The notes under the pieces: generated by a model
What the model was told of the DNA's origin: nothing
The model's input: the letters and a program-made list of their open reading frames with translations, nothing else
The model's database searches: none
Position numbers and translations under genes: made by a program
Part shown: positions 1 to 64,000 of the stretch, piece by piece
Layout of the letters: each line of letters opens with the position of its first letter
Position numbering within the stretch: the first letter of the stretch is position 1
Assembly: GCA_900548005.1 (NCBI GenBank)
Contig: URIZ01000009.1
Coordinates: 2,130 to 66,129, forward strand
Direction of reading: 5' to 3'
Source of the DNA: an uncultured Eubacteriales bacterium
Lineage (GTDB): Bacteria; Bacillota; Clostridia; Christensenellales; CAG-917
Length of the DNA stretch: 64,000 nt

Positions 1-59
1 TATTTTGGCAATTTTGCTCAATCGGTTGCAATGGCAAAAAGCCGTGTTATAATAAAGAC

Positions 60-662
60 ATGAAAGTTGCAATCATTCTCAACTGCGGTGAGCAGATCAA
101 ACGAAAAATCAATGCCGACAAAGTCATCGCGTGTGACGGCGGCTACAACGTATGCCCTATCGAGCCCGACGTCATTCTCGGCGATTTCGACTCTTTGCAA
201 AAGCCCGAAGGCGTGGACATCCCCATTGTCGAACACGATACGCACAAGAACGCAAGCGACGGAGAACTTGCCGTCTACTATGCAAAAGAGCAGTTTCAAG
301 CGGACGAAATCGTGCTGTTCGGCGTGACGGGCGGTCGCATAGACCACGTGCTTTGCAACCTTGCGATCATGCGCCTTGCAAACACTCTCGGCATGAAAGT
401 CAAAGCCGAAGAAGACGGACTTGACATCCACTACGTCGAAGGCGAATTTGACATGCCGACGCAAAAAGGCGAAACGATATCCATTCTCCCCTACGGCAGC
501 AGCGCAATAGTCACGGACTCGAAAAATCTCGAATATCCGCTTGACGAGCTTATGCTCAAATCCAAGGATTCGCGCGGACTTAGCAACGTGTCGCTTGGCG
601 GCAAAGTGCATATCAACGTCAAAGCGGGCGGTGTGTTTGTGTTCCGCTATATAAAACGCTGA
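60..662 (+). CDS. thiN: thiamine diphosphokinase (thiamine pyrophosphokinase)
   Basis: 200-aa ORF with GDFDS, K-x-x-SD-x-E and GGRIDH motifs of the TPK catalytic domain, followed by a beta-rich thiamine-binding domain. Confidence 0.85.
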   Translation: MKVAIILNCGEQIKRKINADKVIACDGGYNVCPIEPDVILGDFDSLQKPEGVDIPIVEHDTHKNASDGELAVYYAKEQFQADEIVLFGVTGGRIDHVLCNLAIMRLANTLGMKVKAEEDGLDIHYVEGEFDMPTQKGETISILPYGSSAIVTDSKNLEYPLDELMLKSKDSRGLSNVSLGGKVHINVKAGGVFVFRYIKR

Positions 663-920
663 CCAAACCTTTTTGCCCACACCCAATATGCAAGATTGCG
701 CCAAACAAGTTGATGCCAAGCATATTGTCATAATCACACTAATTGACCTAACGTAACAAATAGGCGCAATTTGCGTGCGACAAGCGTGTTTTTGGTTGAG
801 CGATGTGAAAAATCAAAATTTTTTGAGATTTTTTCAAAAACAGCCAATAAAACGGCTCGCACGATTGTATATAAGGTGTAAAACAATTCATCGTTTATAC
901 CTTTCAAAAACCTTTCAAGC

Positions 921-948
921 AAAAAAGCACGGCAAGCCGTGCTTTTCT
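921..948 (-). terminator. intrinsic terminator (bidirectional hairpin)
   Basis: AGCACGG-CAAG-CCGTGCT hairpin flanked by an A-run and a T-run, just downstream of the minus-strand HTH gene. Confidence 0.6.
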
Positions 949-973
949 ACTATCAAAATTTGTTTGTGACAAT

Positions 974-1180
974 TTACATCTCGCCGTTAAGCAAATCGTC
1001 GGCTGTGACGGCAAACACGTCGCACAACTCTCGCAAAGTCGAAATGCTCGGCTCCGTCCTGCCCTGCTCCCAATTTGCATAGCAACTTTCAACAACGCCG
1101 AGTCTTGCCGCCACTTGTTTTTGTGACAATCCGACTTGCTTTCTCGCGGCTTTCAAATTTTTGCAGAATTTCTTGTCCAT
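974..1180 (-). CDS. XRE/Cro-C1 family helix-turn-helix transcriptional regulator
   Basis: 68-aa ORF; LSQKQVAARLGV...YANWEQGRTEPS matches the HTH_3 pattern. Confidence 0.8.
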   Translation of the reverse strand: MDKKFCKNLKAARKQVGLSQKQVAARLGVVESCYANWEQGRTEPSISTLRELCDVFAVTADDLLNGEM

Positions 1181-1198
1181 AGCTTTTATTTGTGGTTT

Positions 1199-2323
1199 TT
1201 AGAAAATCTTTATCACGCCAGTGGTGTTGAGAATGAGCAAAACAACGTAGGTGATATAGCCTGCAATGAGAATAACGCCCTGCCAGCGTTTGAACTTGCC
1301 CATAACAAGAGCCGGGATCACCGCAAAGCCTGCCACCGCAAGACAGAACGGAAAGTCTATCGTGAGCGATTGTGCGTCCACGGGGAGAGATCCGCCGCCG
1401 TTGCCCATATTGATGAATGCGCAAAGCGGAAGGATGAGCGACAAGTCGATGATGTTTGCGCCTATGATGTTGCCCACCGACAAGTCCGCTTTCTTCTTGA
1501 CAATTGACGTGATTGCCGTGACAAGCTCGGGCAAAGACGTGCCGACTGCAAGGATTGTGACGCCGATGATGCCTTCGGGCACTTTCAACACGCGCGCAAG
1601 AGCCGCTCCGTTGTCGCTCATAAGTTGCGCGCCCACAAAGATTGCCGCCGCGCCGACAACAAACAACACGATGTTTTTGCCGATGTCCTTCTTTTCTATC
1701 ACCATGCCCGTCTTTTTGAGCGTGATCTTTCTGTCTTCTTGTTTTTGGAAATAATAGCGCAGTATGCCGTTGCCGTGCTCGACGGGCTGCTGCGGTTGAG
1801 CATTAGCGTTTTCAAGAGCAATCGCATTTGCGTGTTTCTTTGCGCTGATGATGTTTTCAACAAGGAACGCCACAAAGAACATAAGCACTATCACCGCATT
1901 CCACCACGTAAACTCTCCGCCCATTGCGCTCAAGCCCCAAAGCACCGATATTGTGGCAAGCAAGATGATTGCCTTTGCCATGAAGTCTTTGCGGTTGAAC
2001 GTCGGCGCGATAAACACGAGCGAAAACGCCATGATAAGCGCGATGTTGCAGTTGACAGATCCGACAGCGTTGCCGATTGCCATAGCCGCCTGCCCTTCCG
2101 CCGCAGATATGCTTGACACAAGGATTTCGGGCAAAGTGGTTGCCACGCTCACAATGGTTGCGCCGATGATGAAAGTGGGTATGCCCGACACTTCCGCAAT
2201 CCAACTTGCCGCATCAACAAACCAGTCGCCGCCTTTTACGACGAGAAGAATTCCGAGTGCGAGAAGCAGGATATATCCTGCCATGCCGCTGCCTTCCATC
2301 ATGCCCAAAACAGATTGAACCAT
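1199..2323 (-). CDS. CaCA-family sodium/calcium exchanger membrane protein (YrbG-like)
   Basis: Multi-TM ORF with two alpha-repeats (GATIVSVATTLPE; GVTILAVGTSLPELV ... GNIIGANI). Start set at ATG 2323, which is preceded by GGGAG. Confidence 0.8.
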   Translation of the reverse strand: MVQSVLGMMEGSGMAGYILLLALGILLVVKGGDWFVDAASWIAEVSGIPTFIIGATIVSVATTLPEILVSSISAAEGQAAMAIGNAVGSVNCNIALIMAFSLVFIAPTFNRKDFMAKAIILLATISVLWGLSAMGGEFTWWNAVIVLMFFVAFLVENIISAKKHANAIALENANAQPQQPVEHGNGILRYYFQKQEDRKITLKKTGMVIEKKDIGKNIVLFVVGAAAIFVGAQLMSDNGAALARVLKVPEGIIGVTILAVGTSLPELVTAITSIVKKKADLSVGNIIGANIIDLSLILPLCAFINMGNGGGSLPVDAQSLTIDFPFCLAVAGFAVIPALVMGKFKRWQGVILIAGYITYVVLLILNTTGVIKIF

Positions 2324-2430
2324 ATTCAGCTCCCAAACGTGCAAATGCGCACCGCTATAAAATAGCACTTTTTTCGTGCAAAGTCAATAGTCGCGCGCAT
2401 AACGCGTGTGCGCGTAACATTTTAGATATA

Positions 2431-2456
2431 AAAAACCGCCCTTTTGAGCGGTTTTT
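2431..2456 (-). terminator. intrinsic terminator (bidirectional)
   Basis: AAAAACCGC-loop-GCGGTTTTT hairpin downstream of mscL. Confidence 0.65.
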
Positions 2457-2545
2457 CGATTTGTAATCGTTTTATTCGCTGTCCGAAACAAATTCGATTT
2501 TGAAATGAAAGGTATCGAAATCGGACGCGCGCAACAAAGTACGCT

Positions 2546-3232
2546 TTATTCTTTGTCCGCCGCAGCAACGTCAACGCCTGCGTCTTCAATAAGTTTTTGC
2601 GCGCCTTGAAGTTGTTGCGCTTTGAGAAGGTCGCGAATTTCACGGAGAAGATCGTCGGTGGTTTCAGGCTTTTCCGCTTCTGCTTTTGCAGCCGCTTCTG
2701 CCGCCGCCTGTTCTGCCGCTGCGTCACGAGCCGCCTTGATTGCGCGAAGTTCTTTCTTGGTTGCGATTTTGCCTTTGATTGTGGCTTTTTCTTCGGGAGT
2801 GAGCGATTCAAGGAATTTTGTGTCACGTCTAAGTCCCGTAAATCCGCCGCGCACCATATTGATGAGCTTGACCATTGCAAACAGCACAAGCGCGGTGATA
2901 AGGAAATTGATTATCGCCATTATGAACGCGCCCCAGTCGATATACACGGATTTTGTCATATCCACGACAAATTCCACACCTTTTTTTGCACATTCCGCCG
3001 CGGTGAGCCCTTCTGCGTTCTTTGCAACGAGCATGGTGATAAGACCTTGCAAGTCGCCCATAGGAATTGCGTTGATGAGCGGTTTGAATATGTTGTTGAC
3101 AAGCGCGGTTACGATTGCGGTGAACGCTGCACCTATAATCATACCAACGGCAAGATCGACAACGTTGCCCTTTGTGATGAATGCCTTGAACTCTTTCAAT
3201 AGTTTAAGTTCGGGCTTTTTGAATTTTTTCAT
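2546..3232 (-). CDS. mscL: large-conductance mechanosensitive channel MscL with a long C-terminal extension
   Basis: N-terminal FKAFITKGNVVDLAVGMIIGAAF signature and two TMs. It is 228 aa, with an extra Ala/Glu/Lys-rich helical tail. Confidence 0.85.
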   Translation of the reverse strand: MKKFKKPELKLLKEFKAFITKGNVVDLAVGMIIGAAFTAIVTALVNNIFKPLINAIPMGDLQGLITMLVAKNAEGLTAAECAKKGVEFVVDMTKSVYIDWGAFIMAIINFLITALVLFAMVKLINMVRGGFTGLRRDTKFLESLTPEEKATIKGKIATKKELRAIKAARDAAAEQAAAEAAAKAEAEKPETTDDLLREIRDLLKAQQLQGAQKLIEDAGVDVAAADKE

Positions 3233-3368
3233 AAGTCATCTCTCCTTTGTTGATAGCAAAATAATAAACCATTTTGGAAGCCATAGTCAACAAATTTGCA
3301 AAATTGCGATACCTTCCATGCGATATTCCCGTTATTTTTGAGATATTTGCAAAATTTTGCGTCTACAA

Positions 3369-3397
3369 TTGACATCTTTCGCGCAAAAGTTTACAAT
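3369..3397 (+). promoter_or_regulatory. sigma-A type promoter
   Basis: TTGACA (3369-3374), 17-nt spacer, TACAAT (3392-3397), directly upstream of the THI-box. Confidence 0.55.
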
Positions 3398-3399
3398 GA

Positions 3400-3475
3400 C
3401 GTCGCTAGGGGTGCTGAAAGGCTGAGATGATACCCTCAAACTTGTGAGTTAATGCTCGCGTAAGGAAGCAACAAC
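3400..3475 (+). promoter_or_regulatory. TPP (THI-box) riboswitch aptamer
   Basis: TAGGGGTGC...GGCTGAGA...ACCC...AACTTG..GTTAATGC..GCGTAAGGAA matches the conserved THI-box core. It lies upstream of a ThiT-type gene. Confidence 0.85.
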
Positions 3476-3514
3476 GAAAACGACGCTGGTCGTATCATAT
3501 TTGCACCGACAAGT

Positions 3515-3544
3515 TCTCCTAAGCACAAGTTAGGAGATTTTTTT
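3515..3544 (+). terminator. riboswitch expression platform: terminator hairpin that also sequesters the RBS
   Basis: TCTCCTAA-GCACAAG-TTAGGAGA followed by seven T. The 3' arm contains AGGAG, 8 nt before ATG 3545. Confidence 0.75.
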
Positions 3545-4768
3545 ATGGACATCAAAACTCTTGCGGAAAAGTTGCAGTACGTTGCGCTTTACACGGCGAT
3601 TGCAATCATTGCAAGCTGCATTGTGGTCGGTTTGCTCGTGTGGTTTTTCAAGCGTGAAAAATTCAACGATTTCAAAAAGTATGCAATCGGCATCGTCACG
3701 GGATTTGCCGCGACAATGCTTGTGGTATTCTCATACGTTATGTTCCAACGCAACATAAACAAAATGCAAGCAATGCTTTTCTATCCCATTCTTGCAATGC
3801 TCATCGTGGTGGTTGCAGGCGGCATAGCAGTGCTTATCAGCTCGCTTTTCAGCAATAAAGCCGCAAAAATCAGCTTGATAGTCACAAGCGTATTGTTCTT
3901 GGCAAGTTTTATCGCGCTCGTCGTGGTTGTATGGAAATACTACAACGCCCACTTTGACGAATTCAAAAAAGATTATCCCGGTATGAGCCTTGTCGGTATG
4001 GTTGTGTCGGCGGTCGTGATTTTGGCGGTGATGGTCGTTTTGTGGTTTGTCGGCGACAAGCGCAAGTTGAACGACACTCGCTCGATTGTTTACGGCGCAG
4101 TTGCAATGGCTCTGGCATTCGTGCTTTCGTATGCAAGACTTTTCAAGCTCCCCAACGGCGGTTCAATCACCTTTGCAAGCCTTTTGCCGCTTATGATTTA
4201 TTGCTGTATGTTCGGCACAAGAAGAGGTCTTATCGTTTGCAGTTTTTACGGCGTGTTGCAAGCACTTCAAGACCCCTATATCATTCACCCCATGCAATTC
4301 TTGCTCGACTATCCTCTCGCATTCGGACTTGTCGGCGTGAGCGGTATCTTTATGGAAAAGGGCGTTTTCAAAGAGAAAAAAATCTTGGCATTCTTGCTCG
4401 GTGGCGTGGTTGCCGTGTTGTTTAGATACATTTGCCACGTTTGCTCGGGTACGTTTGCGTTTGCAACTTACACCGATTTCAAAGCCGCGCTTGCATACAG
4501 TTTGGGCTACAACGCTACGTACGTGTTTGCCGATATGGCAATATCCCTCGTTGCGGGCAGTTTCTTGTTTGCGTCCAAGTCCTTCACGGCAACCATGGTT
4601 GCGTCCGGTGACTTGAACAAGCCCGTTCAACAAGAAGAACAACTTGTCGAAGAAGACCTTGACGACGTTGACCGCCAAATCATCGCAAATCAAGAAAGTC
4701 AAGCCCAAACGAAAGCAAGCGACAACGACGCTCAAGACAAATCGACAGACGAACAAAACAAACAATAA
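3545..4768 (+). CDS. thiT: ECF-type thiamine transporter S-component (ThiT-like) fused to an extra N-terminal multi-TM region and an acidic tail
   Basis: The C-terminal half (GGSITFASLLPLM...HPMQFLLDYPLAFG) resembles ThiT, and a TPP riboswitch lies upstream. The N-terminal ~180 aa are additional TM helices. Confidence 0.7.
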   Translation: MDIKTLAEKLQYVALYTAIAIIASCIVVGLLVWFFKREKFNDFKKYAIGIVTGFAATMLVVFSYVMFQRNINKMQAMLFYPILAMLIVVVAGGIAVLISSLFSNKAAKISLIVTSVLFLASFIALVVVVWKYYNAHFDEFKKDYPGMSLVGMVVSAVVILAVMVVLWFVGDKRKLNDTRSIVYGAVAMALAFVLSYARLFKLPNGGSITFASLLPLMIYCCMFGTRRGLIVCSFYGVLQALQDPYIIHPMQFLLDYPLAFGLVGVSGIFMEKGVFKEKKILAFLLGGVVAVLFRYICHVCSGTFAFATYTDFKAALAYSLGYNATYVFADMAISLVAGSFLFASKSFTATMVASGDLNKPVQQEEQLVEEDLDDVDRQIIANQESQAQTKASDNDAQDKSTDEQNKQ

Positions 4769-4794
4769 TTGCAGATAGATTTGTTAATCAAACA

Positions 4795-4823
4795 AAAAGA
4801 CACGCGGTTGCGTGTCTTTTTGT
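4795..4823. terminator. bidirectional intrinsic terminator
   Basis: AGACACGC-GGTT-GCGTGTCT hairpin flanked by A- and T-runs, between convergent genes. Confidence 0.75.
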
Positions 4824-4889
4824 TTGTGTGTGTTTTCTTTCAAGTGCAAAATCGGCATCGAGCAACCTGCGTGCTCGTCTTTTGCCGAT

Positions 4890-5393
4890 TCAGTGTCCGC
4901 GGTGGTTCATCATGTCATACCAGATGCCCAAGAATGCGCCGTAGGACGGGAAGATCCTTGTGTCGTCAATGTCGATGATGTAGGTGTCTGTTAGGCTGAA
5001 AATCTTTTTGCGAGCTTTCACCACGGGTGTTTTGTCATAGCCGCCCTGTCCGTCGGATATGAACGCTTTCATGTGGATGGGTCCGCACTTGATCTTGCAA
5101 TCGAGATTGCCGTTGACCGTCTTTGCTTTCCTGAACGAGAAAAACGGAATCTTTTCACTGATTGAAAATGCCTTTCTGCCGCTTGCGTCCGTGACGTCAA
5201 ACCAGCTTGTGAACACTCTCTTCAATTCCGCTTGCATACGTCCAAGCGGCGCGCCGCTTGCGTCAAACAACACGACGTTGTTCATAAAGCGGTCAAACTG
5301 TCTTTCCGCAAAGAAAACGATGTTGCCTTTCTCGTCGGTGATCTTAAATTTGTCGCCGATAGTCCAATACTTTTGTTTGATGATTATTTGCAT
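4890..5393 (-). CDS. LURP-one-related / tubby C-terminal-like (YxjI-like) protein
   Basis: 167-aa ORF with the repetitive beta-strand pattern (KYWTIGDKFKITDEKGN...FDASGAPLG) recalled for the LOR/DUF567 family. Confidence 0.55.
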   Translation of the reverse strand: MQIIIKQKYWTIGDKFKITDEKGNIVFFAERQFDRFMNNVVLFDASGAPLGRMQAELKRVFTSWFDVTDASGRKAFSISEKIPFFSFRKAKTVNGNLDCKIKCGPIHMKAFISDGQGGYDKTPVVKARKKIFSLTDTYIIDIDDTRIFPSYGAFLGIWYDMMNHRGH

Positions 5394-5560
5394 ATATATC
5401 CCCTATTGTGAGCTTTGTATAGTGTCTGTTAACCTTCAATATATCATATTTTCATCGATTTGACAATATCGGCTTTTTTTCAGGCAATGCGCATACGCAC
5501 GTGCGCTATGAATTTATTTGATTATTTTGGCAACTTTTACGCCGTTTTCAGTTTGTTTTG

Positions 5561-6379
5561 TCACTGCTCCGTCAGCTCGGCATAGAGTTGTTTCACACGC
5601 TTTTTCAAGACGGGATGCAATTTGTTCGGGCAAAGCTCCACAAGCGGCGCAAGCACGAAATCTCTGTTTTGTATATCGATATGCGGCACGCAAAGATCGT
5701 CATCTTCTATGATCTCGTCACCGTAAAAAACGATGTCTATATCAAGCGTTCTGTCCCCCCACCTTTCAAGGCGCACCCTGTCGCCGTCTTTTTCGATTGC
5801 GTTGATTGTCGCAAGCAACTTCTTTGGCGAGTAGAGTGTTTCCGCCTTCACCGCGCTGTTGACAAAATCGTTTTTTGCCACTCCTCCGTACGGCTTGGTG
5901 ACGATACGCGCGCTCTCTTTGACGTTTCTGAAATTGTCGTCCGCAAGCAGTCTTTCCATTGCAAAATCAAGGTATCCGCCCTTGTCGCCCATGCTTGAGC
6001 CAAGCGCGAGATACACCGTTTTCCACTTTCTTTCAACTCGCACGCCGGCATACTCGAAAACGCCGCTCATAGGTGCGTCAGGCTTTTTGACGGTGAGTTT
6101 CACCTTGCTTGCCAATGGGTATTTTTTGAGCAAAAGTTCTGTCGATTTTACGGCAAGAGTTTCGATGAGATCGAAGCAGTTGTTTTCACAAAACGACTTT
6201 AATGTCTTCTTTACGTCGCTATAACTTATGGTTTTTGTCAAATCGTCGCTTTCGGCGCATTGCGAAAAGTCCGTGAAAATCTCAGCCGTAAACACAAATC
6301 TTTGCGGATTGACCTTCTCCTCTGGGTTTACGCCGTGGCAAGCCGTCACTTCAAAATCTTTGAGAATCACAACGTCCAT
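5561..6379 (-). CDS. folBK: bifunctional dihydroneopterin aldolase / 2-amino-4-hydroxy-6-hydroxymethyldihydropteridine diphosphokinase
   Basis: N-terminal FolB-like segment (MDVVILKDFEVTACHGVNPEEK) and C-terminal HPPK segment (YLALGSSMGD...RWGDRTLDIDIV). Start taken at ATG 6379, adjacent to the folP stop. Confidence 0.85.
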   Translation of the reverse strand: MDVVILKDFEVTACHGVNPEEKVNPQRFVFTAEIFTDFSQCAESDDLTKTISYSDVKKTLKSFCENNCFDLIETLAVKSTELLLKKYPLASKVKLTVKKPDAPMSGVFEYAGVRVERKWKTVYLALGSSMGDKGGYLDFAMERLLADDNFRNVKESARIVTKPYGGVAKNDFVNSAVKAETLYSPKKLLATINAIEKDGDRVRLERWGDRTLDIDIVFYGDEIIEDDDLCVPHIDIQNRDFVLAPLVELCPNKLHPVLKKRVKQLYAELTEQ

Positions 6380-6381
6380 AC

Positions 6382-7200
6382 TCACACCCTTTTCGTGCAA
6401 TCGATGATTGCAACGTTCTCCTTTACGTCATGCACTCTGACAAACAACACGCCCTGTTTGACCGCAAGCGCGGTGGAATCCAAAGTGGCGGACAAGCGAG
6501 AGTCTACATCACCGCCGAACATGGATTTTCTTGACGTTCCGAGCAAGAACGGATACTCGTCAAAATCGTCCAACAACTTGTCGTAGCCATTCAACAGTTG
6601 CCAATCTTCATCGTTGTTTTTGTTGAAACCTATGCCGCCGTCAAGCAAGATTTTGTCCTTGTCAACGCCTTGGCATATCAATTTGTCAATCGCGTTTTGC
6701 AGCCCGATTTGCTTGTCGAGAAAAAGGTCTTTGATTTTGGTGTTTCGTCTGTTGTGCATAACGCACACGCTTGCGCCCGTGTCGGCAAGAACGTTGATCA
6801 TGCCGTCATATTGCAAGCAACTCACGTCGTTGATCATGTCCGCGCCCGCGTCGATTGCCGCCTGCGCAACGTCGGGATAGAACGTGTCCACGCTTATGGG
6901 GATGTCGGCGAAAACTTCCCTTATTCCTTCAACGGCAGGCAAAACTCTTGCCATCTCTTCTATCGCGCTCACTTGCACGTTGCCGGGTCTTGTTGACTGT
7001 CCGCCGATGTCTATTATCTCTGCGCCTTGCTCGATAAACTTGCGCGCGGCTTCAACCGCATCATGCGCGTGACGGCTGCCCGACCAAAAGCTGTCCGGCG
7101 TGACATTGAGTATCGCCATAACGTGCGTACCCGTTGTGAAAACGCTGTCTTTAACCTTGAAATTGTATTGTCTTTGATATCTCATATTCGCTATTCTCAC
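6382..7200 (-). CDS. folP: dihydropteroate synthase
   Basis: ILNVTPDSFWSGS, IIDIGGQSTRPG and later pterin-binding motifs. Confidence 0.9.
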   Translation of the reverse strand: MRIANMRYQRQYNFKVKDSVFTTGTHVMAILNVTPDSFWSGSRHAHDAVEAARKFIEQGAEIIDIGGQSTRPGNVQVSAIEEMARVLPAVEGIREVFADIPISVDTFYPDVAQAAIDAGADMINDVSCLQYDGMINVLADTGASVCVMHNRRNTKIKDLFLDKQIGLQNAIDKLICQGVDKDKILLDGGIGFNKNNDEDWQLLNGYDKLLDDFDEYPFLLGTSRKSMFGGDVDSRLSATLDSTALAVKQGVLFVRVHDVKENVAIIDCTKRV

Positions 7201-7330
7201 TTATATTTTTTGTCCGTTTTGCGCCCGTTTCGATAGGTGTTGCCCGGCGAACGCAATGTTTTTGCGGTATAATTATGCAATCTTGCGAATCTCGCCCGAA
7301 GCTATGCTCAAAAAGTTTGTTGCGTTCCCC

Positions 7331-7894
7331 TCAGTCTTTCATTCCGATCTGAGAAAACAACATGGCTTTGACGCTGTCGGGCATCTCTCCGCGCGTTGCG
7401 CTAGTGACCGTCTTCGAGCCGAACTTTTTCACTCCGCGCGCCGTCATGCAGGTATGCTCTCCTTCAACCACGACAAACACGCCCTTTGGCGAAAGCACGT
7501 CGAATATCGCGTCCGCAATCTCGGCGTTCATGCGCTCTTGCAGTTGCAATCGCCTTGCGTACACGTCCACAACTCTTGCGAGTTTTGAAAGTCCCACAAC
7601 CTTGCCGTCGGGGATATATGCGATATGCACTTTGCCGAAAAACGGCATAAGATGATGCTCGCAAGTGGAAGAAAAATGTATGTCCTTTTCAATCACGACG
7701 TCGCTTCCGCTCTCAACGAAAGTCTTTGACAAATGCGCCTTTGCATTGTCGTGATAACCGCTCGTCAATTCTTCGAGCATTCTCGCCACTCTGTCGGGAG
7801 TTTCTTTGAGTCCGTCACGCTCGGGATTTTCGCCTATCGCTTGCAATATGTCACGCACTGCGTTTTCGATTTTCAATTTATCGTCTTGCGTCAT
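7331..7894 (-). CDS. folE: GTP cyclohydrolase I
   Basis: 187 aa; [18 protein letters not shown] and QERMN motifs. Confidence 0.95.
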
Positions 7895-8035
7895 AGTCGT
7901 ATCTCTTTTTGTTTTTCAATCTTGATTTATCTTGTCTTTTCTTGTTTGATTTGTCTTTTTTAGCCTGTTTTGTCCGTCTTGCCTTTCAACTCTTCTTATC
8001 CGTCTTGCGCTTTCGGCTCGTTTTGCATGTCTTGT

Positions 8036-9358
8036 CTATTTGTTTGTCAAGGCGCAAAACAAAGTCAGCGAGCCGCACAAAATCACCACGTCGCTGTCCT
8101 TGTCGTCAAGCGCCGATTGCACTGCAAGTTTTATGTCGTCGCACTCGTCCGTTTGGCAGGGATAGCAAGACACAATCTCTTTCAGCTCGTCTTTGTCCAT
8201 AGCTCTCGGGCTTGGCGGCGTGATGCACGTAATCTTGTGCGCAAGGGGCGCAAGGATTTTGCAAATGCCCTTCACGTCCTTGTCTTTTAGTATGCCCAGC
8301 ACAAGATGAATTCGCTTTCCGACGAAATAAGTTTCTATTGCGTCTTTGAGCGTCATTGCGCCTTGCGGATTGTGCGAACCGTCAAAAACAAGCACTTTAT
8401 CTTGCGGAACCGATATGTTAAACTTCTTTTTTGCGTTTTTGACAACTTCGAGGCGAGCATGCCACACGGCTTTTGCAAGCCCCTTTTCCACTGCAGATTG
8501 CGGTATGTCCCAATGCTTGCGCCTTAGCGCGTCAACGGCGCAAAGAACAATGGACGCGTTGACAAGCTGATGTTTGCCAAGCATGGATATAAAGTATTCT
8601 TTGCCGTCATAGACAAATTTTTGCCCCGACAAATCGCTTGAAACAAGCCTCGGCTCTTTTGCGATTTCCACAGTGGGCGTGACGTCTATACGCTTGCCGT
8701 CTTCCGTTCTGTACGGGTGCAAAATCTCTTGCATGATCTCGTCCGATTGCTTGCAAGTGACGGCAACGTCACGTATGATTGCCGCCTTCTCGCTTGCGAT
8801 TTGTCCGAGCGTATTGCCAAGAATTTGGCAATGATCAAGCCCTATGGGCGTGATGATTGCAAGCTCTTTTTTGCGTATTACGTTGGTTGCGTCCCACCGT
8901 CCGCCAAGCCCTGTTTCGAGCACGCAAACGTCACACTCTTTTTCATAAAACGCAAGGAACGCGACTGCGGTTTCTATCTCGAACGCGGTTGGCTGAAACT
9001 TGTCAAGACCAAAAGCCGCGCGGAGATTTTGCTCGTTTTCGATTGTTTCTCTGACAATCGTGAGATAGCGCGCAACGTCCTTGTCTTCAAGGGGTTTGCC
9101 GTCTATGAGCCACCTTTCGTTGTAACAAAAAACGGACGGCGAATTGTACGTGCCCACTTTGTAACCCGCTTCTTTCAAAACGGACGTGAGATATGCCGTC
9201 ACCGAGCCTTTGCCGTTTGTGCCGGCAACGTGTATGAATTTCAATTTGTCGTCGGGATCGGACAAAAGGGACAACAGCTCGCGCATACGCTCTATACCGT
9301 AGTCCGAGCCTGCTCTCTCGATATTTTTGATGTAATCGACAGCTTGTTTGTAGTTCAA
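8036..9358 (-). CDS. folC: bifunctional folylpolyglutamate synthase / dihydrofolate synthase
   Basis: HVAGTNGKGSV P-loop and Mur-ligase architecture. The tracked ORF runs upstream through the riboswitch, so the start is placed at in-frame TTG 9358, preceded by GAAGGGGG. Confidence 0.85.
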   Translation of the reverse strand: MNYKQAVDYIKNIERAGSDYGIERMRELLSLLSDPDDKLKFIHVAGTNGKGSVTAYLTSVLKEAGYKVGTYNSPSVFCYNERWLIDGKPLEDKDVARYLTIVRETIENEQNLRAAFGLDKFQPTAFEIETAVAFLAFYEKECDVCVLETGLGGRWDATNVIRKKELAIITPIGLDHCQILGNTLGQIASEKAAIIRDVAVTCKQSDEIMQEILHPYRTEDGKRIDVTPTVEIAKEPRLVSSDLSGQKFVYDGKEYFISMLGKHQLVNASIVLCAVDALRRKHWDIPQSAVEKGLAKAVWHARLEVVKNAKKKFNISVPQDKVLVFDGSHNPQGAMTLKDAIETYFVGKRIHLVLGILKDKDVKGICKILAPLAHKITCITPPSPRAMDKDELKEIVSCYPCQTDECDDIKLAVQSALDDKDSDVVILCGSLTLFCALTNK

Positions 9359-9420
9359 AAAAAAGCACCCCCTTCGGAAGCACTTTGCAAAAGCCGAAAC
9401 CACGGCTGATTGTGAAGTCT

Positions 9421-9508
9421 GGAGTGGATACCGCACCGCGAGTTTTCTCTTCGTCCGCTGACACCCCACGTTCATACGGCACTTAACGCGCAATATCCTA
9501 CTACTTCC
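9421..9508 (-). promoter_or_regulatory. THF (tetrahydrofolate) riboswitch aptamer
   Basis: Minus-strand GGAAGUAGUAGGAUAUUGCGCGUUAAGUG...GAACGUGGGGUGUC...GACGAAGAG..CGCGGUGCGGUAUCCACUCC tracks the crystallised THF-I aptamer sequence as I recall it (GGAGAGUAG..CGCGUUAAGUG..GAAUGGGAUGUC..ACGAAGCGAG..CGCGGUG..CAUCCGCUCC). Confidence 0.8.
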
Positions 9509-9522
9509 TGATTGGTATATTC

Positions 9523-9551
9523 ATTTTATCACTATCCAACATCGTTGGCAA
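9523..9551 (-). promoter_or_regulatory. sigma-A type promoter of the riboswitch-fol operon
   Basis: On the minus strand: TTGCCA, 17-nt spacer, TAAAAT, about 10 nt upstream of the aptamer. Confidence 0.5.
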
Positions 9552-9682
9552 CACAATACGGACATTTCTTGCCGGCAAATATTTTTTTGCCAAAATCGTC
9601 GCTATGCAAAGAACAAAATGTTGCATAAAAATGCACATTTCAAGGTGAAAACGAATTTTTATTCATATCGCAAAAAAAATTA

Positions 9683-9711
9683 TTGCGCATATCGCCAACC
9701 GGTATTATACT
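9683..9711 (+). promoter_or_regulatory. sigma-A type promoter
   Basis: TTGCGC, 17-nt spacer, TATACT, upstream of the 9749 membrane-protein gene. Confidence 0.45.
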
Positions 9712-9748
9712 AAACTAAAACAGAACAAAAATAGGAAAGGAGAAAATT

Positions 9749-10615
9749 ATGTTCGCATTTTGTTTGGGAGCGCACGAGTTTCATCTCGACGACCCGATTA
9801 TGTACGTACTTTACGGCATAGTGTTGGCTTTTATAATCGCGCTGTGTCTATACTATATGCTCTCGGCAATAAAACGCGCAAAAGAGCTGGGCATAGACAA
9901 AGCAAAGATCAAGAAAGTCATTTCCACATCCGCCTCGTTCTCGGTGTTGCCGGGGCTTGGCATCGCGCTGGGAGTTGTGATCCTTGCAGGCACACTGGGC
10001 ATTGCCTTCCCTGCGATACGTCTATCCGTCGTTGGCTCGTTGCAATACGAAACGCAGATGGCAGACGGCACGGCAACGGCGATTGCAGGCTCGATGAACG
10101 CGCTCATCGACAAGGGCATGACGGCTGAGGATTTTGCAACGATTGCAATGATCATGACAATCGCCATTTGTTCGGGCGGCGTTGAAACTCTTATCTTCTA
10201 CCGCCGCTTGCAGCCGAAAATCGGCAAACTGCTCACCAAGACCGCGTCCACTGGCAAGAAAGGCGGCATCAACATCGGCGATCTCGTGTTTCAAGCGATG
10301 TTTATCGGCATGGTCATCGGCTATCTTGCAATGAGCATAGGCACGCTCACAAAAGCGGTGCAATTTGTGGACAGCTACTACAACTTCATCGCCGTGCTTG
10401 TGGCAATGGGCGTGATGTACCTTTGCGAGATACTCATCAACAAGGCAGGCTGGAAGTGGCTTGACAGTTTTGCAACGCCCGTATCCATGCTTGTTGCGAT
10501 GATAATTGTGGGCGTGATAAGCTATTGCGCTCACAAATACGGTTGGGCATTGTCGCCAAAAGCCACCGAAACGGCGCAAGCCGCCACTCAAGCCGCAATA
10601 GGTTTGATTGCATAA
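9749..10615 (+). CDS. uncharacterised multi-pass membrane protein
   Basis: 288-aa hydrophobic ORF with RBS GGAAAGGAG. No family recognised. Confidence 0.55.
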   Translation: MFAFCLGAHEFHLDDPIMYVLYGIVLAFIIALCLYYMLSAIKRAKELGIDKAKIKKVISTSASFSVLPGLGIALGVVILAGTLGIAFPAIRLSVVGSLQYETQMADGTATAIAGSMNALIDKGMTAEDFATIAMIMTIAICSGGVETLIFYRRLQPKIGKLLTKTASTGKKGGINIGDLVFQAMFIGMVIGYLAMSIGTLTKAVQFVDSYYNFIAVLVAMGVMYLCEILINKAGWKWLDSFATPVSMLVAMIIVGVISYCAHKYGWALSPKATETAQAATQAAIGLIA

Positions 10616-10626
10616 GGAGGCGCGCT

Positions 10627-11604
10627 ATGAAGAAAGAAAGAGTTAGAGTGGCAAACGACTACAATCTCAAAAATCACATAATCGGCAAGATTTGGATGGC
10701 ATTCGCACTTGCGATATTCTTCGCCGTGCCGACAACCGTTTGTCTGTACTACGGCGTAAAACCCAACATGGCGGTCATGGCGTCGCCGGCGGTGTTCATC
10801 CCCTTTGCAATCAACTTCTTGTCGGGCGTTGCAGAGCCTATTCTGTACGCGCCGATGCTTGGCACAAACAGCGCGTATCTTGCGTTCATCACAGGCAACT
10901 TGTCCAACTTGAAAATACCTTGCGTGGTCAAGGCTCAAGAAATCTGCGGCACGAAACTCGGCACGGAAGAAAACGAAGTGGTGGCAACGCTCTCGGTTGC
11001 CGTCAGCACGCTTGTGACAACCGTGATCGTGGCGGTGTTTGTGCTTGTGCTTGCTTTTAGCAACTTGCAAGACGTGTTCACACGCAACAAGTGGATCACG
11101 CCCGCATTCACCTGCGTTGTGTACGCGCTTTTCGGCTCGCTCGGCGGCAAATACGTCATCAAAAACATCAAGCTCGCCGCCCTTCCCCTTGCGTGCATAG
11201 TGGTGCTGTCCGTGATACTGGGCTTTTGCAAAGTCGATCCCGGCTCTGCGTACTTGTTTGTGGGCATCGCGCTTGCGGCCCTGTTTGCAGGCTTGCAAAT
11301 CGCAAGAGAGAAGAAAAAACAAAAAGCTCAACAGGAAACCGAACGCCTTGCCGATATAGCCAATGAAGAAATCACCATAGACGATACGGCAAGCGAAAAT
11401 GCCGAAACCGCAACCGACAACGACTCGGCAAGCGAAAGCGCAAGTGACGTTGCAAGCGAAAACGCAAATGCCGACAAAGCGGATGCGGACGAAAAAGCCG
11501 CTTTGCAAGATGAAGAACATCCGGAATGCGCCGCCGACAAAGAAGAACAACTCGAAGAAGAAATCGCGGTCAAGACGGCACAAGACGTTGACAGCGTGGA
11601 TTGA
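10627..11604 (+). CDS. uncharacterised multi-pass membrane protein with an acidic C-terminal tail
   Basis: ATG 10627 is preceded by AAGGAGG. About 6 TM helices, then ~95 aa of D/E/A/N-rich low complexity. Probably co-transcribed with 9749..10615. Confidence 0.55.
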   Translation: MKKERVRVANDYNLKNHIIGKIWMAFALAIFFAVPTTVCLYYGVKPNMAVMASPAVFIPFAINFLSGVAEPILYAPMLGTNSAYLAFITGNLSNLKIPCVVKAQEICGTKLGTEENEVVATLSVAVSTLVTTVIVAVFVLVLAFSNLQDVFTRNKWITPAFTCVVYALFGSLGGKYVIKNIKLAALPLACIVVLSVILGFCKVDPGSAYLFVGIALAALFAGLQIAREKKKQKAQQETERLADIANEEITIDDTASENAETATDNDSASESASDVASENANADKADADEKAALQDEEHPECAADKEEQLEEEIAVKTAQDVDSVD

Positions 11605-11885
11605 CAAAAGTTTGAAGTCCCCTTCACTCTTGCAAAATTGTAAAACCGCAAAAAAATCGATATTCAACAAACAAATCAATCGAAACCAGGAAAAAAGCAC
11701 GCAAACGCGCGCTTTTTTCGCTTGTATCGGCATCTTTTGCACTCCGTCCGCTCAAAAATCGTGCCTTTTCACGCTCCGCCGCCCAACGTGGCACAAAGGA
11801 CTTTCGCCGAAATATGCTTGTTATAGTTATAGATAAGTGTTATAATACTATATCATAAAATCCAAATTGTCCAACAAGGAGAAAT

Positions 11886-13238
11886 ATGGAAATCGTAATC
11901 AGCGGTCTAGGCTCTGTGGGCACAACGCTCATGCAAGAGCTTGCGGACGAAGGTCACAACATAGTCGTCATCGACGTAAACGCGCAAAAGATCGAAACTG
12001 CCGTCAACCAATTTGACGTGAAAGGCGTCATAGGCAACGGCGCAAGTTCGAGCGTGCTTAAAGAGGCGGGCGTGCAACACTGCGATCTTTTTATCGGCGC
12101 AACCAACCATGACGAGCTGAACATCCTTTGCTGCATTATCGCAAAAAAACTAGGCGCAAAGAAGACGATTGCAAGAGCGAGCAAACCCGAATACGTGGAT
12201 CTTTTCAAGAGCGACGGCGATTTGGGTTTGAGCCTTATGGTCAATCCGCAATACGAAGCCGCGCTTGAAATCAGCCGTATGCTCCGCTTCCCCAGCGCGA
12301 TCAAGGTGAACGAATTTAGCAACGGCAAGGTTGAACTTGTGGAATTTCTCGTGTCCGAAGACTCTCCGCTTGTGGGACTTCCCTTGAAGAAACTCGGCGT
12401 CGTATTCAAAGAAAAAGTGCTTATATGCGCCGCTCAAAGAGACGACAAGGCGATTATTCCGACAGGCGATTTTGTCATCCGCGAAGGCGACAGGCTCTTT
12501 GTCACCGCAACGATGAAACACATCTCGCTGTTCTTCAAGCATTTGGGATGGAACAGACAGGCAAAAGACGCAATCATCGTGGGAGGCTCAACCACCGCAT
12601 ACTATCTTTGCAAGGAGCTTGACAAACTGGGCATACACGCAAAACTCATTGAAAAAGACGCTCAAAAAGCGGCTATGTTCTCTGAAGACTTCAAGAAAAT
12701 CAACGTCATTTTGGGTGACGGCACCGATCAGGAGCTTTTGCTCGAAGAAGGGCTTGCCACCACGGACGCTTTTGTCGCGCTTGCCAATATGGATGAGCAA
12801 AACATCATCATGAGCATGTTTGCCACATCCCAAGACGTGCCGAAAGTCATCACCAAAATCGACCAACTCGGCTACTACGATATGTTGCAAAAAAGCGGCA
12901 TATACAGCGCGGTGTCCACAAAAACGTCCACAACCGATCGAATCATCCGATTTGTCAGACTCATCGGCAACACGCAAGGCAGCACCGTCAAGCGTGTGTT
13001 CCACATCATTGACGACTCCACCGAGATTTTGGAATTTGAGGCAAAAGAAAACTTCAAGCGTTTTGACGTGCCCATCCAACAGCTCAATCTCAAAAAACAT
13101 CTGCTCGTTGCGGGCATCATCCGCAAGGGCGAATTGATAACACCGTCCGGGCAAGACGTGATCAAACTCGGCGACAACGTGATAATCGTCACGCTTGAAG
13201 AAGGTCTTGACGACTTGAAAGACATTCTCGATTTCTAA
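11886..13238 (+). CDS. trkA: Trk/Ktr potassium uptake system NAD-binding subunit
   Basis: Two RCK/TrkA-N plus TrkA-C units; N-terminal GLGSVGTTL Rossmann motif. Confidence 0.9.
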   Translation: MEIVISGLGSVGTTLMQELADEGHNIVVIDVNAQKIETAVNQFDVKGVIGNGASSSVLKEAGVQHCDLFIGATNHDELNILCCIIAKKLGAKKTIARASKPEYVDLFKSDGDLGLSLMVNPQYEAALEISRMLRFPSAIKVNEFSNGKVELVEFLVSEDSPLVGLPLKKLGVVFKEKVLICAAQRDDKAIIPTGDFVIREGDRLFVTATMKHISLFFKHLGWNRQAKDAIIVGGSTTAYYLCKELDKLGIHAKLIEKDAQKAAMFSEDFKKINVILGDGTDQELLLEEGLATTDAFVALANMDEQNIIMSMFATSQDVPKVITKIDQLGYYDMLQKSGIYSAVSTKTSTTDRIIRFVRLIGNTQGSTVKRVFHIIDDSTEILEFEAKENFKRFDVPIQQLNLKKHLLVAGIIRKGELITPSGQDVIKLGDNVIIVTLEEGLDDLKDILDF

Positions 13239-13247
13239 GGAGAAAGT

Positions 13248-14984
13248 ATGAATTTTCGTTTGATGACGTTCGTATTGGGCGAGATTGCCATTATCATCGG
13301 CGCGCTGATGTGCATACCGCTTTTTATGGCTGTGGGCTTGCACGAAGACACCACCGTTCTTGCTTTCGGCATAGCGGTGGGCGTGTGTCTTGTCATAGGC
13401 GTGATAGGTCTTATCGTGCGCCCGCCCAAGAGCAAGCGCGAGATGCGTTCCACAAGCGGCTTTGCAATGTGCGGTCTGTTCTGGATTTTCGTTGCGCTTA
13501 TCAGCGCAATCCCGTTCAGAGTGTCGGGCTATATCCCCAACTACGTAGACGCGCTTTTCGAGACGGTTTCGGGCTACACCACAACGGGATCGAGCATTCT
13601 CACCAACGTTGAGGCTTTGCCCAAATCTTTGCTGTTTTGGCGTGCTTTCACCCAATTTATCGGCGGCATGGGCGTGCTTGTGTTTGTCATCGCGCTCATC
13701 CCAAAAAACGACAAAATGTCCACCGCTCTTGCAAAAGCGGAGATCCCCGGACCGCAGTTTGGCAAGCTCGTGAGCAAACTGCGCTTTACGTCCATGATTT
13801 TGTATGCAATTTACGTTGTGATGACGCTCTTGCTCGTCGCAATCCTTTGCGGGTTGAAAATGCCTGTGTTCGACAGTTTCTGCACGGCGTTTTCCACAGC
13901 GTCCACGGGCGGTTTTTCGGTGCGAAACGCAAGTATTGCCGCCTACAATTCTCCGGGCATAGAGGCAACGCTCACCGTGTTTATGCTTCTTTTCTCGGTC
14001 AACTTCAACGTCTATTATCTCATCATCGCAGGTCATTTCTTCAAAGCGGTCAAGAACGAAGAATTGGGCTGGTTTTTCGGCATCTATTTCAGCGCGGTGG
14101 CAATCATCATCACAAACCTTTGCGTGAGCGGCGGCTACACCTTTGTCAATGCGCTCAGAGACGTCACCTTCAACGTTGCGTCAATGATAAGCACGTCGGG
14201 CTTTGGCACGGCGGACTTTGCCAAATGGCCCGTGCTAAGTCAAGTGGTGCTACTGATTGCAATGTGCATAGGCGGTTGCGCCGGCTCGACTGCGGGCGGA
14301 CTGAAAGTATCTCGTGTTGCGATGCTCACAAAATCGTCCATACTCAACGTCAAAAAGACCATATCGCCACGCTCGGTGTACACTGTCAAACTGGACGGCA
14401 AACCCGTTGACGACATGACGCTTCGCAACGTGCAAAACTTTTTCTTGATATACACGCTCATCATCGTCGGCTCGACTTTCCTTATCTCGATTGCGCAACC
14501 GCTCGGCGGCAAATACAGCAATTTCGAGACAAACTTTTCTGCCGTCATTGCGTGTTTCAACAACATAGGTCCGGGCATCGGCGCGGTCGGTCCTTCGGGC
14601 AACTTTTCAGGGTACAGCATCTTTGCAAAACTCGTGCTGAGTTTTGATATGCTGCTCGGACGTCTTGAAATCTTCCCCATCCTTTTGCTGTTCAATCCCA
14701 ACTCGTGGAAGAGAGCGCAAAACCGCATCCAAGGCGCAAAGAAGATCGTGACAAAAAGAATTGCCAATGCTCATGCAAAATCCGAGTTGAAACACACTTG
14801 CGAATTTGTCAACGAACCCGACGATGCCGACAATGCGTTTGACGGCGACGACTCGCAAGAAAACGAAGAAGATTTGCAATCGGATGCAATGTATGAAAAT
14901 GCACAATCTGCCGATATGCAAGCGGACAACGCCGACAACGACAGCAACAGTCAAGACGTGTCAAACGACAAAGACGGCGAATAA
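13248..14984 (+). CDS. trkH: Trk-type potassium transporter membrane subunit with a ~95-aa acidic tail
   Basis: TrkH-type repeated pore-loop architecture (TTTGSS, STGGFS, STSGFG, GPGIG). The last ~95 aa are D/N/E/Q-rich. Confidence 0.9.
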   Translation: MNFRLMTFVLGEIAIIIGALMCIPLFMAVGLHEDTTVLAFGIAVGVCLVIGVIGLIVRPPKSKREMRSTSGFAMCGLFWIFVALISAIPFRVSGYIPNYVDALFETVSGYTTTGSSILTNVEALPKSLLFWRAFTQFIGGMGVLVFVIALIPKNDKMSTALAKAEIPGPQFGKLVSKLRFTSMILYAIYVVMTLLLVAILCGLKMPVFDSFCTAFSTASTGGFSVRNASIAAYNSPGIEATLTVFMLLFSVNFNVYYLIIAGHFFKAVKNEELGWFFGIYFSAVAIIITNLCVSGGYTFVNALRDVTFNVASMISTSGFGTADFAKWPVLSQVVLLIAMCIGGCAGSTAGGLKVSRVAMLTKSSILNVKKTISPRSVYTVKLDGKPVDDMTLRNVQNFFLIYTLIIVGSTFLISIAQPLGGKYSNFETNFSAVIACFNNIGPGIGAVGPSGNFSGYSIFAKLVLSFDMLLGRLEIFPILLLFNPNSWKRAQNRIQGAKKIVTKRIANAHAKSELKHTCEFVNEPDDADNAFDGDDSQENEEDLQSDAMYENAQSADMQADNADNDSNSQDVSNDKDGE

Positions 14985-15110
14985 ACCGTTCAATGCGCGG
15001 ACAATAGTTGTGCACAATTCAGGCAAAATGCCCAACGGCAATAAAATATGCAACAAAATCACGAAAACCGTTGCGTTGGCAGGGTTTTCGAATAACAAAA
15101 GGGGTAAAAT

Positions 15111-17237
15111 ATGGACGAAAACAACAACGTCATCCTTGAAGAAAACGTCAGCGTTGAAAGCGAAACGGAAAAAGCCGAAAGCAAGATCCTGCACGTTGAC
15201 AAATCAAAGCACATCTTCGACATTGTGTATCTTGCGTTTTGCTCGGCGTTTACGCTGATTATGTGGTGCACGGGCTACAACTTCTTGCCGCTCATCTCCG
15301 ACATTCTCGGCATAGTGGCAGGCGTGCTTGTGTTTGCAAGACTTCTGTCAAAGAAGAACGTGGGGCTCTATCTTTGGATCTCCTACATCGTGTGCATGTG
15401 CGGACTTTTCGTGTACTTCTTGATTTGGGGTGCGGAAAGTTTCGGAAAGAACCTTTGGTACAACTTTGTGCTTGTTCTCTTCCCCGTGCTGCTTGCAACG
15501 TTTGTGTATCTTGCCGACAAGGTGCTCAAAAAACAGCTTGCGCTCAGAATCACTTGCGCGGTGTGCGCATTCCTTATGGCAGGCACGGCAATCATCAACG
15601 TGTTCTTCTACAACCTGCGTTTGCGCCCGACTTGCGAGAGCTTGCAAGAAGGTCATGACGAATATCTCAAAAACGTCGCCGCAAAATATCAAACCAACTC
15701 AAATTCTCCCAACGTGCTTGTAATTTTGATGGACGATATGGGATACAGCGACATCTCTGCGTACAGCTATCTCGGCAGCAAAAAAGCCACCATCAACACG
15801 CCCAACATCGACTCTATCGCCGACAACGGCATCATGATGGACAACTTCTATTCGGCGTCTCCCGTTTGCTCTCCGTCAAGATTCTCCATTCTCACGGGTA
15901 GATACTCGTCAAGAGGCTATCTCGACAACGTCGTGTTCCCAAGCGATATCATGTCAAATCCGTGGTCTCCCACGCACTTCCTCAACCCCTATCAATTCCT
16001 TTGCAATGTGGACGGAATTTTGGGCGACGAAATCACCTTTGCGGAAGTCTTGCAAGCGGCAGGCTACAACACGGGTTGCATAGGCAAATGGAATCTCGGC
16101 GACTACGGTCAATACCTTCCCACCAACCAAGGCTTCGACTATTTCTACGGCAGCTACTACGTCAACGATATGACTCCTTACAACTGGGTGGAAGACAAAG
16201 TTGACGAAAACGGCAACTTCACAAGCAAAGAAGTGCGCACTCACAAAGAAAACCTCGACCAATCTGACAGCACGAGATTGCTCACGGCACAAATGCTCAA
16301 CTTCATCGAAGCGTCCGTTGAAAAGAACGAAAAATTCCTTGCATACTACACCACTCCGTGGCCGCACTTCCCCGTCTTCTCCAACAACGACGGCAACGGC
16401 AAGGGCGACATCTCGGACGATACGTATATCGACTGCCTCGAAGAGTTTGACAAGTACCTTGGCGACGTGCTCAACTACTTGAAAAACACGCCCGATCCCA
16501 ATGGTTCAGGCTCGCTTTATGACAACACGCTTGTCGTGTTCACATCCGACAACGGTCCCGGCCGCGAAGGCGTGACGGGCGATATGCGCGGCAGAAAGAA
16601 CACCACCTTTGAAGGCGGCATGAAAGTGCCTATCATCGCAAGCTACCCCAACGGCAATCTCGGTCAAGGCAGCGCAATCGCAAGCCAAACCTATGAGTAT
16701 TTCCAATGGACAAACAACGCCGATCGCACCGATGAAGGCAACGTTGCCAACAAGAAAAAATCCGATGTCGCAACCGTCGGCACAACCAAGCATATCGACG
16801 CAAGCAGCATGAACTTTGACTTGTTCAACACCATCTTGCGCTACTGCAACATCACCAACGACGACGGCAGTGTGTATCTGCCCACCGATCGTATCATCGA
16901 CGGCAAAGACTTGTACGACTTGTGGCAAGCCAACGTCCCCACCGACCACCGCGTGCATGACAAAATCTTCTATCTCAAGAAGGGCAAATGCCAAGCAATT
17001 CAAATGGCTGTGGAACTTGACGGCAAAACCTACGACTTCAAGTATTTCGACAAAGTGCGCACCGAAAACTCCGCTTTCATCGATCAGATGTACAAGAACT
17101 ATCTGTTCAATCTCGACACCGATCCGGCGGAAGGTTATTCGCTCTCCAAGGATCTTCCCGACGTTGCCGCGCTGCTCAACAAAGAGTTGCTTGCATTCCG
17201 CAACGAGATGAAAACCAATCGCCGCGGCAAACTTTGA
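15111..17237 (+). CDS. membrane-anchored Cys-type (formylglycine) sulfatase
   Basis: About 190 aa of N-terminal TM helices, then a sulfatase domain with LMDDMGYSD and the signature PVCSPSRFSILTG. Confidence 0.8.
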   Translation: MDENNNVILEENVSVESETEKAESKILHVDKSKHIFDIVYLAFCSAFTLIMWCTGYNFLPLISDILGIVAGVLVFARLLSKKNVGLYLWISYIVCMCGLFVYFLIWGAESFGKNLWYNFVLVLFPVLLATFVYLADKVLKKQLALRITCAVCAFLMAGTAIINVFFYNLRLRPTCESLQEGHDEYLKNVAAKYQTNSNSPNVLVILMDDMGYSDISAYSYLGSKKATINTPNIDSIADNGIMMDNFYSASPVCSPSRFSILTGRYSSRGYLDNVVFPSDIMSNPWSPTHFLNPYQFLCNVDGILGDEITFAEVLQAAGYNTGCIGKWNLGDYGQYLPTNQGFDYFYGSYYVNDMTPYNWVEDKVDENGNFTSKEVRTHKENLDQSDSTRLLTAQMLNFIEASVEKNEKFLAYYTTPWPHFPVFSNNDGNGKGDISDDTYIDCLEEFDKYLGDVLNYLKNTPDPNGSGSLYDNTLVVFTSDNGPGREGVTGDMRGRKNTTFEGGMKVPIIASYPNGNLGQGSAIASQTYEYFQWTNNADRTDEGNVANKKKSDVATVGTTKHIDASSMNFDLFNTILRYCNITNDDGSVYLPTDRIIDGKDLYDLWQANVPTDHRVHDKIFYLKKGKCQAIQMAVELDGKTYDFKYFDKVRTENSAFIDQMYKNYLFNLDTDPAEGYSLSKDLPDVAALLNKELLAFRNEMKTNRRGKL

Positions 17238-17284
17238 TGCGGACAAAAGTCCTTGGCGCAATTGCCACCGACAATCGATCAGAC

Positions 17285-17317
17285 AAAAAACGGACTTGAA
17301 TTTCAAGTCCGTTTTTT
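17285..17317. terminator. bidirectional intrinsic terminator
   Basis: AAAAAA-CGGACTTGA-ATT-TCAAGTCCG-TTTTTT. Confidence 0.75.
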
Positions 17318-17339
17318 ATACTGTTTTTCGCATGTTTTT

Positions 17340-17455
17340 TTGGCTGAGTTTTTCTCGTTTTTAATCCGAGTTTAGTCCGTTTTTAGTCCGAGTGTTGCTC
17401 TCTTTTTTTTATCCGAGTTTTCGTCCATTTTTAGTCCGAATTTTATCCGCCCTTT
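17340..17455. repeat. phased T-tract / TCCG repeat block
   Basis: Seven copies of TTTTTA(G/A)TCCGAGT-like units. The TCCG cores lie at 17365, 17376, 17387, 17412, ~17424, 17435 and 17446, mostly spaced 11 nt. Confidence 0.6.
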
Positions 17456-17500
17456 TGATTGTTTGTTTTGTCGTGGCATACAGCCTGTTTTGTGCAATTT

Positions 17501-17535
17501 GGAGATAAAAATATCGGGCGCAAGATTGCGCCCGA
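17501..17535 (-). terminator. intrinsic terminator of the aldolase-like gene
   Basis: TCGGGCGC-loop-GCGCCCGA hairpin followed by a T-rich run on the minus strand. Confidence 0.7.
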
Positions 17536-17555
17536 CCACTTTTTGGATTGTTTGA

Positions 17556-18803
17556 TTATTCTTGCATGAGATAGTCACGGCAAGCGTCTTCAAGAGCTCT
17601 GCAAATCACAAATGCGTCTTCAAGGTCTTTGCCGCGCACGACAACTCCGTGGTGTCCCATAAAGCAAGCGCGAGCGTCACCGATTGCCGCCGCAACGTTT
17701 TTGACAAGTCCGTTCGTGCCGGGGAGAGCCGGTTTTGCGCACGGAATCTCTTTGCCGAGAACGTCTTGATACTTTTCGGGCACAGGCATAGCCTTGTTCA
17801 TTGCCGCAAGAATGCAGCCGTAGAACGGATGTGTGTGGATGCTTGCGGTTGTGCCGTCGTTTTGGGAAAGAAGAATCGCATGGATGCCCTTTTCGCTGGT
17901 GGCTTTGTTCGTGCCCGTCCATTTGAGCGTCTTCATATCCACTTTTGCCATTTGTTCGGGCTCGAGCATGAGATAGTCGATGCCGGACGGCGTTGCAAGC
18001 ATATAGGTGTCGTCAAGTTTGACGGCGATATTGCCCCACGTGCCTTGAACGAGATTTTCTTCAAGCAATCTGACGCCTGCGTCTTTGATTTGTTGAGCGA
18101 TTCTCTTCTCTTCGTCCGTGACGACAGCGGATTGTTTTTCTTCTTTCTTCTCTTGCGCGCCTGTTTCGGCGGCTTTTTGCTGTTGTTGATTGGTCTTGGA
18201 GTATTTGAGCTTGAAAACAACGTGTTCAAGGAAAGCGGCGATTGCGCTCATGTGTTGAGTGCCTCCCTTGTTTTCGGAAAGAATTTCCGCATTGCAAGCC
18301 TTGTCAAGCACAAGCGTTGCCGTGAACACTTCGTCAAGAGTACGTCCCGTGACCACCGCGCCGGCATCTGGGAGCAAGCACACGTTGCGTTGTCCCGAAA
18401 GAGCCGCCACAACGTCGGATGCAACGTTCTTTTGAGCGCACTTGATAGACACGCCGCACACTTGCGTAAGGTCGTCGAGAATGGGCATGAGAGTCTTTCT
18501 CTTGGACGAGAAAGCCACGGTGCTGTCGCTGTCCACGATAGCCGCCGCTCCTGCCTTTTTGTCTTGACGCACCGCGCAATAAAGAATGACCGCCGCCGCT
18601 CTGAAATTGCCTTCGAGCGTTTCGATGTTCTTGTCGTTGACAAAGGTGAGATTGTCTTCGGTGACGTTGGTGTAATCTATCTTGGGATTGGTGATGACGA
18701 TGCCGTCATCTTGTTTGACTGCGATATAACCCGATTGCAGATATTTCTTTTCTGCAAGCATACGAGCGTATTTGTTGACGTTTGCAACAATCAATTCGTT
18801 CAT
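17556..18803 (-). CDS. tandem class II aldolase/adducin-domain protein
   Basis: Two aldolase_II-like halves joined by a Q/E/K-rich linker. The C-terminal half keeps SEKGIH...SIHTHPFYG, and the N-terminal half has AAIVDSDS at the equivalent position. Confidence 0.75.
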   Translation of the reverse strand: MNELIVANVNKYARMLAEKKYLQSGYIAVKQDDGIVITNPKIDYTNVTEDNLTFVNDKNIETLEGNFRAAAVILYCAVRQDKKAGAAAIVDSDSTVAFSSKRKTLMPILDDLTQVCGVSIKCAQKNVASDVVAALSGQRNVCLLPDAGAVVTGRTLDEVFTATLVLDKACNAEILSENKGGTQHMSAIAAFLEHVVFKLKYSKTNQQQQKAAETGAQEKKEEKQSAVVTDEEKRIAQQIKDAGVRLLEENLVQGTWGNIAVKLDDTYMLATPSGIDYLMLEPEQMAKVDMKTLKWTGTNKATSEKGIHAILLSQNDGTTASIHTHPFYGCILAAMNKAMPVPEKYQDVLGKEIPCAKPALPGTNGLVKNVAAAIGDARACFMGHHGVVVRGKDLEDAFVICRALEDACRDYLMQE

Positions 18804-18881
18804 ATTTTTCTCCTTGTGTGGCGACCTATATATATTGTTGCCACTATGCTTATTATATCAAACGTTTGGAAAAATGCAACA

Positions 18882-18912
18882 TAAAAAACGTCGGCGCAAG
18901 TGCCGCGCCGAC
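18882..18912 (-). terminator. intrinsic terminator of the aminotransferase gene
   Basis: GTCGGCGC-loop-GCGCCGAC followed by GTTTTTTA on the minus strand. Confidence 0.7.
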
Positions 18913-18922
18913 GAATTTCTCA

Positions 18923-20554
18923 TTATTTTTTCTCAAATCTTGACGGATCGTCGCATTTTACGACCGTTTGGAACACTTTGTCGAAACGACGGAGTGCTTC
19001 GTCAATGATTTCGTCGGTGTCCGCCATGGACGTGTAAAGACGGCTGCCTGCAAGCGTCACGATGCCGTTTGCCATATACGCCGCGCCCATTTGCTCCATA
19101 GCCACCTTTCTTCTGAGCATCTCGGGTTTCTTCTTGAGCATGGGGATGACCGAGCCGAGCAAGCACATATTGCTGAAATCGAAACTCATCGCGCCAGTAC
19201 ATTCAAGGTGAACGATGCTGCCTTGGTTGTAGACAACGTAGGGCAAATTGTATTTTTTGACGAGTTGTTTGAGTCCTGCCGCAAGACGATCGCCCGCCTT
19301 GCCTGCCACTTCGCAAGCGTTGTTTTTCTCTATTTCGCAAATCGCAAGATATCCTGCATACGAGCTGAGCGGGTTTGCAGCGAGCGTGCCGCCCACGTAC
19401 GCCTTCTTGCCCATGCCTGCAACGCCTGCCGCCATCAAGGACACGTATTCGCGCTTGCCGCCCACGCCGCCTGCCGACGGATAGCCGCCTGCGACAATCT
19501 TGCCAAAGACGGTGAGATCGGGATACATATCTCTGCCCGTGCCTTGACGTTTGAATTTGACCACTTTGCCGTTTTCCACTTTCTTGTCGTCCACAATCCA
19601 CGGCTTGCCGTTGATAAACACGGGAGTGTCGTCCACTTTGTAGCCGTAGTTTTCTTCAAAGAAGTAGCCTGCCGCGCCGTGTACGCCCACTCTGAAGCCG
19701 GTGACGACTTCGTCAAAGATGAACAACGCGCCGTATTTCTTGGCAAGAATTCTCGCTTTGAGATTGTAGTCCATATCGATGGGACGAGTGCCCGATTCGG
19801 GTCCGACAGGTTCAACGATGACCGCTGCCGTGCCGCCGCGCATCTTGTTTTTGCGGAGCATCTCTTCAAGCATCTTGATGTCGTTGGGGCGCACTTCGTC
19901 CGTCTTGCCGTACGAGCCGGGGATGCCGTGCGATTCAAGGAATTGACGGCTGCCGGGGATCTTCAAGCCATACACCATTTGATCTGACCAGCCGTGGTAT
20001 GCGCCGCCCACTTTGATGACGCGTTTGTGCTTGGTTGCGCAGCGCGCCACGCGGATTGCCGCCATGACGGATTCCGTGCCCGAACCGAGCATACGGAACA
20101 TCTCGCAAGCAGGCATCAATTCGCTTATCTTCTTTGCAAGCAGCAGTTCTCCTTCGTGGAAAAGTCCCGTCACGGGTCCGCAGTTGTTGAGAAGCTCAAA
20201 CACCTTTTCTCTGACAGGCTCGAAGTTGCTGCCCAGAATGGTCGGGCCGCCTGCTTGAAGGAAGTCTATGTATTGATTGCCGTCACGATCGTAAAGATAC
20301 GCGCCGGACGCTTTTTCCATGCACATGGGGAAGGGATAGTTGAAAGCAAGATTGTGTTGCACTCCGCCGGGGATATACTTCTTTGCCTCAGTGGTGATCT
20401 CTTTGGATTTTGCGCACTTTGTGTTGAAGTGCTCCAAGATTTGTTTGAGTGCGTCTTCCGATACGCAATAGATCGGTTGACTTGTCAATTCTTTAAGTTC
20501 CGCATTGATTTTGTTTGCGTCTTCCCATTTGGAAATGCCGTAGCCGTTTGCCAT
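18923..20554 (-). CDS. class III (GSA-aminomutase-like) PLP aminotransferase with an internal insertion
   Basis: GSGTESVMAAIRVAR, GGAYHGW, FDEVVTGFR and DLTVFGKIVAGGYP (PLP lysine). An extra ~45 aa precede the lysine motif. Confidence 0.85.
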   Translation of the reverse strand: MANGYGISKWEDANKINAELKELTSQPIYCVSEDALKQILEHFNTKCAKSKEITTEAKKYIPGGVQHNLAFNYPFPMCMEKASGAYLYDRDGNQYIDFLQAGGPTILGSNFEPVREKVFELLNNCGPVTGLFHEGELLLAKKISELMPACEMFRMLGSGTESVMAAIRVARCATKHKRVIKVGGAYHGWSDQMVYGLKIPGSRQFLESHGIPGSYGKTDEVRPNDIKMLEEMLRKNKMRGGTAAVIVEPVGPESGTRPIDMDYNLKARILAKKYGALFIFDEVVTGFRVGVHGAAGYFFEENYGYKVDDTPVFINGKPWIVDDKKVENGKVVKFKRQGTGRDMYPDLTVFGKIVAGGYPSAGGVGGKREYVSLMAAGVAGMGKKAYVGGTLAANPLSSYAGYLAICEIEKNNACEVAGKAGDRLAAGLKQLVKKYNLPYVVYNQGSIVHLECTGAMSFDFSNMCLLGSVIPMLKKKPEMLRRKVAMEQMGAAYMANGIVTLAGSRLYTSMADTDEIIDEALRRFDKVFQTVVKCDDPSRFEKK

Positions 20555-20833
20555 AATTCGCCTCCTATTTTGTGATTTTATATCTGATTTATATAAAATT
20601 CAATCACACTATAATTATACCATAATTGCGCGCGTTGTAAATATCCAATTCGGCAAAGAAAACTATACAAATCGCCGAGATTGTCCTATACGAAACACAA
20701 ATCGCCGCCCATGTTCTCTACTCTCTCGCCGCTTTTACGCAGTTTTTGTCATACGTTTGTATATTATATCACACAAAAACGCAAAAATATTACCAAAAAC
20801 GGCATCGATCGCCGACAAATATAAAAAAAGGTA

Positions 20834-20862
20834 TTGCATTGAGTGCTTTTTTCCTTTATAAT
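20834..20862 (+). promoter_or_regulatory. sigma-A type promoter of the HU gene
   Basis: TTGCAT, 17-nt spacer, TATAAT. AAGGAGG RBS lies downstream. Confidence 0.6.
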
Positions 20863-20890
20863 GGGTGCATAACCTTAAGGAGGTTCATGT

Positions 20891-21163
20891 ATGAACAAAA
20901 CAGAGTTTATCAAAGCAGTAGCAGCAAAAGCTGACCTTTCTATCAAAGACGCAACCGCAGCAGTGGACGCATACGCACAAGTTATCGCAGAAGCATTGAA
21001 AGCAGGTGACAAGGTTGCAATCGCAAACTTCGCATCTTACGAAATCAAAGAAAAAGCAGAAAGACAAGGTTTCAACCCCCTCACCAAGCAACCCATCACG
21101 ATTGCGGCAAGCAAAGCGCCGGTTGTCAAATTCGGCAAAGCGTTCAAGGACCTTTTCAACTAA
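20891..21163 (+). CDS. hup: HU family DNA-binding protein
   Basis: 90 aa; MNKTEFI..., GDKVAIANFASYEIKEKAERQGFNP matches the HU/IHF fold signature. Confidence 0.92.
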   Translation: MNKTEFIKAVAAKADLSIKDATAAVDAYAQVIAEALKAGDKVAIANFASYEIKEKAERQGFNPLTKQPITIAASKAPVVKFGKAFKDLFN

Positions 21164-21191
21164 TACTTTGATAATAAGAACAATAAAAATT

Positions 21192-21219
21192 CCATCGGTC
21201 TCGACCGATGGTTTTTTTT
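21192..21219 (+). terminator. intrinsic terminator of the HU gene
   Basis: CCATCGGT-CTCG-ACCGATGG followed by eight T. Confidence 0.8.
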
Positions 21220-21833
21220 ATGAACAAAAGCAAGGAATAGCCCCTTGAACAGCAACCCTAATGTACTATGCGTGCATTTGTAAAAAATGCGATAAATCGA
21301 TGCATAACGCGAAAGCACCCCGAGAATGACAACCCTAATGTACTTACGTACATGAGTTGGCAGGCTCGGAGTACTTGCGTAATTAACTTTTCTCTCTCGT
21401 AAAAACGAAATAAATAGATAAAGAACAAGGAAACACCCATCCGAAACAAAACCCAACGTACTATGCGTACGTGATTTTGGAGCGGTTATTTGCTCACTAT
21501 CACACTTTCTCTCTCGTAAAAATGCAATATTGAGATGAAGAGCAAGGAAAAGCCCCTTGAACAGCAACCCTAATGTGCTGTATGCATTTGTAAAAAATGC
21601 GATAAATCGATGCATAACGCGAAAGCACCCCGAGAATGACAACCCTAATGTACTTGCGTACATGAGTTGGCAGGCTCGGAGTACTTGCGTAAGTAACTTT
21701 ACTCTCTCGTAAAAATGCAATATTGAGATGAAGAGCAAGGAAAAGCCCCTTGAACAGCAACCCTAATGTACTATGCGTACATGAGTTGATGGACAAGGGG
21801 CTTTGACAAAGCTATTCGCTCAATAGTGCATTT
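21219..21833 (-). repeat. six-unit array of the stop-codon-abutting hairpin element (two subtypes)
   Basis: Units at about 21219-21280, 21281-21398, 21399-21516, 21517-21590, 21591-21708 and 21709-21833. All share the CAACCCTAATGTAC-N-GTACATGAGTTG or AAAACCCAACGTAC-N-GTACGTGATTTTGG core. Confidence 0.8.
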
Positions 21834-24671
21834 TTACTCGGAGCGGAGAGCAATCGCCGGATCCTTCTTCGCCGCAATCCTTGACGGTATAAAACCTGCA
21901 AACATGCTAAGAAGGATGCTGATGGCAAACATGATAAGGCATTGCCACCAAGAGATAGACATAAGTCCGCTGATTTTGAAGATGGTCTTCAAGATTGCGC
22001 TGATGGCAAAGGAGAAACCAACAGAAATGACGATGCCGATAAGTCCGGAATAGCCGCCGAGAATGGCGGATTCGGCAAGGAAGACTCGGGATATATCCTT
22101 CTTTCTTGCACCGATCGAGCGGAGCACGCCGATTTCTTTTCTACGTTCAAGCACGGACGTGTAGATGATGATTGCAATCATTATGGTGGACACAATCAGC
22201 GAGATTGCCGCAAACGCAACAAGCACGCCTGTTATGGTGTTGACCATGGTGTTGACAAACTTCATAATGGTGGACAAGTTGTCGCCATAGCTGACGCTTG
22301 AACCGGTGTCTTTGTTGTATTGATTGATGAATGCGACAATCTTCTCTTTCGCCTCGAAGGACGAGCAGTAGAACTCAATGGACACAGGCTCTTCGAGATT
22401 TGCAACGCCGAGCTTTCTCATGATGGTGAGATCTTCGTTTTTGTTGTCTGCAAAGCTGATTTTGTTGCCTGCAAGCACCTTGATTTGCGTTCCGTTGTTG
22501 GTGGAATAATCAAAGTTGATGGGGCTGAGGTAGTAGTCGTAGTTGTCGTTGTCCGCCGCTTCTTTGAGAGCGTTCATTCTCACAACAGCCTCGTGCTTGC
22601 TTGCGCGCTCGATCAAAAGTTGCGTGAGCGCGGGCGTATAGCCCAGAACACCGTTGATTGACGTGACGGTCACGCCTGCTTTCGGACGAATGACGCCGAC
22701 CACTTTGACGGTGACGGGATCTCTCGAATCAATCCAGCTCTTGTTTTGTTCCGCATGATTGCGCCCCGTCCAAGTCTTGTCTTTCACGCCGTCGCCGTCC
22801 GTGTCAACCCACTTGTCCTCGGAGTCTTGTTCAAGATAATCGGCGTCCGAAATGACCTTGTATTCAAGCCCCAACAGCTCTTCTACGGACGTTTTGTAGT
22901 TTGCCCATTTCTTGTCTATGAGAGCTTTTATCACATCGTCTTGCGATTGAAGACCGAGCATGAAGAGTTGATAGTCAAGAAGTTGGTTGCTCTTGTCAAC
23001 AACAACCACCGTTTCGGTTGCGCTTGACGGCCAACGCGAGTTTTCACCCACAAGTTCGTATTGAGATTCGAGTAGCTTTTGGTTTGAGGACATCTCTGCC
23101 CATGAATTCATCATCGAACCGCCGTTTCTTGAGAACATGTTGAGCATATCGTTGAGCGACGAGCCGCCGATATCCATATTTTTTATATCGTCCGGCAACA
23201 CGTCAAGCACCGCATTCATTGTGTCGGCATAGGGGCTGACCTTCATATAGCGTTCCGCTGCCTTTTTTGCCTCTTCCAAAGTCGCTTCGGGATGTTCTTT
23301 CATATATTCGGCGACAATCTTGCTGTTGTTCGGGTCTTCCTTGAACGCATTGAAACTTACGCCGTAATTGTATTTGACAGTCGCAAGCGAGTCGTCAAAT
23401 TTTTCATCGATATACTTTTTGAGCTTGACAAGATCGTTTTCCGCAAGCAGCGTTCCGAGCTGATCAACCACTTTGCCGAGCATTTGTGCGGTGTAGATCT
23501 CATTGGTGTCGGGGTTTTCGGGTCTATCCGTCTCATTGTTCATCAACATGCCCAAAATTGCCGACGGATCGGTGTTTGTCTTGCTTATGGTCAGCGGATA
23601 GGTTGACAACGCGCTCTCTTCAAGCCCTCTGACATATCCCGCCGCGCCGTTTGAAAGGGACAGAACGAGAATTATGCCGATTATGCCGATTGAGCCCGCA
23701 ATGGACGTGAGCAGCGTGCGACCTTTCTTTGCGAGCAAGTTGTTCCAAGACAGATTGATTGCCATTGACAACTTCATCGCGCATTTGTCCGCTTTCTTAT
23801 ATTTTTTGAAACGCTCGCACAGCGTTTTTCTCTTTTTCTTGGGTTCTTCGGTCTTCTTTTCGACAATCTCGACGATTTCGTCTTGGGACAGCTCGCCCGC
23901 AACGTTGTCTCTTTCGATGTCTTCCACCGCTTCTTCCACAACGTCTTCGCCAAGTCTGTCTTCAAGTTCTTGAATCTCGTCCTTGGAATTGTACGGCATG
24001 GAATCACCCACAACTTCGCCGTCTTTCAAGTACACGATACGTGTGCTATACTCTTCTGCAAGTGAGGGGTTGTGCGTGACCATAATGACAAGCCTGTCTT
24101 GCGCCACTTCTTTGAGCAGATCCATGACTTGAATGCCCGATTCGCTGTCCAACGCGCCGGTGGGTTCGTCGGCAAGGATGATCTCGGGATTGTTGACAAG
24201 CGCACGCGCAATTGCCACTCTTTGCATTTGTCCGCCGGAAAGTTGGTTGGGCTTTTTGTTGGCTTGAGATGCAAGCCCCACCTTGTCAAGAGCCTCGAGC
24301 GCGCGACGCTTGATCTCTTCCTTCTCAACGCCGGCAAGAGTCAGGCTCATTGCCACGTTCTTGAGAATGTTCATGTGCGGAATAAGATTGTAGGATTGAA
24401 AAACAAAACCGATACGGCGGTTTCTATAAGTGTCCCAATCAACGTCGTCGTATGCCTTGGTGGACACACCGTCGATTTGGATGTCGCCGTTGGTGTAGCG
24501 GTCAAGACCGCCTATAATGTTGAGAAGCGTCGTCTTTCCGCACCCGGAAGGGCCGAGAATAGAGACGAATTCGTTCTTTCTGAACTCTATGGAAACGTTG
24601 TTTAACGCAAGGACTTTTTCTTCATCCTTGTCGATGACGTACTCTTTGGTTATATCTATAAGTTTAAGCAT
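21834..24671 (-). CDS. fused ABC transporter ATP-binding / FtsX-family permease (MacB-type)
   Basis: 945 aa. N-terminal ATPase ([35 protein letters not shown]), acidic linker, TM, large extracytoplasmic domain, C-terminal FtsX 3-TM bundle. Confidence 0.85.
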
Positions 24672-25526
24672 AATGCTCCATATTCAATATATTTGTGGAT
24701 TTGGCGCGCATTGATCCTTCGGCGAACTCTGCCATACAAGCACCCGCGGCAAGTCTCGAAAAGATGCAAACTCCCAGCCGAATATCTTCATTTTGCAAGC
24801 GTATGAGAGCCAAAAACACTCAAAAAATCATACGAAAAAGAGACTCACTTTATCAATACTTATTGATATTTTATCATACTTTTTATAAAAAAGATAGTAC
24901 TTTCTCAAAAAAATCTACAAAACGGGCAATCTGTCGTTTTTCTTAAAAGCGAAAAATCGTGAAATTATTTTCAAACCCCACTGTTTAGTGGCAAGAAAAG
25001 AAAAATCTCGTCAATCACGCAAAAGAATATCCCACAAATTTACAATTTAACTTTTTTAAGTATTCTAAACTCATTTTCCCTTGTCGAAGCCGTCATTCTT
25101 CATGATCGATTGCCCTTGTTTGCGTGAAAATCCATCCCATTCAAACACGCCCGATTTTCACATATCCCATCCAAAACAACCATAACCGCGCTTTCACACA
25201 AAAGCAGCACAAAGCCGAGTCGCAACACGATTTGTGTTTTATAAACAATAATCAAAACACAGGAATGAAGTTATATAACACCTATCGTGTTTTACCACAT
25301 TTTCTTTATTAGACATCGATTATATGCAAAACACGACACTTATCGTGTTTTGCACTGTCGTATATTGTCGATTTTTAGTCAATTTTGGCATTATACACAC
25401 TTTTCGTGTTTTTGTCACGGCAAGTTTATCTTTTCACCAAAGTAGTTTTGCCGTTTTCGGCAACCGGTTTGCGACAAACAGATTTGTTTACTATTGATGT
25501 TTATACTTTGAAAAGTGTTTGAAAAG

Positions 25527-26231
25527 TTATTTGAGAACTTGTTTTTGAATCCTAAGGGATTTCAAATAGTTTTTCTTATCATCGGATATTCTAAAACTTT
25601 CAACGGCTTTTTGTATGCTCTTGTTGTGCACCCACACGCCGAGCCTTTTTTGCTCGATCACCTTGATTGCATCATCCCATTGTTTGACAAGCGCAACGCT
25701 CATATACCAAGCAAGTGCCATATCCACGTAATACTCGCCGCCTTTCACGTCAAGCACTTTTTCCATTTTGTCAACCGAATAGTCTTCGTCAAGAAAATGG
25801 CGCATTGCATTGACTATGCCGTAGCGCACGATATACGGTTTTTCGGATTTGAGCCACCTTTCAATCTCAACCCACAATGCCGCCTTGTTTTTGGCAAACG
25901 CTTTTGGCGAAAAGGTGTCGCACACAGCCCAATTGTCAACGTAAGGCAAAAATGCGTTTGTCTTGTCCATTGCAACGCAAAAATCTTTCTCGATAGACAC
26001 GAGCATTGCGTGCAACATATTTTCTTCATAATACTTGTACGGAAGCTCGCTCAAAAAGTCTTGCTTTTCAGACGGTGAAAACCATGTGTCAAAATTTTTT
26101 GCAATCGTTCGCAAAACAGGCACTCTCACGCCGATGATAAAATCCTTGTCCACGGTGGGCATCAGCGCGGCTTGAAAAAGTCTGTATTTTTCATCGGCAT
26201 TGTCAAAAAGCAAATCGACAACTTTTTTCAT
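25527..26231 (-). CDS. DNA alkylation repair (AlkD-like HEAT-repeat) protein
   Basis: ALMPTVDKDFIIGVRVPVLR, YYEENMLHA and PYVDNWAVCD motifs as recalled for the DNA_alkylation family. Start set at ATG 26231, preceded by AAGGTG. Confidence 0.7.
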   Translation of the reverse strand: MKKVVDLLFDNADEKYRLFQAALMPTVDKDFIIGVRVPVLRTIAKNFDTWFSPSEKQDFLSELPYKYYEENMLHAMLVSIEKDFCVAMDKTNAFLPYVDNWAVCDTFSPKAFAKNKAALWVEIERWLKSEKPYIVRYGIVNAMRHFLDEDYSVDKMEKVLDVKGGEYYVDMALAWYMSVALVKQWDDAIKVIEQKRLGVWVHNKSIQKAVESFRISDDKKNYLKSLRIQKQVLK

Positions 26232-26324
26232 AATGCATTTCACCTTCATTGCATTTCAAATCGATTGTTTCAAGCACATTGGTTATGTTGATTTTTCAAT
26301 TTGATTTTGTAGCTCATTGGCTTT

Positions 26325-26783
26325 TTATTTCAAGTCGGTTGCAACGATATGTTCAACAAGCGCATTGCAGCCTTCCACAATGTCGTCATAAGTCACGTCA
26401 AAGTTGCCCGTCCACCACGGATCTGCAATATCTCTCGGATTCGACGAAAAATCGAGCAAGCGACTTATCGGCGCGTCACCAGCGAGTATTCTGCGCATCG
26501 CAACGAGATTTCTCTCTTCCATGCCGACAAAATAATCATAGCAATTTATATCTTGCGCGCAAAGTTTTCTTGCGTGGTGATTTAGCACCGGCACGTGTTT
26601 TTCAACAAGTTTTCTCACGGCAGGCGGATATATGGGATTGCCGATTTCTTCTGACGAAGTTGCGCTTGACGCCACGCATATCTTGTCTTGTAGACCGCGC
26701 TTTGCGACAATGTCGCTCATCACGCACTCCGCCATGGGCGAGCGGCAAATGTTTCCGAGGCACACAAACATAACTCTTATCAT
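26325..26783 (-). CDS. low-molecular-weight protein-tyrosine phosphatase
   Basis: VCLGNICRSPMAE P-loop at the N-terminus and DPWW near the C-terminus. Start at ATG 26783. Confidence 0.85.
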   Translation of the reverse strand: MIRVMFVCLGNICRSPMAECVMSDIVAKRGLQDKICVASSATSSEEIGNPIYPPAVRKLVEKHVPVLNHHARKLCAQDINCYDYFVGMEERNLVAMRRILAGDAPISRLLDFSSNPRDIADPWWTGNFDVTYDDIVEGCNALVEHIVATDLK

Positions 26784-26784
26784 G

Positions 26785-27228
26785 TCAGCACTCAAAGACG
26801 AAAGACAAAGGTCCGTCTTGCTCCTGCTCGATATACATGTGCGCGCCAAAGACTCCATTTTTGACCACGATGCCTTGCTCTCTGATTTTTTCCGTCACGC
26901 GAAGATACAATTCTCTTGCTCTGTCGGGCAGTTCCGCATGTCCGAAGTCGGGGCGATTGCCCGTGCCTTTGCCAAGCGTGCCCGCAAGCGAAAACTGCGA
27001 CACAAGCAAGATTTCGCCGCCTGCTTGAGTTATGTCAAGATTCATCTTGTCGTTGTCGTCGCGAAAGATACGTAGTTTTGCAATTTTCTTTGCAAGATAG
27101 TCTGCCTGCTCTTCGGTGTCGCCCTTTTGTATGCCCAAAAAGATTGTAAGTCCGCTTGGAATCTCGCTTATCAACTGTCCGTCCACAAACAGTTTGGATC
27201 TGAACGTGCGTTGTATCAATGCTCGCAT
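26785..27228 (-). CDS. dtd: D-aminoacyl-tRNA deacylase
   Basis: 147 aa; MRALIQR..., LVSQFSL and GNRPDF motifs. Confidence 0.9.
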   Translation of the reverse strand: MRALIQRTFRSKLFVDGQLISEIPSGLTIFLGIQKGDTEEQADYLAKKIAKLRIFRDDNDKMNLDITQAGGEILLVSQFSLAGTLGKGTGNRPDFGHAELPDRARELYLRVTEKIREQGIVVKNGVFGAHMYIEQEQDGPLSFVFEC

Positions 27229-27353
27229 ATTATTCTCCGTATCAATGTTTTATCCACACAAAATCGCACGATAAACCGCCGATTTGCGCAATATATGTAA
27301 ATTTGTAATTTTTACTATGTTTTGTTTTTTTGCTCTTGCAAAAGCCGCTTGGT

Positions 27354-28514
27354 TCACCGAGTTTGACCGTCTTTCTTTGGCGGTGGAGATGCAAGATATT
27401 GATAAAAATTACATTCAAGCTCGCTGTTGTAGAGCTTTCTCACCTTGTCGGCACACCGTCCGAAATACTTCTCAAAAGCACGATAAGACGTGATGGCATA
27501 CACGCACCACTCGTCAAGTTTTGCAGTGACTTTGCCAAAATCTCGATACAGGGCTTTGAGCTCGTCTTCTTTCATAAGCCGCTCGCCATACGGCGGATTG
27601 GTGATTATCACTCCGTGCGCATACTTTGAAGACAAATCTCGCATGTCTTGCACTTGAAAGTGGATATTGTCTTTCACGCCCGCGCGCTCTGCGTGTTTGA
27701 AGGCAAGTTTGATTGCGTCCTTGTTGATGTCAAAGCCGCTTATGTGCAACTGTCTGTCACGCTTTATGCGTTGCAAGGCTTCTTCTTGCACCTTTTCACG
27801 CACTTTCGGAGCGTTGGCAAACTGCTCGCAAGCAAAATTTCTGTTCATACCGGGCGCAATATCGAGCCCGATAAGGCTTGCCTCGACAGGTATAGTGCCC
27901 GAGCCGCAAAACGGATCTATGAGCGGCCTGTCGGGATTCCAAACCGACAGCTGAATCATAGCGGCGGCAAGAGTTTCACGAATGGGCGCATCACCGAGAT
28001 ACGTGCGATATCCGCGCTTGTGCAATCCTTCACCGGACGTATCGAGCGTCACGGTCACAACGTCGTCCATAATGGCGGCTTCTATGCAATACGCCGCGCC
28101 CGACTCGTTGAACGAGCAATTGTACACGGTGGACAATTTGGAAATTATCGCCTTTTTCACAATGCTTTGCACTGCGCTGAGCGCAAACAACTTGCTCTTG
28201 ACGCTCTTTGCATCCACCACGATTTTTGCGTCTTTTGTCAGCACGTCTTGCCAACGCATTGCAAAAACGCCGTCAAACAACTCGTCAAAAGTCTGCGCCT
28301 TGAACTTGGAAAGCTCGATGCGCACGCGGTTTGCGCTACGCAAAAAAACGTTTGCGCGCAACACGTCTTCAAACGTCCCTTCAAACTCGATTCTGCCGAG
28401 ATTTGCGCCGCTCGGCTCATAGCCCAAGCGCAAAAGCTCTCTCTTGACAACGGCTTCTATGCCGCTTGCCACGGCAACTTCGATATTAAGTTTTCCGTCA
28501 AATATACTGTCCAT
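27354..28514 (-). CDS. THUMP-domain class I SAM-dependent RNA methyltransferase (RlmL/YpsC-like)
   Basis: N-terminal THUMP-like region, DPFCGSGTI SAM motif and ITNPPYGERL catalytic motif. Confidence 0.8.
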   Translation of the reverse strand: MDSIFDGKLNIEVAVASGIEAVVKRELLRLGYEPSGANLGRIEFEGTFEDVLRANVFLRSANRVRIELSKFKAQTFDELFDGVFAMRWQDVLTKDAKIVVDAKSVKSKLFALSAVQSIVKKAIISKLSTVYNCSFNESGAAYCIEAAIMDDVVTVTLDTSGEGLHKRGYRTYLGDAPIRETLAAAMIQLSVWNPDRPLIDPFCGSGTIPVEASLIGLDIAPGMNRNFACEQFANAPKVREKVQEEALQRIKRDRQLHISGFDINKDAIKLAFKHAERAGVKDNIHFQVQDMRDLSSKYAHGVIITNPPYGERLMKEDELKALYRDFGKVTAKLDEWCVYAITSYRAFEKYFGRCADKVRKLYNSELECNFYQYLASPPPKKDGQTR

Positions 28515-28620
28515 AAAATTCTATATTGCAAGTTTACGCTTGCATTTTGCATATATAAAGTGTCGATTGTATCATTTTGTCAATTTCAACACCCGTTGCC
28601 AAATCTCAAAACATTGAGTT

Positions 28621-29319
28621 TCATTTGCCGATTATGTCGCGTATCACTTCGCCTGCAAGAGTCATGCCTGCAATTGCCGGCGCATAGCTGATGCTGCCGG
28701 GGATATGCCTTCCGTTTTGGCACGGCGTATCGCTCGGAACAATCGGTTCTTCTTTGGAATAGACAACCTTCAAAGATTTCACTCCGCGCTTTTTCAATTC
28801 TCGGCGCATGACCTTTGCAAGCGGACAAACGCTTGTCTTGAACACGTCCGCCACTTCAAAATCCGTCCCGAGCTTGTTGCCCGTGCCCATGCACGAAATT
28901 ATATCAACACCAAGAGATTTTGCTCTCGATATAAGCTCCAACTTTGCGCTGACGGTGTCGATTGCATCCACAACGTAGTCAAACTCGCCGATGTTCACTT
29001 TGTCCGCAGTATCGGCACTGTAAAACAAATTGTACTCGATTGTGTTGCAACAAGGATTGATCGCCTTGATGCGCTCGATTGCCACCTTGGTCTTCTCTTT
29101 GCCGATAGTATCTTGCGTGGCAAGGATTTGCCTGTTGAGATTGCTCACGGAAAACACGTCGTTGTCAAGCACGGCGATCGTGCCTATACCCGCCCTTGCA
29201 AGCCCTTCCACGACGTATCCGCCAACGCCGCCCACGCCACACACAAGCACGCGCGCGCCTTTGAGCGCGTCAACCTTGTCGCCTATGAGCATTTGAGTTC
29301 TTGAAAACATATCTTCCAT
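28621..29319 (-). CDS. tcdA: tRNA threonylcarbamoyladenosine dehydratase (ThiF/E1-like)
   Basis: VCGVGGVGGYVVEGLARAGIG..LDNDVFSVSNLNRQ. Confidence 0.8.
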   Translation of the reverse strand: MEDMFSRTQMLIGDKVDALKGARVLVCGVGGVGGYVVEGLARAGIGTIAVLDNDVFSVSNLNRQILATQDTIGKEKTKVAIERIKAINPCCNTIEYNLFYSADTADKVNIGEFDYVVDAIDTVSAKLELISRAKSLGVDIISCMGTGNKLGTDFEVADVFKTSVCPLAKVMRRELKKRGVKSLKVVYSKEEPIVPSDTPCQNGRHIPGSISYAPAIAGMTLAGEVIRDIIGK

Positions 29320-29514
29320 AAAGACCTGCCGAATTTGTTGCTATGCACATTTTACTACACATCGAAAGATAAATCAACTATGCCGCGCCTTCGCGTCGAC
29401 TTTTGCCGCATGCAATTTCCGTCCGAGAAAAATATATCCTTCAAAAAAGCAAACAACAATTGACATCAACACGATAAGTGTATTATTATATATGTATAAG
29501 AAGGAAGTATAGAT

Positions 29515-29727
29515 ATGTTGCACAGTTGTTTCCCCGAAAGATTGAAATCTCTGCGTCAAGAGAAAAACATGCTCCAACAAGACCTTGCGGAGCATCTCAA
29601 AGTGTCAAAATCCACCATTTCCGGCTGGGAAGTCGGAAGAAATCAGCCCGACTACGACACCTTGATCGAGCTTAGTATTTTCTTTGGCGTGTCGGTGGAC
29701 TATCTCATAGGTCGCCGCAACTACTGA
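29515..29727 (+). CDS. XRE family helix-turn-helix transcriptional regulator
   Basis: 70 aa; LQQDLAEHLKVSKSTISGWEVGRNQP. Confidence 0.75.
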   Translation: MLHSCFPERLKSLRQEKNMLQQDLAEHLKVSKSTISGWEVGRNQPDYDTLIELSIFFGVSVDYLIGRRNY

Positions 29728-29931
29728 CAAAAACACGAATCGCGGAGCGAGTCTCCGCTTTTATTTTGCCATTTTTTTCACGGACAGCACCCTATCGGCG
29801 GTGAAAAATTGCAAAATATCTTGCAACAACAATCACATATCAACGAAAAACGCAGTCATCGACTGCGTTTTTTGTTTTTTTTGTGTTGCTTTTTGTTGGC
29901 AATACGGTTTTTTCATTATATCCGTTGTTTT

Positions 29932-32736
29932 TCACTTCAAGATGTCTTTCAAGAATTGCCCCGTATAGCTCTTCTTCACTTTTGCCACTTCTTCGGGAGT
30001 TCCGCTTGCCACGATCGTGCCGCCCTTGTCGCCGCCGTCCGGACCGAGATCCACAATGTAGTCGGCAACTTTGACAACGTCGAGATTATGCTCTATGACA
30101 ACAACGGTGTTGCCCTGTTCGACAAGCCTGTCGAGAATGGTGACGAGTTTTGCAACGTCATGGGTGTGAAGTCCCGTTGTAGGCTCGTCAAGAATATAGA
30201 CGGTTTTGCCTGTCGAACGGCGCGAAAGCTCGGTCGCGAGCTTGACGCGTTGCGCCTCGCCGCCGCTCAAAGTGGTGGATGATTGCCCAAGTTTGACATA
30301 TCCCAATCCAACGTCGTTGAGCGTCTTGATTTTGTTCTTGATTTTGGGGATATTTGCAAAAAATTCGGTGGCTTCTTCGATGGTCATATCAAGCACTTCG
30401 CTGATATTCTTGCCTTTGTAGCGCACTTCGAGCGTTTCGCGGTTGTATCTTGCGCCCTTGCACACTTCACACGGCACGTAGATGTCGGGCAAGAAGTGCA
30501 TCTCGATCTTGATTATGCCGTCGCCGCCGCAATGCTCGCATCGTCCGCCGTTGACGTTGAAGGAGAATCTGCCTGCGGTGTACCCCCTTGCCTTCGAGTC
30601 GGGAAGCGTGGCAAACAGCTCTCTGATATCTCCGAAAACGCCCGTGTACGTTGCGGGGTTGGAGCGCGGAGTTCTGCCAATCGGGCTTTGGTCTATGCAG
30701 ATGACCTTGTCCACGTTCTCTATGCCTTCGATAGAGTCGAAATTGCCGAGCGTATTTCTTGCACGCATGAGCGAATTGGAGAGCGCGGGATAGAGCACTT
30801 CGTTGACAAAGGACGATTTGCCGCTGCCCGACACACCCGTGACGCACGTGAATGCGCCAAGCGGAATGCTCACGTCGATATTTTTCAAGTTGTTTTGTTT
30901 TGCGCCCTTGACGGTGATGTAGTTGCCGTTGCCCTGCCGTCTTGCGATAGGCACTGGGATTGAAAGCTCGCCGCTGAGATATTTGCCGGTTATGCTGTCC
31001 TTTTGTGCAATGATATCGTCAACCGAGCCGCACGCCACGACCTTGCCGCCGTGTATGCCTGCGCCCACGCCGATGTCCACGATGTAGTCCGCATTGCGAA
31101 TGGTCTCCTCGTCATGCTCGACAACGATGAGCGTATTACCCAAATCTCGCAAGTTTTTGAGAGATTGCAAAAGCCGTTGATTGTCCTTTTGGTGCAATCC
31201 GATGCTCGGCTCGTCAAGGATGTACAGCACGCCCGTAAGTCCGCTGCCTATTTGCGTTGCAAGGCGGATACGTTGCGATTCGCCGCCGCTGAGCGTTGCC
31301 GCCGAGCGTGACAGCGTGAGATAATCAAGCCCCACGTTGATGAGAAAATCAAGGCGCGCGCATATCTCTTTGACGATTCTGTCCGCAATCAGATGTTGGG
31401 TGTGCGTGAGCGAAAGTCCGCCCATAAACTCTTTGAGTTTTGCAACCGACATCTCGGTGAGTTCAAATATATTCTTGCCGTTGACCGTCACGGCGAGAGC
31501 CTCGGGTTTTAGACGTTTTCCGCCGCACTTTGAGCAAGGCACTTCCTTCATATACTTGGAGATCTCGTTTTTGACCATCTCGCTGTCGGTGTCGTTGTAG
31601 CGGCGCATAAGGTTTTTGGCAACGCCCTCATAGCTTGCGTGATAGAAGCCGCTGAACGCGCGCGAATTGTATTCCATGGGTATGCGATCGCCGTCGTTGC
31701 CGTAGAAAATTATGTCGAGTATGTTTTGCGGCAAGTCTTTTAGGGGCGTATCCATGGAAAAGCCGTATGCTTGCGACAGAGCGCGGAATTGCATTTGCGA
31801 CATGTGTCCCGCATCCCAACCGCTCACTTTGATTGCGCCGTCTTTGAGAGATTTGTTCCAATCGGTGACAAGCAAATTGACGTCGATTTCGTTGCGGAAA
31901 CCAAGCCCGCCGCACTCGGGGCATGCGCCGTACGGGTTGTTGAAAGAGAAAAGTCTCGGAGTCAACTCTTCAAAAGACAACTCGCAATCGGGGCAGGCAT
32001 ACTTTGTGGAATACAACACTTCTTCGCCGTCAAAATCGGCAATAACAAGCCCTTCCGAGAGCTTGATTGCGTTTTCGATTGCATCCGAGATACGTCTTTG
32101 CGCGCCGTCCTTGACAACGATACGGTCGATGACAACGCTTATGGTGTGCTTGATGTTTTTGTCAAGCGCAATCTCCTCGTCAAGCGTGTAGTTCACCCCG
32201 TCCACGCGCACGCGCACGTAGCCCGCGCGTTTAAGTTGTTCAAGCTCTTTGCGATACTCGCCCTTTCTTCCGCGAACGATGGGAGCAAGCAATTGCAGTT
32301 TTGCCCCTTCTCGCTCCATGATTTTGTCGCATATCTGATCCACCGTCTGACGATCAATCTCTCTGCCGCATTTCGGGCAATGGGGAGTGCCGACTCTTGC
32401 AAACAAAAGCCTCAAATAGTCATAGATTTCCGTCACCGTACCCACTGTGGAACGAGGATTGTGCGAAGTGGTTTTTTGATCGATGGACACAGCAGGAGAC
32501 AACCCCTCGATGTAGTCCACGTCGGGTTTTTGCATCTGCCCCAAAAACATACGCGCATAGCTTGAAAGACTCTCGACATACCGTCTTTGTCCTTCCGCAA
32601 AAATGGTGTCAAAAGCAAGCGACGATTTGCCGCTGCCCGACAAGCCCGTAAACACAACCAGTTTGTCGCGCGGGATCTCCACGTCGATGTTTTTGAGATT
32701 GTTCTCTCTTGCGCCCTTAACAAAAATTTTGTCCAT
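29932..32736 (-). CDS. uvrA: excinuclease ABC subunit A
   Basis: 934 aa with duplicated ABC ATPase modules and zinc-finger CxxC pairs. N-terminal [37 protein letters not shown]. Confidence 0.97.
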
Positions 32737-32798
32737 ACTTTATCTTCTTGTTTTTCTATATGATAAGTCTTTGTATTTTTAGATTTTTATTACGCCTG

Positions 32799-34754
32799 TC
32801 AGCTCAATTTTTTGATTTGTTTTTTCAGCTCGTTCATCTCGTCACGCAGTGCGATTGCCTTTTCAAAATCAAGTCTTTCGGCGGCGACAGACATAAGCCC
32901 TTTCAAGCGTTCAATCTCACGAAGCATATCTTTAACGCTCAAATTGTCCTTCTTAACGTCCTTTTTGGTGATTTCAAGCGAATTCTTGATTGTGCTCACA
33001 ACCGTCTTTGGCACTATGCCGTGCGCCTTGTTGTACTCGTCTTGTATCTTGCGGCGGCGCATTGTTTCGTCATAGGCTCTTTGCATGCTTTGCGTCATTG
33101 TGTCCGCATACATCACCACTCTGCCTTTGTCGTTTCTTGCGGCTCTGCCTATCGTCTGAATGAGCGCGGATTCGCTTCTCAAAAAGCCTTCCTTGTCCGC
33201 GTCGAGAATCGCAACGAGTTGCACTTCGGGAAGGTCAAGACCTTCTCTCAACAGGTTGATGCCCACAAGCACGTCAAAGTCGCCTTCTCTAAGTCCGCGC
33301 ACGATGTCGATACGCTCGAGCGTGTCTATATCCGAGTGCATATAGCGCACCTTTATGCCCACTTCTTTGAGATAGTCGGTGAGATTTTCCGCCATCTTTT
33401 TGGTGAGCGTGGTCACAAGCACTCTGCCCTTGTTTTTCACCACTTTGTTGATCTCGCCGATAAGATCGTCAATCTGTCCTTCTATGGGCTTGATCTCTAT
33501 CTCGGGATCGAGAAGTCCCGTCGGCCTTATAATTTGCTCCGCCACCAAATCGGCTCTGTCAAGCTCATACTGCGCCGGCGTTGCGGACATGCACACGACT
33601 TGGCGTATGCGCGCGTCAAATTCTTCAAATCGGAGCGGGCGGTTGTCGTAGGCTGACGGAAGACGGAATCCGTATTCCACAAGGTTGTCCTTTCTTGCCC
33701 TATCGCCGTTGTACATGGCTCTGATTTGCGGAATGGTCATGTGGCTCTCGTCAATGAACGTGACAAAATCCTTGCCGAAAAAGTCAAGCAACGTGTAGGG
33801 AGCTTGCCCGGGCTGTCTGCCGTCAAAATAGCGAGAATAGTTCTCTATGCCGCTGCAATAGCCCACTTCCCGTATCATCTCCACGTCATAGTTGACTCTC
33901 TCTTCTATGCGCTGAGCCTCGATGAGTTTGCCCCTTTCTTCAAAGTATTTGACTTGGTCGGCTTTGTCCAACAATATGCGTTTCAGCACTTCTTCCTTGT
34001 CGCCGCTGATGACGTATTGCGTGGCAGGGAAAATGAGCGTGTGTTTCAGCTCGTTGATGACTTTGCTTGTCACCGCGTCTATCTCGCAAATGCGATCCAC
34101 GGTGTCGCCAAACATCTCCACGCGCACCGCCACTTCGCTTGACGTTGACGGAAAAATATCTATCGTGTCGCCGCGCATACGGAAGGTGGAACGCACAAAA
34201 TCCACGTCCGCGCGCTTGTATTGCACGTCCACAAGCCGCCTTGCAAGCTCGTCACGGTCGATTTCGTCCCCTTCTCGCAAAGAGATCGCACTCTCAAAAT
34301 AGTCTGTGGGCGCACCCAAGCCGTAGATGCAAGACACACTGGCGACCACGATCGTGTCCTTTCTCTCGCAAAGGGACGCAGTGGCGGAGTTGCGCAACTT
34401 GTCAATCTCCTCGTTGACGGCAAGGTCTTTTTCTATATAGGTGTCCGTGCGCGGAATGTACGCCTCGGGCTGATAGTAGTCGTAATAGGAAACGAAAAAC
34501 TCAACTCTGTTCTTCGGGAAAAACTCGCGAAGTTCGTTGCAAAGTTGAGCGGCAAGAGTCTTGTTGTGCGCGATGACAAGGGTGGGTTTTTGGATTTGGG
34601 CAATAATATTTGCCATAGTAAAAGTTTTGCCCGAGCCGGTGACGCCAAGCAAAACTTCCGTGTTGAAACCGTCTTTCAATCCTTCGACGATTTTTCTTAT
34701 AGCCTCGGGTTGATCCCCCGTTGGTTTGTACTTGCTGACAAGTTCAAATTCCAT
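32799..34754 (-). CDS. uvrB: excinuclease ABC subunit B
   Basis: 651 aa; [13 protein letters not shown] Walker A, helicase motifs and C-terminal UVR domain. Confidence 0.97.
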
Positions 34755-35158
34755 TATTTCGTTATCAATTTCACAAGCGCCCTTATACCGACGCCGATGA
34801 GCGCGGTCACAACGCTAAGCCCCAAAGTGAGCGCGATTTTGAGCGCGAGATTGGACTTGAACGCATGCTCCACGCGAGCAAATTGCAAGCCCTTTTTCTG
34901 CATGTTGATGCAATAGACAAGCTCGCCTTTTTTGTCCGAGCGTATCACGTCAAAATATTCGTCTATTTCAAGATTGCGCAACGTCTGGTCAAGCTCGTTT
35001 TCTTCAAAAGGTATGTCAAGGGGGATCTTTTCGAGAATGTCAATAGGCGAAAGCAGGCAAGACCCGTTTTGTCTTTCCGCTTCCTGATACACGATTCTCA
35101 TGACCGCCTTTTCCTTTTTCGTCAACACGTGCTGACGATCGATTTGCACCGTTGCCAT
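34754..35158 (-). CDS. small winged-helix-like protein with a C-terminal TM anchor
   Basis: ATG 35158 is preceded by GGAGA. The stop overlaps the uvrB ATG (TAATG). The C-terminal ~35 aa are hydrophobic. Confidence 0.5.
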
Positions 35159-35262
35159 ACTTCTCCACAATGCGACTTTGCACGCATGCGCAAAGCCAAA
35201 ATCATATCATTTTTCACACAAAAGCCACTTTATACCGTGTTTTGCGTGTCATAAACATCGTT

Positions 35263-35712
35263 TTATGCCATTATGACAAATTTTATGATAAGCGCAGTGA
35301 TTGTCGCCACAATGCCGCTGCCCACAAACGCGCCAAGGAACGATGCAAAGAACACACCCACCTTGCTCGCCGCTTTTTGCAACTTGTCGTCACTGTCTTT
35401 CTTCTTTGCCTTTGGCTCTTTTTGAGCTTGCTCGGGCTGCTCTTGCACGACTTCCGCCTGTTGCATCTTTGCCCTTTCGTCAATGCGCTTGACAACCAAA
35501 AGGCAATATTCGTCAGGCGTGAAATACTTGACGGTGATGTATTCTCTGTCTTTAAGCTCGCGGATAATAGCAGACAATTGCACCTTTGTCAGAGCAATTT
35601 CTTTGGGCATTTTGTCGATGATTTCATCGGCTTCGACAATCTTATACACGTCGTTTTCGCCCGCAATGGAGCGAATGACGTCATACACCGTTTGACATTC
35701 GAGATTGAGCAT
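35263..35712 (-). CDS. small winged-helix-like protein with a C-terminal TM anchor (same architecture as 34754..35158)
   Basis: ATG 35712 is preceded by AAGGAGA. Layout: N-terminal domain, charged linker, C-terminal TM. Confidence 0.5.
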   Translation of the reverse strand: MLNLECQTVYDVIRSIAGENDVYKIVEADEIIDKMPKEIALTKVQLSAIIRELKDREYITVKYFTPDEYCLLVVKRIDERAKMQQAEVVQEQPEQAQKEPKAKKKDSDDKLQKAASKVGVFFASFLGAFVGSGIVATITALIIKFVIMA

Positions 35713-35835
35713 AACCGTCTCCTTATTGTTTCTAAAATAATAACATATTATAATAAATATAGCAATATTTTTTTGGACTCTCAACGGAATTATTGATTTT
35801 GAATAATGATGTAAAATTTGTTAAAAAACGTATAG

Positions 35836-36305
35836 TGCGGCACTTATACACACACTCTGCCTATTCGGAGTGTACTTATAAACGGACTGTGTAGCTTAAA
35901 AGACGGAACACGAGCCGCAAGGCGGCGAGCAAATCGAGCGTCGGACTTGACGGTTGTACGAGAATGCGTGGCGTTCTGTTGCGTAGCTGCCACGCAGGCG
36001 AAGTGGCACAATAAGAGAAATGGCGTAAGTTATGTCTCGACCGAGTGTTGTCCCCCGCTACGCGGTCACCGTGGGTTCCCTTTCAGGGGGAACGGTGATA
36101 GGGAAAACACCTGAGGAAAGGGGAAAGTTGCATTTAGAGTTTCAAACACTCACCCTTGTAGAGATAAAAAACAAAGCAAAAACTTATCGGGCGAAAAGAA
36201 GATTGCGCCTTGCGGCTGGATGTTTCGACAAGCTCAACATGACAATATAGAAAAATTTGTCATTTGCGCCCGTAATATCACTCATTTTAGTGTGCAAGCA
36301 GTGCC
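35836..36305. ncRNA. candidate large structured RNA or cargo segment of unknown class
   Basis: About 470 nt with no convincing ORF and many local perfect helices (TGCGTGGC/GCCACGCA, TCACCGT/ACGGTGA, GCCG/CGGC, CACTC/GAGTG). Closed by GGCACT(35839)/AGTGCC(36300) and CACACT(35851)/AGTGTG(36289). Confidence 0.3.
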
Positions 36306-36457
36306 TGACGCAGTTCGCCAACACTTCTATGATGACCGCGCCAAACGGATGAATAACAAGAAAGGCACTGTTTGAACCAAAACCCAACGTACTGAACGTA
36401 CGTGATTTTGGAGCAAGCAGTGCCTGACGAAGTTAGTCGCCGTTTGGCGCGGTCATC
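36293..36457 (-). repeat. hairpin element copy (subtype B) abutting the lysC stop codon, plus an upstream partial right arm
   Basis: 18-bp perfect inverted repeat 36331-36348 / 36440-36457 encloses AGGCACTG...AAAACCCAACGTAC-TGAAC-GTACGTGATTTTGG...CAGTGCCT. A 17-nt direct repeat lies at 36294-36310 = 36413-36429. Confidence 0.75.
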
Positions 36458-37757
36458 GGAAGGCGTTGTAAATGGAATTGATCGCCTTCTCATAATCAAA
36501 AGTGTCTACACCCACGATTATGTTCAGCTCCGATGAGCCTTGGTCGATCATGCGAACGTTGACGTTGTTTGCGGCAAGAGCGGAAAAGAGCGTGGCAGCC
36601 GTACCAAGACGAGATGCCATGTTGTGTCCGACGGTTGCGATGAGAGAAAGTCCGCTGTGGATCTCGATGTTGTCGGCGTTGATGGACTCTTGCAAGGAAG
36701 CAAGCACTTTTTGCATTTTGCCGGCGATGTACTCGTCACGGATGACAACGGAAAGCGTGTCTATGCCGCTGGGGACATGCTCGAAAGATATGCCTTCAAA
36801 CTCAAGCACGGAAAGCACTTTTCTGCCAAAACCGATCTCGGAGTTCATCATATCTTTTTCAACGTTGATGATTGTAAAGCCCTTTTTGCCGGCGATGCCC
36901 GTGATGACCTTGTTGTTTTTGGGCAAATCCTTTTCGGACACGATCATAGTGCCGGGGTGGGACGGGTTGAAAGTGTTTTTGATGTTTATGGGGATACCCA
37001 CGCTGCGAACGGGAAAAATGGACTCCGGGTGCAAGACTTCCGCGCCCATATAGGCAAGCTCTCTCAATTCTCGATAGCTCAAAAAGTCGATGATTTCGGG
37101 ATTGTCAACGATGCGCGGATCGGCGGTGAGAAATCCGTCAACGTCCGTCCAGTTTTCATAGATATCCGCGCCTATCGCGCGAGCAACGAGCGCGCCCGTG
37201 ATGTCCGAGCCGCCGCGAGAAAACGTGGTGATTTCCCCGTTTTGATTGCTGCCGTAAAAGCCGGGAATGACCGCCCTTTCAACGTTTTCAAGACGCTTTT
37301 TGATAAGGTCGAGCGAATAGTGCATTTGCAGTTTTTCGCCGTTGAATTTGACTATATCCGCCGTGTCGATAAACTCGTATCCGAGCTTTTTTGCAAGCAC
37401 GATTGCCGAGAGATACTCTCCCCTTGACGCCGCATAGTCCGCGGTTTTGCTTGCATCTATGCCTGCCTTGACTTTGTCAAGCACAGAGTCGATGTCAAGG
37501 TCAATGCCAAGCTCGAAGACGATGTCTTCAAAGCGTTTTCGCACCACCTTGAAGGTTTCGTCACAGTTGCCTTTTTCCATACGCTCGGAAAAGCATGCGT
37601 ACAAAGCGTCGGTGACTTTGACGTCCGCCTTGTTGCGCTTGCCGGGCGCGGACACAACGATGTATCGCCTGTCCTTGTCTTGATTTATGATGTCCACAAC
37701 GCGCGATATAGTGTCGCCGTTCGCCATGGACGTTCCGCCGAATTTACAAACTTTCAT
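36453..37757 (-). CDS. lysC: aspartate kinase
   Basis: KFGGTSMANG start motif, amino-acid kinase domain and C-terminal ACT pair. Start uncertain (37757 or 37775). Confidence 0.9.
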   Translation of the reverse strand: MKVCKFGGTSMANGDTISRVVDIINQDKDRRYIVVSAPGKRNKADVKVTDALYACFSERMEKGNCDETFKVVRKRFEDIVFELGIDLDIDSVLDKVKAGIDASKTADYAASRGEYLSAIVLAKKLGYEFIDTADIVKFNGEKLQMHYSLDLIKKRLENVERAVIPGFYGSNQNGEITTFSRGGSDITGALVARAIGADIYENWTDVDGFLTADPRIVDNPEIIDFLSYRELRELAYMGAEVLHPESIFPVRSVGIPINIKNTFNPSHPGTMIVSEKDLPKNNKVITGIAGKKGFTIINVEKDMMNSEIGFGRKVLSVLEFEGISFEHVPSGIDTLSVVIRDEYIAGKMQKVLASLQESINADNIEIHSGLSLIATVGHNMASRLGTAATLFSALAANNVNVRMIDQGSSELNIIVGVDTFDYEKAINSIYNAFR

Positions 37758-37801
37758 ATTTTGCCTTTTCGCCATTATATGCGGTCAACACAAAGCGTGA
37801 C

Positions 37802-39022
37802 TCACTTGATGAGTTTTGCCTCGTAGTAGTATCTCTTCTCTTCCGCCTCGCCCATGGAGAACGCTTTTCTGCAAAGAGTGCCGTTTTCAAGCACGTAGCC
37901 GAACAATTCTTCCTTCTTGATCTTGGGCATGACGATTGCAACGCCGTCATTGTCTTTTGCAACGCTTTGAAGGTGCTCTATGCCGTGAATGTAGTCCACC
38001 TTGCAATCGGCGTGATTTTGCAGATATTGGTCGATTGCGCCTTGAATGTCCTTGATTGCCTTTGCGCCGTTTGCATCGACAAAGATCTCTCTTTCGCCGT
38101 CTTTTGAAAACAGTTTGACGGATTGAGTGCCGTGCAAAGCGTGCGCAAGGTAGTCGCAAAAATCGCTGCCTACACCAAACACAAAGCGGTGTATCGGCTC
38201 AAAAACTATGCCGTCGTCGTGCAGGTTTTCTATCTCGCAAAGTGCAAATCTGGCAGGATGAACTGCCTTTTGTGCATCGCTCAACCCTTGTTTTGTGCGA
38301 TTCCAGTGCGCCTGAGCGGTTGCAAGAGAGTGGTTGCCGTCCCCCACTGCAAAGATAAAATCGTTGCTGTCGTTGCCATAGAGATTTTGCACGGATTGAT
38401 AATATTTTTCAAACGCATCGACAACCCTATCGGCGTCTATGCGATAGCCTTCGAGATGTCCGCCACCCATATTCAAATCGAAATCATAGATTTTTTCAAG
38501 TCCGTCGCGTTTTGCCCACAGCCCTTCGACAACGCTCTTTTTGCGATCGTCTATGAGCAACATGATGTGCGGCAATTCAAGCGGAGCGTTCTCGCGGATT
38601 GCAAGTCTTGGCGGTATTCTGTCAAGCACCACTCCTTCGGTGGAGCGGATAAACGCATGGGACGGATGTGTGAAACAATAGTCTTCAAGGTCTATCGCGC
38701 ACACAACGCCGAGGCGAGATACGCCGCTTGCGGTTGTGCGTTTCATCACCACGCAACTGTTTTCGAGAGTGCGAAACACGCCGCCCTTCAAATATTCGCT
38801 CATGGTCGCGTTGATTTTCTCTATGCGTTGTTGCTTGTCGCCGTCTTCGAGATACACTTCGGGAAAGACGAGCTTGAGCGTGCTGGGCGCGTCACCCACA
38901 AAATCTTCGAGCTTTTTCCAATATCCGCGCTCGGAAGTGAATTGGTCGCACGCAACCACCGACCATTTTTGGTCATCGCAATCTTTGGTTACAAGTATAT
39001 TTGCAGGTCTAATGGTGTTCAT
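37802..39022 (-). CDS. DUF1015 family protein
   Basis: 406 aa with the overall pattern recalled for DUF1015 (N-terminal IRPANILV...CDQFTS). Its ATG overlaps the cdaA stop (TGATG). Confidence 0.7.
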   Translation of the reverse strand: MNTIRPANILVTKDCDDQKWSVVACDQFTSERGYWKKLEDFVGDAPSTLKLVFPEVYLEDGDKQQRIEKINATMSEYLKGGVFRTLENSCVVMKRTTASGVSRLGVVCAIDLEDYCFTHPSHAFIRSTEGVVLDRIPPRLAIRENAPLELPHIMLLIDDRKKSVVEGLWAKRDGLEKIYDFDLNMGGGHLEGYRIDADRVVDAFEKYYQSVQNLYGNDSNDFIFAVGDGNHSLATAQAHWNRTKQGLSDAQKAVHPARFALCEIENLHDDGIVFEPIHRFVFGVGSDFCDYLAHALHGTQSVKLFSKDGEREIFVDANGAKAIKDIQGAIDQYLQNHADCKVDYIHGIEHLQSVAKDNDGVAIVMPKIKKEELFGYVLENGTLCRKAFSMGEAEEKRYYYEAKLIK

Positions 39023-39900
39023 CAGTCAAATCTCCCGTTCTTTCGTATTTTGCTTGCAAACTTGTTTCTCTTGCGACCTTGATGCGCCTCTCTGAGCGCG
39101 ATTGCCGTTGGAGAAATGCCGTATGCTTCTTCTATCTCGTCTTTGAGCTTGTCCATGGTCATATAGCGTTTGATTTCGCCGTGTTTGACAACTGAGATGA
39201 TGCCCGTCTCTTCACTCACGACAATGGACAAAACGTCCGTATCTTCGGTGATGCCGATAGCCGCGCGGTGACGAGTGCCCATCTCTTTGTTGACGTTGCG
39301 TTGAGTGAGCGTCAAAAAGCAGCCGGCTGCAATGATCTTGTTGCCGCGCACGATGACCGCGCCGTCGTGAAGGGGTGCTTTTGTGTTGAATATACTCTCA
39401 AAAAGCGGAGCAGACAACGTGGCGTTGAGCCTTGTGCCGGTGTCAAGGATGTTGTCGTGGATGTCGCCTGCGCTGTCGATGATGATGATTGCGCCAACGT
39501 CCTGCTTTGCCATATCCTGACAAGCGGTGAGGATCTCCGCCGTTGCATCCCTAAGCTCGTCGTCGCTGTTGTGCGTCTCAAAGCCCTTTGCGGTGGAAAC
39601 TTTTTGGAAGATGTTCTTCAAATCGTTTTGGTACACAACGCAGCTTGCCACGATGTCGAATATCACGACAAGATGCATCACGTATTTCGAGATTGCAAGA
39701 ATCTCTCCCCCCATGATCTCGGAAAGCACGTTGACAAGCACTTCGAGTATTCCGCCAAGAAGAAGAAGGAAGAACACTTTCATGTTGCGCTTGTAGATGA
39801 AAAAGCTCAACAGAATCGCGAACACGGTGATGATAATCACCATATCGATGATGAAATAGAGATTGATCCCTTTTGCGTATTGGGCAAAATTGTACGACAT
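39022..39900 (-). CDS. cdaA: diadenylate cyclase CdaA
   Basis: Three N-terminal TMs and a DAC domain with DGAVIV, GTRHRAA and SEETG motifs. Confidence 0.9.
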   Translation of the reverse strand: MSYNFAQYAKGINLYFIIDMVIIITVFAILLSFFIYKRNMKVFFLLLLGGILEVLVNVLSEIMGGEILAISKYVMHLVVIFDIVASCVVYQNDLKNIFQKVSTAKGFETHNSDDELRDATAEILTACQDMAKQDVGAIIIIDSAGDIHDNILDTGTRLNATLSAPLFESIFNTKAPLHDGAVIVRGNKIIAAGCFLTLTQRNVNKEMGTRHRAAIGITEDTDVLSIVVSEETGIISVVKHGEIKRYMTMDKLKDEIEEAYGISPTAIALREAHQGRKRNKFASKIRKNGRFD

Positions 39901-39977
39901 ATTTCTCTCCGCGCCGATAAATCGGCATTGTAATTTTGATTGTTCGGCGGCAATACGCAGGGCGTGCCGCCACTCAA

Positions 39978-40097
39978 TGACGTTTGCGTTGTCGTCATTG
40001 CTTTGTCAAGCGTTGCGTTGCCGCAATCGTTTTGTCAAACGTTGCGTTGTCGGCTTTGCTTTGTCAAACGCAAAGTTTTGCAGGCATTGCCGCCGCC
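39978..40097. repeat. about four tandem ~29-30-nt direct repeats
   Basis: GTCAA(A/G)CGTTGCGTTG(Y)CG...TTGCTTT units between the membrane-protein gene stop and the cdaA start. Confidence 0.6.
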
Positions 40098-40100
40098 CGA

Positions 40101-41000
40101 TTATATATCAAACTCGTCAAAGACGTGTTGATCATCCTTTTCTTTTGTTTTGACGTGCTGATGTTCAAACTCGGCAAAGGTGTCGCCGGTGTCGTTGCGT
40201 TGCGTATAGCCGCTTTGTCTTTGGTCTTCGGGGTGCTTTTTGAAATAGTTTTCTCTTGTGTCCGCTCCCCTATATTGCGCGGCTTGTTTTTTGAGCAAGG
40301 TGGCAACGACTATATCCGCGATGAGATATGCAAAATACACGCAAATCGCCACGATTGACGAGTACACTTGCACGGGTGCGGTGAGATAGTCCACATAGTA
40401 GCCCATCTCTTTGAGATATGCGACAAGCTCTTGAGTGACGTTTGTGTTTGCGCCGATAGAAACTATGGTGAGATTTTCGCTGAGCACCGAAAGCCCCAAC
40501 ACCAGCATGAACACCACCGAATACACAGTGAAACTGTTTGCTCTCTCAACGGGATTGAGATTGTATATCTTCTTGAACACGCAAAAGAACATCACAAGCA
40601 TCGCCGCCGGCAACGCCGTCACCGTGTAGAGCGTGGAAGTGACAACGTAAACTGCGGGTTGCAAAATGGCAAAACAGTCGATGATTCCGTTGACAAGGCG
40701 CACCGCCGCGACAAACATCATCACCCAGCCGCAAAAATCCGTGCGAGAGATATAGTTTGAGTGACGTCTTGCGCAGATATACCACATCACAAGCGCAAGC
40801 AAGAACGTGACTGCCATCGGCACAAGCCCGTAGCTGAAAATGCCGAGCAACACTTGCGTTGCCACTTGCACGCCGCTCATCCCCACTCCGACCATTTTTG
40901 TAAGCTCGTTGTAGATGGGATAGATGTTGCTAAAAAACGTTGCAAACAGCAATCCGAGCCAAATCCATACGAAATATTTTTTGTCTATCTTGTTTTTCAT
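40101..41000 (-). CDS. uncharacterised multi-pass membrane protein with a charged C-terminal tail
   Basis: 299-aa hydrophobic ORF. No family recognised. Confidence 0.5.
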   Translation of the reverse strand: MKNKIDKKYFVWIWLGLLFATFFSNIYPIYNELTKMVGVGMSGVQVATQVLLGIFSYGLVPMAVTFLLALVMWYICARRHSNYISRTDFCGWVMMFVAAVRLVNGIIDCFAILQPAVYVVTSTLYTVTALPAAMLVMFFCVFKKIYNLNPVERANSFTVYSVVFMLVLGLSVLSENLTIVSIGANTNVTQELVAYLKEMGYYVDYLTAPVQVYSSIVAICVYFAYLIADIVVATLLKKQAAQYRGADTRENYFKKHPEDQRQSGYTQRNDTGDTFAEFEHQHVKTKEKDDQHVFDEFDI

Positions 41001-41009
41001 AAAACTCCT

Positions 41010-41987
41010 TTATATCGTGAGCAGTTGCAATATTGCCTCATGTATCGCGCTCAAATCGTTTCTTGCGCCGGTGAGCACGTCGCACTGCAAAGAGTGCAGA
41101 TAGTCAACGCACTTTTTGAGCCTGACTTGCGAATAATTCGATGACGTTTTTCTCAAAAAGTACACCGCGCCCGACTTCATGCCAAGCAATTTGCCGAGTT
41201 CTTCATTGGTGAGATTTTTGTTGAGTTCCGCATGCAACATATTGCGATATTTGTCGTATAGCCTGTTGATGATCGTCACGCCGCGTATACCGTTTTTGAA
41301 GAACACGTCAAGCACTTCTATCGCCTTGTTTGCGTCCTTGTCGCTCACGGCATTGGCAAGCTCGTATATCTGAAAATCGATGTCCGCGCTCACCATATCG
41401 CACACGTCTTGTTTTGTGATCGTGTTTTGAGAGTAGGATTTGAGTTTTGCAATCTCGCTGACGATCCTTGACATATTGCCTTGCGTCCTGTCAACAAGCT
41501 CGCCTACCGCCGCGCGCTCTATAGATATGGACGGCGGCTCGTTGCAAAGCCGCTCTATCATAGAGTGAAGCTCATCACCCGCAAGTTTTGAGCAATCGAC
41601 CGTTTGCGCCTTCTTGCTCTTTATCGTCTTTGCCACGTCTTCGGGGCAGGATATGACAAGCACGGTGGTGTCGCTAGGCTCGGTCAAATACTTGTCAAGC
41701 AAGTTTTTGTCGCTTTCGCCAAGCGCGTTTTCAAGGCTCAAAACAACCACTTTTCTCTCGTCGAATACGGGGAAAGTGTACGCAGAATCCACCGCCGCCG
41801 ACACTGCGCCGTCGCCCGAAATCACGCTAAGATTGAAATCGGCATACTCGGGCGCAACGAGATTTTTGAAAGACTTTATCGCGCTGGACACAAGATAATC
41901 GTCGTCGCCCGTCACGATATAAGCCGCGCAAAATTTGTCGCCGCTCAAACAAGAATCGAGATGTTTTTTGAGTTCTCCGAATTTCAT
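41010..41987 (-). CDS. holA: DNA polymerase III delta subunit
   Basis: 325 aa. N-terminal clamp-loader-like region (AAYIVTGDDDYL) and length/pattern typical of HolA. Confidence 0.75.
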   Translation of the reverse strand: MKFGELKKHLDSCLSGDKFCAAYIVTGDDDYLVSSAIKSFKNLVAPEYADFNLSVISGDGAVSAAVDSAYTFPVFDERKVVVLSLENALGESDKNLLDKYLTEPSDTTVLVISCPEDVAKTIKSKKAQTVDCSKLAGDELHSMIERLCNEPPSISIERAAVGELVDRTQGNMSRIVSEIAKLKSYSQNTITKQDVCDMVSADIDFQIYELANAVSDKDANKAIEVLDVFFKNGIRGVTIINRLYDKYRNMLHAELNKNLTNEELGKLLGMKSGAVYFLRKTSSNYSQVRLKKCVDYLHSLQCDVLTGARNDLSAIHEAILQLLTI

Positions 41988-42229
41988 ACTTTCATCGCGC
42001 CCACGCGCGTGTCCTACGATTTAGTTATATTATATGATAACATCAAATAGTCGTTTTGTAAATAAGGCGCGGATTAAAAAAAAATTTTAACCGCCTTTTA
42101 ATCTTGCCAAAAACGCGTTTTATGCCCCTATTTTGCAACTTGCGATGCAATCGGCAAAACAAAAACCGCCGAACATGTCGGCGGTCTTTGCTGTTTGACG
42201 GTTATCAAAACACAAAAGGGAAAAACAAA

Positions 42230-43393
42230 TTAGAGTGCGATTTCAACATCGCTTATGGGGTACGCCTTGCAAGAGTGGATGTATCCGAACATCTCGTCTG
42301 CGTGACGGAGCAACACTCCGCGCGGCATAAACACCTTGCCCGAAACAAGTTTCACTCTGCAAAGAGAGCACTCGCCCGATCTGCAACACACGTTGACTCT
42401 GATGCCCGCTCTTTCAAGAGCGCACAAGATAGACTCGTTGCATTTTGCGTCGATCACCTTGTCGCCCACTTTGAGCTTGAAGGTTTCTTCGCCCGTGAGC
42501 TCTTGGGGGAATCCCGGCTCGTTTTGGATGTCTTGGCGCGCGCCGAACATCTCGCGGCGAATGTCGCGGTGACGGACGTTCAAAGACTGCAATGCCTCCA
42601 CGCAAAAGTCCGTCATCACTTGCGGTCCGCAAAGATAGAACGTGGTTTTGTCAAGGTCTTTGACCACTTCTTTGATGCACTTTGCGTCAACAAAACCTTG
42701 TCTGTCGCCGCCCTTTGCGTCCTTGTCGGACAGCACCAAAGTGTATTTGAAGTTGGGATATTTGCTTGCAAACTTTTTGAGTTCTTCATTGAAGATTGCA
42801 ACTTCGGCATTTCTTGCGCCGTACAAGAGATAAATCTCTCTGTCAAGACCTTTTTCAAGCACTTCTCGTATCATTGACATAAACGGAGTGATGCCCGAAC
42901 CGCCCGCAAGGAACACCGAACGCTTGTAGTGGAAGACGGGGTTGAAGTGGAACACGCCCGCAGGGCCGTTGGCTTGGAGAGTGTCACCAACCTTTGCCTT
43001 GTCCAAGAAATAGTCGGACACAAAGCCGTCCTTGATGCGAGCCACGGTGATTTCATAATAGGCTCTTTGTCTTGGGGACGAGCAGATAGAATAAGGACGA
43101 GTGGTTCTCACGCCGTCGATTTCCACCGCAACGTTGATGTATTGTCCCGCTTCAAACGGCGGAAGGTATCCGTCTTCGCTGACAAAGCGAATGGTCTTTG
43201 CGTCTTTGGTGGCGCAAGTGATCTCGGATATTTTGAGATTGAGAATTGCAGGGTGAAGTTGATTGACGATTCTTTGCGTTCTGTTTTTGTCAAGAGAAAA
43301 GTCTTTGCCCACTTTTTCGAAAACGGCGATTTCGTTGAGAATATTCTTGCCGTTTTTCATCGTGCCGATGAGAGTTTCTTTTATGGTTTTCAT
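42230..43393 (-). CDS. FNR-like FAD/NAD(P)-binding oxidoreductase with a C-terminal 2Fe-2S ferredoxin domain
   Basis: RPYSICSSP (FAD), LAGGSGITPFMSM (NAD) and CRSGECSLCRVKL (plant-type 2Fe-2S). Confidence 0.8.
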   Translation of the reverse strand: MKTIKETLIGTMKNGKNILNEIAVFEKVGKDFSLDKNRTQRIVNQLHPAILNLKISEITCATKDAKTIRFVSEDGYLPPFEAGQYINVAVEIDGVRTTRPYSICSSPRQRAYYEITVARIKDGFVSDYFLDKAKVGDTLQANGPAGVFHFNPVFHYKRSVFLAGGSGITPFMSMIREVLEKGLDREIYLLYGARNAEVAIFNEELKKFASKYPNFKYTLVLSDKDAKGGDRQGFVDAKCIKEVVKDLDKTTFYLCGPQVMTDFCVEALQSLNVRHRDIRREMFGARQDIQNEPGFPQELTGEETFKLKVGDKVIDAKCNESILCALERAGIRVNVCCRSGECSLCRVKLVSGKVFMPRGVLLRHADEMFGYIHSCKAYPISDVEIAL

Positions 43394-43394
43394 A

Positions 43395-43592
43395 TTACTT
43401 CATCTCCTTCAAAATTCTGTTTGCGATCTTGTTGCCGTACATATAGTTCGGGCCGAAACCGCAAGTGTTCACCCAGCCTGACGCGAAATAGAGATTGTCG
43501 ATAAACATCTCTTGCGGGAAGAAAAACACGGAAGATTTGAGGTTCTGTTCATAGCCGTAAATCGCTCCGCCCGGGTGATGCAAATATCTCAT
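43395..43592 (-). pseudogene. 3' remnant of a CrtI-like NAD(P)/FAD-dependent oxidoreductase gene
   Basis: Only the C-terminal ~65 aa (HHPGGAIYGY...NLYFASGWVNTCGFGPNYMYGNKIANRIL) are present. The upstream sequence is the repeat element and then the next gene's stop. Confidence 0.5.
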
Positions 43593-43741
43593 GTGCGTAA
43601 TTAGAAGAACAATAAGCCTAATGCGGCTCTCGGCGTTGCTTGCTTGCAAGCGATGCCGTTGCCGCAATGACGGCTTTTGTTCGGGCGTACATGAGTTTAC
43701 GGGAGCATGGCTCTAACGCAGTTATTCGCTAAATAGTGCGC
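43593..43741 (-). repeat. rearranged hairpin element copy with a 63-nt apical insertion, abutting the ABC ATPase stop codon
   Basis: The right half is nearly identical to the 55.4-kb copy (GTACATGAGTTTACGGGAGCATGGCTCT..GTTATTCGCTAAATAGTGCGC). The left outer-stem partner is missing. CCTAATG and GTACATGAG are separated by 43624-43686. Confidence 0.7.
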
Positions 43742-44809
43742 TCACAGAACTTTGGAGAGGAAATCGCGCAACCTCTCACTCTCCGGGTTTTCGAAAATCT
43801 GTTGAGGAGTGCCTTGTTCGAGAATTTTGCCTTCTGCCATGAAGAAGATTTTGTCGGCGACTTCACGGGCGAATGCCATTTCGTGAGTGACGATGAGCAT
43901 GGTCATACCCTTGTTTGCGACACGCTTGATGAGATCGAGCACTTCACCGACCATCTCGGGATCGAGAGCGGACGTGGGCTCGTCGAAGAGCAAGACTTTG
44001 GGGGACATGGCAAGGGCGCGCGCGATTGCGACGCGTTGCTTTTGACCGCCGGAAAGCGTGGACGGATAGACGTCGGCTTTGTCGGACAAACCGATGCTTT
44101 CAAGCAGCTTGTCGGCGGTGATTGACGCGGCCTTTTTGATCTCTTTCTTGCTTGTGAATTGCAAAGGAGCAACGCTCTTTTGAGCAAAGGGAACGGTGCG
44201 ACCGATTTTGCGTTCGAGATTTTCCACTTTGTCGGTGAGAGCGAGCTTTTGTTTTGTGAGTTTTTTGTCGTAAGTGGCAAAGGGTTTGCCGCCGACATAC
44301 TTGATTGTTTTTGTTTCGTCCCACGCAGAAACGATAGGTTTAAGTTTGGTTTTGTAGTCTTCAAGTTGCGTTTGCAGCAAAACAAGCTTTTTGTCGATAT
44401 GCTTGTTGTATGCGTTGCCAAAGGCTTTGAACCATGCGTTGTGCAAAGGCACAAAAACGTTTTTAAGGCGAGTAAGGCGCATGTTTTTCACGCCGATTTG
44501 CACTGGCGCAAGCATGATATTTTCTTTGACGGTCATGTTGGAAAACAGGTTGAATTGTTGAAAAACCATACCCATTTTTTCACGCTGACGATTGATGTCC
44601 ACCTTCAAGTCCGCAAGGTCAACGCCGTCAAAAATGATCTTGCCCGCATTGGGGTCTTCAAGGCAGTTCAGACAGCGCAAAAATGTGGATTTGCCGCTGC
44701 CACTCGGGCCGATGATGGCAACCGTTTCCCCTTCTTCGATGCTTGCGGAGATGTCGTCAAGCACGAGAAGATCGCCGTATTTTTTTGTGAGATTGTATAC
44801 GTCTATCAT
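43742..44809 (-). CDS. amino-acid ABC transporter ATP-binding protein with a ~105-aa insertion
   Basis: [33 protein letters not shown] and LFDEPTSALDPE. An extra segment lies between the Q-loop region and the signature motif. Confidence 0.9.
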   Translation of the reverse strand: MIDVYNLTKKYGDLLVLDDISASIEEGETVAIIGPSGSGKSTFLRCLNCLEDPNAGKIIFDGVDLADLKVDINRQREKMGMVFQQFNLFSNMTVKENIMLAPVQIGVKNMRLTRLKNVFVPLHNAWFKAFGNAYNKHIDKKLVLLQTQLEDYKTKLKPIVSAWDETKTIKYVGGKPFATYDKKLTKQKLALTDKVENLERKIGRTVPFAQKSVAPLQFTSKKEIKKAASITADKLLESIGLSDKADVYPSTLSGGQKQRVAIARALAMSPKVLLFDEPTSALDPEMVGEVLDLIKRVANKGMTMLIVTHEMAFAREVADKIFFMAEGKILEQGTPQQIFENPESERLRDFLSKVL

Positions 44810-44820
44810 TTTCCGCCCCT

Positions 44821-45561
44821 TTATGCCTCAACGCCTTTTGCGGCGCGTTTTTGAGATTTCGACTCGCGCTTTTCGCTCTTGCGAAGTCTGCGTTCGACAA
44901 GTTTGATGACAAGCGTGATCAAGCCCACGATCACAAGATACACCAGTGCAAGCACGATGTACGGCACCATGTATTCATAGGACGAAGACGCCAAAGCTTT
45001 GAACGCTTGCGTCAAGTCGCACACGGATATAAAGCCTGCAACCGACGTGTCTTTGACAAGCGCGATAAGCTCGTTGCCAAGGGCGGGAAGGCTGTTTTTG
45101 AACGCTTGGGGCAGGACGATACGCAGCATTGCGGACGGATATGACAATCCGAGCGCTCTGCCCGCTTCGAGCTGACCTTTGTCAACGCTCATGATGCCGC
45201 TGCGCACGATCTCACTGACGTATGCGCCGCTGTTGAGCCCAAATGTGACGATTGCCACGACGAGCTTGTCTATATTGACGTGCATGAGCGGAAAGATCAC
45301 GTAGTATATCAAAAGCAACTGCACAACAATCGGCGTGCCACGGAACAAGAACACGTACACGTCGCCGATTTTGGACAGAAAATTGAGAAAACCGTTGCGC
45401 TTGGATGCGACCTTGACGATTGCAATCAGCGAGCCTATCGCAATGCCGATCAGAAAGCCGAAAATCGCGATATACGCCGTGTTGCCAAAGCCTTCAAACA
45501 CTTTTTTGTAGCCTTCGTTGACGATGAACGAGCGAAGGAACGTCTGCCACTTTAATGCCAT
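44821..45561 (-). CDS. amino-acid ABC transporter permease (His/Glu/Gln/Arg/opine family)
   Basis: EAGRALGLS EAA-loop motif, 5 TMs and a basic C-terminal tail. Confidence 0.9.
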   Translation of the reverse strand: MALKWQTFLRSFIVNEGYKKVFEGFGNTAYIAIFGFLIGIAIGSLIAIVKVASKRNGFLNFLSKIGDVYVFLFRGTPIVVQLLLIYYVIFPLMHVNIDKLVVAIVTFGLNSGAYVSEIVRSGIMSVDKGQLEAGRALGLSYPSAMLRIVLPQAFKNSLPALGNELIALVKDTSVAGFISVCDLTQAFKALASSSYEYMVPYIVLALVYLVIVGLITLVIKLVERRLRKSEKRESKSQKRAAKGVEA

Positions 45562-45569
45562 ATCACACC

Positions 45570-46481
45570 TTACTTGTTGAAGTTTTTGAGAAGATTGATT
45601 GCGATCGCCTTGTCCACGATGACGTAATCGATGTTGCCGTTGAGCATGGATTGCACCGCAAGTCCCGGGGATTCGAAGCCGCTGAACTCCACGTTTTTGT
45701 AGCCCGCAAAGCCCAAAGACTCGTTGCCGTATACGTATTGTTGCCCGGTAGTCCCCACTTGACCGCCGATTTTTGCACCTTTCAAAGATGCGAGCGCATT
45801 TTCAAATTCAGCCTTTGACGAGCAATAGTCAAAAGGCGTGACAGCGGCGGCTCTTGCAATCAGCACTTGTGTCGTGTCAAAATAGGGATCGGAAAAGTTG
45901 ACGATTTTGGCGCGGTCTTCCGAAATGGTGAGAGCCGCCATGCCGATGTCAAACTCATCCTTGGTTTCGACTGCCGTCACCACCGCATCGAAGTCCATGT
46001 GAACGACAACGAGCGTTTTGCCAAGCTCGTCTGCGATGAGCTGCGCGATCTCGATGTCGATACCCGCGATTTTTGAGCCGTTGTAATACTCAAACGGCGC
46101 AAAATCGATGTTGGTTGCCACCACAAACTCGTTGTCGCTACCGCTTGGCGTGGTCTTGATGTCCGCCGAGCCGAAAGCGGAAAGCTGATCGCTCGTTGCA
46201 TTGAGATATTTGTCCTTGATTGCGTCGATTTGCTCTTTTTTGTCTTTGAGCACCGCATTGACGGACTCTTTGAGCGTGTCCGCGGATTTTTTGAAGATGA
46301 AAGCATACTGCTCGCTTGACAGCTCCACGTTGAACATATTTATTTGCTTTGCGCTCAACGCCGACAAGTCGCATGCGGCGAGCGAGATGCAACACACGCA
46401 CACAACGACGATTGCAAGAATTGAAGTGATGATTTTTGCTTGTTTTTTCATATTTTTATCTCCGTATGATTCGATTGACAA
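45570..46481 (-). CDS. amino-acid ABC transporter substrate-binding lipoprotein
   Basis: Signal peptide with LAAC lipobox and an SBP_bac_3-like body (VVATNIDFAPFEY...DIEIAQLIADELG). Confidence 0.85.
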   Translation of the reverse strand: MSIESYGDKNMKKQAKIITSILAIVVVCVCCISLAACDLSALSAKQINMFNVELSSEQYAFIFKKSADTLKESVNAVLKDKKEQIDAIKDKYLNATSDQLSAFGSADIKTTPSGSDNEFVVATNIDFAPFEYYNGSKIAGIDIEIAQLIADELGKTLVVVHMDFDAVVTAVETKDEFDIGMAALTISEDRAKIVNFSDPYFDTTQVLIARAAAVTPFDYCSSKAEFENALASLKGAKIGGQVGTTGQQYVYGNESLGFAGYKNVEFSGFESPGLAVQSMLNGNIDYVIVDKAIAINLLKNFNK

Positions 46482-46723
46482 TCATAACAACTTTTGCATA
46501 TTTTTGCAACTGATTTTGCATATTTTTCAAATATTTTTTTATTTTTATGCAATATTATTTTTTATTCGGTATTTTTATGCAATAACTTGCGATTTTTATG
46601 CAAATATGCAATTTTAGCGGCGGAAAATAGAAAAATTGACGATTGACTACGCCTGATATATTGATATAATATTTATGACAAACTTGTTTTGAAAACGTAA
46701 CGGTTTTCTCAAAAGGAGCAATC

Positions 46724-47530
46724 GTGCCACGCATAACCACCTTCTATTTGTCAGCGCAAGCAAAAATGCTCGAAAGAGCCAAGCGCACGTTTGAAAGCAA
46801 CTTTGACGGCGAGATAGAATTTATCGTTTTCTGCATAGACGAACCCGTGATTTCGCAAGGTGCGATAGACACGGCAAAAACATCGGATGCCGTGTGGTAT
46901 TTTGCACCGCACTTTACAAGCGCAAACGCTCCGCTGTCTGTGATACGCAAAAGTCTGTCCCTTTTTGCAAGCGTGCAAACCGTGGGAGATGAGAGTGACA
47001 GAGAGTGCTTTGTCTGCGATGAGAGCCGCTTCCCCGAAAGCTCGTTTTCATCGAGTGACGCATTCGGACGACAAGCGCAAGATATAAGCACGCTCAGCGA
47101 GATAGAGCTTGAAAAGGTGTTGCGCATCGCATACGAGCTTGCCGAGCTGTACGCGCAAGACTTGACGCTTGTTCTGCCCATAGAGCCGACCGCCGTATCG
47201 AGCCTTTGGCGCAAGATTGCCTACGACATCTCAGAAGACTATCCCTTTGTGTCCGTTGAAGTGCTAAACAGCGTGGAAGCAACCGCGCGCTTGTCAGTCG
47301 GCAACGATGCAAAAGTGTATGTGGGCATGCGCGAGCAACTTCTGCCCCTTTGCACCCTGTCCAAAACTTTGTCGGGCGCGCCAACGTCTTCGATGAGCCT
47401 TGGCGAGACCACACTCGGCTCGTACGAGTGCTTTGCAAGTGGCGATATGTTTGCGCTTAAAGCCGTTGTGCAAAACACGCTGACTTTCTCGTTCGGTCTT
47501 CCGACAAACATTGACAATATTGCAGAATAA
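46724..47530 (+). CDS. divergent isocitrate/isopropylmalate dehydrogenase-like protein (possibly non-catalytic)
   Basis: GTG start after AAAGGAG. DAVWYFAP...IRKSLSLFASVQTV and LEKVLRIAYELA...SLWRKIAYDISEDYPFVSVE follow the IDH/IMDH family order. It is only 268 aa, and I could not find the usual substrate/metal motifs. Confidence 0.4.
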   Translation: MPRITTFYLSAQAKMLERAKRTFESNFDGEIEFIVFCIDEPVISQGAIDTAKTSDAVWYFAPHFTSANAPLSVIRKSLSLFASVQTVGDESDRECFVCDESRFPESSFSSSDAFGRQAQDISTLSEIELEKVLRIAYELAELYAQDLTLVLPIEPTAVSSLWRKIAYDISEDYPFVSVEVLNSVEATARLSVGNDAKVYVGMREQLLPLCTLSKTLSGAPTSSMSLGETTLGSYECFASGDMFALKAVVQNTLTFSFGLPTNIDNIAE

Positions 47531-47652
47531 GCGTTTTAGCACGCAAAAACCGCAATGTAAAACCTTGTTTATGCAAAAATCCCGCAAAGTTTGCGGGATT
47601 TTTCTTGTTTTATCATAGAATACGAATTGCTATATTTTCAAGGACTTGTTTG

Positions 47653-48303
47653 TCAGTCGTCCTTTCTGTTGGATTGAATTTGAAGGCTCAAAAGCGCAAG
47701 GGACGACGCAAGGTCTTCGTTCTTGAGAGCAACGTTTGAGGGGATGTTGAGATGGACGGACGCAAAATTCCATATTGCCTTTATGCCTGCCGCAACCATT
47801 CTGTCCGCCACTTCTTGGGCGGCGTATGACGGCACGGTGATGATGCCGATCTGGATGTTGAATCTTGCCACGATGCTTTGAAGTTTGCCAACGTCATAGA
47901 CGGGCTTGCCATTGATTTTTGTGTTGACAAGTCGCTCGTTGTTGTCAAAAGCCGCAACGATGTTCAAGCCGTAGTTTTCAAAACCGCCGTATCCCAAGAA
48001 CGCTTTTCCGAGACCACCCACGCCCACGAGAATCGCATCGTGCGTGTTGTTATATCCCAAAAAGCCTTCGAGATCCGCAATGATTTCCTTTGTGACGTAG
48101 CCCATCTTCGGCTTGCCCGCCACGCTTGAAACAAGCGCGATGTCCTTTCTCACCTGCACGGGATTGAGATTGAGCCCGTTTGCGATTGTGGTGCTTGACA
48201 CAGTCGCCACGTTGAGTTTGTCGAGTTGATAGAGATATTTCAGATAGGACGGCAAGCGGTTGAGCGTTGCTTTGGAGATGTCCTTGTTGTCAATCGTCGT
48301 CAT
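47653..48303 (-). CDS. rex: redox-sensing transcriptional repressor Rex
   Basis: ISKATLNRLPSYLKYL winged helix and GVGGLGKAFLGY Rossmann motif. Start at ATG 48303. Confidence 0.85.
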   Translation of the reverse strand: MTTIDNKDISKATLNRLPSYLKYLYQLDKLNVATVSSTTIANGLNLNPVQVRKDIALVSSVAGKPKMGYVTKEIIADLEGFLGYNNTHDAILVGVGGLGKAFLGYGGFENYGLNIVAAFDNNERLVNTKINGKPVYDVGKLQSIVARFNIQIGIITVPSYAAQEVADRMVAAGIKAIWNFASVHLNIPSNVALKNEDLASSLALLSLQIQSNRKDD

Positions 48304-48513
48304 ATACACACTCCGTATTTTTTTATCGTTAAAAATATATCCCTTTTCGCAACCGATTGTCAAGTTTTTATCGATATATTTCAAATATCGTTCGATTTTT
48401 ACAAATTTTTGTCACATTTTTGTCAATATCGATAAATTTTTGTTTTGCAACCCACCAAAAAAGCGACACCGCACAGGCATCGCCTTTTCAACCAAACGGA
48501 TTACACTCCGTTT

Positions 48514-50223
48514 TTATTGTTTGTCGTTTTCATCCGTATCGCTGTTTTCGGCACGTATAGACATATCGTTATCTTTGTTGTCGGCGGCTGACGGTGTTGT
48601 ATTGTCGCTATCGGCGGGTGTATTTTGCGATGTTTCAGCCGTATTGCCGTACACCGTCACGTCTTGATTGCCCGTATCGCCAAAGAAAGTCAATCCGCTC
48701 GAATCGGGCTCTTTTGTGTTGGCGGCGTTTTCTCTCACGTCAAAGTCTGAAAACATATCGGCATATTTGCTTGTCAAATCGCTTGGGATAGGCTCGTACT
48801 GTTGCGTGGGAACGACACTCTTGTCTGTCTTGTCTGTTTTGTGCTTTTTCACCGATTTGACGATCGCGATTATGGTGATCGTGATCAAGAACACCACAAG
48901 CGGCGCGCCTGCCGTCAATCCGAGCACGATTGCAAAACTATACAAGAAGATTATCACGAAAAATATAAAGCCGGAGTTTCTCGATTTTTGAGTTGGCTCA
49001 CTGCAAATCTTGAACGTAAGTTCGCCCTCGGGCAACGTGTCCGAGTGATAGGTGTATCCGCCGTCCGTTTTGGCAAAGCCCTTCTTTGCGTAGTTGAGCA
49101 AATAGCCGTCCGTGTGGATGTTCACCGTCAAATCTTTGAACCCTGCCCACGTGGTTGCGGGAGAGAGATAATAGATAAATTCATACACGGCGGGGATATA
49201 TCTCTCGTTACGAGCGGGAAAAAGCGGCACGGTGACGGAATTGACAATCGTCTGCCCCGGCGCAATGGAGAGCGTATACTGACACCAACGGAAGAGCGAA
49301 AATTCCGGATATCTCGATATGACAAACTCTAACGGGTTGATCACCGCTCTGTCGTGCAGCGAGTTGAACGTGTTTGCAAGCGCATTGTACCAGTCGATAT
49401 CGAGAACGTCACTGTCCGCGGGGCGATTGACGTATGCAAGCTCGTCCCCAAACGTCTGCTCTTGTCTTGACACAAGCGAGAGATGTCCGCCCTTTTGTCC
49501 GCCGATGACCGTCACGTCGCAAGCGGCGATGTCCAAATCTTCACCGACAACGTAAAACACAAGCTGCGGCTTGCCTGCCGTGCTCATGACGATTTGTTGT
49601 TTGTCGCCTTCTCGTTGGGAGCGGAAATCACACACGACTTTTCTTGCCCAATTTCTGTCATACTCAAACGTCAAATCAAGCCCCTGAGCCGTGTCGGATA
49701 CGGAATACGTGTATTTGTACACCTTTTGCGTGGTGGCGAAAAATGAATCTTGCACGAAATCGTCGCTTAAAGACGGCAAATCCCTTTGGATGTCAAAGCG
49801 GTAATGATCGATACGCGTATATCTTGTCCGCCACGCGATTTGCGCGCCGTCAACACTCACAGAGCAATCGTCTTTGTCGGATTTGTTCTCATCCTTATAT
49901 CCGTATGGAAACACAACGTCCATATTGATGGTGTTTTCGCTCGGATTGCGAAAAGTATAGGTCGCGCGAACGCTTCCAAACTGTTCATACTGACCTTGCG
50001 AGTTGCTTTTGCCTTGGTAGTAGATGTAAAAATCGAGATCTTCCTTGTCAACGACAACGGGGCAATTCTCCATTGTGACGATCGCGCCCGAAGAATCAAT
50101 GCCTTCAAAATAGCGTTGCGCAGAGTTTGCGTCGGCAACGCCTGTCGGCACACTCAAAACGGTTGCGATCAATGCCGCAACAAATACCAACAAAACCGAA
50201 AATGCGCAAGTTTTCTTTTTCAT
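48514..50223 (-). CDS. uncharacterised secreted protein with a C-terminal membrane anchor and low-complexity cytoplasmic tail
   Basis: N-terminal signal peptide, ~400-aa beta-rich ectodomain, TM segment(s) near residues 420-460, and an S/T/D/N-rich tail. Confidence 0.55.
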   Translation of the reverse strand: MKKKTCAFSVLLVFVAALIATVLSVPTGVADANSAQRYFEGIDSSGAIVTMENCPVVVDKEDLDFYIYYQGKSNSQGQYEQFGSVRATYTFRNPSENTINMDVVFPYGYKDENKSDKDDCSVSVDGAQIAWRTRYTRIDHYRFDIQRDLPSLSDDFVQDSFFATTQKVYKYTYSVSDTAQGLDLTFEYDRNWARKVVCDFRSQREGDKQQIVMSTAGKPQLVFYVVGEDLDIAACDVTVIGGQKGGHLSLVSRQEQTFGDELAYVNRPADSDVLDIDWYNALANTFNSLHDRAVINPLEFVISRYPEFSLFRWCQYTLSIAPGQTIVNSVTVPLFPARNERYIPAVYEFIYYLSPATTWAGFKDLTVNIHTDGYLLNYAKKGFAKTDGGYTYHSDTLPEGELTFKICSEPTQKSRNSGFIFFVIIFLYSFAIVLGLTAGAPLVVFLITITIIAIVKSVKKHKTDKTDKSVVPTQQYEPIPSDLTSKYADMFSDFDVRENAANTKEPDSSGLTFFGDTGNQDVTVYGNTAETSQNTPADSDNTTPSAADNKDNDMSIRAENSDTDENDKQ

Positions 50224-50310
50224 GGAGTCCCCCCCCCTTTAGAACATCGATGCGATAAGTCCGCTTGTTTTCTCTTATATTGTACCACACCTTGCATTTG
50301 GTGGCAACAA

Positions 50311-50799
50311 TCAATTGTTCACCGTCACGTCGGCAAGCGTAAAGCGGATTGCTTTTTCAAGCTCTTTGAGCGTCGTTTCTATCTGATATCCGATTTTTCC
50401 GCCCGAAAAATATATGCGATCGACGTCTTTTGCGCTCTCGTCTATCGTTGTTTTGAAGAATTTTTTCATGCCCACAGGCGAGCATCCGCCGTGAACGTAG
50501 CCGGTGAGTGCAAGCAAATCTTTGGATTTGAGCATCTCAACGCTCTTTTCACCCACGACTTTTGCCGCCTTTTTCAAATCGAGCTCTGCGGCAACGGGGA
50601 TGACGAACACATAATGTTCGAGGCTTTTTGCTACCGTCACGAGCGTCTTATACACGTATTTTTCGTCAACGCCGAGAAGTGCCGCCGCCTCAACGCCGCT
50701 CACCGCTTCTTCGACGGGCAAAATATGTTCTTTATACTCCGCTTTTTTTGCATCCAACAAGCGCATAGCGTTTGTCTTTTCGATTTTTTCCTTTGCCAT
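50311..50799 (-). CDS. ybaK: Cys-tRNA(Pro)/Cys-tRNA(Cys) deacylase YbaK
   Basis: MAKEKIEKTNAMRLLD start and GGCSPVG motif of YbaK/EbsC. Confidence 0.85.
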   Translation of the reverse strand: MAKEKIEKTNAMRLLDAKKAEYKEHILPVEEAVSGVEAAALLGVDEKYVYKTLVTVAKSLEHYVFVIPVAAELDLKKAAKVVGEKSVEMLKSKDLLALTGYVHGGCSPVGMKKFFKTTIDESAKDVDRIYFSGGKIGYQIETTLKELEKAIRFTLADVTVNN

Positions 50800-50861
50800 A
50801 ATCAATTCCTTTTCTCGCCGCGATTTTCGGCGCGATTTCTATTTTTTCGGCGGCATTATAG

Positions 50862-50896
50862 CCAAAAAACAAAAAGCGAACTCGGGGTGAGTTCGC
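50862..50896 (-). terminator. intrinsic terminator after scfB
   Basis: GCGAACTC-loop-GAGTTCGC followed by TTTTTGTTTTTT on the minus strand. Confidence 0.7.
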
Positions 50897-50902
50897 CATT
50901 GC

Positions 50903-52336
50903 TTAGTTGTTTTCACACTCCGAGCAACTGCCGCAATCGGAGCAATTTTTACCGTCTTGCACGTCGCCGCAAAGCTGCTCGTCAACTTTGAGCATAATCG
51001 CACATTCGATACGTTTTCTGAACAAGTCGCATCCGTACTCGTACACGCCGTTGATGTCGCCGGTTGCGTTGTACGCGTTTGCCGCGCATCCGCCCGAGCA
51101 GTACAATCTTGCCCAGCAGTCTTCACATTCCTTTCTTGAATACGCGTTGCAACGCTTGAATTTGTCACGCATAGCGGTGTTCGTAACACCCGTCCAAATG
51201 TCGCCCATAAGATAATCCTTGTTGCCGACAAATTGGTGGCAGGGATACAGCTCGCCCGTGGGCGTGACCGCAAGATACTCCGTGCCGCTGCCGCAACCCG
51301 AGATACGCTTGTAGATGCAAGGGCCGCCTTCGAGATCGAGCATATAGTGATAGAAGGTGAACGGCTTGCCTTGTTTTCTTCTTTTTATCATCATATCGGC
51401 AAGTTTTTCATACTCGTTGAAGATGACCTTTTTGTCTTCTTGCGTGAGCGCGTACTTGTCGGTGGGCGGACACACGACAGGCTCCATGCTCAGCTCATCA
51501 AAGCCGAGATCGAGCATTGTCTGAATGTCGTTGGTGAAATCGGGATTGCGATGCGTGAAAGTGCCGCGCATATAATAACTCTTGTCGCCGCGAGCCTTCA
51601 CGAACTTTTGAAATTTGGGCACGATGATGTCATAACTGCCCACGTTGCCGATCGTCTTGCGGAAGTGGTCGTTGATCTCCTTTCTGCCGTCAAGGCTCAA
51701 CACAACGTTGTCCATCTCTTTGTTTGCAAACTCGATCACGTCGTCGTCAACGAGCATGCCGTTGGTGGTGAGCGTAAAGCGGAAATTCTTGCCGTGCTCT
51801 TTCTCTATGGAGCGAGCGTATGCCACAAGGTCCTTGACCACTTGCCAGTTCATAAGCGGTTCGCCGCCGAAAAAGTCCACTTCGAGATTGCGGCGCGTTC
51901 CGCTGTTTTCCACAAGGAAATCGAGCGCGCGTTTGCCCACTTCGTAGGACATAAGAGCGCGTTCGCCGTGATACTTGCCTTGGGACGCAAAGCAATATTC
52001 GCAGTTGAGATTGCAAGTGTGAGCAACGTGCAAACACATGGCTTTGAGCACCGTGTTGCGTTTTGCAAGGTGTTCTATATCGGGCTTGAACTCGTCTTTT
52101 GCAAAGAGTTTGCCTTGTGCGACAAGCTCGTCAACGTCGTCCAAGCACTCTCTTACGTCTTGCTCGCTCACGCCGTCTTGCGCGTATTTTGTGGCAACGT
52201 CCTTGACGATTTGATCCCTTGACTTACTCTCGTAATCGTTGATCACGTCGTATGCGACTTCGTCCACGCTGTGCACGCTGCCGCTTGCCACGTCAAGCAC
52301 GATGTTGTATCCGTTGAGTTTGAAAGAATGAATCAT
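50903..52336 (-). CDS. scfB: radical SAM/SPASM thioether-forming SCIFF peptide maturase
   Basis: MIHSFKLNGYNIVLDVASGSVHSVD N-terminal peptide-recognition region, CNLNCEYC radical SAM motif and a Cys-rich SPASM C-terminus. It lies directly downstream of a SCIFF precursor. Confidence 0.9.
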   Translation of the reverse strand: MIHSFKLNGYNIVLDVASGSVHSVDEVAYDVINDYESKSRDQIVKDVATKYAQDGVSEQDVRECLDDVDELVAQGKLFAKDEFKPDIEHLAKRNTVLKAMCLHVAHTCNLNCEYCFASQGKYHGERALMSYEVGKRALDFLVENSGTRRNLEVDFFGGEPLMNWQVVKDLVAYARSIEKEHGKNFRFTLTTNGMLVDDDVIEFANKEMDNVVLSLDGRKEINDHFRKTIGNVGSYDIIVPKFQKFVKARGDKSYYMRGTFTHRNPDFTNDIQTMLDLGFDELSMEPVVCPPTDKYALTQEDKKVIFNEYEKLADMMIKRRKQGKPFTFYHYMLDLEGGPCIYKRISGCGSGTEYLAVTPTGELYPCHQFVGNKDYLMGDIWTGVTNTAMRDKFKRCNAYSRKECEDCWARLYCSGGCAANAYNATGDINGVYEYGCDLFRKRIECAIMLKVDEQLCGDVQDGKNCSDCGSCSECENN

Positions 52337-52354
52337 TTGTATTTTCCTATCGAC

Positions 52355-52382
52355 ACAAAAAACGCCTAGACGTATCTAGGCG
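52355..52382 (-). terminator. intercistronic terminator/attenuator between scfA and scfB
   Basis: CGCCTAGA-loop-TCTAGGCG followed by TTTTTTGT on the minus strand, 25 nt after the scfA stop. Confidence 0.7.
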
Positions 52383-52407
52383 ACTTTTGTGATTTGTGGT
52401 TTCAAAG

Positions 52408-52554
52408 TTATTTTGCTGCTTTCTCGCACTTTTGGTTTGCAACGCCGCAAGAAGTTTTGCAAGCGGATTGGCAAGAAGTTTGGCATTCGCCGCAGCCGCC
52501 GTTCTTTTTGCTTTCGTTGAGATCGCGAGTTTTCAAGGTTACAATTCTTTTCAT
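52408..52554 (-). CDS. scfA: SCIFF (six cysteines in forty-five residues) ribosomal peptide precursor
   Basis: Not in the ORF track (48 aa). My translation is MKRIVTLKTRDLNESKKNGGCGECQTSCQSACKTSCGVANQKCEKAAK, with AAGGAG RBS 7 nt upstream. The GGCGECQTSCQSACKTSC core matches the SCIFF family. Confidence 0.9.
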   Translation of the reverse strand: MKRIVTLKTRDLNESKKNGGCGECQTSCQSACKTSCGVANQKCEKAAK

Positions 52555-52584
52555 CGTAATGACTCCTTACTTTTGATATATATC

Positions 52585-52613
52585 ATTATAGAAACAACAA
52601 TCGTTTTTGTCAA
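52585..52613 (-). promoter_or_regulatory. consensus sigma-A promoter of scfA
   Basis: On the minus strand: TTGACA, 17-nt spacer, TATAAT. Confidence 0.7.
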
Positions 52614-52699
52614 CACAAATGCGAATATTGCCCCTATCGTCTTTTTTGTCGCAGGCGAGCATTTTTCACTTCACGGCAGGGCTTTTGAAAATGTTATTT

Positions 52700-54181
52700 T
52701 TATTCTTTTACGACAATGATTCCGTTTGGAAAAGTGCCCATCTCGCTTGTCACGTTCACGCCGTTTTCATATTCGAGCGTTGCGTGTTTAACAAACTCGA
52801 AGTCTATCCTTTCGCCCTTCACGATGATAGGCGCGCCCGGCGGATACGCCCACACGTTCTCGGCGCATATACGCCCAACGCTTTTGTCAAAATCCACCGT
52901 TTCGACACTTAAACCCTTGATTTGATAAGGCTCAAGTGCCTTTTGTGCGATTTTGAGCGAATTTTGTCTGACAAGACCGTTGCGGTTTGCAAGGCTGTCG
53001 TCAAGCGAAAACAGCGCGTCTATGAGCTTTGAAAAAGAGTCTTCTTTGTCGCCGAGCCCCGTCATCGCTATGCAATAATTGACGCTTGCCATTTCAAGTT
53101 CTATATCATAGGCTTTTCTCAACACGTTTTTCAATTCCACGCCGCTCGTGCTTGCGCCGCTGCACAAAATCACAAGTTTCGACTTGTCGTAGGCAAACAC
53201 TCTGCTGTCCTTTTTCGGCTCGAAAAGACCGAGTTTTCTTAGACGAGAGAGCGATTTTCTTGCAACGTCAAGCTGATTGGACCACTCGTTCATGGACTTG
53301 TTTTTGTCTCCCGCCAAAAATCTCACGCAACCGTCTATGGACGCCATAAGCACGTAGGACGGCGAGCTTGACTCGAACATTGCAAGGTTTGCGTCCACCG
53401 CCTTTATGTCCACTCTGTCCGTCACAACGTGCAACAGCGCGGTTTGCGTAAGGCTTGGCAAAGTCTTGTGAAGGCTGTTGACCACGATGTCCGCGCCGAG
53501 TTGTCTTGCGCTTTTTTCAAACTTTCTGTCAAGTCCCAAATGCGCGCCGTGCGCTTCGTCAACAAACAAAATCGCGCCGTGAGCGTGGCATATATCCGCA
53601 ATTTTTTGCACGTCGCTTATCACGCCTTCGTAGGTGGGACTTGTGATCACGACAAGGCGAATATCGGGGTTTTGGTCAAAGGCGGCTTGCACGTTGCCCG
53701 GCAACACCGAGCCGTAAAACCCGTATTCTTCAAAAAAGGTCGGGCGCACGTACACGGGCGTGAGCGAGCAAAGCTCTATCGCATTGAAAACGGACTTGTG
53801 ACAGTTGCGCGCAACGAGTATTTTGTCGCCCGCATTGGTCACCGCTCTTATGCCCGCAAGGATGCCGCAAGTGCTGCCGTCAATCAAAAAACGAGAATAT
53901 TTCACGCCGTACAACGCCGCGGCTCTTTCGCTTGCCGTCTTCAACACGCCGCTTGCGTCGTGAAGGTTGTCAAAGCCTTCTATCTCGGTTATATCCAACT
54001 TTTGTGCGCCGAATAGGAAATCGAAGGGCGCGCGCTTGTGCCCGGGCATGTGAAAAGGCAATATTTTTGCCTCGTCGTGTTCTTTAAGAAGCGTGGCAAG
54101 ACTCTTGTCGTCGCTTGGTGGCAACGCGCTGTCTCTTTTCACGCGGTTCGGATGAAAAATTTTGGGATTTCTTGCTCTCAT
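52700..54181 (-). CDS. Orn/Lys/Arg decarboxylase family PLP-dependent enzyme
   Basis: FHMPGHKR, DEAHGAH and NSLHKTLPSLTQ (PLP lysine) motifs. Confidence 0.85.
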   Translation of the reverse strand: MRARNPKIFHPNRVKRDSALPPSDDKSLATLLKEHDEAKILPFHMPGHKRAPFDFLFGAQKLDITEIEGFDNLHDASGVLKTASERAAALYGVKYSRFLIDGSTCGILAGIRAVTNAGDKILVARNCHKSVFNAIELCSLTPVYVRPTFFEEYGFYGSVLPGNVQAAFDQNPDIRLVVITSPTYEGVISDVQKIADICHAHGAILFVDEAHGAHLGLDRKFEKSARQLGADIVVNSLHKTLPSLTQTALLHVVTDRVDIKAVDANLAMFESSSPSYVLMASIDGCVRFLAGDKNKSMNEWSNQLDVARKSLSRLRKLGLFEPKKDSRVFAYDKSKLVILCSGASTSGVELKNVLRKAYDIELEMASVNYCIAMTGLGDKEDSFSKLIDALFSLDDSLANRNGLVRQNSLKIAQKALEPYQIKGLSVETVDFDKSVGRICAENVWAYPPGAPIIVKGERIDFEFVKHATLEYENGVNVTSEMGTFPNGIIVVKE

Positions 54182-54301
54182 ATTTTGATTATATCATAAC
54201 TTTTGAAAAATGCTATGGAAAATTGTACGCGCGCGTGTTATAATCAAAAAAACGGAATGTTTTACGTTCCGTTTTGCACAAAAATTATTTCTCGTGGGAC
54301 A

Positions 54302-55180
54302 ATGAAAAAGAAAAACATCACGGCTGTCGTTGCAATTCTCTTCACAATCGCGCTGTGCGTGACGCTTTTTGCATGCGACAAAAAAGAACAAAAAATCAAC
54401 TATGCAATCGACAATTCTTTTGTCGTTCTGACTCGTGAAAATCAAGGCTCGCTCGTGTTCGAGCCCATTGCCAATGCAAAAACAAGCGCGGACGGCAGCG
54501 TTGTCGGCGACAGACTGCAATGCGAATACGGAGTGATTTTCTATGTCGGAGCAGGCGTCGAGCCGACAAAATACACCTATCTTGCCACCGCCCTTGCCAA
54601 GCAAGGCTACCTTGTAGTGATACCCAAGGCGGAGCACAACATGACTTATGCCGACTACAAAACCGCCGAAAATGCGTTTGCAACCTACCCCGACGTGAAA
54701 TTCTTCATCGCAGGACACTCTCACCAAGGCGGAGCGGCGGCGATACGGCGCGCGGCAGAAAACAAGGACAAAGTGGCGGGAGTCATCCTTCTTGCGCCCG
54801 TTGCCAACAGACACGAGCTTATCGGCGAAGACGGCAATCCCGTCAAGGACGAGAACGGAGTGACAATCTACGTTGCGGACAATCTGCTCGATTGCGCCTT
54901 GCCGATTCTTCTTGTTGAGAGCGACAACGACAAAGTGCGCACCCAAGAGCAAGCAAACGACGCAAAAGCACGGCTCAAAGACGGCTACGTGTCCAAAATC
55001 GTGCAAGGCGGCAACCACACCGCTTTTGCCGAGATAGACGTCGAAGACGATTTGCCGATCAAGTTTTTGCCAACCTACACCGCGGACATAAACGCAACGA
55101 CAATAGAACAAAAAAACGCCCAACGCACCGAGACTTGCACGGTCGTCCTTGCGTTTCTTCGCTCCGTCGTGCTCGGATAA
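54302..55180 (+). CDS. putative alpha/beta-hydrolase lipoprotein
   Basis: Start at ATG 54302 (MKKKNITAVVAILFTIALCVTLFAC lipobox). FIAGHSHQGG is nucleophile-elbow-like. Confidence 0.55.
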   Translation: MKKKNITAVVAILFTIALCVTLFACDKKEQKINYAIDNSFVVLTRENQGSLVFEPIANAKTSADGSVVGDRLQCEYGVIFYVGAGVEPTKYTYLATALAKQGYLVVIPKAEHNMTYADYKTAENAFATYPDVKFFIAGHSHQGGAAAIRRAAENKDKVAGVILLAPVANRHELIGEDGNPVKDENGVTIYVADNLLDCALPILLVESDNDKVRTQEQANDAKARLKDGYVSKIVQGGNHTAFAEIDVEDDLPIKFLPTYTADINATTIEQKNAQRTETCTVVLAFLRSVVLG

Positions 55181-55207
55181 CAAAAAAAACAAACTTATAC
55201 AACAAAA

Positions 55208-55236
55208 AAAGCGCACCGAATTGGTCGCTTTTTTTG
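55208..55236 (+). terminator. intrinsic terminator of the hydrolase gene
   Basis: AAAAAAGCGCACC-GAATT-GGTCGC-TTTTTTT imperfect hairpin with a T-run. Confidence 0.55.
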
Positions 55237-55261
55237 TCAAAAATTGTAAAGTATAAATTGC

Positions 55262-55430
55262 AAAAACCACGATAAATAGATGAAGAACTTCGTGTATGTT
55301 GTAAAAAAGCGCGATAAATAGATGAAGAACAAGAAAGAGCCACGCTATCGGCAACCCTAATGTACAAGTAGTACATGAGTTGACGGGAGCGTGGCTCTGC
55401 CGAAGTTATTCGCTATTTAGCGCGCTTTTA
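55262..55430 (-). repeat. hairpin element copy (subtype A) abutting the dehydrogenase stop codon, plus an upstream partial unit
   Basis: Intact unit at 55301-55430: arms TAAAAAAGCGCGATAAATAGATGAAGAAC / GTTATTCGCTATTTAGCGCGCTTTTA, outer stem GAGCCACGCT/AGCGTGGCTC, core CAACCCTAATGTAC-AAGTA-GTACATGAGTTG. Duplicated left arm at 55269-55288. Confidence 0.8.
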
Positions 55431-56405
55431 GTCGCAGTTTATAAGAATCTTGCCATATTGCAACGGATATTTCACACACGATTCCACCACTTGCGGAATC
55501 TCTTCAAAGTTTGCGGTTGCGCCGATGAGGCCGTCGGTCTTCACCACTTTGTTGGCAAGAAGGTTGATGGCAGAAGACAATTCTCCGATGCCGTTGCACA
55601 CGCCTTTGAGAGTGAGTTGTTTTTTGAGAACAGTGCCTGCGTCCACTGCGTGTTTTGCGCGAGTGGCATAGCCTGCGATGATGACGTCGCCTTTGTTTTT
55701 GACAAGACGGATTGCCGCATTGACGTCCACGCTTTCGCCCGAGAAGATTGCCGCCTCAGCCATTCTGCCGCCGGTGATTTCTTCCACCCTGCGTTCGAGA
55801 TTGTCATAGGTCGGGTTGAGGGTGTAGCAAACGCCCCACTTTTGCGCAAGAGCGAGCTTGTCAACGTCCAGATCGATAAGGATGGGCACGTATTGATAAT
55901 ACGTTGCCATTTGTCCGAGAATAAGACCGAGCGTGGATGCGCCGACAATGACGATATAGTCGCCTTTTTCGCGGTCGAGAGCCTCAAAAACGTTGTTGCC
56001 CATCGCGATATACTCGGTGAACAACGCCTCCTCGTCGCTTATGCCGTCGGGAAGCGCGAAAACGTTTTCAAGCGGAACGCACGCAAAATCTCTGAGCAGT
56101 CCGTCAACGTCAACGCCCATGGTCTTGACGACTTCTTCGCCGTGTTCGCATTGTTGCAAATAGGGGCTGACCACAACGCGCGATCCGAGTTTGAGACCGC
56201 TATCATCGTCCGCCTCGCTCACAAGCGCGACCGCCGAATGTCCGGGAACAACCGCATCGTCCTTTGCCATTGCCGAAAGATTGCACACGTCTTGGGAAGA
56301 AATCGCCACTTTTGCGATTTTCACCTTGACCTGACCGTCTGCTCTTTGGCTTACGTCTTCAACGAGCGTTGCGCCGTCTTCTTTGTTTATAATCCATTCT
56401 TTCAT
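55428..56405 (-). CDS. zinc-binding medium-chain alcohol dehydrogenase family protein
   Basis: GroES-like N-terminal domain (VPGHSAVALV) and Rossmann VIVGASTLGLILGQ. Confidence 0.85.
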   Translation of the reverse strand: MKEWIINKEDGATLVEDVSQRADGQVKVKIAKVAISSQDVCNLSAMAKDDAVVPGHSAVALVSEADDDSGLKLGSRVVVSPYLQQCEHGEEVVKTMGVDVDGLLRDFACVPLENVFALPDGISDEEALFTEYIAMGNNVFEALDREKGDYIVIVGASTLGLILGQMATYYQYVPILIDLDVDKLALAQKWGVCYTLNPTYDNLERRVEEITGGRMAEAAIFSGESVDVNAAIRLVKNKGDVIIAGYATRAKHAVDAGTVLKKQLTLKGVCNGIGELSSAINLLANKVVKTDGLIGATANFEEIPQVVESCVKYPLQYGKILINCD

Positions 56406-56603
56406 AACTAACCTACTTTGAACATTCTACCATACGCGCAAACATAATGCAACCTTGCGTGCGGCGTATATCGACAAAAAGGCTATGTTGTACGACTAGC
56501 ATACGTTTCGTTTTTTATGCCCGCTTTGTCCGCTTTTTCTCAATTGTAACACAACTTGCGGGACGAAAACGTCACATATACGATTTGATTTTTGTTGCGG
56601 ATT

Positions 56604-58064
56604 TTACGCTTTTTCGCACGTCAGCACTCGCACGTAGCAGTTCTTGTCAGTCGGCTTTTTGCCATAAAACACCCACTTATCGCGCGCAAGCGTATCGTCC
56701 GAATAGAAATATATTTGCTTGTCCTGCCAATCTTTCTGCTTTCTCGGCGCAAGGATGCTGCTGTCAAAAATCGCGTCGATTAACTCTGCATTGGCAGCAA
56801 CGTACACTTGCTCGGGGTCGAGATTTGCCACGTACTCTTCAAGGTCGTCACGCAGCATAAATGAAAGCTGCAAATCGCTCACCCTTGCTCCGCCGCAACA
56901 CTTGTCGCAGGGTTCGAGCATAAACTCATCAAGCGGCAAGCGAGATTTCTTTCTTGTCAGCTCCACAAGTCCGAGCGGCGTCATGCCCACAGCCGAGGTC
57001 TTCAATCTGTCCTTTTTCAGAGCGTTGCGCAATGCTTCTATCACCGCCTGCTTGTGCTTTGAATCCACCATATCAATGAAATCTATCACCACAATGCCGC
57101 TGATGTTGCGCAATCTCAACTGCCTTGCGATGCACTCTGCCGCCGCAAGATTTGCCTTGAACACGGTGTCTTCGAGATGGCTTGTACCCACAAAACTGCC
57201 CGTGTTGACGTCAATCACGGTGAGAGCCTCCGTCCTGTCTATCACGATGTAAGCGCCGCCTTCCACTTCCACTTTTCTGTCGCAAGCATGGTTGATTTGC
57301 TCCGCCACGCCGAAATACGTCATGATGTTTTTTGCGCCCGTGTACACTTCGCACTTGAAATTGGCAAACTCTTTTTCAAGGCTCTTTGCCATTTTCTCGT
57401 CATTTATAACCACCTGATCCCAGTCTTCGTTGAAAGTGTCTCTCAGCGCGCGTTTGAGAAGGCTTGCCTCTTCAAAAACAAGCTCGCCCTCGGACGCGTT
57501 TGCATAGTCGATTTTTATCTTTTGCCAACGCTCGATGAGATTTTCGATTTCCAACTTGACGGTGTGCACACTCGTCTTTTCCGCGGCAGATCTGACAATA
57601 CAGCCCATGCCTTGCGGCAACATTGCCTTTATGGTGTTTTCAAGATAGGCGCGTCTTCTCGGATCTTCGATTTTTCTCGATATACCGATAAAATCGGTCA
57701 CGGGCATAAGCACCACAAAAAATCCCGGGAGAGTGATGTCTGTCGTCAGCCTTGCGCCCTTTTGAGCGTACGGTTCTTTGACCACTTGACACATGATCAA
57801 ATCGCCTGCGGACGCCGCTTTTTTTTGCGTGGATCTTGCGCCGTTTTTGTCGTCGCCGGTGTACAAAAAGCCGTTGCGTTCCTGCCCGATGTTGACAAAG
57901 CACGCCTGCATGCCGCCGATAACGTTTTCAACCTTTCCCTTGTAGATGTTGCCCACAAGTCCTTTTCCGCTCGATCTCTCAACGGAAAAGTCGATGACTT
58001 CGCCGTCTTCCACAAGCGCGGCACGCGTGCAAAACGGCGTGTAGTCGATGATGAGTTTTTTCAT
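56604..58064 (-). CDS. rng: ribonuclease G/E family (Rne/Rng)
   Basis: S1 domain GNIYKGKVENVIGGMQACFVNIG and catalytic domain VIDVNTGSF. Confidence 0.9.
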   Translation of the reverse strand: MKKLIIDYTPFCTRAALVEDGEVIDFSVERSSGKGLVGNIYKGKVENVIGGMQACFVNIGQERNGFLYTGDDKNGARSTQKKAASAGDLIMCQVVKEPYAQKGARLTTDITLPGFFVVLMPVTDFIGISRKIEDPRRRAYLENTIKAMLPQGMGCIVRSAAEKTSVHTVKLEIENLIERWQKIKIDYANASEGELVFEEASLLKRALRDTFNEDWDQVVINDEKMAKSLEKEFANFKCEVYTGAKNIMTYFGVAEQINHACDRKVEVEGGAYIVIDRTEALTVIDVNTGSFVGTSHLEDTVFKANLAAAECIARQLRLRNISGIVVIDFIDMVDSKHKQAVIEALRNALKKDRLKTSAVGMTPLGLVELTRKKSRLPLDEFMLEPCDKCCGGARVSDLQLSFMLRDDLEEYVANLDPEQVYVAANAELIDAIFDSSILAPRKQKDWQDKQIYFYSDDTLARDKWVFYGKKPTDKNCYVRVLTCEKA

Positions 58065-58265
58065 ATTTATATCCTAAAAATTTTATTATCAATAGGAAAT
58101 ATCGCAAGGCTCGCCTTGCATTTTTTTGTGCAATGCCGAAAGCAAAATCACAAGACTTATCCCGCTTTCACGCCATAGCGGCGTGGCATTGCTTTATTGC
58201 GCAAATTTGCACAACGGCACGTTTACACTGCAAAAGCGCAATGATAAACTGCCTTTTGTGCGATT

Positions 58266-58895
58266 TTAGACCATTTTTACAAACTCGTCCGCATCCACGA
58301 GATTGCCGCCAACGTCAACGTATTGAGCAATCTTGCAGATGCCCGTAACGCTCATGTTTTCGCCAAGAATTTTGTTGAGCTTGTCAAGCACTCTGTCGGG
58401 GCGAAGGTTGACCATACCCGATGCCAATCTCATCACGAGATTGCCGTCTTTTTTGTAGGTCGCATAGATTTTGTCCGCCACGTCTTCTGTGACTTTTTCG
58501 CCTTTCTTGGTGTATTCGATGACAAATTCGCCGCCGAGTTCAAAGTCCTTTTGAGTGGGAAAAACATAGTCCGCGCAAGTGACTTTTGCTTGCAAATTCG
58601 GGTTTTTCGAGCAAACGAAAACTTGGCTTGCTTTCAGCCCTTCGGGCACGCTTGCATTGTATTTTTCAAGCACGTCGCCTGGTGCCATATCGCTGTCTAT
58701 GGACAAATATTCCGCCATTGAGGCAACTCCAAGCGCAAGAGGCGGCGAGAAGAACATCAAGGGGTGCGGATTGAACCCTTGCGAAAACTTGACGTCTATG
58801 TGCGCTCTGCGCATCACTCTCTCCATGTGTCGCAAAAGGTCTATGTGAGATATAAAACAAATGCTGTCCGTTTTTTGATATTTTATGACTAACAT
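58266..58895 (-). CDS. radical-SAM-associated DUF2344 (TIGR03936-like) protein
   Basis: FISHIDLLRHMERVMRRA...SQGFNPHP. Start at ATG 58895 after GGGGAG, overlapping the upstream gene end. Confidence 0.8.
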   Translation of the reverse strand: MLVIKYQKTDSICFISHIDLLRHMERVMRRAHIDVKFSQGFNPHPLMFFSPPLALGVASMAEYLSIDSDMAPGDVLEKYNASVPEGLKASQVFVCSKNPNLQAKVTCADYVFPTQKDFELGGEFVIEYTKKGEKVTEDVADKIYATYKKDGNLVMRLASGMVNLRPDRVLDKLNKILGENMSVTGICKIAQYVDVGGNLVDADEFVKMV

Positions 58896-60664
58896 ATCGT
58901 GCATCTCCCCAGTTTGTTTGCGCCGCAACCGTTGCAACCTTCGCGGCAGTTTTTGGTGGTTATGCCCTGATAGGCAAGTTCACGCTGTTTGAGCAGGTAT
59001 TTTTTGCTCACGCCCGAGTCTATAAAATCCCACGGCAAAGCTCTGTCGGTCGGGATCGCGCCGTAGTAGTCTTCCATTTTAAGTCCGCACTCGTCAAACG
59101 CTTTTTGCCATACGTCCCACTTGAAATGCTCCGTCCAGCCGTCAAATTTTGCTCCGAGTTTGTACGCCTTTTCGATGACGTAGGACTGTTTTCTGTCCCC
59201 TCTTGCAAGTGCCGCTTCGAGAACGGACGGTTCTGCTCCGTGCCAGGAAAAGCTCACGCCCTTGATCTCTCTGAGCAGCGAGCGAAGATACGCTTGCTTC
59301 CTCAACATCTCGTCATAGGTGATTTGCGCTTCCCACTGGAAAGGCGTGCAGGGCTTTGGAATAAACACGGCGCAACTGACGGATATATTGAGCCCGCGTT
59401 TGCCGCGCTTTTGGAAGTATAGCCATTTTAGACGTTTGCAAATCTCCGCAATGCCTGCGATGTCTTCGTCCGTTTCGGTGGGAAGTCCCATCATAAAATA
59501 GAGCTTTACGCTGTCGTATCCCGCCTCGAAAGCCACGGAAATTTTGTCTATCTCTTCTTCGCTGACGTTCTTGTTGATGACGTTGCGAAGACGTTGCGTG
59601 CCCGCCTCGGGCGCGAAAGTGAGCGAGCTGCGCCTTGAATTGTTTGCCATATCCGGCTTGAAACTGCTTATGCGCAAAGACGGCAATACAAGGTTGATTT
59701 TGCGTTCTTTGCAATATGGCGTAAGTTCGTTTTCGAGTTCTTCCAGCCCCGTATAGTCGCTTGTTGAGAGCGAGCAAAGGGAAATCTCGTTGAAGCCCGT
59801 GCTTTCCACCATCTCTTTTGCATATTCGGCGCAACGCTTTGCGCTGCGTTCTCTTATCGGGCGATACCAAAATCCCGCTTGGCAAAATCTGCAACCGCTC
59901 GCGCAACCGCGATACAACTCGAGCGTGCATCTGTCGTGCACCGCCTCGATGTTGGAAACAAGCGGACGAGTGGGATACGGTGCGGTCTCGAAGTCGGGAT
60001 ACACCGCCTTGACCACCACTTCGCCGTCCTTGTGCAAAGACGGAACGTATGCGCCTTCCATACCCTTGACCTTTGCGAGAATCTCGGCTTTCGTAAGCCC
60101 CGCGCGCTTGCCTTCGGAGATAACTTTGAGAATGTCGATGTCGGGTTGTTCGCCTTCACCGACGAGAATTATATCGAAAAAGTCCGCAAACGGCTCGGGG
60201 TTGACCGAACAAGGTCCGCCCGCAAGCAAGATTGGATAGGAGTCATCTCTGTCCTTGGCTCTGAAAGGAATCCTTGCCAAATCGAGCATATACAGCACGT
60301 TGGTGTACAACAGCTCGTATCCGACCGAAAAGCCCACCACCGTGAAGTCTTTTAGCGGCTTTCTCGTCTCCAAAGACAAGAGCGGTATGTCGTTGTCAAC
60401 CAGCTTTTTTGCAAGGTCGGGCGCAGGCGCGAAACAACGCTCCGCAACGTATCCGTCCGTCTGATTGACGATGTTGTAGAGAATTTGTATGCCGAGATTG
60501 CTCATGCCGATCTCGTACAATTCGGGAAAACAAAAGACCATATCGCCTATGCGCTCTTTGGTCATATCGGGAGTGTTCCATTCGCCGCCTGCGTATCTTG
60601 CAGGTTTTTCGACGTCTATGAGCAACTCTTGGTATCTTTTCTTGTAATCTTTTTCGTTTGCCAT
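58889..60664 (-). CDS. B12-binding-domain radical SAM protein (TIGR03960-like)
   Basis: VEKPARYAGGEWN N-terminus and CASGCRFCQAG radical SAM motif. The tracked start is TTG 60724; ATG 60664 is preferred. Confidence 0.85.
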   Translation of the reverse strand: MANEKDYKKRYQELLIDVEKPARYAGGEWNTPDMTKERIGDMVFCFPELYEIGMSNLGIQILYNIVNQTDGYVAERCFAPAPDLAKKLVDNDIPLLSLETRKPLKDFTVVGFSVGYELLYTNVLYMLDLARIPFRAKDRDDSYPILLAGGPCSVNPEPFADFFDIILVGEGEQPDIDILKVISEGKRAGLTKAEILAKVKGMEGAYVPSLHKDGEVVVKAVYPDFETAPYPTRPLVSNIEAVHDRCTLELYRGCASGCRFCQAGFWYRPIRERSAKRCAEYAKEMVESTGFNEISLCSLSTSDYTGLEELENELTPYCKERKINLVLPSLRISSFKPDMANNSRRSSLTFAPEAGTQRLRNVINKNVSEEEIDKISVAFEAGYDSVKLYFMMGLPTETDEDIAGIAEICKRLKWLYFQKRGKRGLNISVSCAVFIPKPCTPFQWEAQITYDEMLRKQAYLRSLLREIKGVSFSWHGAEPSVLEAALARGDRKQSYVIEKAYKLGAKFDGWTEHFKWDVWQKAFDECGLKMEDYYGAIPTDRALPWDFIDSGVSKKYLLKQRELAYQGITTKNCREGCNGCGANKLGRCTIC

Positions 60665-60760
60665 TTCAATTCGTTGCGGAAAAATCCGCGTATATCGTGT
60701 GTTTTTGTGTTCAGTTGTTTTCAAGCAATGTCCGAGCGGTCAAAGCGTGTTTTGCGCATT

Positions 60761-61702
60761 TCACATGCAAAGAGCCGCCGCGCCGATGATGCCCGCATCG
60801 TTTTTGAGCGTTGCGGCAACCACCTTGATCTTGGGGCTGTACACCGCGCCGTACACGTTGCGAGTGACGTATCTTTGAAGAGGTTTGATGATGTTGTCGC
60901 CCTGATTGGAAATTCCACCGCCGATGATGATCACTTCCGGGAAGAAAATGTTGGCGAAATTGACAAGCCCCACGCCCACGAATTTGATGTATTTTTTCAC
61001 AACCGCCATCGCCACTTTGTCGCCGTTTTGAGCGCAATCGAACACCACTTTGCCGTTGAGCCCGCTTTGCTCCACTTCTTTTGCGAGTTGGCTTTCGGGG
61101 TGTTTTTCGCAAGCGGCTTGAATCTGGTTCATGAGCGCGGTTGCCGACGCATAGGCTTCATAGCATCCCTTTTTGCCACAGCCGCAAGTCGCTCCACCGA
61201 GATTTATGGTGATATGTCCGCCTTCTCCGCCTGCCGAGCGATTGCCCGTGATAAGCTGACCGTTTGCGACAATGCCCGTTCCGACGCCCGTTCCGAGCGT
61301 CACCATGACGGAGTTCTTTGCGCCGTTGCCCGCGCCGAAAAGCGTTTCGCCGAGTGCCGCGCAGTTTGCATCGTTTGAAAGGCGCACTTTCTTGATGCCC
61401 GTCTTCTCTTCGATCATCTTTGCCATCGGAGTGTTGCGGAAATTGATGTTGCAAGAATAACGCACGATGCCCTTCTCGTCATAAATCGAGCCGGGACAGC
61501 CTATGCCAACGCCTTGGATCTCTTCGCCGTCCGCGCCGTTTTGCACAAGCTCGTTCACAAGGGACGCAATGTCGTCCACAATGAGCCTGTCTTCTTTCCC
61601 AGGTGCGGTAACAATGGATTTTTTGTAAAGAATGTTGCCTTTTTCGTCAACGATGCCGCCTTTTATGGTCATACCGCCGATGTCAATTCCGACAAATTTC
61701 AT
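60761..61702 (-). CDS. glk: ROK family glucokinase
   Basis: GIDIGGMTIKGG ATP motif and ROK zinc motif GHITI...CGCGKKGCYEAY. Confidence 0.85.
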   Translation of the reverse strand: MKFVGIDIGGMTIKGGIVDEKGNILYKKSIVTAPGKEDRLIVDDIASLVNELVQNGADGEEIQGVGIGCPGSIYDEKGIVRYSCNINFRNTPMAKMIEEKTGIKKVRLSNDANCAALGETLFGAGNGAKNSVMVTLGTGVGTGIVANGQLITGNRSAGGEGGHITINLGGATCGCGKKGCYEAYASATALMNQIQAACEKHPESQLAKEVEQSGLNGKVVFDCAQNGDKVAMAVVKKYIKFVGVGLVNFANIFFPEVIIIGGGISNQGDNIIKPLQRYVTRNVYGAVYSPKIKVVAATLKNDAGIIGAAALCM

Positions 61703-61777
61703 AAAACCACCATCAAAGTCTTATAGACTTTGCCTAAAATGTCATTGCAATTATTTTACTAGATAGGCAAAAAATTG

Positions 61778-62644
61778 TCAATTCATATCGCCCCTGCCGA
61801 GCGAATTTGCACTTATCGGCGTTTTTTGATCGGTCAAACATTGCCCTATCGGCGTTGAAAGCCGTCTTTTGACGGCGATTGCTCGAAGTTGTTTTTCATC
61901 TATGCTCGCAACGGGTTTTGCGTCTTTGACGATGACAAAGCGAGTGTTTTGCGTGCTTGACGTGTGATGATAAAGCCGAACGATAGGCGTTTTGCAATCG
62001 ATATAAACCGTCTTTTCCACAACGCCGAGAGAATAGTTTTTGCTTGCCATATCAAGTATGCTCGAATAGGTTTCGTCTTTTGCAGAGAACGTTGCGCCGT
62101 AAAACAAAAACACCGCCATTATGCCGCACATAAAATTCAGCCCGAAAAAAAACGAGCCTATGAAAACGGCAAACAACACAACGCTCACCGCTATACCCGC
62201 AATGCGCAACGCCTTGATCGCTCGCAACCTGTTTTTGCAAAGTCCGAGCACAACCCTGCTTCCGTCAAGCGGATACACGGGGATGAGATTGAAAAGCGCA
62301 AGAGACAAGTTGGCGCGCAAAAACGCAATAGTATACGGATACACGGCAGGAAAAAGCCACCATATCCCAAGCGTTGCAATCGAAAGCGCAAGGTTGGCAA
62401 AAGGTCCTGCCAAGCCTATGAGAACGCTTGACGTTTTGTCAATATGCTCGTCTGTTTGCATCATCGCCCCGTACGGCAAAAGGGATACGCTTTTCACAAC
62501 GTATCCGCGAAGCCTTGCCATAAGCGCATGCGCCGCCTCGTGAAAGGCGAGCGCAACCATTCCCCACACGAAATCAAGCGTATGCCCAAACGCCACAAGC
62601 GCAAGCGCAAGTGAAAAAAACAAGGGATTAACCTTGACTTTCAC
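61778..62644 (-). CDS. M50 site-2 protease, SpoIVFB-like
   Basis: HEAAHAL and NLIPVYPLDGSRV motifs. It lies downstream of minD-minE, as spoIVFB does in Bacillus. GTG start. Confidence 0.7.
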   Translation of the reverse strand: MKVKVNPLFFSLALALVAFGHTLDFVWGMVALAFHEAAHALMARLRGYVVKSVSLLPYGAMMQTDEHIDKTSSVLIGLAGPFANLALSIATLGIWWLFPAVYPYTIAFLRANLSLALFNLIPVYPLDGSRVVLGLCKNRLRAIKALRIAGIAVSVVLFAVFIGSFFFGLNFMCGIMAVFLFYGATFSAKDETYSSILDMASKNYSLGVVEKTVYIDCKTPIVRLYHHTSSTQNTRFVIVKDAKPVASIDEKQLRAIAVKRRLSTPIGQCLTDQKTPISANSLGRGDMN

Positions 62645-62665
62645 AGGGATAAACCGCCGTTTCGG

Positions 62666-62905
62666 TTATATAAGCGTGATATGGTTGGACATTCCCACAA
62701 GCGTTTGGACAAGCGCGGTCGCCTTGAAAATGCCCGCAAACAAAAATCCGAGCGACACGAAAACACCGATCGCAACGGGGATTATCGCAACGTCAAGAGC
62801 GTCAAGCGTACCGAATTTTTTCTTGCGTTTCGTGTTGATTTGATTGTCAACGTATTGGTTTTGAGAGATCTCAACTTCAAGTTTTTTGGTTTCGTCATAT
62901 TGCAT
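62666..62905 (-). CDS. small membrane protein of unknown function
   Basis: ATG 62905 after GAGGTGG. One or two TM helices after a basic KRKKK segment. Confidence 0.4.
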   Translation of the reverse strand: MQYDETKKLEVEISQNQYVDNQINTKRKKKFGTLDALDVAIIPVAIGVFVSLGFLFAGIFKATALVQTLVGMSNHITLI

Positions 62906-62954
62906 ATTCACCACCTCGATAAACTCTATTCATGGCGTGTGAAGTTTAGAACGC

Positions 62955-63206
62955 TCACACTCTTTTTGTGTCGAGAGTTGTGGCAAAGTTCCTTATTCTA
63001 TTTGCGCTTGCCGTCACGTTCACAGAATATTTGCCGTCCCCTTCTTGGCGCAAAGAGATTTGCACTTCGCCGTCCAAATCGAAAAAATCGCGCAACACGT
63101 GCGTTATATCTCCCTTCATCGCCGCGGCAAATCCGTCCGTCAGCCCCACTTTATCGCGCGTGAGCATATCGCGCATCCTTTCTGCAACGCTTGTTGAAAT
63201 CTTCAT
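62955..63206 (-). CDS. minE: cell division topological specificity factor MinE
   Basis: ATG 63206 overlaps the minD stop (ATGA). AERMRDMLTRDKV...ITHVLRDFFDLDGEVQISL fits the MinE pattern. Confidence 0.7.
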   Translation of the reverse strand: MKISTSVAERMRDMLTRDKVGLTDGFAAAMKGDITHVLRDFFDLDGEVQISLRQEGDGKYSVNVTASANRIRNFATTLDTKRV

Positions 63207-63952
63207 CTGAATCTCCAAAATCTGCGTCTTGCGCTGACGTCCACAAATCGCTTGCTGTTTTGCGCAACGTTCTTTGCAAGCACTTCAAAAGCTCTCTCGC
63301 TTTGCGCCCTGTCGGGTATCACGCCGAGCTGCTGATACATGGTGATGAAATCGTCTTCGGGGATCACGCCGATGGGCAACGTGTGCAACAGCGAGCTTAT
63401 CTCGCTTGCCGACAACATCTCGCCCCTTGCCACCATATCCGCGCGCACTCGATTGATGACAAGCGACACGTCTTTTAGACGATAGCTTGCAAGCAGCGAC
63501 ACAACCTTGTCTGCATCACGTATGGCGGATGCCGACGGCGTGGTGACCACAATCGCCTCGTCGCACGCGCTCACCGCCCTGTGAAATCCGCTCTCTATCC
63601 CCGCAGGACAGTCTACAATCACAAAATCGAACTCGAAAAAGCCGTCCACGATACCGCGGAAAGCCTGCGCTGTGATGAGCGTACTATCCCTTGATGACGG
63701 CAACACTCGCATAGGACTTTCGCCGTCCTGCACAAGAGCTTGAAACGCTCGACACCGCCCTGCTAGCACGTCGCCGATGTCATACACCACTCGCCGCTCT
63801 ATGCCAGTCACAACGTCAAGATTGTTGAGCCCCACGTCACCGTCCACAAGCACCACTTTGTAGCCTTGCAAAGCAAGTTTTCTGCCGAGCGTTGCGGTGA
63901 CGGTGGTCTTGCCCACTCCGCCCTTGCCCGACGTAACAACGATTTTTCTCAT
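63203..63952 (-). CDS. minD: septum site-determining ATPase MinD
   Basis: VTSGKGGVGKTT deviant Walker A and DCPAG switch. Start at ATG 63952. Confidence 0.92.
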   Translation of the reverse strand: MRKIVVTSGKGGVGKTTVTATLGRKLALQGYKVVLVDGDVGLNNLDVVTGIERRVVYDIGDVLAGRCRAFQALVQDGESPMRVLPSSRDSTLITAQAFRGIVDGFFEFDFVIVDCPAGIESGFHRAVSACDEAIVVTTPSASAIRDADKVVSLLASYRLKDVSLVINRVRADMVARGEMLSASEISSLLHTLPIGVIPEDDFITMYQQLGVIPDRAQSERAFEVLAKNVAQNSKRFVDVSARRRFWRFR

Positions 63953-64000
63953 ACTCTCATGATAAAAAACAATGAGCCGCAAATGCTGTAAAGTTATGTA

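Follow-up and report, generated by a model that had tools for sequence, protein, structure and literature searches.

Stacked hairpin repeats behind stop codons in uncultured gut Clostridia: a possible mobile intrinsic terminator

The array between the HU and MacB-type genes

In the 64-kb stretch of uncultured Eubacteriales DNA analysed here (the window), an array of hairpin repeats fills the space between two genes. The gene upstream of the array encodes HU (Bac_DNA_binding), and its terminator hairpin, consisting of an A-run, an 8-bp stem and a T-run at 21185-21218, forms the distal boundary of the array. On the other side lies a minus-strand gene (21834-24671) whose 945-aa ORF combines ABC_tran and FtsX domains and is therefore of MacB type, as the initial annotation had it. 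The TAA stop codon of this gene (21834-21836, TTA on the plus strand) falls inside the last unit of the array, within the gene end at 21819-21837.

The core motif CAACCCTAATGTAC, allowing up to two mismatches, occurs six times in the window against 0.09 expected, and five of the six occurrences lie within 21253-21771. Repeat finding resolved the array as a single six-copy family of direct repeats with spacings of 77, 118, 117, 75 and 118. It also recovered a higher-order repeat of 205 nt (spacing 310, 88% identity), in which units 1 and 2 recur as units 4 and 5, as had been proposed. Tandem Repeats Finder did not report the array between the HU and MacB-type genes.

A complete element is a non-coding, rod-like hairpin of about 129 nt that reads O5-C5-S5-apical hairpin-S3-C3-O3 on the plus strand of the window, O5 and O3 being the outer left and right arms. 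The initial annotation ascribed full anatomy to each of the six units. The repeats are indeed where it placed them, but unit 6 alone is intact (21709-21837; 141.6 bits, model positions 1-129), with O5 at 21709-21727, C5 at 21728-21743, then S5, apical hairpin, S3 and C3, and O3 at 21819-21837. Units 1 to 5, which like unit 6 lie on the plus strand, are truncated or rearranged, and covariance-model scores for the other units are 26-53 bits. Unit 1 (21220-21279; nhmmer model positions 23-73) lacks the outer left arm and comprises C5, S5 and the 5′ half of the apical hairpin, together with an 8-nt remnant of the outer right arm, GTGCATTT. Unit 4 (21516-21589; nhmmer model positions 3-67) has its outer left arm, and the break point in both units is the apical loop, so that the 3′ half of the palindrome is missing. 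Unit 2 (21280-21398; 52.9 bits, model positions 24-107) has the outer left arm, C5, S5 and a complete apical hairpin, with the linker AGTACTTGCGTAATTAACTTTTCTCTCTC in place of the right arm from S3 onwards. Unit 5 (21590-21708; 47.9 bits) is a 97% identical copy of unit 2 whose right arm has been replaced in the same way. Unit 3 (21399-21515; 26.3 bits) belongs to a second subtype, B (AAAACCCAACGTAC...GTACGTGATTTT); it has lost S3 along with part of C3, and a linker again occupies the place of the outer right arm.

The 19-nt arms GTAAAAATGCAATATTGAG and CTCAATAGTGCATTTTTAC are 95% complementary; they connect the starts of the units at 21516 and 21709 with the gene end at 21819-21837. This bears out the earlier observation that unit junctions carry an inverted copy of the gene end, stop codon included. 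Where units 2, 3 and 5 lack a right arm, they carry a linker of the form ...ACTTTyCTCTCTC instead. In both folds, its CTCTCTC is paired to GGAG...GAGAG of the gene end; the linker is perhaps an inverted copy of the 3′ end of MacB that has decayed.

Other copies in the window

An intact solo element of subtype B lies at 36330-36458 (plus strand, 122.6 bits). Its 18-19-bp outer stem takes in the TGA stop codon (36453-36455) that closes an operon of five genes on the minus strand; an exact-protein look-up of the last gene of this operon, 440 aa, at 36453, found it not on record. A second intact solo element at 55303-55431 (plus strand, 139.1 bits) holds the TAA stop codon (55428-55430) of an ADH-like gene in its outer right arm. 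Distal to it is the remnant of an older unit, reduced to the outer left arm and C5 (55261-55288, plus strand). At 43686-43744 (plus strand), a half unit broken in the apical loop retains the 3′ strand of the apical hairpin, S3, C3 and O3, with the TGA stop codon (43742-43744) of an ABC ATPase gene within O3; some other strains have an intact unit at this site. Adjoining the half unit is a 'Cap' sequence (GCCGTTGCCGCAATGACGGCTTTTGTTCGG; 43641-43685, plus strand), which at many arrays stands in for the outer left arm of the most distal unit. The 387-aa gene at 42230 was matched at only two places, and its spacing to the downstream gene differs between them (243 and 282 nt).

A previously undescribed family of structured repeats

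The core pattern matches at more than 104 genome loci in many species-level MAGs, and carriers of the family include many MAGs named 'Christensenella sp.' or uncultured Clostridia. In genome sequence sampled around the elements, a covariance model found 132 full-length copies in about 0.7 Mb, and nhmmer gave 229 non-overlapping hits at 147 sites in about 0.8 Mb, with no ORF of note. Copies with a divergent apical hairpin (L078, L082) were missed by the core pattern, and L063 is a deletion derivative with an outer-arm remnant. Rfam gave no hit in the region at gathering thresholds, and E values up to 10 yielded chance-level hits only. Pattern and BLAST searches of viral contigs, plasmids and phages returned no family match, blastn returned none in E. 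coli (5,426 genomes, 20,395 records), and literature searches for this family or for stop-codon-targeting MITEs produced nothing relevant. The first reading had not recognised the element as a described family, and the hairpin repeat family is previously undescribed.

The covariance model scores 130-144 bits on one strand and 55-64 bits on the other, so the asymmetry of the element is conserved. Conservation and asymmetry mark the apical hairpin and the internal loops; the stems covary freely. Compensatory changes occur in 38 of the 47 predicted pairs, and standard pairs fill 97.2% of alignment cells, compared with 74% after shuffling and 31-39% with partners slid. Column pair 60-75, for example, is UA in 44 sequences and CG in 30, while column pairs 51-82 and 54-79 are CG in 64 sequences and AU in 9-10. 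These figures agree with the earlier proposal that selection or template-switch correction acts on the structure. Further, the paired changes that define the subtype of unit 3 recur family-wide in the alignment, and the columns of the CCYA/GA loop, described as retained in unit 3, are invariant or nearly so across the family. By inspection, this loop does not fit the G·A/A·G consensus of a K-turn or loop E. Subfamilies can be recognised in which the whole outer stem is common to unrelated loci.

Strong covariation and conserved internal-loop sequences would suit a functional structured RNA, either a protein-binding element for stability or processing in the 3′-UTR or an antisense small RNA from the plus strand. 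The folds are very stable on both strands (unit 6: about -67 kcal/mol, z about -9 to -10), a U·G pair on the plus strand is kept in 120 of 129 copies, and ERIC and Correia repeats in 3′-UTRs alter mRNA decay (PMC10969869). Against this, G·T mismatches (127) and A·C mismatches (97) are about equal in 5,874 cells, with no G·U bias on either strand. There is no promoter-like site on the plus strand in or before the array, and Rfam families do not match. Truncated and chimeric units, with rapid replacement of subfamilies at one site, are also unlike a conserved cis-regulator. We regard a structured RNA as distinctly improbable. The similar frequencies of G·T and A·C instead favour arm-to-arm correction of DNA over selection on RNA from one strand.

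No direct target-site duplication was found, since flanking repeat lengths are distributed as in locus-swapped controls; a TA duplication could not be established from young element pairs. At the sampled loci there is no autonomous long version with an ORF, and left and right motifs are separated by at most 262 nt. Taken together with the missing G·U bias, these two absences suggest that the arms are kept paired at the level of DNA.

Anchoring at stop codons

The right end of 78 of the 132 full copies (59%) overlaps the stop codon of the opposite-strand gene, compared with 3/132 (2%) in a mirrored control, overlap being defined as a stop of the opposite-strand ORF that starts -8 to +2 nt from the 3′ end of the element. 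In 22 further copies of the 132, the stop codon lies deeper inside. Element orientation relative to the upstream gene is fixed in one direction, and TAA accounts for 83% of element-associated stops versus 54% of those of window genes. All three bases of the stop codon are paired in 35 of 46 copies. Complementarity of the distal arm to the stop codon is locus-specific and often includes the last codons as well: in 70% of copies, pairing continues into the CDS for 1 nt or more (null, 29%), and in 22% for 3 nt or more (null, 1.8%), with a maximum of 12-15 nt. The arms are complementary within each copy and different between copies, matching the local gene end.

A hairpin directly behind a stop codon and in fixed orientation recalls the attC sites that mark integron gene cassettes. 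The likeness extends to a conserved structure with unconserved stem sequence and asymmetric bulges, and one subfamily has GTTAGGC opposite GCATAAC, like R′/R″ core sites. However, the family consensus is GAAGAAC/GTTATTC where RYYYAAC/GTTRRRY is required, the apex is conserved and the base variable (the reverse of attC), arrays hold no ORFs, and the flanks are syntenic housekeeping genes (HU, MacB, RNase E/G operon). No integrase was seen. The mismatched core sites, conserved apex, ORF-free arrays and syntenic flanks rule against attC, a reading that is extremely improbable and close to refuted.

Arrays, decay and strain turnover

Arrays are head-to-tail in 62 of 63 cases, mix different subfamilies and contain no ORFs. 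Full-length proximal units are present in 43 of 51 arrays; among internal or distal units, 15 of 66 are full length. At the HU-MacB site, ten strains with an identical HU protein carry from 3 to 6 or more units, in spacers of 300-1076 bp. Unit types u2, u3 and u6 are each intact at the stop codon in some of these strains; the intact version of unit 2 occupies this position in L105 and L114, and that of unit 3 abuts the stop codon in L113 and L108. Such variation, with three types of stop-proximal unit, and the excess of stop overlap over its mirrored control both uphold the suggestion of repeated insertion or amplification at one target beside the stop codon. The ADH and ABC-ATPase sites show similar turnover. 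At the latter, the proximal half has been exchanged and the same deletion junction retained, which points to short-tract conversion. A protein-based orthologue comparison found every site occupied in the strains and species examined, with no virgin empty site; what it turned up instead were reduced or divergent copies (L099, L063, L078, L082).

Part of the array is a 310-bp higher-order duplication, and short-read contigs often end inside the element (L121-L124), as would suit a tandem duplication confined to this site or an error of assembly, neither of them of wider significance. Arrays nevertheless occur at the same site in ten independently assembled metagenomes, among them a near-identical six-unit array from another sample (L112). 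Units of one array belong to different subfamilies, and the family is found at many unrelated loci in many genomes. We give this explanation practically no credence, as the wide family and the same-site arrays in independent assemblies refute it.

Terminator-like architecture at the ends of transcription units

On the strand of the MacB-type gene, UUUCCUUGCUCUUCAU (21728-21743, minus strand) lies directly 3′ of the 11-bp GC-rich S stem and is the predicted U-tract of an intrinsic terminator. Across the family, the 8 nt that follow the S stem (65% GC) on the gene's strand contain a mean of 4.7 T, with at least 5 T in 54% of copies, and the 12 nt that follow contain a mean of 7.4 T. The same 8-nt measure on the plus strand gives a mean of 0.8 T, and 0% of copies reach 5 T. 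The tail TTCTTGTTCT on the gene's strand was flagged by a generic terminator scan. One copy, L099, is reduced to the S stem, a tetraloop and the T-run; copies with TGA stops have no outer U-run. The stem-loop enclosed by the S stem, at about 55 nt, is far longer than in usual terminators.

Elements in the window are located at operon ends, with none at intra-operon junctions. Elsewhere in the window, transcription units end in ordinary terminators 5-70 nt past the stop codon; the four element-bearing genes have no ordinary terminator in the first 110 nt past theirs, where the element lies. Convergent distal neighbours are present at 38 of 86 sites (44%), compared with 18% of all adjacent ORF pairs, and co-directional distal neighbours start at a median distance of 413 nt. 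Because the U-rich tract is on the gene's strand and the sites are transcription-unit ends, we read the element as a mobile intrinsic terminator resembling SPRITE, an interspersed repeat considered below. This one-directional architecture, and SPRITE as its close conceptual precedent, go beyond the initial annotation.

A proposed mobile terminator and competing readings

We favour, with a probability of roughly 0.55, the reading that the array consists of stacked copies of an interspersed, non-coding, palindromic chromosomal repeat that serves as a stop-anchored mobile intrinsic terminator. The element sits directly behind an opposite-strand gene whose stop codon, often with one to a few sense codons, forms the base of the outer stem. 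For that gene it would provide both an intrinsic terminator and a 3′-end hairpin, and transcription is predicted from the sequence to terminate there. On the gene's strand, a 10-11-bp GC-rich S stem bearing the apical hairpin is followed directly by UUUCUUGUUCUUCAU, and in most copies the outer stem then closes the whole rod, with a second U-run after it. The apical hairpin with its asymmetric CCYA/GA loop, together with the C5/C3 loop, would most likely be recognised by a putative mobilising or binding factor. The stems would be free of sequence constraint, with pairing presumably upheld at the DNA level by arm-to-arm copying through quasipalindrome template switching or gene conversion, which could also write the inverted gene-end copy into the distal arm. 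New members may arrive at the stop-proximal slot, or be swapped there by short-tract recombination, and the older units pushed out of it would lose their gene-proximal arm and then decay.

Many of the same observations would be accounted for by a purely selfish DNA element, in which an enzyme acting on folded single-stranded DNA reads the apical hairpin and inserts near stop codons, the resemblance to a terminator being incidental. Candidate enzymes would be a Y1/HUH transposase (as for REP and IS200/IS605) or a tyrosine recombinase (as for attC). Conserved asymmetric loops and bulges between freely covarying stems fit this proposal, as does G·U no more frequent than A·C, which a DNA substrate predicts. 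Orientation is strictly conserved, with a strand discrimination of about 75 bits, copy number is high, subfamilies share a whole outer stem across unrelated loci and different subfamilies meet within arrays. Target duplication is undetectable, as for HUH elements. Yet the sampled loci contain no candidate enzyme gene and no autonomous copy, given the limit of 262 nt on motif separation. Sites are occupied in all strains and species examined, and intact copies are preferentially those next to the stop codon. The U-rich tract differs strongly between the strands, and elements are restricted to transcription-unit ends. Occupancy and intactness, U-tract and location fit a host role, with which selfish mobilisation would be compatible as one half of the explanation; a purely selfish element is possible, on the unlikely side.

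A self-propagating, stop-anchored palindrome that dispenses with a conventional transposase is an unlikely further option. It would enter, or replace existing copies, by hairpin-primed or template-switch synthesis and leave an inverted copy of the gene end (the stop codon and up to about 15 nt of CDS) in the distal arm; or it would be the folded-DNA substrate of a putative structure-specific recombinase of Firmicutes. If the self-propagating palindrome were real, it would represent 'inverted target copying', a mode of homing without description for bacterial repeats.

Several properties of the family sit less easily with the mobile terminator that we prefer. Strong conservation of the apical hairpin and a 19-bp outer stem are needless for a terminator, the threshold of 5 T among the 8 nt behind the S stem is reached by only 54% of copies, and G·U pairs are not in excess on the gene's strand, so that nothing there betrays selection at the RNA level. 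Proximal units could be intact through recency rather than selection. Similarly, enrichment at transcription-unit ends could come from tolerance rather than function, an argument that has been made for pneumococcal repeats.

Significance

If the mobile terminator reading is true, a whole clade of abundant, uncultured human-gut Clostridia ends many transcription units with an exchangeable mobile terminator rather than with fixed ones. It would offer a natural system for the study of terminator gain, swapping and decay, and would bear on 3′-end annotation in MAGs. Since the arrays differ between strains with identical flanking proteins, they lend themselves directly to use as strain markers. Contig breaks and one synteny break fall at repeat clusters, which therefore affect assembly quality and genome rearrangement in the lineage. 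Conserved asymmetric loops, free stems, the absence of G·U bias and an inverted gene-end copy together raise the question of how bacteria maintain and propagate long palindromes.

Comparison with known systems

Quasipalindrome template-switch mutagenesis in E. coli yields paired changes in two arms, perfects palindromes and extends them outwards, and shows no G·U preference. It is a mutational process rather than an element family, and we infer its operation here. Classical MITEs (Correia, RUP, BOX) are likewise short, non-coding and multi-copy, form hairpins when transcribed and cluster with other repeats. The present family differs in having no direct target-site duplication and no parent insertion sequence at the sampled loci, and its arms vary by copy and match the local gene end in place of a conserved transposase-binding inverted repeat.

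REP/BIME elements with RAYT are also abundant extragenic palindromes at gene 3′ ends, clustered in mosaics with other motifs; structure-based recognition is plausible for both, and neither has target duplication. REPs are 20-40 nt long, with a conserved GTAG head and alternating orientation within BIMEs (PMC2817692). Our elements are 129 nt long, have no conserved GTAG and stand head-to-tail in almost all arrays. No candidate RAYT (Y1) transposase gene was seen in the 64-kb window.

The 127-bp ERIC/IRU repeats resemble the family as imperfect palindromes of about 127-129 bp in transcribed intergenic regions, with a conserved central inverted repeat, size variants through internal insertions and strain-variable copy number. 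They belong to a different phylum and share no sequence similarity with it (0 matches in the 5,426 E. coli genomes). To our knowledge, stop-codon anchoring, fixed orientation and tandem arrays are not ERIC features. ERIC copies at 3′ ends can affect mRNA fate (PMC10969869).

The closest parallel is the pneumococcal SPRITE, described in 2011. This interspersed repeat combines an 18-bp duplex with a U-rich tract, has AAAA/TTTT at its ends and shows no detectable target duplication (PMC3049150). Its copies are strongly concentrated near the 3′ ends of genes, often convergent ones, and its co-option as a terminator has been proposed (PMC3049150). No sequence relationship is apparent, and homology is not expected because the orders differ and GC content is about 45% versus 28%. 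Unlike SPRITE, the present element folds into a rod of three tiers, in which the apical hairpin is highly conserved and the asymmetric internal loops are conserved too. It holds a stop codon in its base, copies the end of the local gene into its distal arm and builds head-to-tail arrays that reach 6 units and decay in a polar manner. Turnover is also seen among strains of a single species; insertions of SPRITE, by contrast, are described as rare (PMC3049150). Both are non-coding interspersed repeats of Firmicutes, shorter than 200 bp, with simple AAAA/TTTT ends and target duplication not established. As in SPRITE, a long duplex precedes a U-rich tract, here on the gene's strand only (mean 4.7 T in 8 nt), and copies are enriched at CDS 3′ ends, with 59% stop overlap and 44% versus 18% convergent neighbours.

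A six-unit array at the HU-MacB site

Six head-to-tail repeat units lie between the terminator hairpin of HU (21185-21218) and the stop codon at which the MacB-type gene on the minus strand ends (TTA on the + strand, 21834-21836). The array is flanked by genes for HU (Bac_DNA_binding) and an ABC_tran + FtsX protein. A repeat finder recovers one six-member family with spacings of 77/118/117/75/118, and inverted arms of 19 nt that connect the unit starts with the gene end. Across the window the core CAACCCTAATGTAC is present in six copies, where chance would give 0.09. The initial annotation had units 1 and 2 recurring as units 4 and 5, and a higher-order repeat of 205 nt at a spacing of 310 bears this out. 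Its six-unit head-to-tail array also stands, but the full anatomy that it gave to every unit does not: only unit 6 (21709-21837) is complete. Units 1 and 4 end in the apical loop, and the right arm is gone from units 2, 3 and 5. Covariance-model scores are 141.6 bits for unit 6 and 26-53 bits for the others.

Anatomy and pairing of the repeat

Aligning 74 intact copies, the choice of which partly favoured the outer helix and not the other helices, yields a rod-like hairpin. Read on the window's + strand, it comprises an outer stem of 17-19 bp (O5/O3); a 7-bp helix with a central mismatch (C5/C3, GAAGAAC/GTTATTC) and a conserved 6x7 internal loop (AAGAAA / TGACRAA); a GC-rich stem of 10-11 bp that is free in sequence (S5/S3); and an apical hairpin, CAAC-CCYA-AYGTAC-N4-6-GTACRT-GA-GTTG, which is the most conserved part. 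A few copies have their apical hairpin turned round with respect to the arms (L012, ~4055-4183; L080, ~4572-4633; L100, ~6231-6360; L-numbers denote loci from other genome records), as if flipped via recombination between the S-stem arms.

Across the 74 copies, RNAalifold finds compensatory changes in 38 of 47 predicted pairs. Standard pairs occupy 97.2% of cells, compared with 74% after shuffling and 31-39% when the 3′ partners are shifted along by 1-3 columns. Structure-directed selection or template-switch correction, proposed from the array alone, is therefore upheld, and the paired changes seen there between two subtypes (ATGTAC/GTACAT vs ACGTAC/GTACGT; CAAC/GTTG vs AAAA/TTTT) prove to be polymorphism across the whole family. 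The covariance model separates the strands by ~75 bits, and the loop asymmetry is therefore conserved.

An RNA structure selected on one strand is expected to tolerate G·U far more than A·C. With one conserved T·G pair (120/129 copies) excluded, the 5,874 cells of the other helices include 127 G·T/T·G mismatches and 97 of the A·C/C·A kind, counts that favour neither strand. The S stems of different subfamilies are wholly unlike 10-mers, with no stepwise variants. Because G·U is not preferred and these 10-mers are so different, DNA-level arm-to-arm copying is favoured. From the alignment, pairing looks like a DNA-level property, and copying by quasipalindrome template switching or gene conversion, which would keep the stems paired, fits better than selection on an RNA helix. 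A dedicated structured RNA is improbable, given the lack of G·U preference, the absence of promoters and the rapid replacement of units. Arm-to-arm copying would tend to erase the conserved unpaired motifs, so these must be under sequence-specific constraint. The conserved apical hairpin and loops may serve a putative mobilising or binding factor.

Family size and distribution

The window holds two further intact copies (36330-36458 and 55303-55431) and a half copy (43686-43744). An exact-pattern scan of one-genome-per-species contigs places the family core at at least 104 loci, many of the listed ones contributed by one 1.65-Mb MAG. Matching records are labelled 'Christensenella sp.' MAGs, uncultured Clostridia/Clostridiales, Firmicutes bacterium CAG:475, CAG:238 and similar. 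A census with a family HMM, covering the listed loci and the window, gave 229 matches at 147 sites: 84 solos, 49 doublets, 11 triplets, two quadruplets and one six-unit array, the HU-MacB array being the largest. Nothing resembling the repeat was found in Rfam, IMG/VR viral contigs, plasmids, phages or E. coli genomes, nor was a description of the family found in the literature, in agreement with the first impression that it lies outside described families. An attC-like reading was rejected, as the repeat lacks the defining features of attC.

Some members combine the usual arms with a different apical hairpin, CAGTCACGTAC-N5-GTACGCTCCTG (L078, ~950-1076 and 6146-6270; L082, ~6894-7022), so the core pattern with which loci were gathered does not span the whole family. 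In one subfamily (L006, L017, L043, L055, L066, L089, L094, L101, L135, L133), the C3 internal loop carries a 33-nt insert, GTAAGGAACGAAGTGACGGAATAGCGATTGTTAC, always at the same place.

Anchoring at stop codons

Anchoring was assessed on 132 full-length model matches against opposite-strand ORFs of at least 80 codons, with a mirrored control at the left end. In 78 of the 132 (mirrored control, 3), the stop codon starts between -8 and +2 nt relative to the 3′ end of the element; in 22 more (control, 5) it lies deeper within the element. A bias towards gene 3′ ends, in fixed orientation, is thus seen across the family. Stops at anchored sites are TAA 65, TGA 11 and TAG 2; TAA/TGA/TAG usage among 46 hand-listed window genes is 25/19/2.

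The stem base is specific to its locus. In 35 of 46 copies, Watson-Crick pairs take in all three bases of the stop codon. The helix extends 1 nt or more into the coding region in 70% of copies, against 29% when left arms are exchanged between loci, and 3 nt or more in 22%, against a null of 1.8%; the longest reaches 12-15 nt (L087, L088). C-termini at anchored sites are native to their genes: the last residues are unchanged among orthologues with different elements (e.g. HERD*, CDHKA*, ALRSE*). Since the genes keep their own C-termini despite different elements, it is the distal arm that holds an inverted copy of the gene end.

In young pairs of non-orthologous copies, likeness ends at an A/T run merging with the stop codon. 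Direct target duplication does not rise above the null, and no long version with an ORF occurs in the sequence around the examined loci. The main rival explanation, mobile DNA without host function, is considered less likely than a terminator role; the two are not mutually exclusive.

A TAAAA-YCGC-like sequence resembling a solitary outer arm follows element-free genes at window positions 1199, 56604 and 58266 (first 15-20 nt past the stop, gene strand). It also occurs at L063:7643-7665, probably the scar of a deleted element; the window cases may be either such scars or favoured targets.

Terminator-like architecture

On the strand of the adjacent gene, UUUCUUGUUCUUCAU lies directly 3′ of the GC-rich S stem (65% GC). 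After this stem, the gene strand averages 4.7 T in the first 8 nt and 7.4 in the first 12, with at least 5 T in 8 nt in 54% of copies; on the other strand the mean is 0.8 T, and 0% reach 5 of 8. In most copies the rod is closed by ...GCGC and then a second T-run, and a generic scan flags the tail TTCTTGTTCT on the gene strand.

Genomic context points the same way. Each of the four element-bearing window genes ends a minus-strand transcription unit, and none of the window's intra-operon junctions carries an element. Ordinary short terminators lie 5-70 nt past the stop at other unit ends in the window, whereas element-bearing genes have none within the first 110 nt. The distal neighbour (on the side away from the anchoring gene) is convergent at 38 of 86 sites, compared with 18% of all adjacent ORF pairs, and co-directional neighbours begin a median of 413 nt past the array. 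At one orthologous site (L099), the element is cut down to S stem, tetraloop and T-run. From this architecture we infer that transcription would terminate at the element. The best-supported reading, with a probability of roughly 0.55, is a SPRITE-like interspersed palindromic repeat that supplies the intrinsic terminator or 3′ hairpin of the preceding gene.

Array growth and turnover among strains

Units are arranged head-to-tail in 62 of 63 arrays. The gene-proximal unit is full-length in 43 of 51 arrays, compared with 15 of 66 internal or distal units, which mostly lack the gene-proximal arm. Among ten metagenome assemblies with identical HU protein, the HU-MacB spacer measures 300-1076 bp and contains between three and six units, or more. 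Depending on the strain, an intact unit of the unit 3, unit 6 or unit 2 type abuts the gene end (...TTTTTAC joined to TCGGAGCGG), and units turned internal at this site have a ...ACTTTyCTCTCTC linker in place of the right arm. Three unit types at the same gene end substantiate the proposed repeated insertion or amplification at one stop-adjacent target. Independent assemblies rule out an assembly artefact.

Within-species turnover likewise occurs at the genes ending at 55428 (ADH-like) and 43742 (ABC ATPase). At the latter, two different proximal halves are attached to one and the same deletion breakpoint of the apical loop, which shows short-tract exchange between family members. Within an array, the units come from different subfamilies, so the HU-MacB array is not a simple local duplication; duplication also contributes to arrays, as the 310-bp higher-order repeat shows. 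No unoccupied HU-MacB, ADH-like or ABC ATPase site was found among the assemblies compared. An array may be the record of units that arrived or were exchanged one after another in the slot next to the stop, with displaced units then decaying.

In different strains, an identical ABC ATPase protein has different downstream neighbours, a GntR regulator or an FAD-binding oxidoreductase (L128, L130, L132 vs L127, L129, L131). Synteny is thus broken where the repeats lie, as the breakpoint, downstream of 43742, falls inside their cluster. Contigs L121-L124 stop inside the element, 33-48 nt past the ADH-like gene stop; because several short-read contigs end in this way, the family fragments assemblies of the lineage.

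Neighbouring repeats and other features

A second abundant non-coding repeat, 'X' (~300-450 nt; window copy 35862-36015), also occurs at L117:2787-3205, L017:3934-4350 and L107:3334-4103, and at least 27 further long copies lie at other loci. Of 114 hairpin arrays, 40 have a copy of it no more than 300 nt from their distal end, 28 times in the gene's orientation. Its conserved blocks are GAGCCGCAAGGCGGCGAG, GTGGCATAA...TATGCGAGTGCC and CCGGCGYGGWCCGGAAAGAGGGGG, a variable hairpin within it appears to covary, and it has no notable ORF or Rfam match. A 'cap' hairpin, GCCGTTGCCGCAATGACGGCTTTTGTTCGG (window 43641-43685), recurs at distal array ends (L004, L010, L022, L104, L107, L133), often beside the AT-rich run TTAATTAATAATTAATAATGAATAATT. 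It stands in for the last unit's outer left arm, and looks like an array-facing terminator on the + strand.

A THF riboswitch (9414-9507, minus strand; 61.2 bits against a gathering score of 36) lies upstream of a 485-aa minus-strand ORF listed as 8036-9493. Two tandem arrays are unrelated to the element: 17346-17444 (~22-nt period, 4.3 copies), in the spacer past the gene ending at 17556, and 39984-40070 (29-nt period, three copies), in the spacer 39900-40101.

Comparison with known repeats

Interspersed repeats that resemble terminators or form hairpins are already known as a kind, with SPRITE, ERIC and REP/BIME as examples. What is new is this family and the clade that hosts it, its conserved architecture in three tiers, a stem that contains the stop codon and an inverted copy of the gene end that differs from locus to locus, the polar head-to-tail arrays, and turnover among strains with identical flanking proteins. 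The 33-nt-insert subfamily recalls the size variants of ERIC. The pneumococcal SPRITE combines an 18-bp duplex with a U-rich tract, has AAAA/TTTT ends, shows no detectable target duplication, and is enriched at the 3′ ends of convergent genes (PMC3049150). It matches the hairpin repeat in architecture and distribution, and is its closest known analogue.

Follow-up and report, generated by a model that had tools for sequence, protein, structure and literature searches.

Palindromic repeats of about 130 nt with gene stop codons at the start of their outer stems in uncultured gut Christensenellales

The window, the whole 64,000-nt stretch of DNA that was analysed, carries lysC as a minus-strand ORF at 36453..37775, whose true start may be the ATG at 37757 or at 37727. 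Homologues of the encoded aspartate kinase show the AA_kinase and ACT domains. The nearest LysC relatives have 92% and 88% identity and lengths of 424-434 aa; in these the C-terminus is conserved through ..IY(H/N)AF and variable over the following 1-10 residues. Exact-protein look-ups with the 440-aa and the 434-aa version of the window LysC found no identical protein on record. lysC stops at the TGA 36453-36455, preceded in gene sense by the final CGA (Arg) codon, whose last two bases occupy 36456-36457. An earlier note, made from the letters of the sequence, had described an 18-bp perfect inverted repeat that encloses this TGA together with the two bases of the last codon. The repeat is there base for base: 36331-36348 is the exact reverse complement of 36440-36457, the arm that holds the stop codon. 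The string GATGACCGCGCCAAACGG has two matches in the whole window, one per strand (36331-36348, plus; 36440-36457, minus; chance expectation 0.11), and two such matches were obtained in 0 of 100 shuffles of the window.

Read in gene sense (all parts on the minus strand), the repeat and its contents form one unit. The gene-side (proximal) outer arm (36440..36457) consists, from the outside in, of GA-TGA-CCGCG-CCAAACGG, in which GA completes the Arg codon, the lysC stop TGA doubles as the first arm triplet at a distance of 16 nt from block 1, and the inner 12-13 nt belong to a repeat family described below. It is followed by the conserved block 1, CGACTAACTTCGTCAG (36424..36439), whose TAAC pairs with the GTTA of block 2 while the remainder forms an internal loop; by the variable stem 2, CAGTGCCT / AGGCACTG (36363..36425), which encloses the subtype-B core hairpin (36379-36411; GTAC stem, 5-nt loop and conserved 2-nt bulge); by the conserved block 2, TTTCTTGTTATTCATC (36348..36363), delimited by alignment with other copies; and by the distal outer arm, CCGTTTGG-CGCGG-TCA-TC (36331..36348). 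The internal features that the earlier note had listed were all recovered, namely the mismatch block ATGAATAAC / GTTAGTCGC, the 8-bp stem AGGCACTG/CAGTGCCT at 36363-36370 / 36418-36425, and the core AAAACCCAACGTAC-TGAAC-GTACGTGATTTTGG, which has a second copy with 3 mismatches at 21448-21480. Folded in gene sense, the whole interval forms one hairpin, at -74.4 kcal/mol as RNA (z = -11.7) and at -44.8 kcal/mol as DNA (z = -11.1).

A truncated second unit lies next to the complete one (36294..36322, minus strand), consisting of a block-1 remnant and a stem-2 arm, GTTGGCGAACTGCGTCAGGCACTGCTTGC in gene sense, and broken before the core. That a second unit adjoins the lysC copy had been proposed from a 17-bp direct repeat, which is exact (36294-36310 = 36413-36429; chance expectation 0.01), and at the same place in the related loci L007 and L137 a longer version extends into CCCAAAATCACGTA. 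The first unit and the truncated unit of the window have the same interior, which explains the direct repeat. Just downstream of the hairpin units is a plus-strand copy (35824..36158) of a second repeat family of ~320 nt, R2, as part of a ~530-nt block that is absent from L001 and L002.

The interval thus holds one complete and one truncated unit of an undescribed repeat family, with units of ~130 nt, of an uncultured human-gut Christensenellales lineage; literature searches found no description of the hairpin family. Each unit is an imperfect palindrome with the order outer arm (15-19 nt), block 1, variable stem 2, core hairpin, stem 2', block 2 and outer arm', in gene sense. In the full-length alignment block 1 is CGAATAAC TGCGTCAG with variants and block 2 is TTCCTTGTTCTTCAT with variants, and the core hairpin has an invariant GTAC stem, a conserved 2-nt bulge and at least three subtypes. 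The family was defined by the outer arm, block 1 CGMMYARC TKYRKMAR, stem 2, the GTAC core hairpin and block 2 TTYCDYGYTMTBCATC, placed behind a stop codon in the sense of the gene. The lysC copy, which the earlier note had called an element copy, is an exact match to the census pattern, can be aligned with the other copies from end to end and has its stop 16 nt before block 1; it is an ordinary family member. The consensus fold has 38 pairs, of which 31 show changes on both sides, one-sided changes being almost nil. The outer stem is 84% Watson-Crick, with a recurrent mismatch at position 8 in 75 of 151 copies, and the perfect outer run measures 16-20 bp in 27 of the 152 copies listed, so that a perfect stem of 18 bp is nothing unusual in copies without the position-8 mismatch, of which the lysC copy is one.

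The window contains four loci of the family, each on the minus strand directly behind a minus-strand gene, and in all four the stop codon of that gene is the first triplet of the gene-side arm. Besides lysC, these are a full copy at 55301..55432 behind a Zn-dependent alcohol dehydrogenase-like gene (TAA 55428-55430), an array with one full unit and five partial ones at 21227..21839 behind a fused ABC/FtsX transporter gene (TAA 21834-21836), and a half copy broken in the GTAC core at 43684..43744 behind an ABC ATPase gene (TGA 43742-43744). Beyond the window, a degenerate census pattern, which was built from known copies, matches every one of the full copies known and finds nothing in shuffles, matched at least 120 metagenome contigs, mostly from the human gut. 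Metagenome contigs and related genome loci together gave at least 152 distinct full copies, and nhmmer gave 256 hits in 2.43 Mb. The proportions given here are estimates, because the pattern was built from known copies, the metagenome copies are the matches listed, and the material is pattern-selected rather than whole-genome. Among lysC loci, an element profile found copies only in the nearest relatives (L001-L009, L011, L012 and L017) and none in lysC loci at 70% identity or less. The closest lysC in one-genome-per-species GTDB contigs, 92% identical, is on CP091723.1 ('MAG: Christensenella sp. nC33_lr_bin.267', chromosome 1.65 Mb). Viral contigs gave zero matches to the element pattern. A search of 35300-36500 against Rfam 15 at E<=1 returned nothing credible for the hairpin or for R2; the sole gathering-score match in the window was a THF riboswitch elsewhere, and eight related loci gave only a T-box.

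Of the 152 listed copies, 115 have an ORF of 100 codons or more that ends at the element, and 23 of the 37 copies without such an ORF directly follow another unit. The stop lies 15-20 nt before block 1, as the first outer-arm triplet, in 82 copies (of ~129 first units), and the stop-to-block-1 distance (d) peaks at 18 nt (42 copies) and at 16 nt (21 copies), the register of the lysC copy. The ORF reads deeper into the arm in 15 copies, with the stop at d = -4 to 11. Since the T[AG]A of the arm is an in-frame stop in about two thirds of the first units, inclusion of the stop codon is a property of the family and not special to lysC. The units always have the same orientation relative to the upstream gene (a gene-sense ORF end at the element in 108 copies, against 13 with an opposite-strand ORF end), and the two copies of L145 lie on opposite strands, where each follows a gene of its own. 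The stops of the element-abutted genes are TAA in 72, TGA in 15 and TAG in 0 cases, against 363 TAA, 340 TGA and 68 TAG for element-free long ORFs of the same contigs. The host genes are ordinary ones, including lysC, recR, ychF, iPGM, ABC transporters, an amine-oxidase-like gene and an SPFH/Band-7 gene.

The earlier note had regarded the repeat as 3'-terminal host sequence copied in inverted form into the distal arm, which in its full form means that the element proper ends within the stem and that the outer repeat, stop codon included, is host sequence, copied by fold-back synthesis on arrival of the element as an inverted form of target-site copy. Several observations agree with such copying. 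Orthologous loci share the outermost arm despite differing interiors, as with TGACCGCG at lysC in the window, L001, L007, L137 and L144, and with the TAAGAC/TAAGAG outer arms at the amine-oxidase gene in L111, L143 and L140. Two copies of the same subfamily (CCAAACGG + CGACTAAC + B core), the lysC copy of the window and that of L201, differ at their outer ends, each of which fits its own gene. In d=18 copies, whose arm consensus is T-A-A-R-A-N-Y-G-C-R-C-T-A-W-W-K-R-G, position -13 is highly variable yet always paired. The same copies also speak against host origin: AARA (positions -17 to -14) is almost invariant in both arms across unrelated loci, whereas TAARA follows just 11% of element-free gene ends and is absent from three of four empty orthologous sites. 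The near-invariant AARA after the stop could alternatively reflect a target preference and not be element sequence. Nor does the absence of TAG stops and the over-representation of TAA fit stops taken from the hosts, and the arms start with TAA or TGA even where this triplet is out of frame or unused as a stop, as in the lysC orthologue of L145, which has its own TAA seven bases earlier and the arm's TGA out of frame, in L090, and in L008, where the copy lies 30 nt downstream of lysC.

The 18 bp themselves point the same way. The lysC arm can be aligned, position by position, with the outer arm of every other copy. The inner 12-mer, CGCGCCAAAC[AG]G, occurs also in copies at the unrelated loci L101, L186, L187 and L201, and the lysC copy of L003 reads ...GCGCACCAAACAG. 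The combination of TGACCGCG, 8 nt and block 1, found at lysC orthologues, recurs behind the unrelated SPFH/Band-7 gene in L130 and L145, where it is closed by CGCGGTCA, a further point against a host origin, and TGAC[CG]G[CT]G arms were found at other genes in L120 and L147 (ychF). Arms do vary between copies (stem positions 9-13, the inner 8-mer, changes on both sides), the conserved sequence being the internal blocks. Most of the 18 bp are family sequence, given that the inner 12-13 bp occur at unrelated genes; the arm including its first triplet is most likely family sequence as well, and the TGA probably arrived with the element arm. The lysC-specific part is small, only the outermost GA/TC being clearly mirrored from lysC, and the exact 18-mer is unique to the lysC locus because of these two bases and the particular combination of modules. 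Of the earlier claim, then, mirroring of host bases beyond the stop is real, but the 18 bp as a whole are not host sequence: about 16 of the 18 recur at unrelated loci, an outcome that the earlier note had itself named as contrary to its reading. We consider the full model of inverted copying on arrival improbable.

The mirroring of coding bases is itself a family-wide feature. In 76 of 87 copies all three bases of the stop codon are paired, and a check of whether the distal arm matches its own host gene end, as the earlier note had proposed, gave a repeat extending at least 1 nt past the stop into coding sequence in 52 of 87 copies, against ~15 expected when each gene end is paired with another copy's distal flank. 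Extensions of 0, 1, 2, 3 and 4 bases past the stop were observed 24, 28, 13, 6 and 5 times, with geometric expectations of 57, 14, 3.6, 0.9 and 0.2, respectively. Longer inverted copies of the last codons, 7-13 nt with mismatches and gaps allowed, are present in the distal flank of 6 of 76 copies (L122 iPGM, L155, L111, L139 recR, L201 and L202), and permutation gave a mean of 0.6 and a maximum of 3.1. L111 and L143 share their last five codons and the inverted copy is found in L111 alone, so that copying went from the coding sequence to the distal flank. Among lysC orthologues, ...CAA TGA pairs with TCA TTG(T) in L144, ...CGA TGA stands opposite TCA TT (a G.T state) in L007 and L137, and ...CGA TGA pairs with TCA TC in the window and L001; the distal flank has followed the last codon. 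In an orthologous gene of ~940 codons whose frame runs through the arm, the distal arm of L008 mirrors a synonymous change of TTA to TTG. The two strands are equally rich in G.U-type mismatches (73 vs 71), and a family-wide test for an RNA-level wobble asymmetry found none.

Co-variation without intermediates, the lack of a wobble strand bias and the outward growth of the palindrome fit templated copying between the arms at the DNA level, and we infer that such copying takes place. Replication template switching is known to create, repair and lengthen perfect stems (PMC8794818). Our preferred reading, to which we assign a probability of about 0.7, is a family of units located in 3' UTRs, with the stop at the start of the outer stem and with arms kept complementary by copying at the DNA level. 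One arm would be copied from the other, most likely by template switching during replication or by hairpin-templated repair, which would preserve complementarity; as the gene-side arm is constrained by the reading frame, changes would become fixed on the distal side. The same copying would push the palindrome a few bases, occasionally 7-13, into the coding end, with 2 bases at lysC. The mismatches at stem position 8, in the internal loop of blocks 1/2 and at the core bulge are conserved, and since they persist despite the proposed arm copying, selection or a binding protein must protect them.

How the units relate to their sites was approached through loci that lack them. The ABC/FtsX gene of L010, which has no element, ends ...RSE TAA like its filled orthologues; the ABC ATPase gene of L003, also without an element, ends ...KVL TAA, and in the window and L007 it reads ...KVL TGA followed by the element. 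lysC has no element behind it in L009 and L010. The unchanged C-termini at empty sites indicate that the element leaves the protein end intact and begins exactly at the stop codon. The earlier note had called for such an empty-site analysis. The empty-site genomes have ~75% nucleotide identity to the filled ones, too diverged to define junctions, and the 207 loci include no clean, closely related filled/empty pair: the pair L179/L008 diverges inside block 1, and the pair L158/L189 has unrelated filler where the element would be. Pre-existing host terminator hairpins were considered as a source of the outer stem and rejected, the empty sites of L010, L003 and L009 showing no hairpin at the stop.

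A more conventional explanation would be a MITE derived from an insertion sequence, with stop-containing terminal inverted repeats (TIRs), mobilized by a transposase in trans and surviving where its terminal TAA or TGA replaces the stop of the gene. Size, hairpin shape, copy number and 3'-end location resemble those of Correia, RUP and the Coxiella QMITEs (PMC5896051), and the 15 copies in which the gene ends deeper in the arm are in line with such insertion. The flanks, however, lack the expected signature. Direct repeats outside the inverted repeat were at chance level among the 82 stop-abutting copies (49 copies with 0 nt, 24 with 1 nt, 9 with 2 nt and none with 3 nt or more), so that target-site duplications are absent. 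The arms lack the between-copy conservation expected of transposase-binding TIRs, the genes adjoining the window copies encode no transposase domains, and no element halves flanking an ORF were found in 2.43 Mb. An in-frame first triplet in 82 copies is also far above the one third expected for frame-blind insertion. We therefore regard a MITE of this kind as quite unlikely. Its variant with TA duplication, as for IS630-like elements, was rejected: there are no direct repeats, the distal TTA is followed by A in just 6 of 39 d=18 copies, and TGA...TCA ends cannot arise in this way.

Comparison of related loci showed that unit interiors can differ within shared surroundings. In the near-identical strains L003 and L006 the flanks, outer arms and blocks are the same and the interiors (stem 2 and core) wholly different, which suggests a cassette-like exchange that goes beyond simple template switching. 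At lysC, likewise, the core is of subtype B in the window and L001 and of subtype A in L007 and L137, with the same TGACCGCG clamp around both. In truncated units the break falls in the GTAC core (window 43684, window 36294, L007). A bolder scheme would be a mobile DNA that integrates exactly at stop codons without target-site duplication. Its T[AG]A would merge with the stop, adjoining host bases would become palindromic through fold-back synthesis, interiors (stem 2 and core) would be swapped as cassettes at the two blocks through a site-specific activity on folded single strands, and R2 would be a partner element aimed at the 3' flank of the hairpin; we find this scheme improbable as a whole. 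The DNA-level upkeep of arms in a 3'-UTR repeat family remains our preferred reading.

With respect to RNA, the most likely consequence predicted by that reading would be a very stable 3'-UTR hairpin whose base has to be opened by the terminating ribosome, and such a hairpin would be expected to affect the stability of the mRNA 3' end and possibly the efficiency of termination. Ordinary terminator hairpins lie downstream of units, as with the bidirectional terminator at 21192-21211 that follows the 21227-21839 array, and after the arrays of L144 and L008, which places the units inside 3' UTRs. The lysC copy ends ...CGCGGTCATCATAGAAG and has no T run after the distal arm, so it is not a canonical intrinsic terminator; a terminator scan of this copy flagged, on the sense strand, no more than the inner core. 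On average, the fold of the antisense strand is 5.3 kcal/mol more stable than that of the sense strand, which does not fit a plain mRNA-hairpin role. A small antisense ORF starting at ATGAAGAAC was also considered and dismissed, as its ATG is ATA in some copies, its lengths differ and it has no ribosome-binding site.

It could still be supposed that the units are RNA devices under selection, acting as an mRNA 3' stabilizer, a terminator or attenuator, or a brake on termination, with occlusion of the stop as their function. The strict orientation relative to the upstream gene would follow from this, a T run of at least 4 is present at the distal-arm end in 44 of 82 copies, and the 15-19 nt between stop and block 1 corresponds roughly to the mRNA stretch that lies under a ribosome on the downstream side of its A site. 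REP hairpins near stop codons of E. coli reportedly lower translation through ribosome stalling and tmRNA. The family, however, shows no sense-strand excess of G.U pairs in addition to its better antisense folding, the lysC copy lacks a T tract, ordinary terminators follow the units and there is no Rfam match; an RNA function alone, moreover, explains neither the spread of the units nor the swapping of their interiors. Such a function as the whole explanation seems to us very unlikely.

By analogy, the hairpin family appears to behave as an interspersed palindrome of the REP/MITE class, whose overlap with gene 3' ends is most like that of QMITEs. Like the REP/BIME and REPIN elements of Proteobacteria, it comprises extragenic palindromes interspersed in transcribed 3' regions near stops, singly or in arrays, with structure conserved above sequence and a possible effect on mRNA stability and translation. 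REPs, in contrast, are 20-40 nt long, carry a conserved terminal GTAG and are associated with RAYT transposases, whereas the present units measure ~130 nt, have two internal-loop blocks, a GTAC core and a fixed stop register, and occur in Clostridia. Correia (NEMIS) elements of Neisseria and RUP of Streptococcus pneumoniae are similar as co-transcribed intergenic palindromes of ~100-150 bp that form long RNA hairpins. They have conserved TIRs and an IS630-type TA target duplication; the hairpin family has no target-site duplications, and the base after its distal TTA is not the expected A. In Coxiella burnetii, the insertions of QMITE1 and QMITE2 into functional genes are all at 3' ends and overlap the coding end by 1-50 bp (PMC5896051). 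QMITEs are hairpin-forming too, and IS1111 occurs with QMITE2 as R2 does with the hairpins here (PMC5896051), but QMITEs have TIRs and direct repeats, and the family has varying arms, a fixed stop register, an unrelated sequence and no direct repeats.

The attC sites of integrons offer another parallel, being imperfect palindromes directly after a stop, in fixed orientation, in which structure and a few unpaired positions are conserved and the sequence varies; some block-1 variants (GCCTAAC) even fit the RYYYAAC inverse core, with TAAC pairing with GTTA. The attC boxes, however, stand at the base of the hairpin and have no pairing outside them, whereas the blocks of the family sit inside a 15-19-bp outer stem. 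Block 2 (GTTCTTC/GTTATKC) fails GTTRRRY, the hosts are housekeeping genes scattered over the genome rather than cassettes, and an integrase was not observed. Template-switch (quasipalindrome) mutagenesis, a known process linked to replication, shares with the units the reverse-complement copies, the one-step repair of stems and their lengthening (PMC8794818, PMC7202029); it is a process and not an element family, and explains the upkeep of stems but not spread or anchoring at stops.

If this picture of the family holds, small-genome gut Clostridia would carry perhaps 100 or more very stable hairpins based at stop codons, as extrapolated from four loci in 64 kb. They would offer a natural system for the spread of a palindromic repeat without the usual transposon hallmarks, for template switching that keeps long stems perfect and extends them into coding sequence, and for the effects on termination, ribosome rescue and mRNA decay of a stop codon buried in a stem of -50 to -75 kcal/mol. 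In a more practical respect, the hairpin repeats together with R2 are likely to break assemblies and to confuse the calling of gene ends in metagenome-assembled genomes of Christensenellales.

Among the 152 distinct full hairpin copies of the census, a pattern-selected sample of this ~130-nt repeat, folding favours the strand antisense to the upstream gene over the sense strand by a mean of 5.3 kcal/mol; the antisense strand folds better in 116 copies and the sense strand in 33. At the conserved mismatches of the hairpin, two pyrimidines face each other on the sense strand and two purines on the antisense strand. In an orthologous gene of ~940 codons, represented in the census by copies at L008 (1427), L096 (2815), L102, L107 and L123, the frame reads through the hairpin arm as far as a stop (TAA) within block 1. 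The repeat therefore encodes the final seven residues of the product (K-x-x-L-x-x-E/A), which vary from genome to genome.

The lysC hairpins of two near-identical strains, L003 (11320-11412) and L006 (11320-11413), match exactly in flanks, outer arms and conserved blocks, whereas the interior of ~58 nt, comprising stem 2 and the core subtype, is wholly unlike between them. The pattern resembles an exchange of cassettes at these blocks. The half copy behind the ABC ATPase gene of the window (43684-43744, minus strand) is broken in the GTAC core, and directly behind it lies a 1.65-kb segment (42070-43722) with a FAD/NAD/2Fe-2S oxidoreductase gene. L007 does not have this segment at the corresponding place, and in L003 and L006 its orientation relative to the ABC ATPase gene is inverted; a rearrangement breakpoint therefore falls at the hairpin core.

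R2, another interspersed repeat (about 310-335 nt), was hit 88 times by its profile across the fetched loci, which total 2.43 Mb. Copies are located at 35824-36158 (plus strand) in the window, at 11624-11933 in L007, and at 1146-1346 and 9778-10096 in L017; L012 contains three, and others were found in L191, L203 and further loci. Among the long copies in the fetched loci, 39 of 45 lie downstream of a hairpin unit, and 27 of these 39 are at a distance of 150 nt or less, in either orientation. R2 contains conserved, co-varying hairpins with GNRA-like loops, and variable modules are swapped among its copies. R2 did not generate a match in Rfam; it may be a structured RNA of an unknown kind, or else a non-autonomous element targeting the 3′ flank of the hairpin. 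Behind lysC, a truncated hairpin unit and R2 together form a block of ~530 nt, present in the window (35803-36330), L007 and L137. L001 and L002, in which lysC is equally close (92%), lack this block (window 35803-36330 versus L001 3047-3081), and L203 carries a near-complete copy at a different locus.

The window also contains short repeats at 39984-40070, 17331-17455 and 46491-46603, namely three tandem 29-nt units (TTGCGTTGYCG...GCTTTGTCAARCG) and two groups of short, T-rich direct repeats. A tetrahydrofolate (THF) riboswitch aptamer was detected at 9414-9507 on the minus strand, scoring 61 bits (gathering score, 36).

Follow-up and report, generated by a model that had tools for sequence, protein, structure and literature searches.

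A short-form copy of a multicopy, modular structured repeat in the gap downstream of lysC in a Christensenellales-like gut bacterium

The gap downstream of lysC and its features

The window (the whole stretch of DNA that was analysed, 64,000 nucleotides in length) derives from a Christensenellales-like gut bacterium whose LysC is 92% identical to that of CP091723, a 'Christensenella sp.' MAG with a 1.65-Mb chromosome, which is the closest complete genome to the window. The features of the gap downstream of lysC are listed below by position in the window.

35263-35715, minus strand: small gene bordering the gap on the side away from lysC, with a weak DUF4199 match below threshold
35716-36452, 737 nt: gap between the small gene and lysC
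35838-36179, plus strand: large repeat, whole unit of a short-form copy, with nhmmer and covariance model (CM) matches to more than 100 copies elsewhere
35840-35906, plus strand: two ~33-nt 5' repeat units, ACTTATAMACGG..TGTGC.TATTCGRAG, including an ACACTC/GAGTGT hairpin (direct repeat D2)
35911-35929, plus strand: P1, a GCCGC-AAG-GCGGC hairpin closed by tandem G.A pairs and a C-G pair
35946-35962, plus strand: P2, a CTTGAC / GT(A)CGAG hairpin with a bulged A and, in the window, one T.G wobble
35965-35996, plus strand: P3, a hairpin whose stem varies, TGCGTGGC / GCCACGCA, around the conserved loop ..TGTTGCGTAGC.
36045-36110, plus strand: three-way junction with outer helix P5, GTGTTGTCCC/GGGAAAACAC (alignment A4, 37 copies)
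36055-36065, plus strand: hairpin CCGC-TAC-GCGG enclosed by P5
36066-36098, plus strand: hairpin TCACC..GTTCCC/GGGAAC..GGTGA enclosed by P5
36108-36179, plus strand: 3' module found in short and long forms, with CACCTGAGGAAAGGGG, a GAGT/ACTC terminal hairpin, the CTTGTAGAG motif and an A-rich end
36137-36140 (GAGT) and 36148-36151 (ACTC), plus strand: strands of the terminal hairpin of the 3' module
36180-36293, no strand assigned: lineage-specific tail with its own hairpin, CGGGCG..CGCCCG, outside the large-repeat family
36294-36319, plus strand: partial right arm of a small ~125-nt hairpin element, 95% identical to 36413-36434 (D1)
36331-36457, plus strand: intact copy of the small hairpin element, which belongs to a different repeat family and extends over the lysC stop codon (inverted repeats I1 and I2)
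36453-37775, minus strand: lysC

The gap had been described in a preliminary description as about 740 nt with no convincing ORF, and this was upheld as only ORFs of 51-72 aa are present. No credible Pfam match was obtained for any of the gap ORFs; the sole listing was Zn_ribbon_13 in the ORF at 36287-36499 (minus strand), with E=0.059 and 14 bits against a cut-off of 23. ARAGORN detected no tRNA or tmRNA in the segment, and a scan of the whole window against Rfam 15 at gathering score returned nothing in the gap. The only Rfam family found at gathering score in the window was a THF riboswitch (RF01831, 9414-9507, minus strand, 61.2 bits). Scans at E<10 of the window copy and of copies in three other loci (L011, L006 and L172) gave only chance-level snoRNA and sRNA matches of 14-24 bits, in agreement with the claim that the segment matches no known RNA family. 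The 470-nt segment folds better than dinucleotide shuffles (z −2.9 on the plus strand and −3.4 on the minus strand); its portrayal as non-coding and helix-rich was borne out.

The segment had been delimited as 35836-36305; the conserved unit, however, spans only ~35838-36179 (~342 nt) and is one short-form copy of a multicopy structured repeat, referred to here as the large repeat. The ends of the unit were read from head-to-tail tandem copies in L229, which give the repeat-unit start and the end ...CTCTTGTAGAGGAAGAACAAAACAC. With filters off, the CM finds one copy in the 64-kb window at 121.5 bits, the next best match scoring 10.8. The parts run in the order repeat units, P1, middle, three-way junction, purine-rich module, terminal hairpin, CTTGTAGAG and A-rich end, and the middle region of the window's type holds P2, the variable P3 and a GTGGCA hub. 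In other members the ~33-nt unit is present in 1-4 copies at the 5' end.

The gap sequence was searched against 80 lysC loci from GTDB genomes, and in one of them, L001, the whole gap is present at 87% identity. The tail (36180-36293, ~115 nt) is found by nhmmer in the window and L001 only; its hairpins include CGGGCGAAAA/TTTGCGCCCG and TGACAA/TTGTCA. A 12-nt perfect inverted repeat (I6, 35913-35924/36206-36217) was considered as a long-range closing helix and rejected, because its left arm coincides with the P1 hairpin and its right arm falls within the tail, which does not belong to the family. Elsewhere in the window, three tandem 29-nt repeats (TTGCGTTGTCG..TTTGTCAARCG) occupy 39984-40070 and adjoin a gene for a DAC-domain protein (diadenylate cyclase).

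The preliminary description took the segment for cargo in the apical position of a small hairpin element, with the segment's two ends pairing to close it. It was right that 36294-36319 is a partial right arm of this element, and L001 retains a longer remnant of the arm, broken near the apex. The arm is, however, merely a neighbouring fragment, as no outer-stem partner for 36320-36330 exists upstream and the left arm is absent. The supposed closing helix GGCACT/AGTGCC joins two unrelated parts: GGCACT belongs to the large repeat's own ~33-nt 5' unit (GCACTTATA...), and AGTGCC to the small-element fragment. The second, CACACT/AGTGTG, is not conserved, since L001 has CGCACT with no partner. Furthermore, 115 nt of the 'cargo' is the unrelated tail. 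Among 67 internal full-length large-repeat copies elsewhere, a small element occurs within 150 nt on the 5' side of 16 (24%) and on the 3' side of 12 (18%), in mixed orientations; 51 of the 67 lack one on the 5' side and 55 lack one on the 3' side. This enrichment near large repeats, and a weak GATG-type motif ~30 nt upstream of the large repeat, speak for the cargo arrangement, which is nevertheless largely refuted and which we consider very improbable.

The small element was also observed in the window at 55304-55430, in an array at 21194-21850 and at 43685-43742, as well as in loci L001-L200. In total, 126 nhmmer matches were obtained in the loci and window, and it has no Rfam match. Its stems differ among copies yet stay complementary, and conservation is seen in both the apical hairpin and the internal loops (GATGAAGAACAAGRAAR / CTGMCRMAGTTAKTCGC). 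In the copy at lysC, the outer stem (36440-36457/36331-36348) includes the stop-codon region CGCGGTCAT together with its inverted counterpart, ATGACCGCG. This same stem is found at the lysC stop in both the window and L001 (5335-5440), whereas the inner parts differ, which suggests that the element is rebuilt or replaced at a fixed site. A half element, consisting of 'outer arm + GCGAMTAACTTTGTCAG + GC-rich hairpin + T-run', was seen directly after stop codons, at L238 4880-4935 and in the 3' flanks of the large repeat in L096, L143, L150, L172 and L193. It looks like an intrinsic terminator with a conserved upstream motif.

Pairing within the repeat

All of the complementary strings picked out in the preliminary description are present where it placed them, including TGCGTGGC/GCCACGCA (35965-35972/35989-35996), GTGTTGTCCC/GGGAAAACAC (36045-36054/36101-36110), TCACC/GGTGA (36066-36070/36094-36098) and GTTCCC/GGGAAC (36075-36080/36088-36093). 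TCACCGT/ACGGTGA had been drawn as enclosing GTTCCC/GGGAAC; both sets of strings exist, but they cannot nest as written as they overlap by two bases (AC), and only one register can therefore hold.

Pairing was assessed in alignments of 34 hand-checked copies (A2), 37 junction copies (A4) and 100 distinct CM-aligned copies (A5). In A2, 89.9% of cells in P1, P2 and P3 are paired compared with at most 50% when the strands are slid, and 11 pairs have changed on both sides. The corresponding values in A5, which was fitted to the model's own structure and whose copies are kin to one another, are 88.0% against at most 46.7% with slid partners, with 15 of 19 pairs changed on both sides. Taken together, the three alignments have 88-95% of cells paired against at most 52% when slid, and the observed covariation score was reached by none of 500 shuffles. 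Pairing is thus kept beyond slid and shuffled controls.

The substitutions are distributed over the individual helices. The pairs of P1 covary (for example CG:55, UA:16, GC:15; closing pair CG:66, GC:19), and P2 is paired in 93% of cells, with CTTG/CAAG replaced by CTCG/CGAG. P3 has at least four stem sequences, each self-complementary, around the conserved loop TGTTGCGTAGC; all seven of its model pairs have changed on both sides, and the stem in L011, for example, is TGCGTGAC/GTCACGCA. Even the window and L001 copies, which are orthologous at 87% identity, bear different P3 stem types. At the junction, CCGC/GCGG alternates with CTGC/GCAG, and CACCG/CGGTG with CGCCG/CGGCG and TTCCG/CGGAA across the 37 copies, so that the proposed three-way junction was confirmed as P5 enclosing two hairpins. 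GTTCCC/GGGAAC was fixed by the search pattern and is therefore uninformative in A4, and L092 has TCCC/GGGA changed to CCCC/GGGG. As copies show compensatory changes, the earlier helices TGCGTGGC/GCCACGCA, GCCG/CGGC, TCACC/GGTGA and GTGTTGTCCC/GGGAAAACAC are real features of the family, and several helices are under selection for pairing. Long-range pairs of GTGGCA (with TGTGC, GCCG or TGCC) were dropped, as predictions were inconsistent and clear covariation was absent.

These compensatory substitutions also bear on whether the segment is a decayed protein-coding gene. ORFs of 55-72 aa are present, as might be expected of such a relic, but they have no credible Pfam matches, the 72-aa frame is stopped in L001 (TTG CAT TAA), and many indels of 1-2 nt separate the copies. 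With the stems changing in a compensatory manner, this origin is scarcely credible. None of the outcomes named beforehand as counting against the preliminary description (an Rfam match, a decayed protein gene, or no conservation or covariation) was found.

The folding strand is weakly indicated to be the plus strand of the window, where a by-eye count over cleanly aligned helices gave ~14 clean G.U cells versus ~6 A.C cells; the reverse strand folds equally well in RNAalifold. No sigma-70-like promoter was found on the plus strand upstream of the window copy, and a weak one was predicted at L172. Terminators following the copies in L011 and L046 were considered as a sign of the transcribed strand and rejected: L002 has the same terminator without the large repeat, and the terminator therefore belongs to the convergent gene.

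Distribution, forms and rearrangement of the copies

The large repeat is a dispersed multicopy family, absent from Rfam, in a clade of uncultured gut Christensenellales-like bacteria. Scans against Rfam returned nothing, and nhmmer and CM searches gave more than 100 copies elsewhere. An exact 20-mer from the conserved stretch of long forms matched at least 120 stretches in GTDB genomes, and all but one record among the matches listed were gut Clostridia (Christensenellales-like) MAGs or bins. An exact pattern for the 5' core matched at least 118 stretches, mostly new loci and including a second locus in CP091723; almost all of the exact-pattern matches listed fall in ~20 Christensenellales-like gut MAGs. 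Single MAGs carry at least 16-17 loci (at least 17 in CAKQUV), and many of the matches in the GTDB listings are at contig ends. In the fetched loci nhmmer found ~184 pieces, of which 81 measure 280 nt or more, and a covariance model of the 5' core (R1) gave 101 matches in 763 kb. No copies were found in IMG/VR (two pattern scans) or in INPHARED phages and PLSDB plasmids (blastn), and no published description of the family was found in the literature searched. Several bins rich in the repeat (L081, L098, L113, L004, L046 and others) are titled Phascolarctobacterium, Butyrivibrio, Anaeroplasmataceae or Bacteroides; carrying a Christensenellales-type repeat, they are probably mislabelled. Paralogues within one genome are only ~80-92% identical, and there is therefore no sign of a recent burst.

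Members share a common 5' end (1-4 ~33-nt units and P1) and a common 3' end (GAGGAAGGGG module, GAGT/ACTC terminal hairpin, CTTGTAGAG and A-rich end), between which lie interchangeable middle modules. Short forms, the window's type (alignment A1), are ~325-345 nt and long forms 450-650 nt, and both are mosaic. Long forms contain a ~100-nt domain that is more than 90% conserved, the remainder being 60-80% conserved. As an insertion, this domain splits one junction strand into its GGG and AAACAC halves without disrupting the helix around it. In a third form the whole middle is swapped for an unrelated ~250 nt. The starts also vary: some copies begin with (TAATAAT)n and a GGAAGGC..GCCTTCC hairpin and others with a GTCCGC..GCGGAC hairpin, and fuller copies have an AT-rich promoter-like 5' module, TTAATA-17-AATAAT. 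In L001 such a start is nested within the 5' fragment of another copy, as a nested 5' duplicate. The window copy has neither the promoter-like module nor the ~100-nt domain, and appears to have arisen by deletion between the two P1 repeats. Head-to-tail tandem pairs of short forms occur in L229 (4862-5510, with units of ~325 nt) and L231 (6257-6731, where CM matches begin 318 nt apart). Many copies are truncated, chimeric or mismatched, and the Hb helix is broken in L098, L100 and L174. No copy was found with its 5' and 3' parts more than ~350 nt apart.

At the lysC site, presence and absence in relatives were compared as had been proposed. In addition to L001, parts of the gap are present downstream of lysC in L006, oriented as in the window, and in L011 and L046, where their orientation to lysC is reversed; L011 and L006 have a longer version with an extra, very conserved stretch. 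The large repeat is absent downstream of lysC in L002, L003 and L004, whose LysC is 78-87% identical. Copies persist at this site across lineages with LysC identities of 71-92%. A second orthologous locus has the repeat inverted between L092 (1536-4997) and L238 (2987-6364). Here, two tandem paralogous genes of ~445-475 aa, 77% identical between the two MAGs, encode surface proteins that carry a signal peptide of lipoprotein type and, at the C terminus, a membrane anchor. Large-repeat copies lie on either side of the two genes and between them. These Pfam-less paralogues were rejected as a partner of the repeat, the pair being a single orthologous locus in two genomes.

Opposite orientations downstream of lysC (the window, L001 and L006 versus L011 and L046) and between the surface-protein paralogues (L092 versus L238) would be expected of a phase-variation switch, in which a site-specific recombinase inverts a DNA segment. 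Convincing inverted repeats were, however, not found at the borders, and the promoter of the downstream gene (TTGACA-17-TAAAAT) lies outside the element in both orientations. Nor is there a recurrent recombinase gene nearby. As the two inverted copies are of different subtypes, independent insertion or conversion fits better than flipping, and we consider a switch of this kind improbable.

Copies are located in intergenic DNA, and their neighbours give no strict orientation rule. The upstream gene is in the same orientation in 41 cases and opposite in 31, and the downstream gene is opposite in 45 and in the same orientation in 24; copies therefore tend towards gene 3' ends, being mostly beside these and terminators. 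Clustering of 413 ORFs within 1.5 kb, with Pfam searches of recurrent neighbours, revealed no recurrent protein family beyond housekeeping, and no transposase, reverse transcriptase, nuclease or recombinase partner was found among them. No ORF lies within any copy. Terminal inverted repeats were not seen, as the repeat units at the 5' end are not complementary to CTTGTAGAG and the A-rich stretch at the 3' end, and no target-site duplications were seen around the copies, whose ends are approximate.

The family could alternatively be a stand-alone guide-RNA scaffold of the omega-RNA kind, or another relic of the IS200/IS605 type. It is multicopy, large, ornate, ORF-less and RNA-like with no terminal inverted repeats; a hairpin is present subterminally on the 3' side and, in some copies, also on the 5' side (GTCCGC..GCGGAC). 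Some stretches, such as ..CTTGA..AAGCGAAGTGGCA.., may resemble IscB omega-RNA. Against this, HEARO (RF02033) and all other Rfam families failed to match four copies even at E<10, and no IscB-, IsrB-, TnpB- or TnpA-like ORF adjoins any of the more than 100 copies, leaving such an origin with a slim chance.

Nature of the repeat and comparison with known systems

We favour, with a probability of about 0.55, the reading that the large repeat is a non-autonomous, recombining, RNA-like structured intergenic repeat, of which 35838-36179 is a reduced short-form member. Its copies are dispersed and mosaic, some of them tandem or nested, and they differ in presence and orientation at orthologous sites. 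The repeat would have reached high per-genome copy numbers within a single clade of gut Clostridia with small genomes. It may have spread and been reshuffled by trans-acting machinery and/or recombination among copies, and would therefore be non-autonomous. The conserved pairing would reflect a single-stranded form, either an RNA transcript or an ssDNA intermediate, probably of the window's plus strand. The most probable status of the window copy is that of a passenger without a particular role for lysC, and nothing special is implied for lysC itself. Against this reading stand the failure to find a transposase, reverse transcriptase or nuclease partner near copies, the terminal inverted repeats and target-site duplications that were looked for and not seen, the identity of only ~80-92% among paralogues of one genome, the weak indication of the folding strand, and the plus-strand promoter not found upstream of the window copy. 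Persistence at the lysC site across diverged lineages and in ~1.6-Mb genomes could instead reflect a selected function, and together with the very conserved optional domain it keeps a functional-RNA reading alive.

One such reading is that the copies are paralogous genes for trans-acting structured RNAs, in which P1, P2, the junction and the 100-nt domain would form a conserved scaffold acting with a protein encoded elsewhere, and variable modules (the P3 stem and the middle region) would give specificities. Covarying helices stand beside conserved loops, with the P3 loop TGTTGCGTAGC kept as its stems differ; the 100-nt domain is more than 90% conserved against 60-80% elsewhere and its placement leaves the enclosing helix intact; diverged lineages retain a copy at lysC; and fuller copies carry the promoter-like TTAATA-17-AATAAT at their 5' end. 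The many truncated, chimeric or mismatched copies (such as L098, L100 and L174 with their broken Hb helix) are at odds with this, as are the missing promoter-like module and conserved domain in the window copy, the lack of an orientation rule relative to neighbours, and the failure to find a partner protein. We therefore hold it only tentatively, as an unlikely but substantial alternative. It is likewise doubtful, though worth considering, that the family represents mobile structured RNA of a new class, large and modular. A conserved scaffold, to which the 100-nt domain with its more than 90% conservation would belong, would act with an unlinked protein (as guide-like, ribozyme-like or retro-mobile RNA), and its modules would be exchangeable. 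If true, the situation would be comparable to that of HEARO before IscB was understood, and the window copy would be a minimal derivative lacking the domain.

The favoured reading and these functional ones make the large repeat either an unusually elaborate selfish element or the scaffold RNA of an unrecognised system. A repeat of 325-650 nt with multi-helix junctions is present at no fewer than 16 loci in single draft MAGs with no Rfam entry, and breaks many MAG assemblies at contig ends. It merits cataloguing, as it confounds efforts to assemble and annotate genomes of an abundant human-gut lineage that is uncultured.

Among known systems, group II introns that lack ORFs, including permuted forms (PMC8637638), are also multicopy and structured. 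The large repeat is too short to be one, its P1 is a 5-bp stem with a triloop and not a domain-V hairpin, and no Intron_gpII or group-II-D1D4 match was obtained at E<10 for four copies. ROOL, GOLLD, OLE and raiA RNAs are alike in size range, in their many covarying helices and in that their biochemical function is not known. They are typically present in one or few copies per genome, whereas the large repeat occurs in many, often fragmentary or mosaic copies, and has no Rfam match to them. HEARO, the IscB omega-RNA (RF02033), and TnpB omega-RNA share with it the character of a large, ornate, multicopy RNA linked to mobility, and HEARO was first found as an unexplained structured repeat; the large repeat differs in having no Rfam match and no adjacent IscB or TnpB ORF in the copies examined.

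MITEs, REP/BIME, Correia and RUP elements are, like the large repeat, non-autonomous multicopy intergenic repeats near gene ends, and can affect transcripts. In the large repeat neither terminal inverted repeats nor target-site duplications were seen, and its stems vary yet stay paired, which is not the pattern of transposon ends copied without change. Modular intergenic repeats such as the BOX elements of Streptococcus pneumoniae have been reviewed (PMC3184786, PMC10969869). The large repeat is much bigger (325-650 nt), with multi-helix junctions, an optional 100-nt domain and interchangeable middles; it also lacks complementary end modules and sequence similarity to BOX, and is restricted to the Christensenellales-like clade. 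Like BOX, it has many dispersed intergenic copies, is modular with a variable number of repeat units, and is ORF-less and non-autonomous, with predicted stable folds and a mobilising enzyme that is not known. With its many copies, absence of ORFs and variable modules, the large repeat is a BOX-like modular dispersed intergenic repeat.

Follow-up and report, generated by a model that had tools for sequence, protein, structure and literature searches.

ERIC/IRU elements of Enterobacteriaceae and Correia/NEMIS elements of Neisseria are imperfect palindromes without coding capacity, with lengths of about 100-155 bp (about 127 bp for ERIC). Both occur in many copies in transcribed intergenic regions and form long hairpins in mRNA, and they are reported to influence mRNA stability or termination in a manner in which orientation matters. 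They possess conserved terminal inverted repeats and TA target duplications, are found in both orientations, and are not known to be anchored to stop codons or organized in long head-to-tail arrays. The MIRUs of mycobacteria are intergenic direct repeats of 40-100 bp that lack a long palindrome. They are situated inside operons, contain small ORFs, keep one orientation with respect to transcription, overlap the stop codon of the upstream gene and form tandem arrays which vary among strains. In Haloquadratum walsbyi, the SMR-A repeat of about 110 bp has prominent inverted termini and makes no target duplication (PMC3119063). It shows strong preference for its target, the near-terminal palindromes of IS605-type elements, and its copies are >95% identical; no related transposase is known and its mobilisation was termed 'enigmatic' (PMC3119063).

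Here, a palindromic repeat of 127 nt was analyzed in a stretch of 64,000 nucleotides from an uncultured Eubacteriales bacterium (contig URIZ01000009.1; hereafter the window, to which all coordinates refer). The repeat can be counted among the MITE/REP/ERIC-like palindromic repeats, a broad class, and represents an undescribed, abundant, non-coding family of uncultured gut Clostridia (Christensenella sp. / Firmicutes bacterium CAG:475). It departs from the known members of this class in the overlap with stop codons in one orientation (89%), in ends which are variable yet complementary, and in arrays which grow at the stop codon. It resembles ERIC and Correia elements in size, palindromic nature and copy number but shows no sequence similarity to them, and its ends are the part which varies most. 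With MIRUs it shares the orientation, the variable arrays and the overlap with stop codons. SMR-A is similar in size, inverted termini, lack of a known transposase and presence of a target preference, and makes no target duplication, of which none is visible here either, whereas it is archaeal, is not located at stop codons and is without modular covariation (PMC3119063).

The repeat at the dehydrogenase gene and at other loci of the window

The window contains an imperfect long palindrome at 55302-55430, which reads in order TAAAAAAGCGCGATAAATAG ATGAAGAAC AAGAAA GAGCCACGCT ATCGG CAACCCTAATGTAC AAGTA GTACATGAGTTG ACGGG AGCGTGGCTC TGCCGAAG TTATTCGC TATTTAGCGCGCTTTTA. The initial annotation had recognized an intact unit at 55301-55430; the long palindrome is real, and the T which had been placed at 55301 sits at 55302. 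Positions 55304-55430 represent a typical family member of about 127 nt, in which two 17-nt arms enclose an inner module of 93 nt. The gene-distal arm AAAAAGCGCGATAAATA (55304..55320, + strand) carries a T-run at its gene-strand end. The gene-proximal arm TATTTAGCGCGCTTTTA (55414..55430, + strand) pairs with it at 15/17 positions and ends in 3 nt complementary to the TAA stop codon of a zinc-type alcohol-dehydrogenase-like gene (55428..56405, minus strand), which contains the Pfam domains ADH_N (PF08240) and ADH_zinc_N (PF00107). As had been noticed earlier, the element incorporates this stop codon, which is the reverse complement of 55428-55430, and the location of the codon within the basal stem holds across the family. 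In the minimum-free-energy fold of this copy, both A's of the codon are paired and the T is unpaired. The inner module (55321..55413, + strand) gave a full-length nhmmer match (E = 7.5e-26) and possesses the consensus structure and covariation of the family. It is organized as box GATGAAGAAC, loop AAGAAA, stem GAGCCACGCT, core CAACCCTAATGTAC-loop-GTACATGAGTTG, stem AGCGTGGCTC, loop TGCCGAAG and box GTTATTCGC.

Gene-sense RNA of this copy was predicted to fold into a single long hairpin of -59 kcal/mol (z = -8.67), with 0/200 shuffles as good, while the + strand folded as DNA gave -41 kcal/mol (z = -10.15), again with no shuffle as good. As no shuffle matched the fold of either strand, the complementarity of the palindrome is real; the folding of the minus-strand transcript and the shuffled controls, both of which had been put forward as checks, agree on this point. 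The U-rich run TTTCTTGTTCTTC, earlier thought to follow the hairpin, is the 3' strand within it, and it is the distal arm that ends in the true T-run, CGCGCTTTTTT. A remnant of an older and more distal unit, consisting of a distal arm AAAAACCACGATAAATA and the box GATGAAGAAC, was located at 55262..55288 (+ strand), in place of the extra partial unit annotated at 55269-55300. The unit matching this remnant is complete in the related genome CP091723 (locus L113). An ordinary A-tract/GC-stem/T-tract hairpin, read from the sequence, is present outside the element at 55206..55237, 3' of the convergent gene 54203-55180. This ordinary terminator is also downstream of the element, which counts against the element acting as the terminator here.

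The copy had been described as a singleton. Repeat and pattern searches revealed three further loci with this element, all identically oriented, making four in the window, and hundreds of copies are present in related genomes. At each of the three, the element reaches to the stop codon of a gene on the minus strand. The first (21220..21836, + strand) is an array of six units, full or partial, whose last bases are the TAA stop (21834-21836) belonging to the ABC/FtsX gene 21834-24671, and it contains a block duplication (21273-21477 and 21583-21787). The differences in arms and outer stem between the 55-kb copy and the unit at 21710-21836 of this array are as originally described, with complementarity maintained on both sides. 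A full unit with a variant core and perfect 17-bp arms GATGACCGCGCCAAACG occupies 36331..36457 (+ strand) and includes the TGA stop (36453-36455) and 2 coding nt of the gene 36453-37775; a partial older unit is situated just upstream of it (about 36283-36318). Identical-protein look-up with this gene gave no match. At 43685..43746 (+ strand), a half unit made of the proximal half of the inner module and the proximal arm lies on the TGA stop (43742-43744) of an ABC ATPase gene, and is a deletion or recombination allele. When strains were compared over 21.7-36 kb of the window, a contig break within the array was all that emerged, and no further presence/absence polymorphism was seen.

Distribution, structure and covariation of the family

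The core pattern CCCTAATGTAC-N(3-7)-GTACATGAG was found in at least 100 stretches of a species-representative genome collection. All the matches listed came from MAGs of uncultured Clostridia. At least 15 of the stretches belong to CP091723, a complete chromosome of 1.65 Mb ('Christensenella sp.'), and 'Firmicutes bacterium CAG:475' is represented as well. An nhmmer census of about 0.9 Mb of sampled loci gave 235 matches and 152 unique full copies, on which the anatomy figures are based. An ENA contig from human gut metagenome (ERZ919739 k127_95514) matched the window at 100% over 20.7 kb. No copy of the repeat was found in the viral contigs searched, and no description of it in the literature searched, which included a search with the core sequence. 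A second repeat, designated X2, of about 350-450 nt was noted as well. The 127-nt repeat matched no Rfam 15 family: at the gathering score the sole match in the whole window was a THF riboswitch elsewhere, and local E-value scans (55150-55500 of the window; 3450-4400 of locus L115) gave nothing relevant, only chance-level matches. Resemblance to hammerhead (GAAA and CUGAnGA are present), C/D-box and k-turn motifs was checked by eye and rejected, as the order and the pairing partners misfit and Rfam was silent.

In the full copies, the inner module of 93 nt extends from GATGAAGAAC to GTTATTCGC, and the flanking arms pair without gaps. The frequency of pairing is 0.84-0.91 at arm offsets 1-6, mismatch is frequent at offset 7, and pairing is 0.67-0.86 at offsets 8-16 and 0.61 at offset 17. 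From offset 19 it is at background (0.21-0.32), and therefore the ends of the unit are defined as 17 + 93 + 17 = 127 nt. The arms constitute a fixed module of 17-18 bp with an A-run, five GC-rich bp and a variable AT-rich hexamer; the degenerate consensus is 5'-nAAAAnnGCG[A/C]TAWWYR for the left arm and its complement for the right. The GC-rich segment is always 5 bp long, in a fixed register and with the consensus GCG. The hexamer adjoining the inner module occurs in about ten discrete types (e.g. TATTGA, TAAATA, TATTTA, TAAATC and CAAACA), which combine freely with the types of box, and the arm types recur at unrelated genes. The covariation of arms between copies, first noticed at the dehydrogenase locus, is true of the whole family. 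Complementarity from arm to arm is 85-100%, against about 40-50% identity between copies at variable positions, in line with the comparison proposed in the initial annotation.

RNAalifold analysis of a 69-copy alignment predicted 44 pairs, with compensatory changes in 31/44. In the consensus structure, 94.1% of cells were paired, compared with 76.0% in column shuffles and 32-39% when the partners were slid by 1-3 columns, and double-change cells numbered 541 against 175 in shuffles. The apical helix appeared invariant as an artefact of the search pattern, which fixed that helix. The inner module combines conserved boxes with covarying stems and with internal loops that are fixed. The box helix GAAGAAC/GTTATTC, paired at 6/7 positions, covaries with GAATGAC/GTCAGTC, GCATAAC/GTTAGGC and GAAGAGC/GCTATTC and retains one purine-purine mismatch across the variants. 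The 'fixed mismatched block' ATGAAGAAC/GTTATTCGC of the initial annotation is actually this kind of covarying helix.

Stop codon anchoring and turnover of the arrays

An incoming ORF (at least 80 codons) was present on the right side, antisense to the orientation of the model, in 110/152 copies and on the left in 20/152. The first base of the stop codon was at arm offsets 14-19 in 81 copies, with 34 copies at offset 17, 19 at 15, 9 at 14 and 9 at 18. Among copies with the stop at offsets 15-19, the codon was TAA in 61, TGA in 10 and TAG in 1. Among 118 arrays, singletons included, whose first unit was intact, the stop codon was in the proximal arm in 85, deeper in the unit in 20 and 21-120 nt upstream in 9, and no ORF was found in 4; the upstream ORF ends within the first unit in 105/118 arrays (89%). 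The orientation of the units tracks the gene and not replication. At loci with clearly opposite GC skew, the stop was on the usual side in 7/12 copies and on the other side in 0, local skew being a noisy proxy.

The end of the stem is fixed at offset 17-18 irrespective of the position of the stop codon. When the first base of the stop is at offset 14 (8 copies), pairing is 1.00 to offset 17, 0.88 at 18 and 0.12 at 19. With the stop at offset 15 (17 copies) it is 1.00 to offset 16, 0.94 at 17 and 0.35 at 18, and with the stop at offset 17 (33 copies) it is 0.97 at offset 16, 0.64 at 17, 0.58 at 18 and 0.36 at 19. General mirroring of the flank into coding sequence, suspected by eye at 36.3 kb, was rejected because pairing is at background beyond offset 18-19.

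Element-free orthologues help to separate host nucleotides from those of the element. Five such dehydrogenase orthologues (L103, L104, L105, L111 and L112; 72-84% identity) have the same last residue (..NCD*), followed by ordinary small terminators. The ABC ATPase of 43.7 kb has the C-terminus ..FLxKVL* in >100 homologues, down to about 68% identity; one element-free orthologue ends ..GTG TTG TGA and another ..GTG TTG TAA AAAAGTCCCCGAATCATCGGGGATTTTT. In AAAAGTCCCCGAATCATCGGGGATTTTT, a natural terminator begins with its A-tract at the stop codon and shows the A-tract/GC-stem/T-tract layout of the element's arms. Because element-free orthologues share these ends, only the outer tip of the proximal arm (3-5 nt: the stop codon and at most 3 coding nt) derives from the ancestral host, and the complement of these nucleotides is present in the distal arm. 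The outer arm had been described as locus-specific and mirroring the end of the host gene, which is correct for the outermost 3-5 nt; the arm as a whole is a fixed 17-18-bp consensus module of recurring types. Comparison of orthologous loci, recommended at the same time, does not show the arms as a pre-existing terminator. The 11-mers TGTGAGCGCAC and CCTAAGCGCAC, 'host' nucleotides included, recur identically at unrelated genes, which argues against templated copying and fits element-borne arms inserting where the target matches the proximal end. Between the orthologues L014 and L018, the position of the stop codon within the arm is shifted, and the shift is mirrored on both arms.

The arrays turn over very fast. 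An identical dehydrogenase protein is encoded on several contigs, yet the arrays behind it differ. The window type has one unit and a remnant; other types have three units, one of them with an internal 17-nt deletion; and in a further allele TAA is immediately followed by a new unit and then by one in which deletion has reduced the inner module to a short hairpin. The ABC ATPase locus shows four alleles among strains with identical protein, two of which have a common deletion junction and a different proximal half unit. In three between-genome comparisons (L113 to L117, L060 to L078 and L089 to L049), a complete new unit has been inserted immediately behind the stop codon or into the A-run, and the older unit has moved to a more distal position. 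Target-site duplication in these comparisons would be at most 2-3 nt (A or AAC), indistinguishable from the A-run of the element; none is visible, and the flanks are mirrored rather than directly repeated. Among the loci compared, no clean empty-versus-filled pair of near-identical strains was recovered, and therefore the inserted segment is ambiguous by 1-5 nt of the A-run.

Inner modules and hexamers, like the outer arms, have been shuffled between copies. The arms were retained and the inner module replaced at the orthologous sites L014/L080, where all 17 nt are kept. The window and L125 have the outer 10 nt of both arms in common and differ in hexamers and inner module, and L056/L069 is a third case of kept arms with a different inner module. 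In 62 pairs from different loci with inner modules at least 93% identical, the arms were hardly more alike than in random pairs. The arms are not co-inherited with the inner module. The family is short (127 nt), non-coding and dispersed in many copies (152 unique full copies) as MITEs are, yet its terminal arms are the most variable part and not conserved inverted repeats shared with an autonomous IS; no IS with the ends of the repeat was found in 100 sampled loci.

The arrays have a period of 125-131 nt and a single head-to-tail orientation with up to six units. Half units, deletions and chimeras are frequent, and block duplication was also found in the L064 array. In many arrays (L059, L089 and L064), the proximal arm is present only in the gene-adjacent unit. 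The distal units have an AT-rich spacer of 14-22 nt in its place, yet their distal arms have stayed complementary to the one proximal arm of the array.

Propagation, possible function and alternative explanations

The family is an abundant, structured and fast-evolving repeat with defined ends, anchored to stop codons in sense orientation and growing at its gene-proximal end. We consider it probable that it represents a non-autonomous, recombining or mobile, terminator-like hairpin which settles on stop codons in one orientation. The unit would propagate as a non-autonomous mobile or recombining element, and the hairpin itself, as DNA or RNA, would be the feature that is propagated and selected. 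Insertion may be directed to a stop codon and an A-tract by identity to the proximal end, equivalent to complementarity to the distal arm; the target A-tract would be the one which follows stop codons in this lineage. Symmetric swapping of the inner module could result from repair of breaks at the hairpin tip with other copies as template, or alternatively from copy-choice synthesis at the conserved boxes, where only recombinants able to form the hairpin would persist.

In mRNA, the element would form a terminator-like 3' hairpin with an A-tract, a GC-rich base and a U-tract. As gene-proximal units resemble a bidirectional intrinsic terminator in the layout of their arms, a role as terminator or 3'-end stabiliser is the most economical function, and judged from this layout a terminator role is plausible. 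Rho-independent (bidirectional) terminators have the same A-tract, GC-rich stem base and T-tract, and the natural example in a related genome likewise starts at the stop codon. The repeat differs from them in having about 105 nt of conserved structure in place of a 3-8-nt loop and in being multi-copy and arrayed; a simple terminator scan makes no call on it owing to this long 'loop', its limit being 3-8 nt.

Two observations count against propagation by directed insertion. The distal units without a proximal arm are not predicted by simple insertion of whole units, and targeting at the DNA level alone does not obviously explain a preference for stop codons over other A-rich sites. It appears unlikely that a mobile hairpin homes to stop codons by base pairing, with the last 4-6 nt of the distal arm either guiding it to the target (last coding nucleotides, stop codon and A-tract) or being copied from that target at insertion, and with the host stop completing the basal stem in both cases. 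If this were the case, the repeat would be a 'self-installing' mobile terminator with a targeting mode new for transposons and no element-encoded protein nearby.

The repeat might instead be a structured cis-acting RNA, either a 3'-UTR element or an sRNA, which is selected on the gene strand and used by many genes without being mobile DNA. The strong covariation, the conserved internal loops and purine-purine mismatches, the orientation following transcription and not replication, and the fixed position relative to the stop codon are all in favor of such an RNA. On the other hand, mismatches with G-U on one strand and on the other are similarly frequent (about 17 vs 23 in the main stem, and similar in the arms), and RNA folding of the two strands is about equal (-62.1 vs -58.8 kcal/mol, n = 99). 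With no clear strand asymmetry, sequence alone does not reveal which strand, or whether DNA or RNA, bears the constraint. Head-to-tail arrays, half units and chimeras are moreover common, close strains differ by whole units at orthologous sites, and Rfam is without a match. We regard a purely cis-acting RNA as unlikely, and it is compatible with a mobile element having a function. The model of the initial annotation was intramolecular (quasipalindrome) template switching, in which one arm is copied from the other together with flanking host nucleotides. It would account for complementarity between arms far above the identity between copies, for distal arms complementing the ancestral stop and 2-3 coding nt with close to 100% pairing in 25 copies, and for the matched shift of the stop position between L014 and L018. 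Against this, mirroring stops at a fixed offset of 17-18 with no decay, the 11-mers with their 'host' nucleotides at unrelated genes fit element-borne arms choosing their targets, and fold-back copying cannot yield conserved asymmetric loops. Template switching is not needed for most of the pattern, since recombination between copies with selection for the hairpin explains as much, and we consider it quite unlikely.

If the outer arms were the halves of a pre-existing host terminator, with a smaller element of hexamers and inner module inserted in its loop, locus-specific arms would require no special mechanism. The resemblance of the arms to a bidirectional terminator, the natural terminator starting at the stop codon of an element-free orthologue and the outer 10 nt shared by the window and L125 without their hexamers or inner modules are consistent with such an origin, and small mobile repeats inserting into palindromes are on record in Haloquadratum (PMC3119063). 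It is disfavoured by the fixed register and recurring arm types and must be considered very doubtful: the GC part is always 5 bp with GCG where natural terminator stems vary in length, identical outer arms occur at unrelated genes, arm-only 'landing pad' hairpins were absent from about 0.9 Mb, and element-free orthologues have unrelated or further-downstream terminators. Most improbable is a set of attC-like folded sites of an integron-like system, or of REP/BIME sites served by a RAYT-type transposase. The repeat is similar to attC sites in being an imperfect palindrome of similar size whose structure is conserved more than its sequence, in fixed unpaired bases, in position at gene 3' ends and in one-orientation arrays which gain new units at one end. 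Its ends, however, are A and T runs and not RYYYAAC/GTTRRRY, R''/R' core sites are absent, as is an integrase from the sampled loci, the units abut with no gene cassettes between them, and the copies are dispersed over many loci whose flanking genes are syntenic housekeeping genes; the attC reading was rejected on box consensus and genomic context. REPs are palindromes of 20-40 nt with a conserved 5' tetranucleotide which alternate in orientation within BIMEs and flank a RAYT gene, whereas the unit here is 127 nt and head-to-tail, and no RAYT gene flanked by units was found in the sampled loci. PATEs of IS200/IS605 type and REP/RAYT systems show some likeness in orientation-specific insertion beside a short target, lack of a clear duplication and recognition of a hairpin. 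PATE-type insertion, 3' of a 4-5-nt target and in an orientation tied to the lagging-strand template, would give tandem arrays with the newest copy next to the target, and insertion directly after TAA without clear duplication fits it. Both systems have a separate subterminal hairpin at each end and an orientation set by replication, in contrast to the single whole-element hairpin and gene-following orientation seen here. No transposase or recombinase was found for the repeat. Among the 100 sampled element-bearing loci, an incomplete sampling, integrase and Y1 transposase families were not enriched and no multi-copy transposase-like ORF was present, only ABC ATPases and orthologue groups.

The repeat explains assembly breaks in short-read contigs, many of which end 30-50 nt past the stop codon. 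As alleles differ among strains with identical flanking proteins, the arrays are high-resolution strain markers for an abundant uncultured gut lineage. The modular and always complementary stems offer a data-rich case for how bacteria maintain and correct long palindromes. If insertion is truly directed to stop codons in sense orientation, it would represent a target preference undescribed for bacterial repeats, and the units would be natural movable 3'-end hairpins which could rewire termination and mRNA stability gene by gene.

Repeat family X2 and a nested palindromic insert

Besides the 127-nt palindromic repeat, a second repeat family of ~350-450 nt, named X2, was found in about half of the sampled element-bearing loci (L001-L100). 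A copy of X2 is situated at L115:3872-4328, and the window itself possesses an X2 remnant at 35864-35962. In many loci X2 lies at most a few hundred nt from the 127-nt arrays, and both relative orientations occur. X2 starts with a GC-rich hairpin (GGGTGTGGCACCCACACCC). The Rfam scan of L115 3450-4400 gave no match for X2 at E < 0.01.

Some 127-nt units contain a nested palindromic insert of ~52 nt (TAAGGAACGAAGTGACGGAATAGCGATTGTTACGCTTTGCGTCAATCGCGTC), observed in L113 (~4296-4420) and in L211, L213, L005, L071, L075, L079 and L100. Its insertion point is constant, in the 3' internal loop of the unit. The insert could be an additional arm that only some units have, or else a separate, smaller element targeting the 127-nt repeat.

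Terminator at an element-free locus

Downstream of the ABC ATPase gene, a relative that lacks the element carries an ordinary terminator (L219:1666-1700, TAAAAAAGTCCCCGAATCATCGGGGATTTTT). The stop codon of the gene forms the beginning of the A-tract of this terminator, a layout shared with the arms of the 127-nt element.

Other features of the window

The window possesses further repeats: an intergenic cluster of degenerate 11/22-nt direct repeats (TTTTTAGTCCGAG-like) at 17331-17455, upstream of the gene at 17562; a 29-nt unit in three tandem copies (TTGCGTTGCCGCAATCGCTTTGTCAAACG) at 39984-40070; and intergenic TTTTGCATATTTTTGCAA-like motifs repeated with a 22-nt period at 46491-46603, ahead of the gene at 46724. 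A THF riboswitch aptamer is located on the minus strand at 9414-9507 (Rfam RF01831, 61.2 bits, E = 2e-11).

Contig breaks at the 127-nt repeat

Many short-read (Logan) contigs stop 30-50 nt past the dehydrogenase stop codon or within the 21.8-kb array, as observed in L121-L124 and L216. Evidently, the assemblies of this lineage are broken up by the 127-nt repeat.
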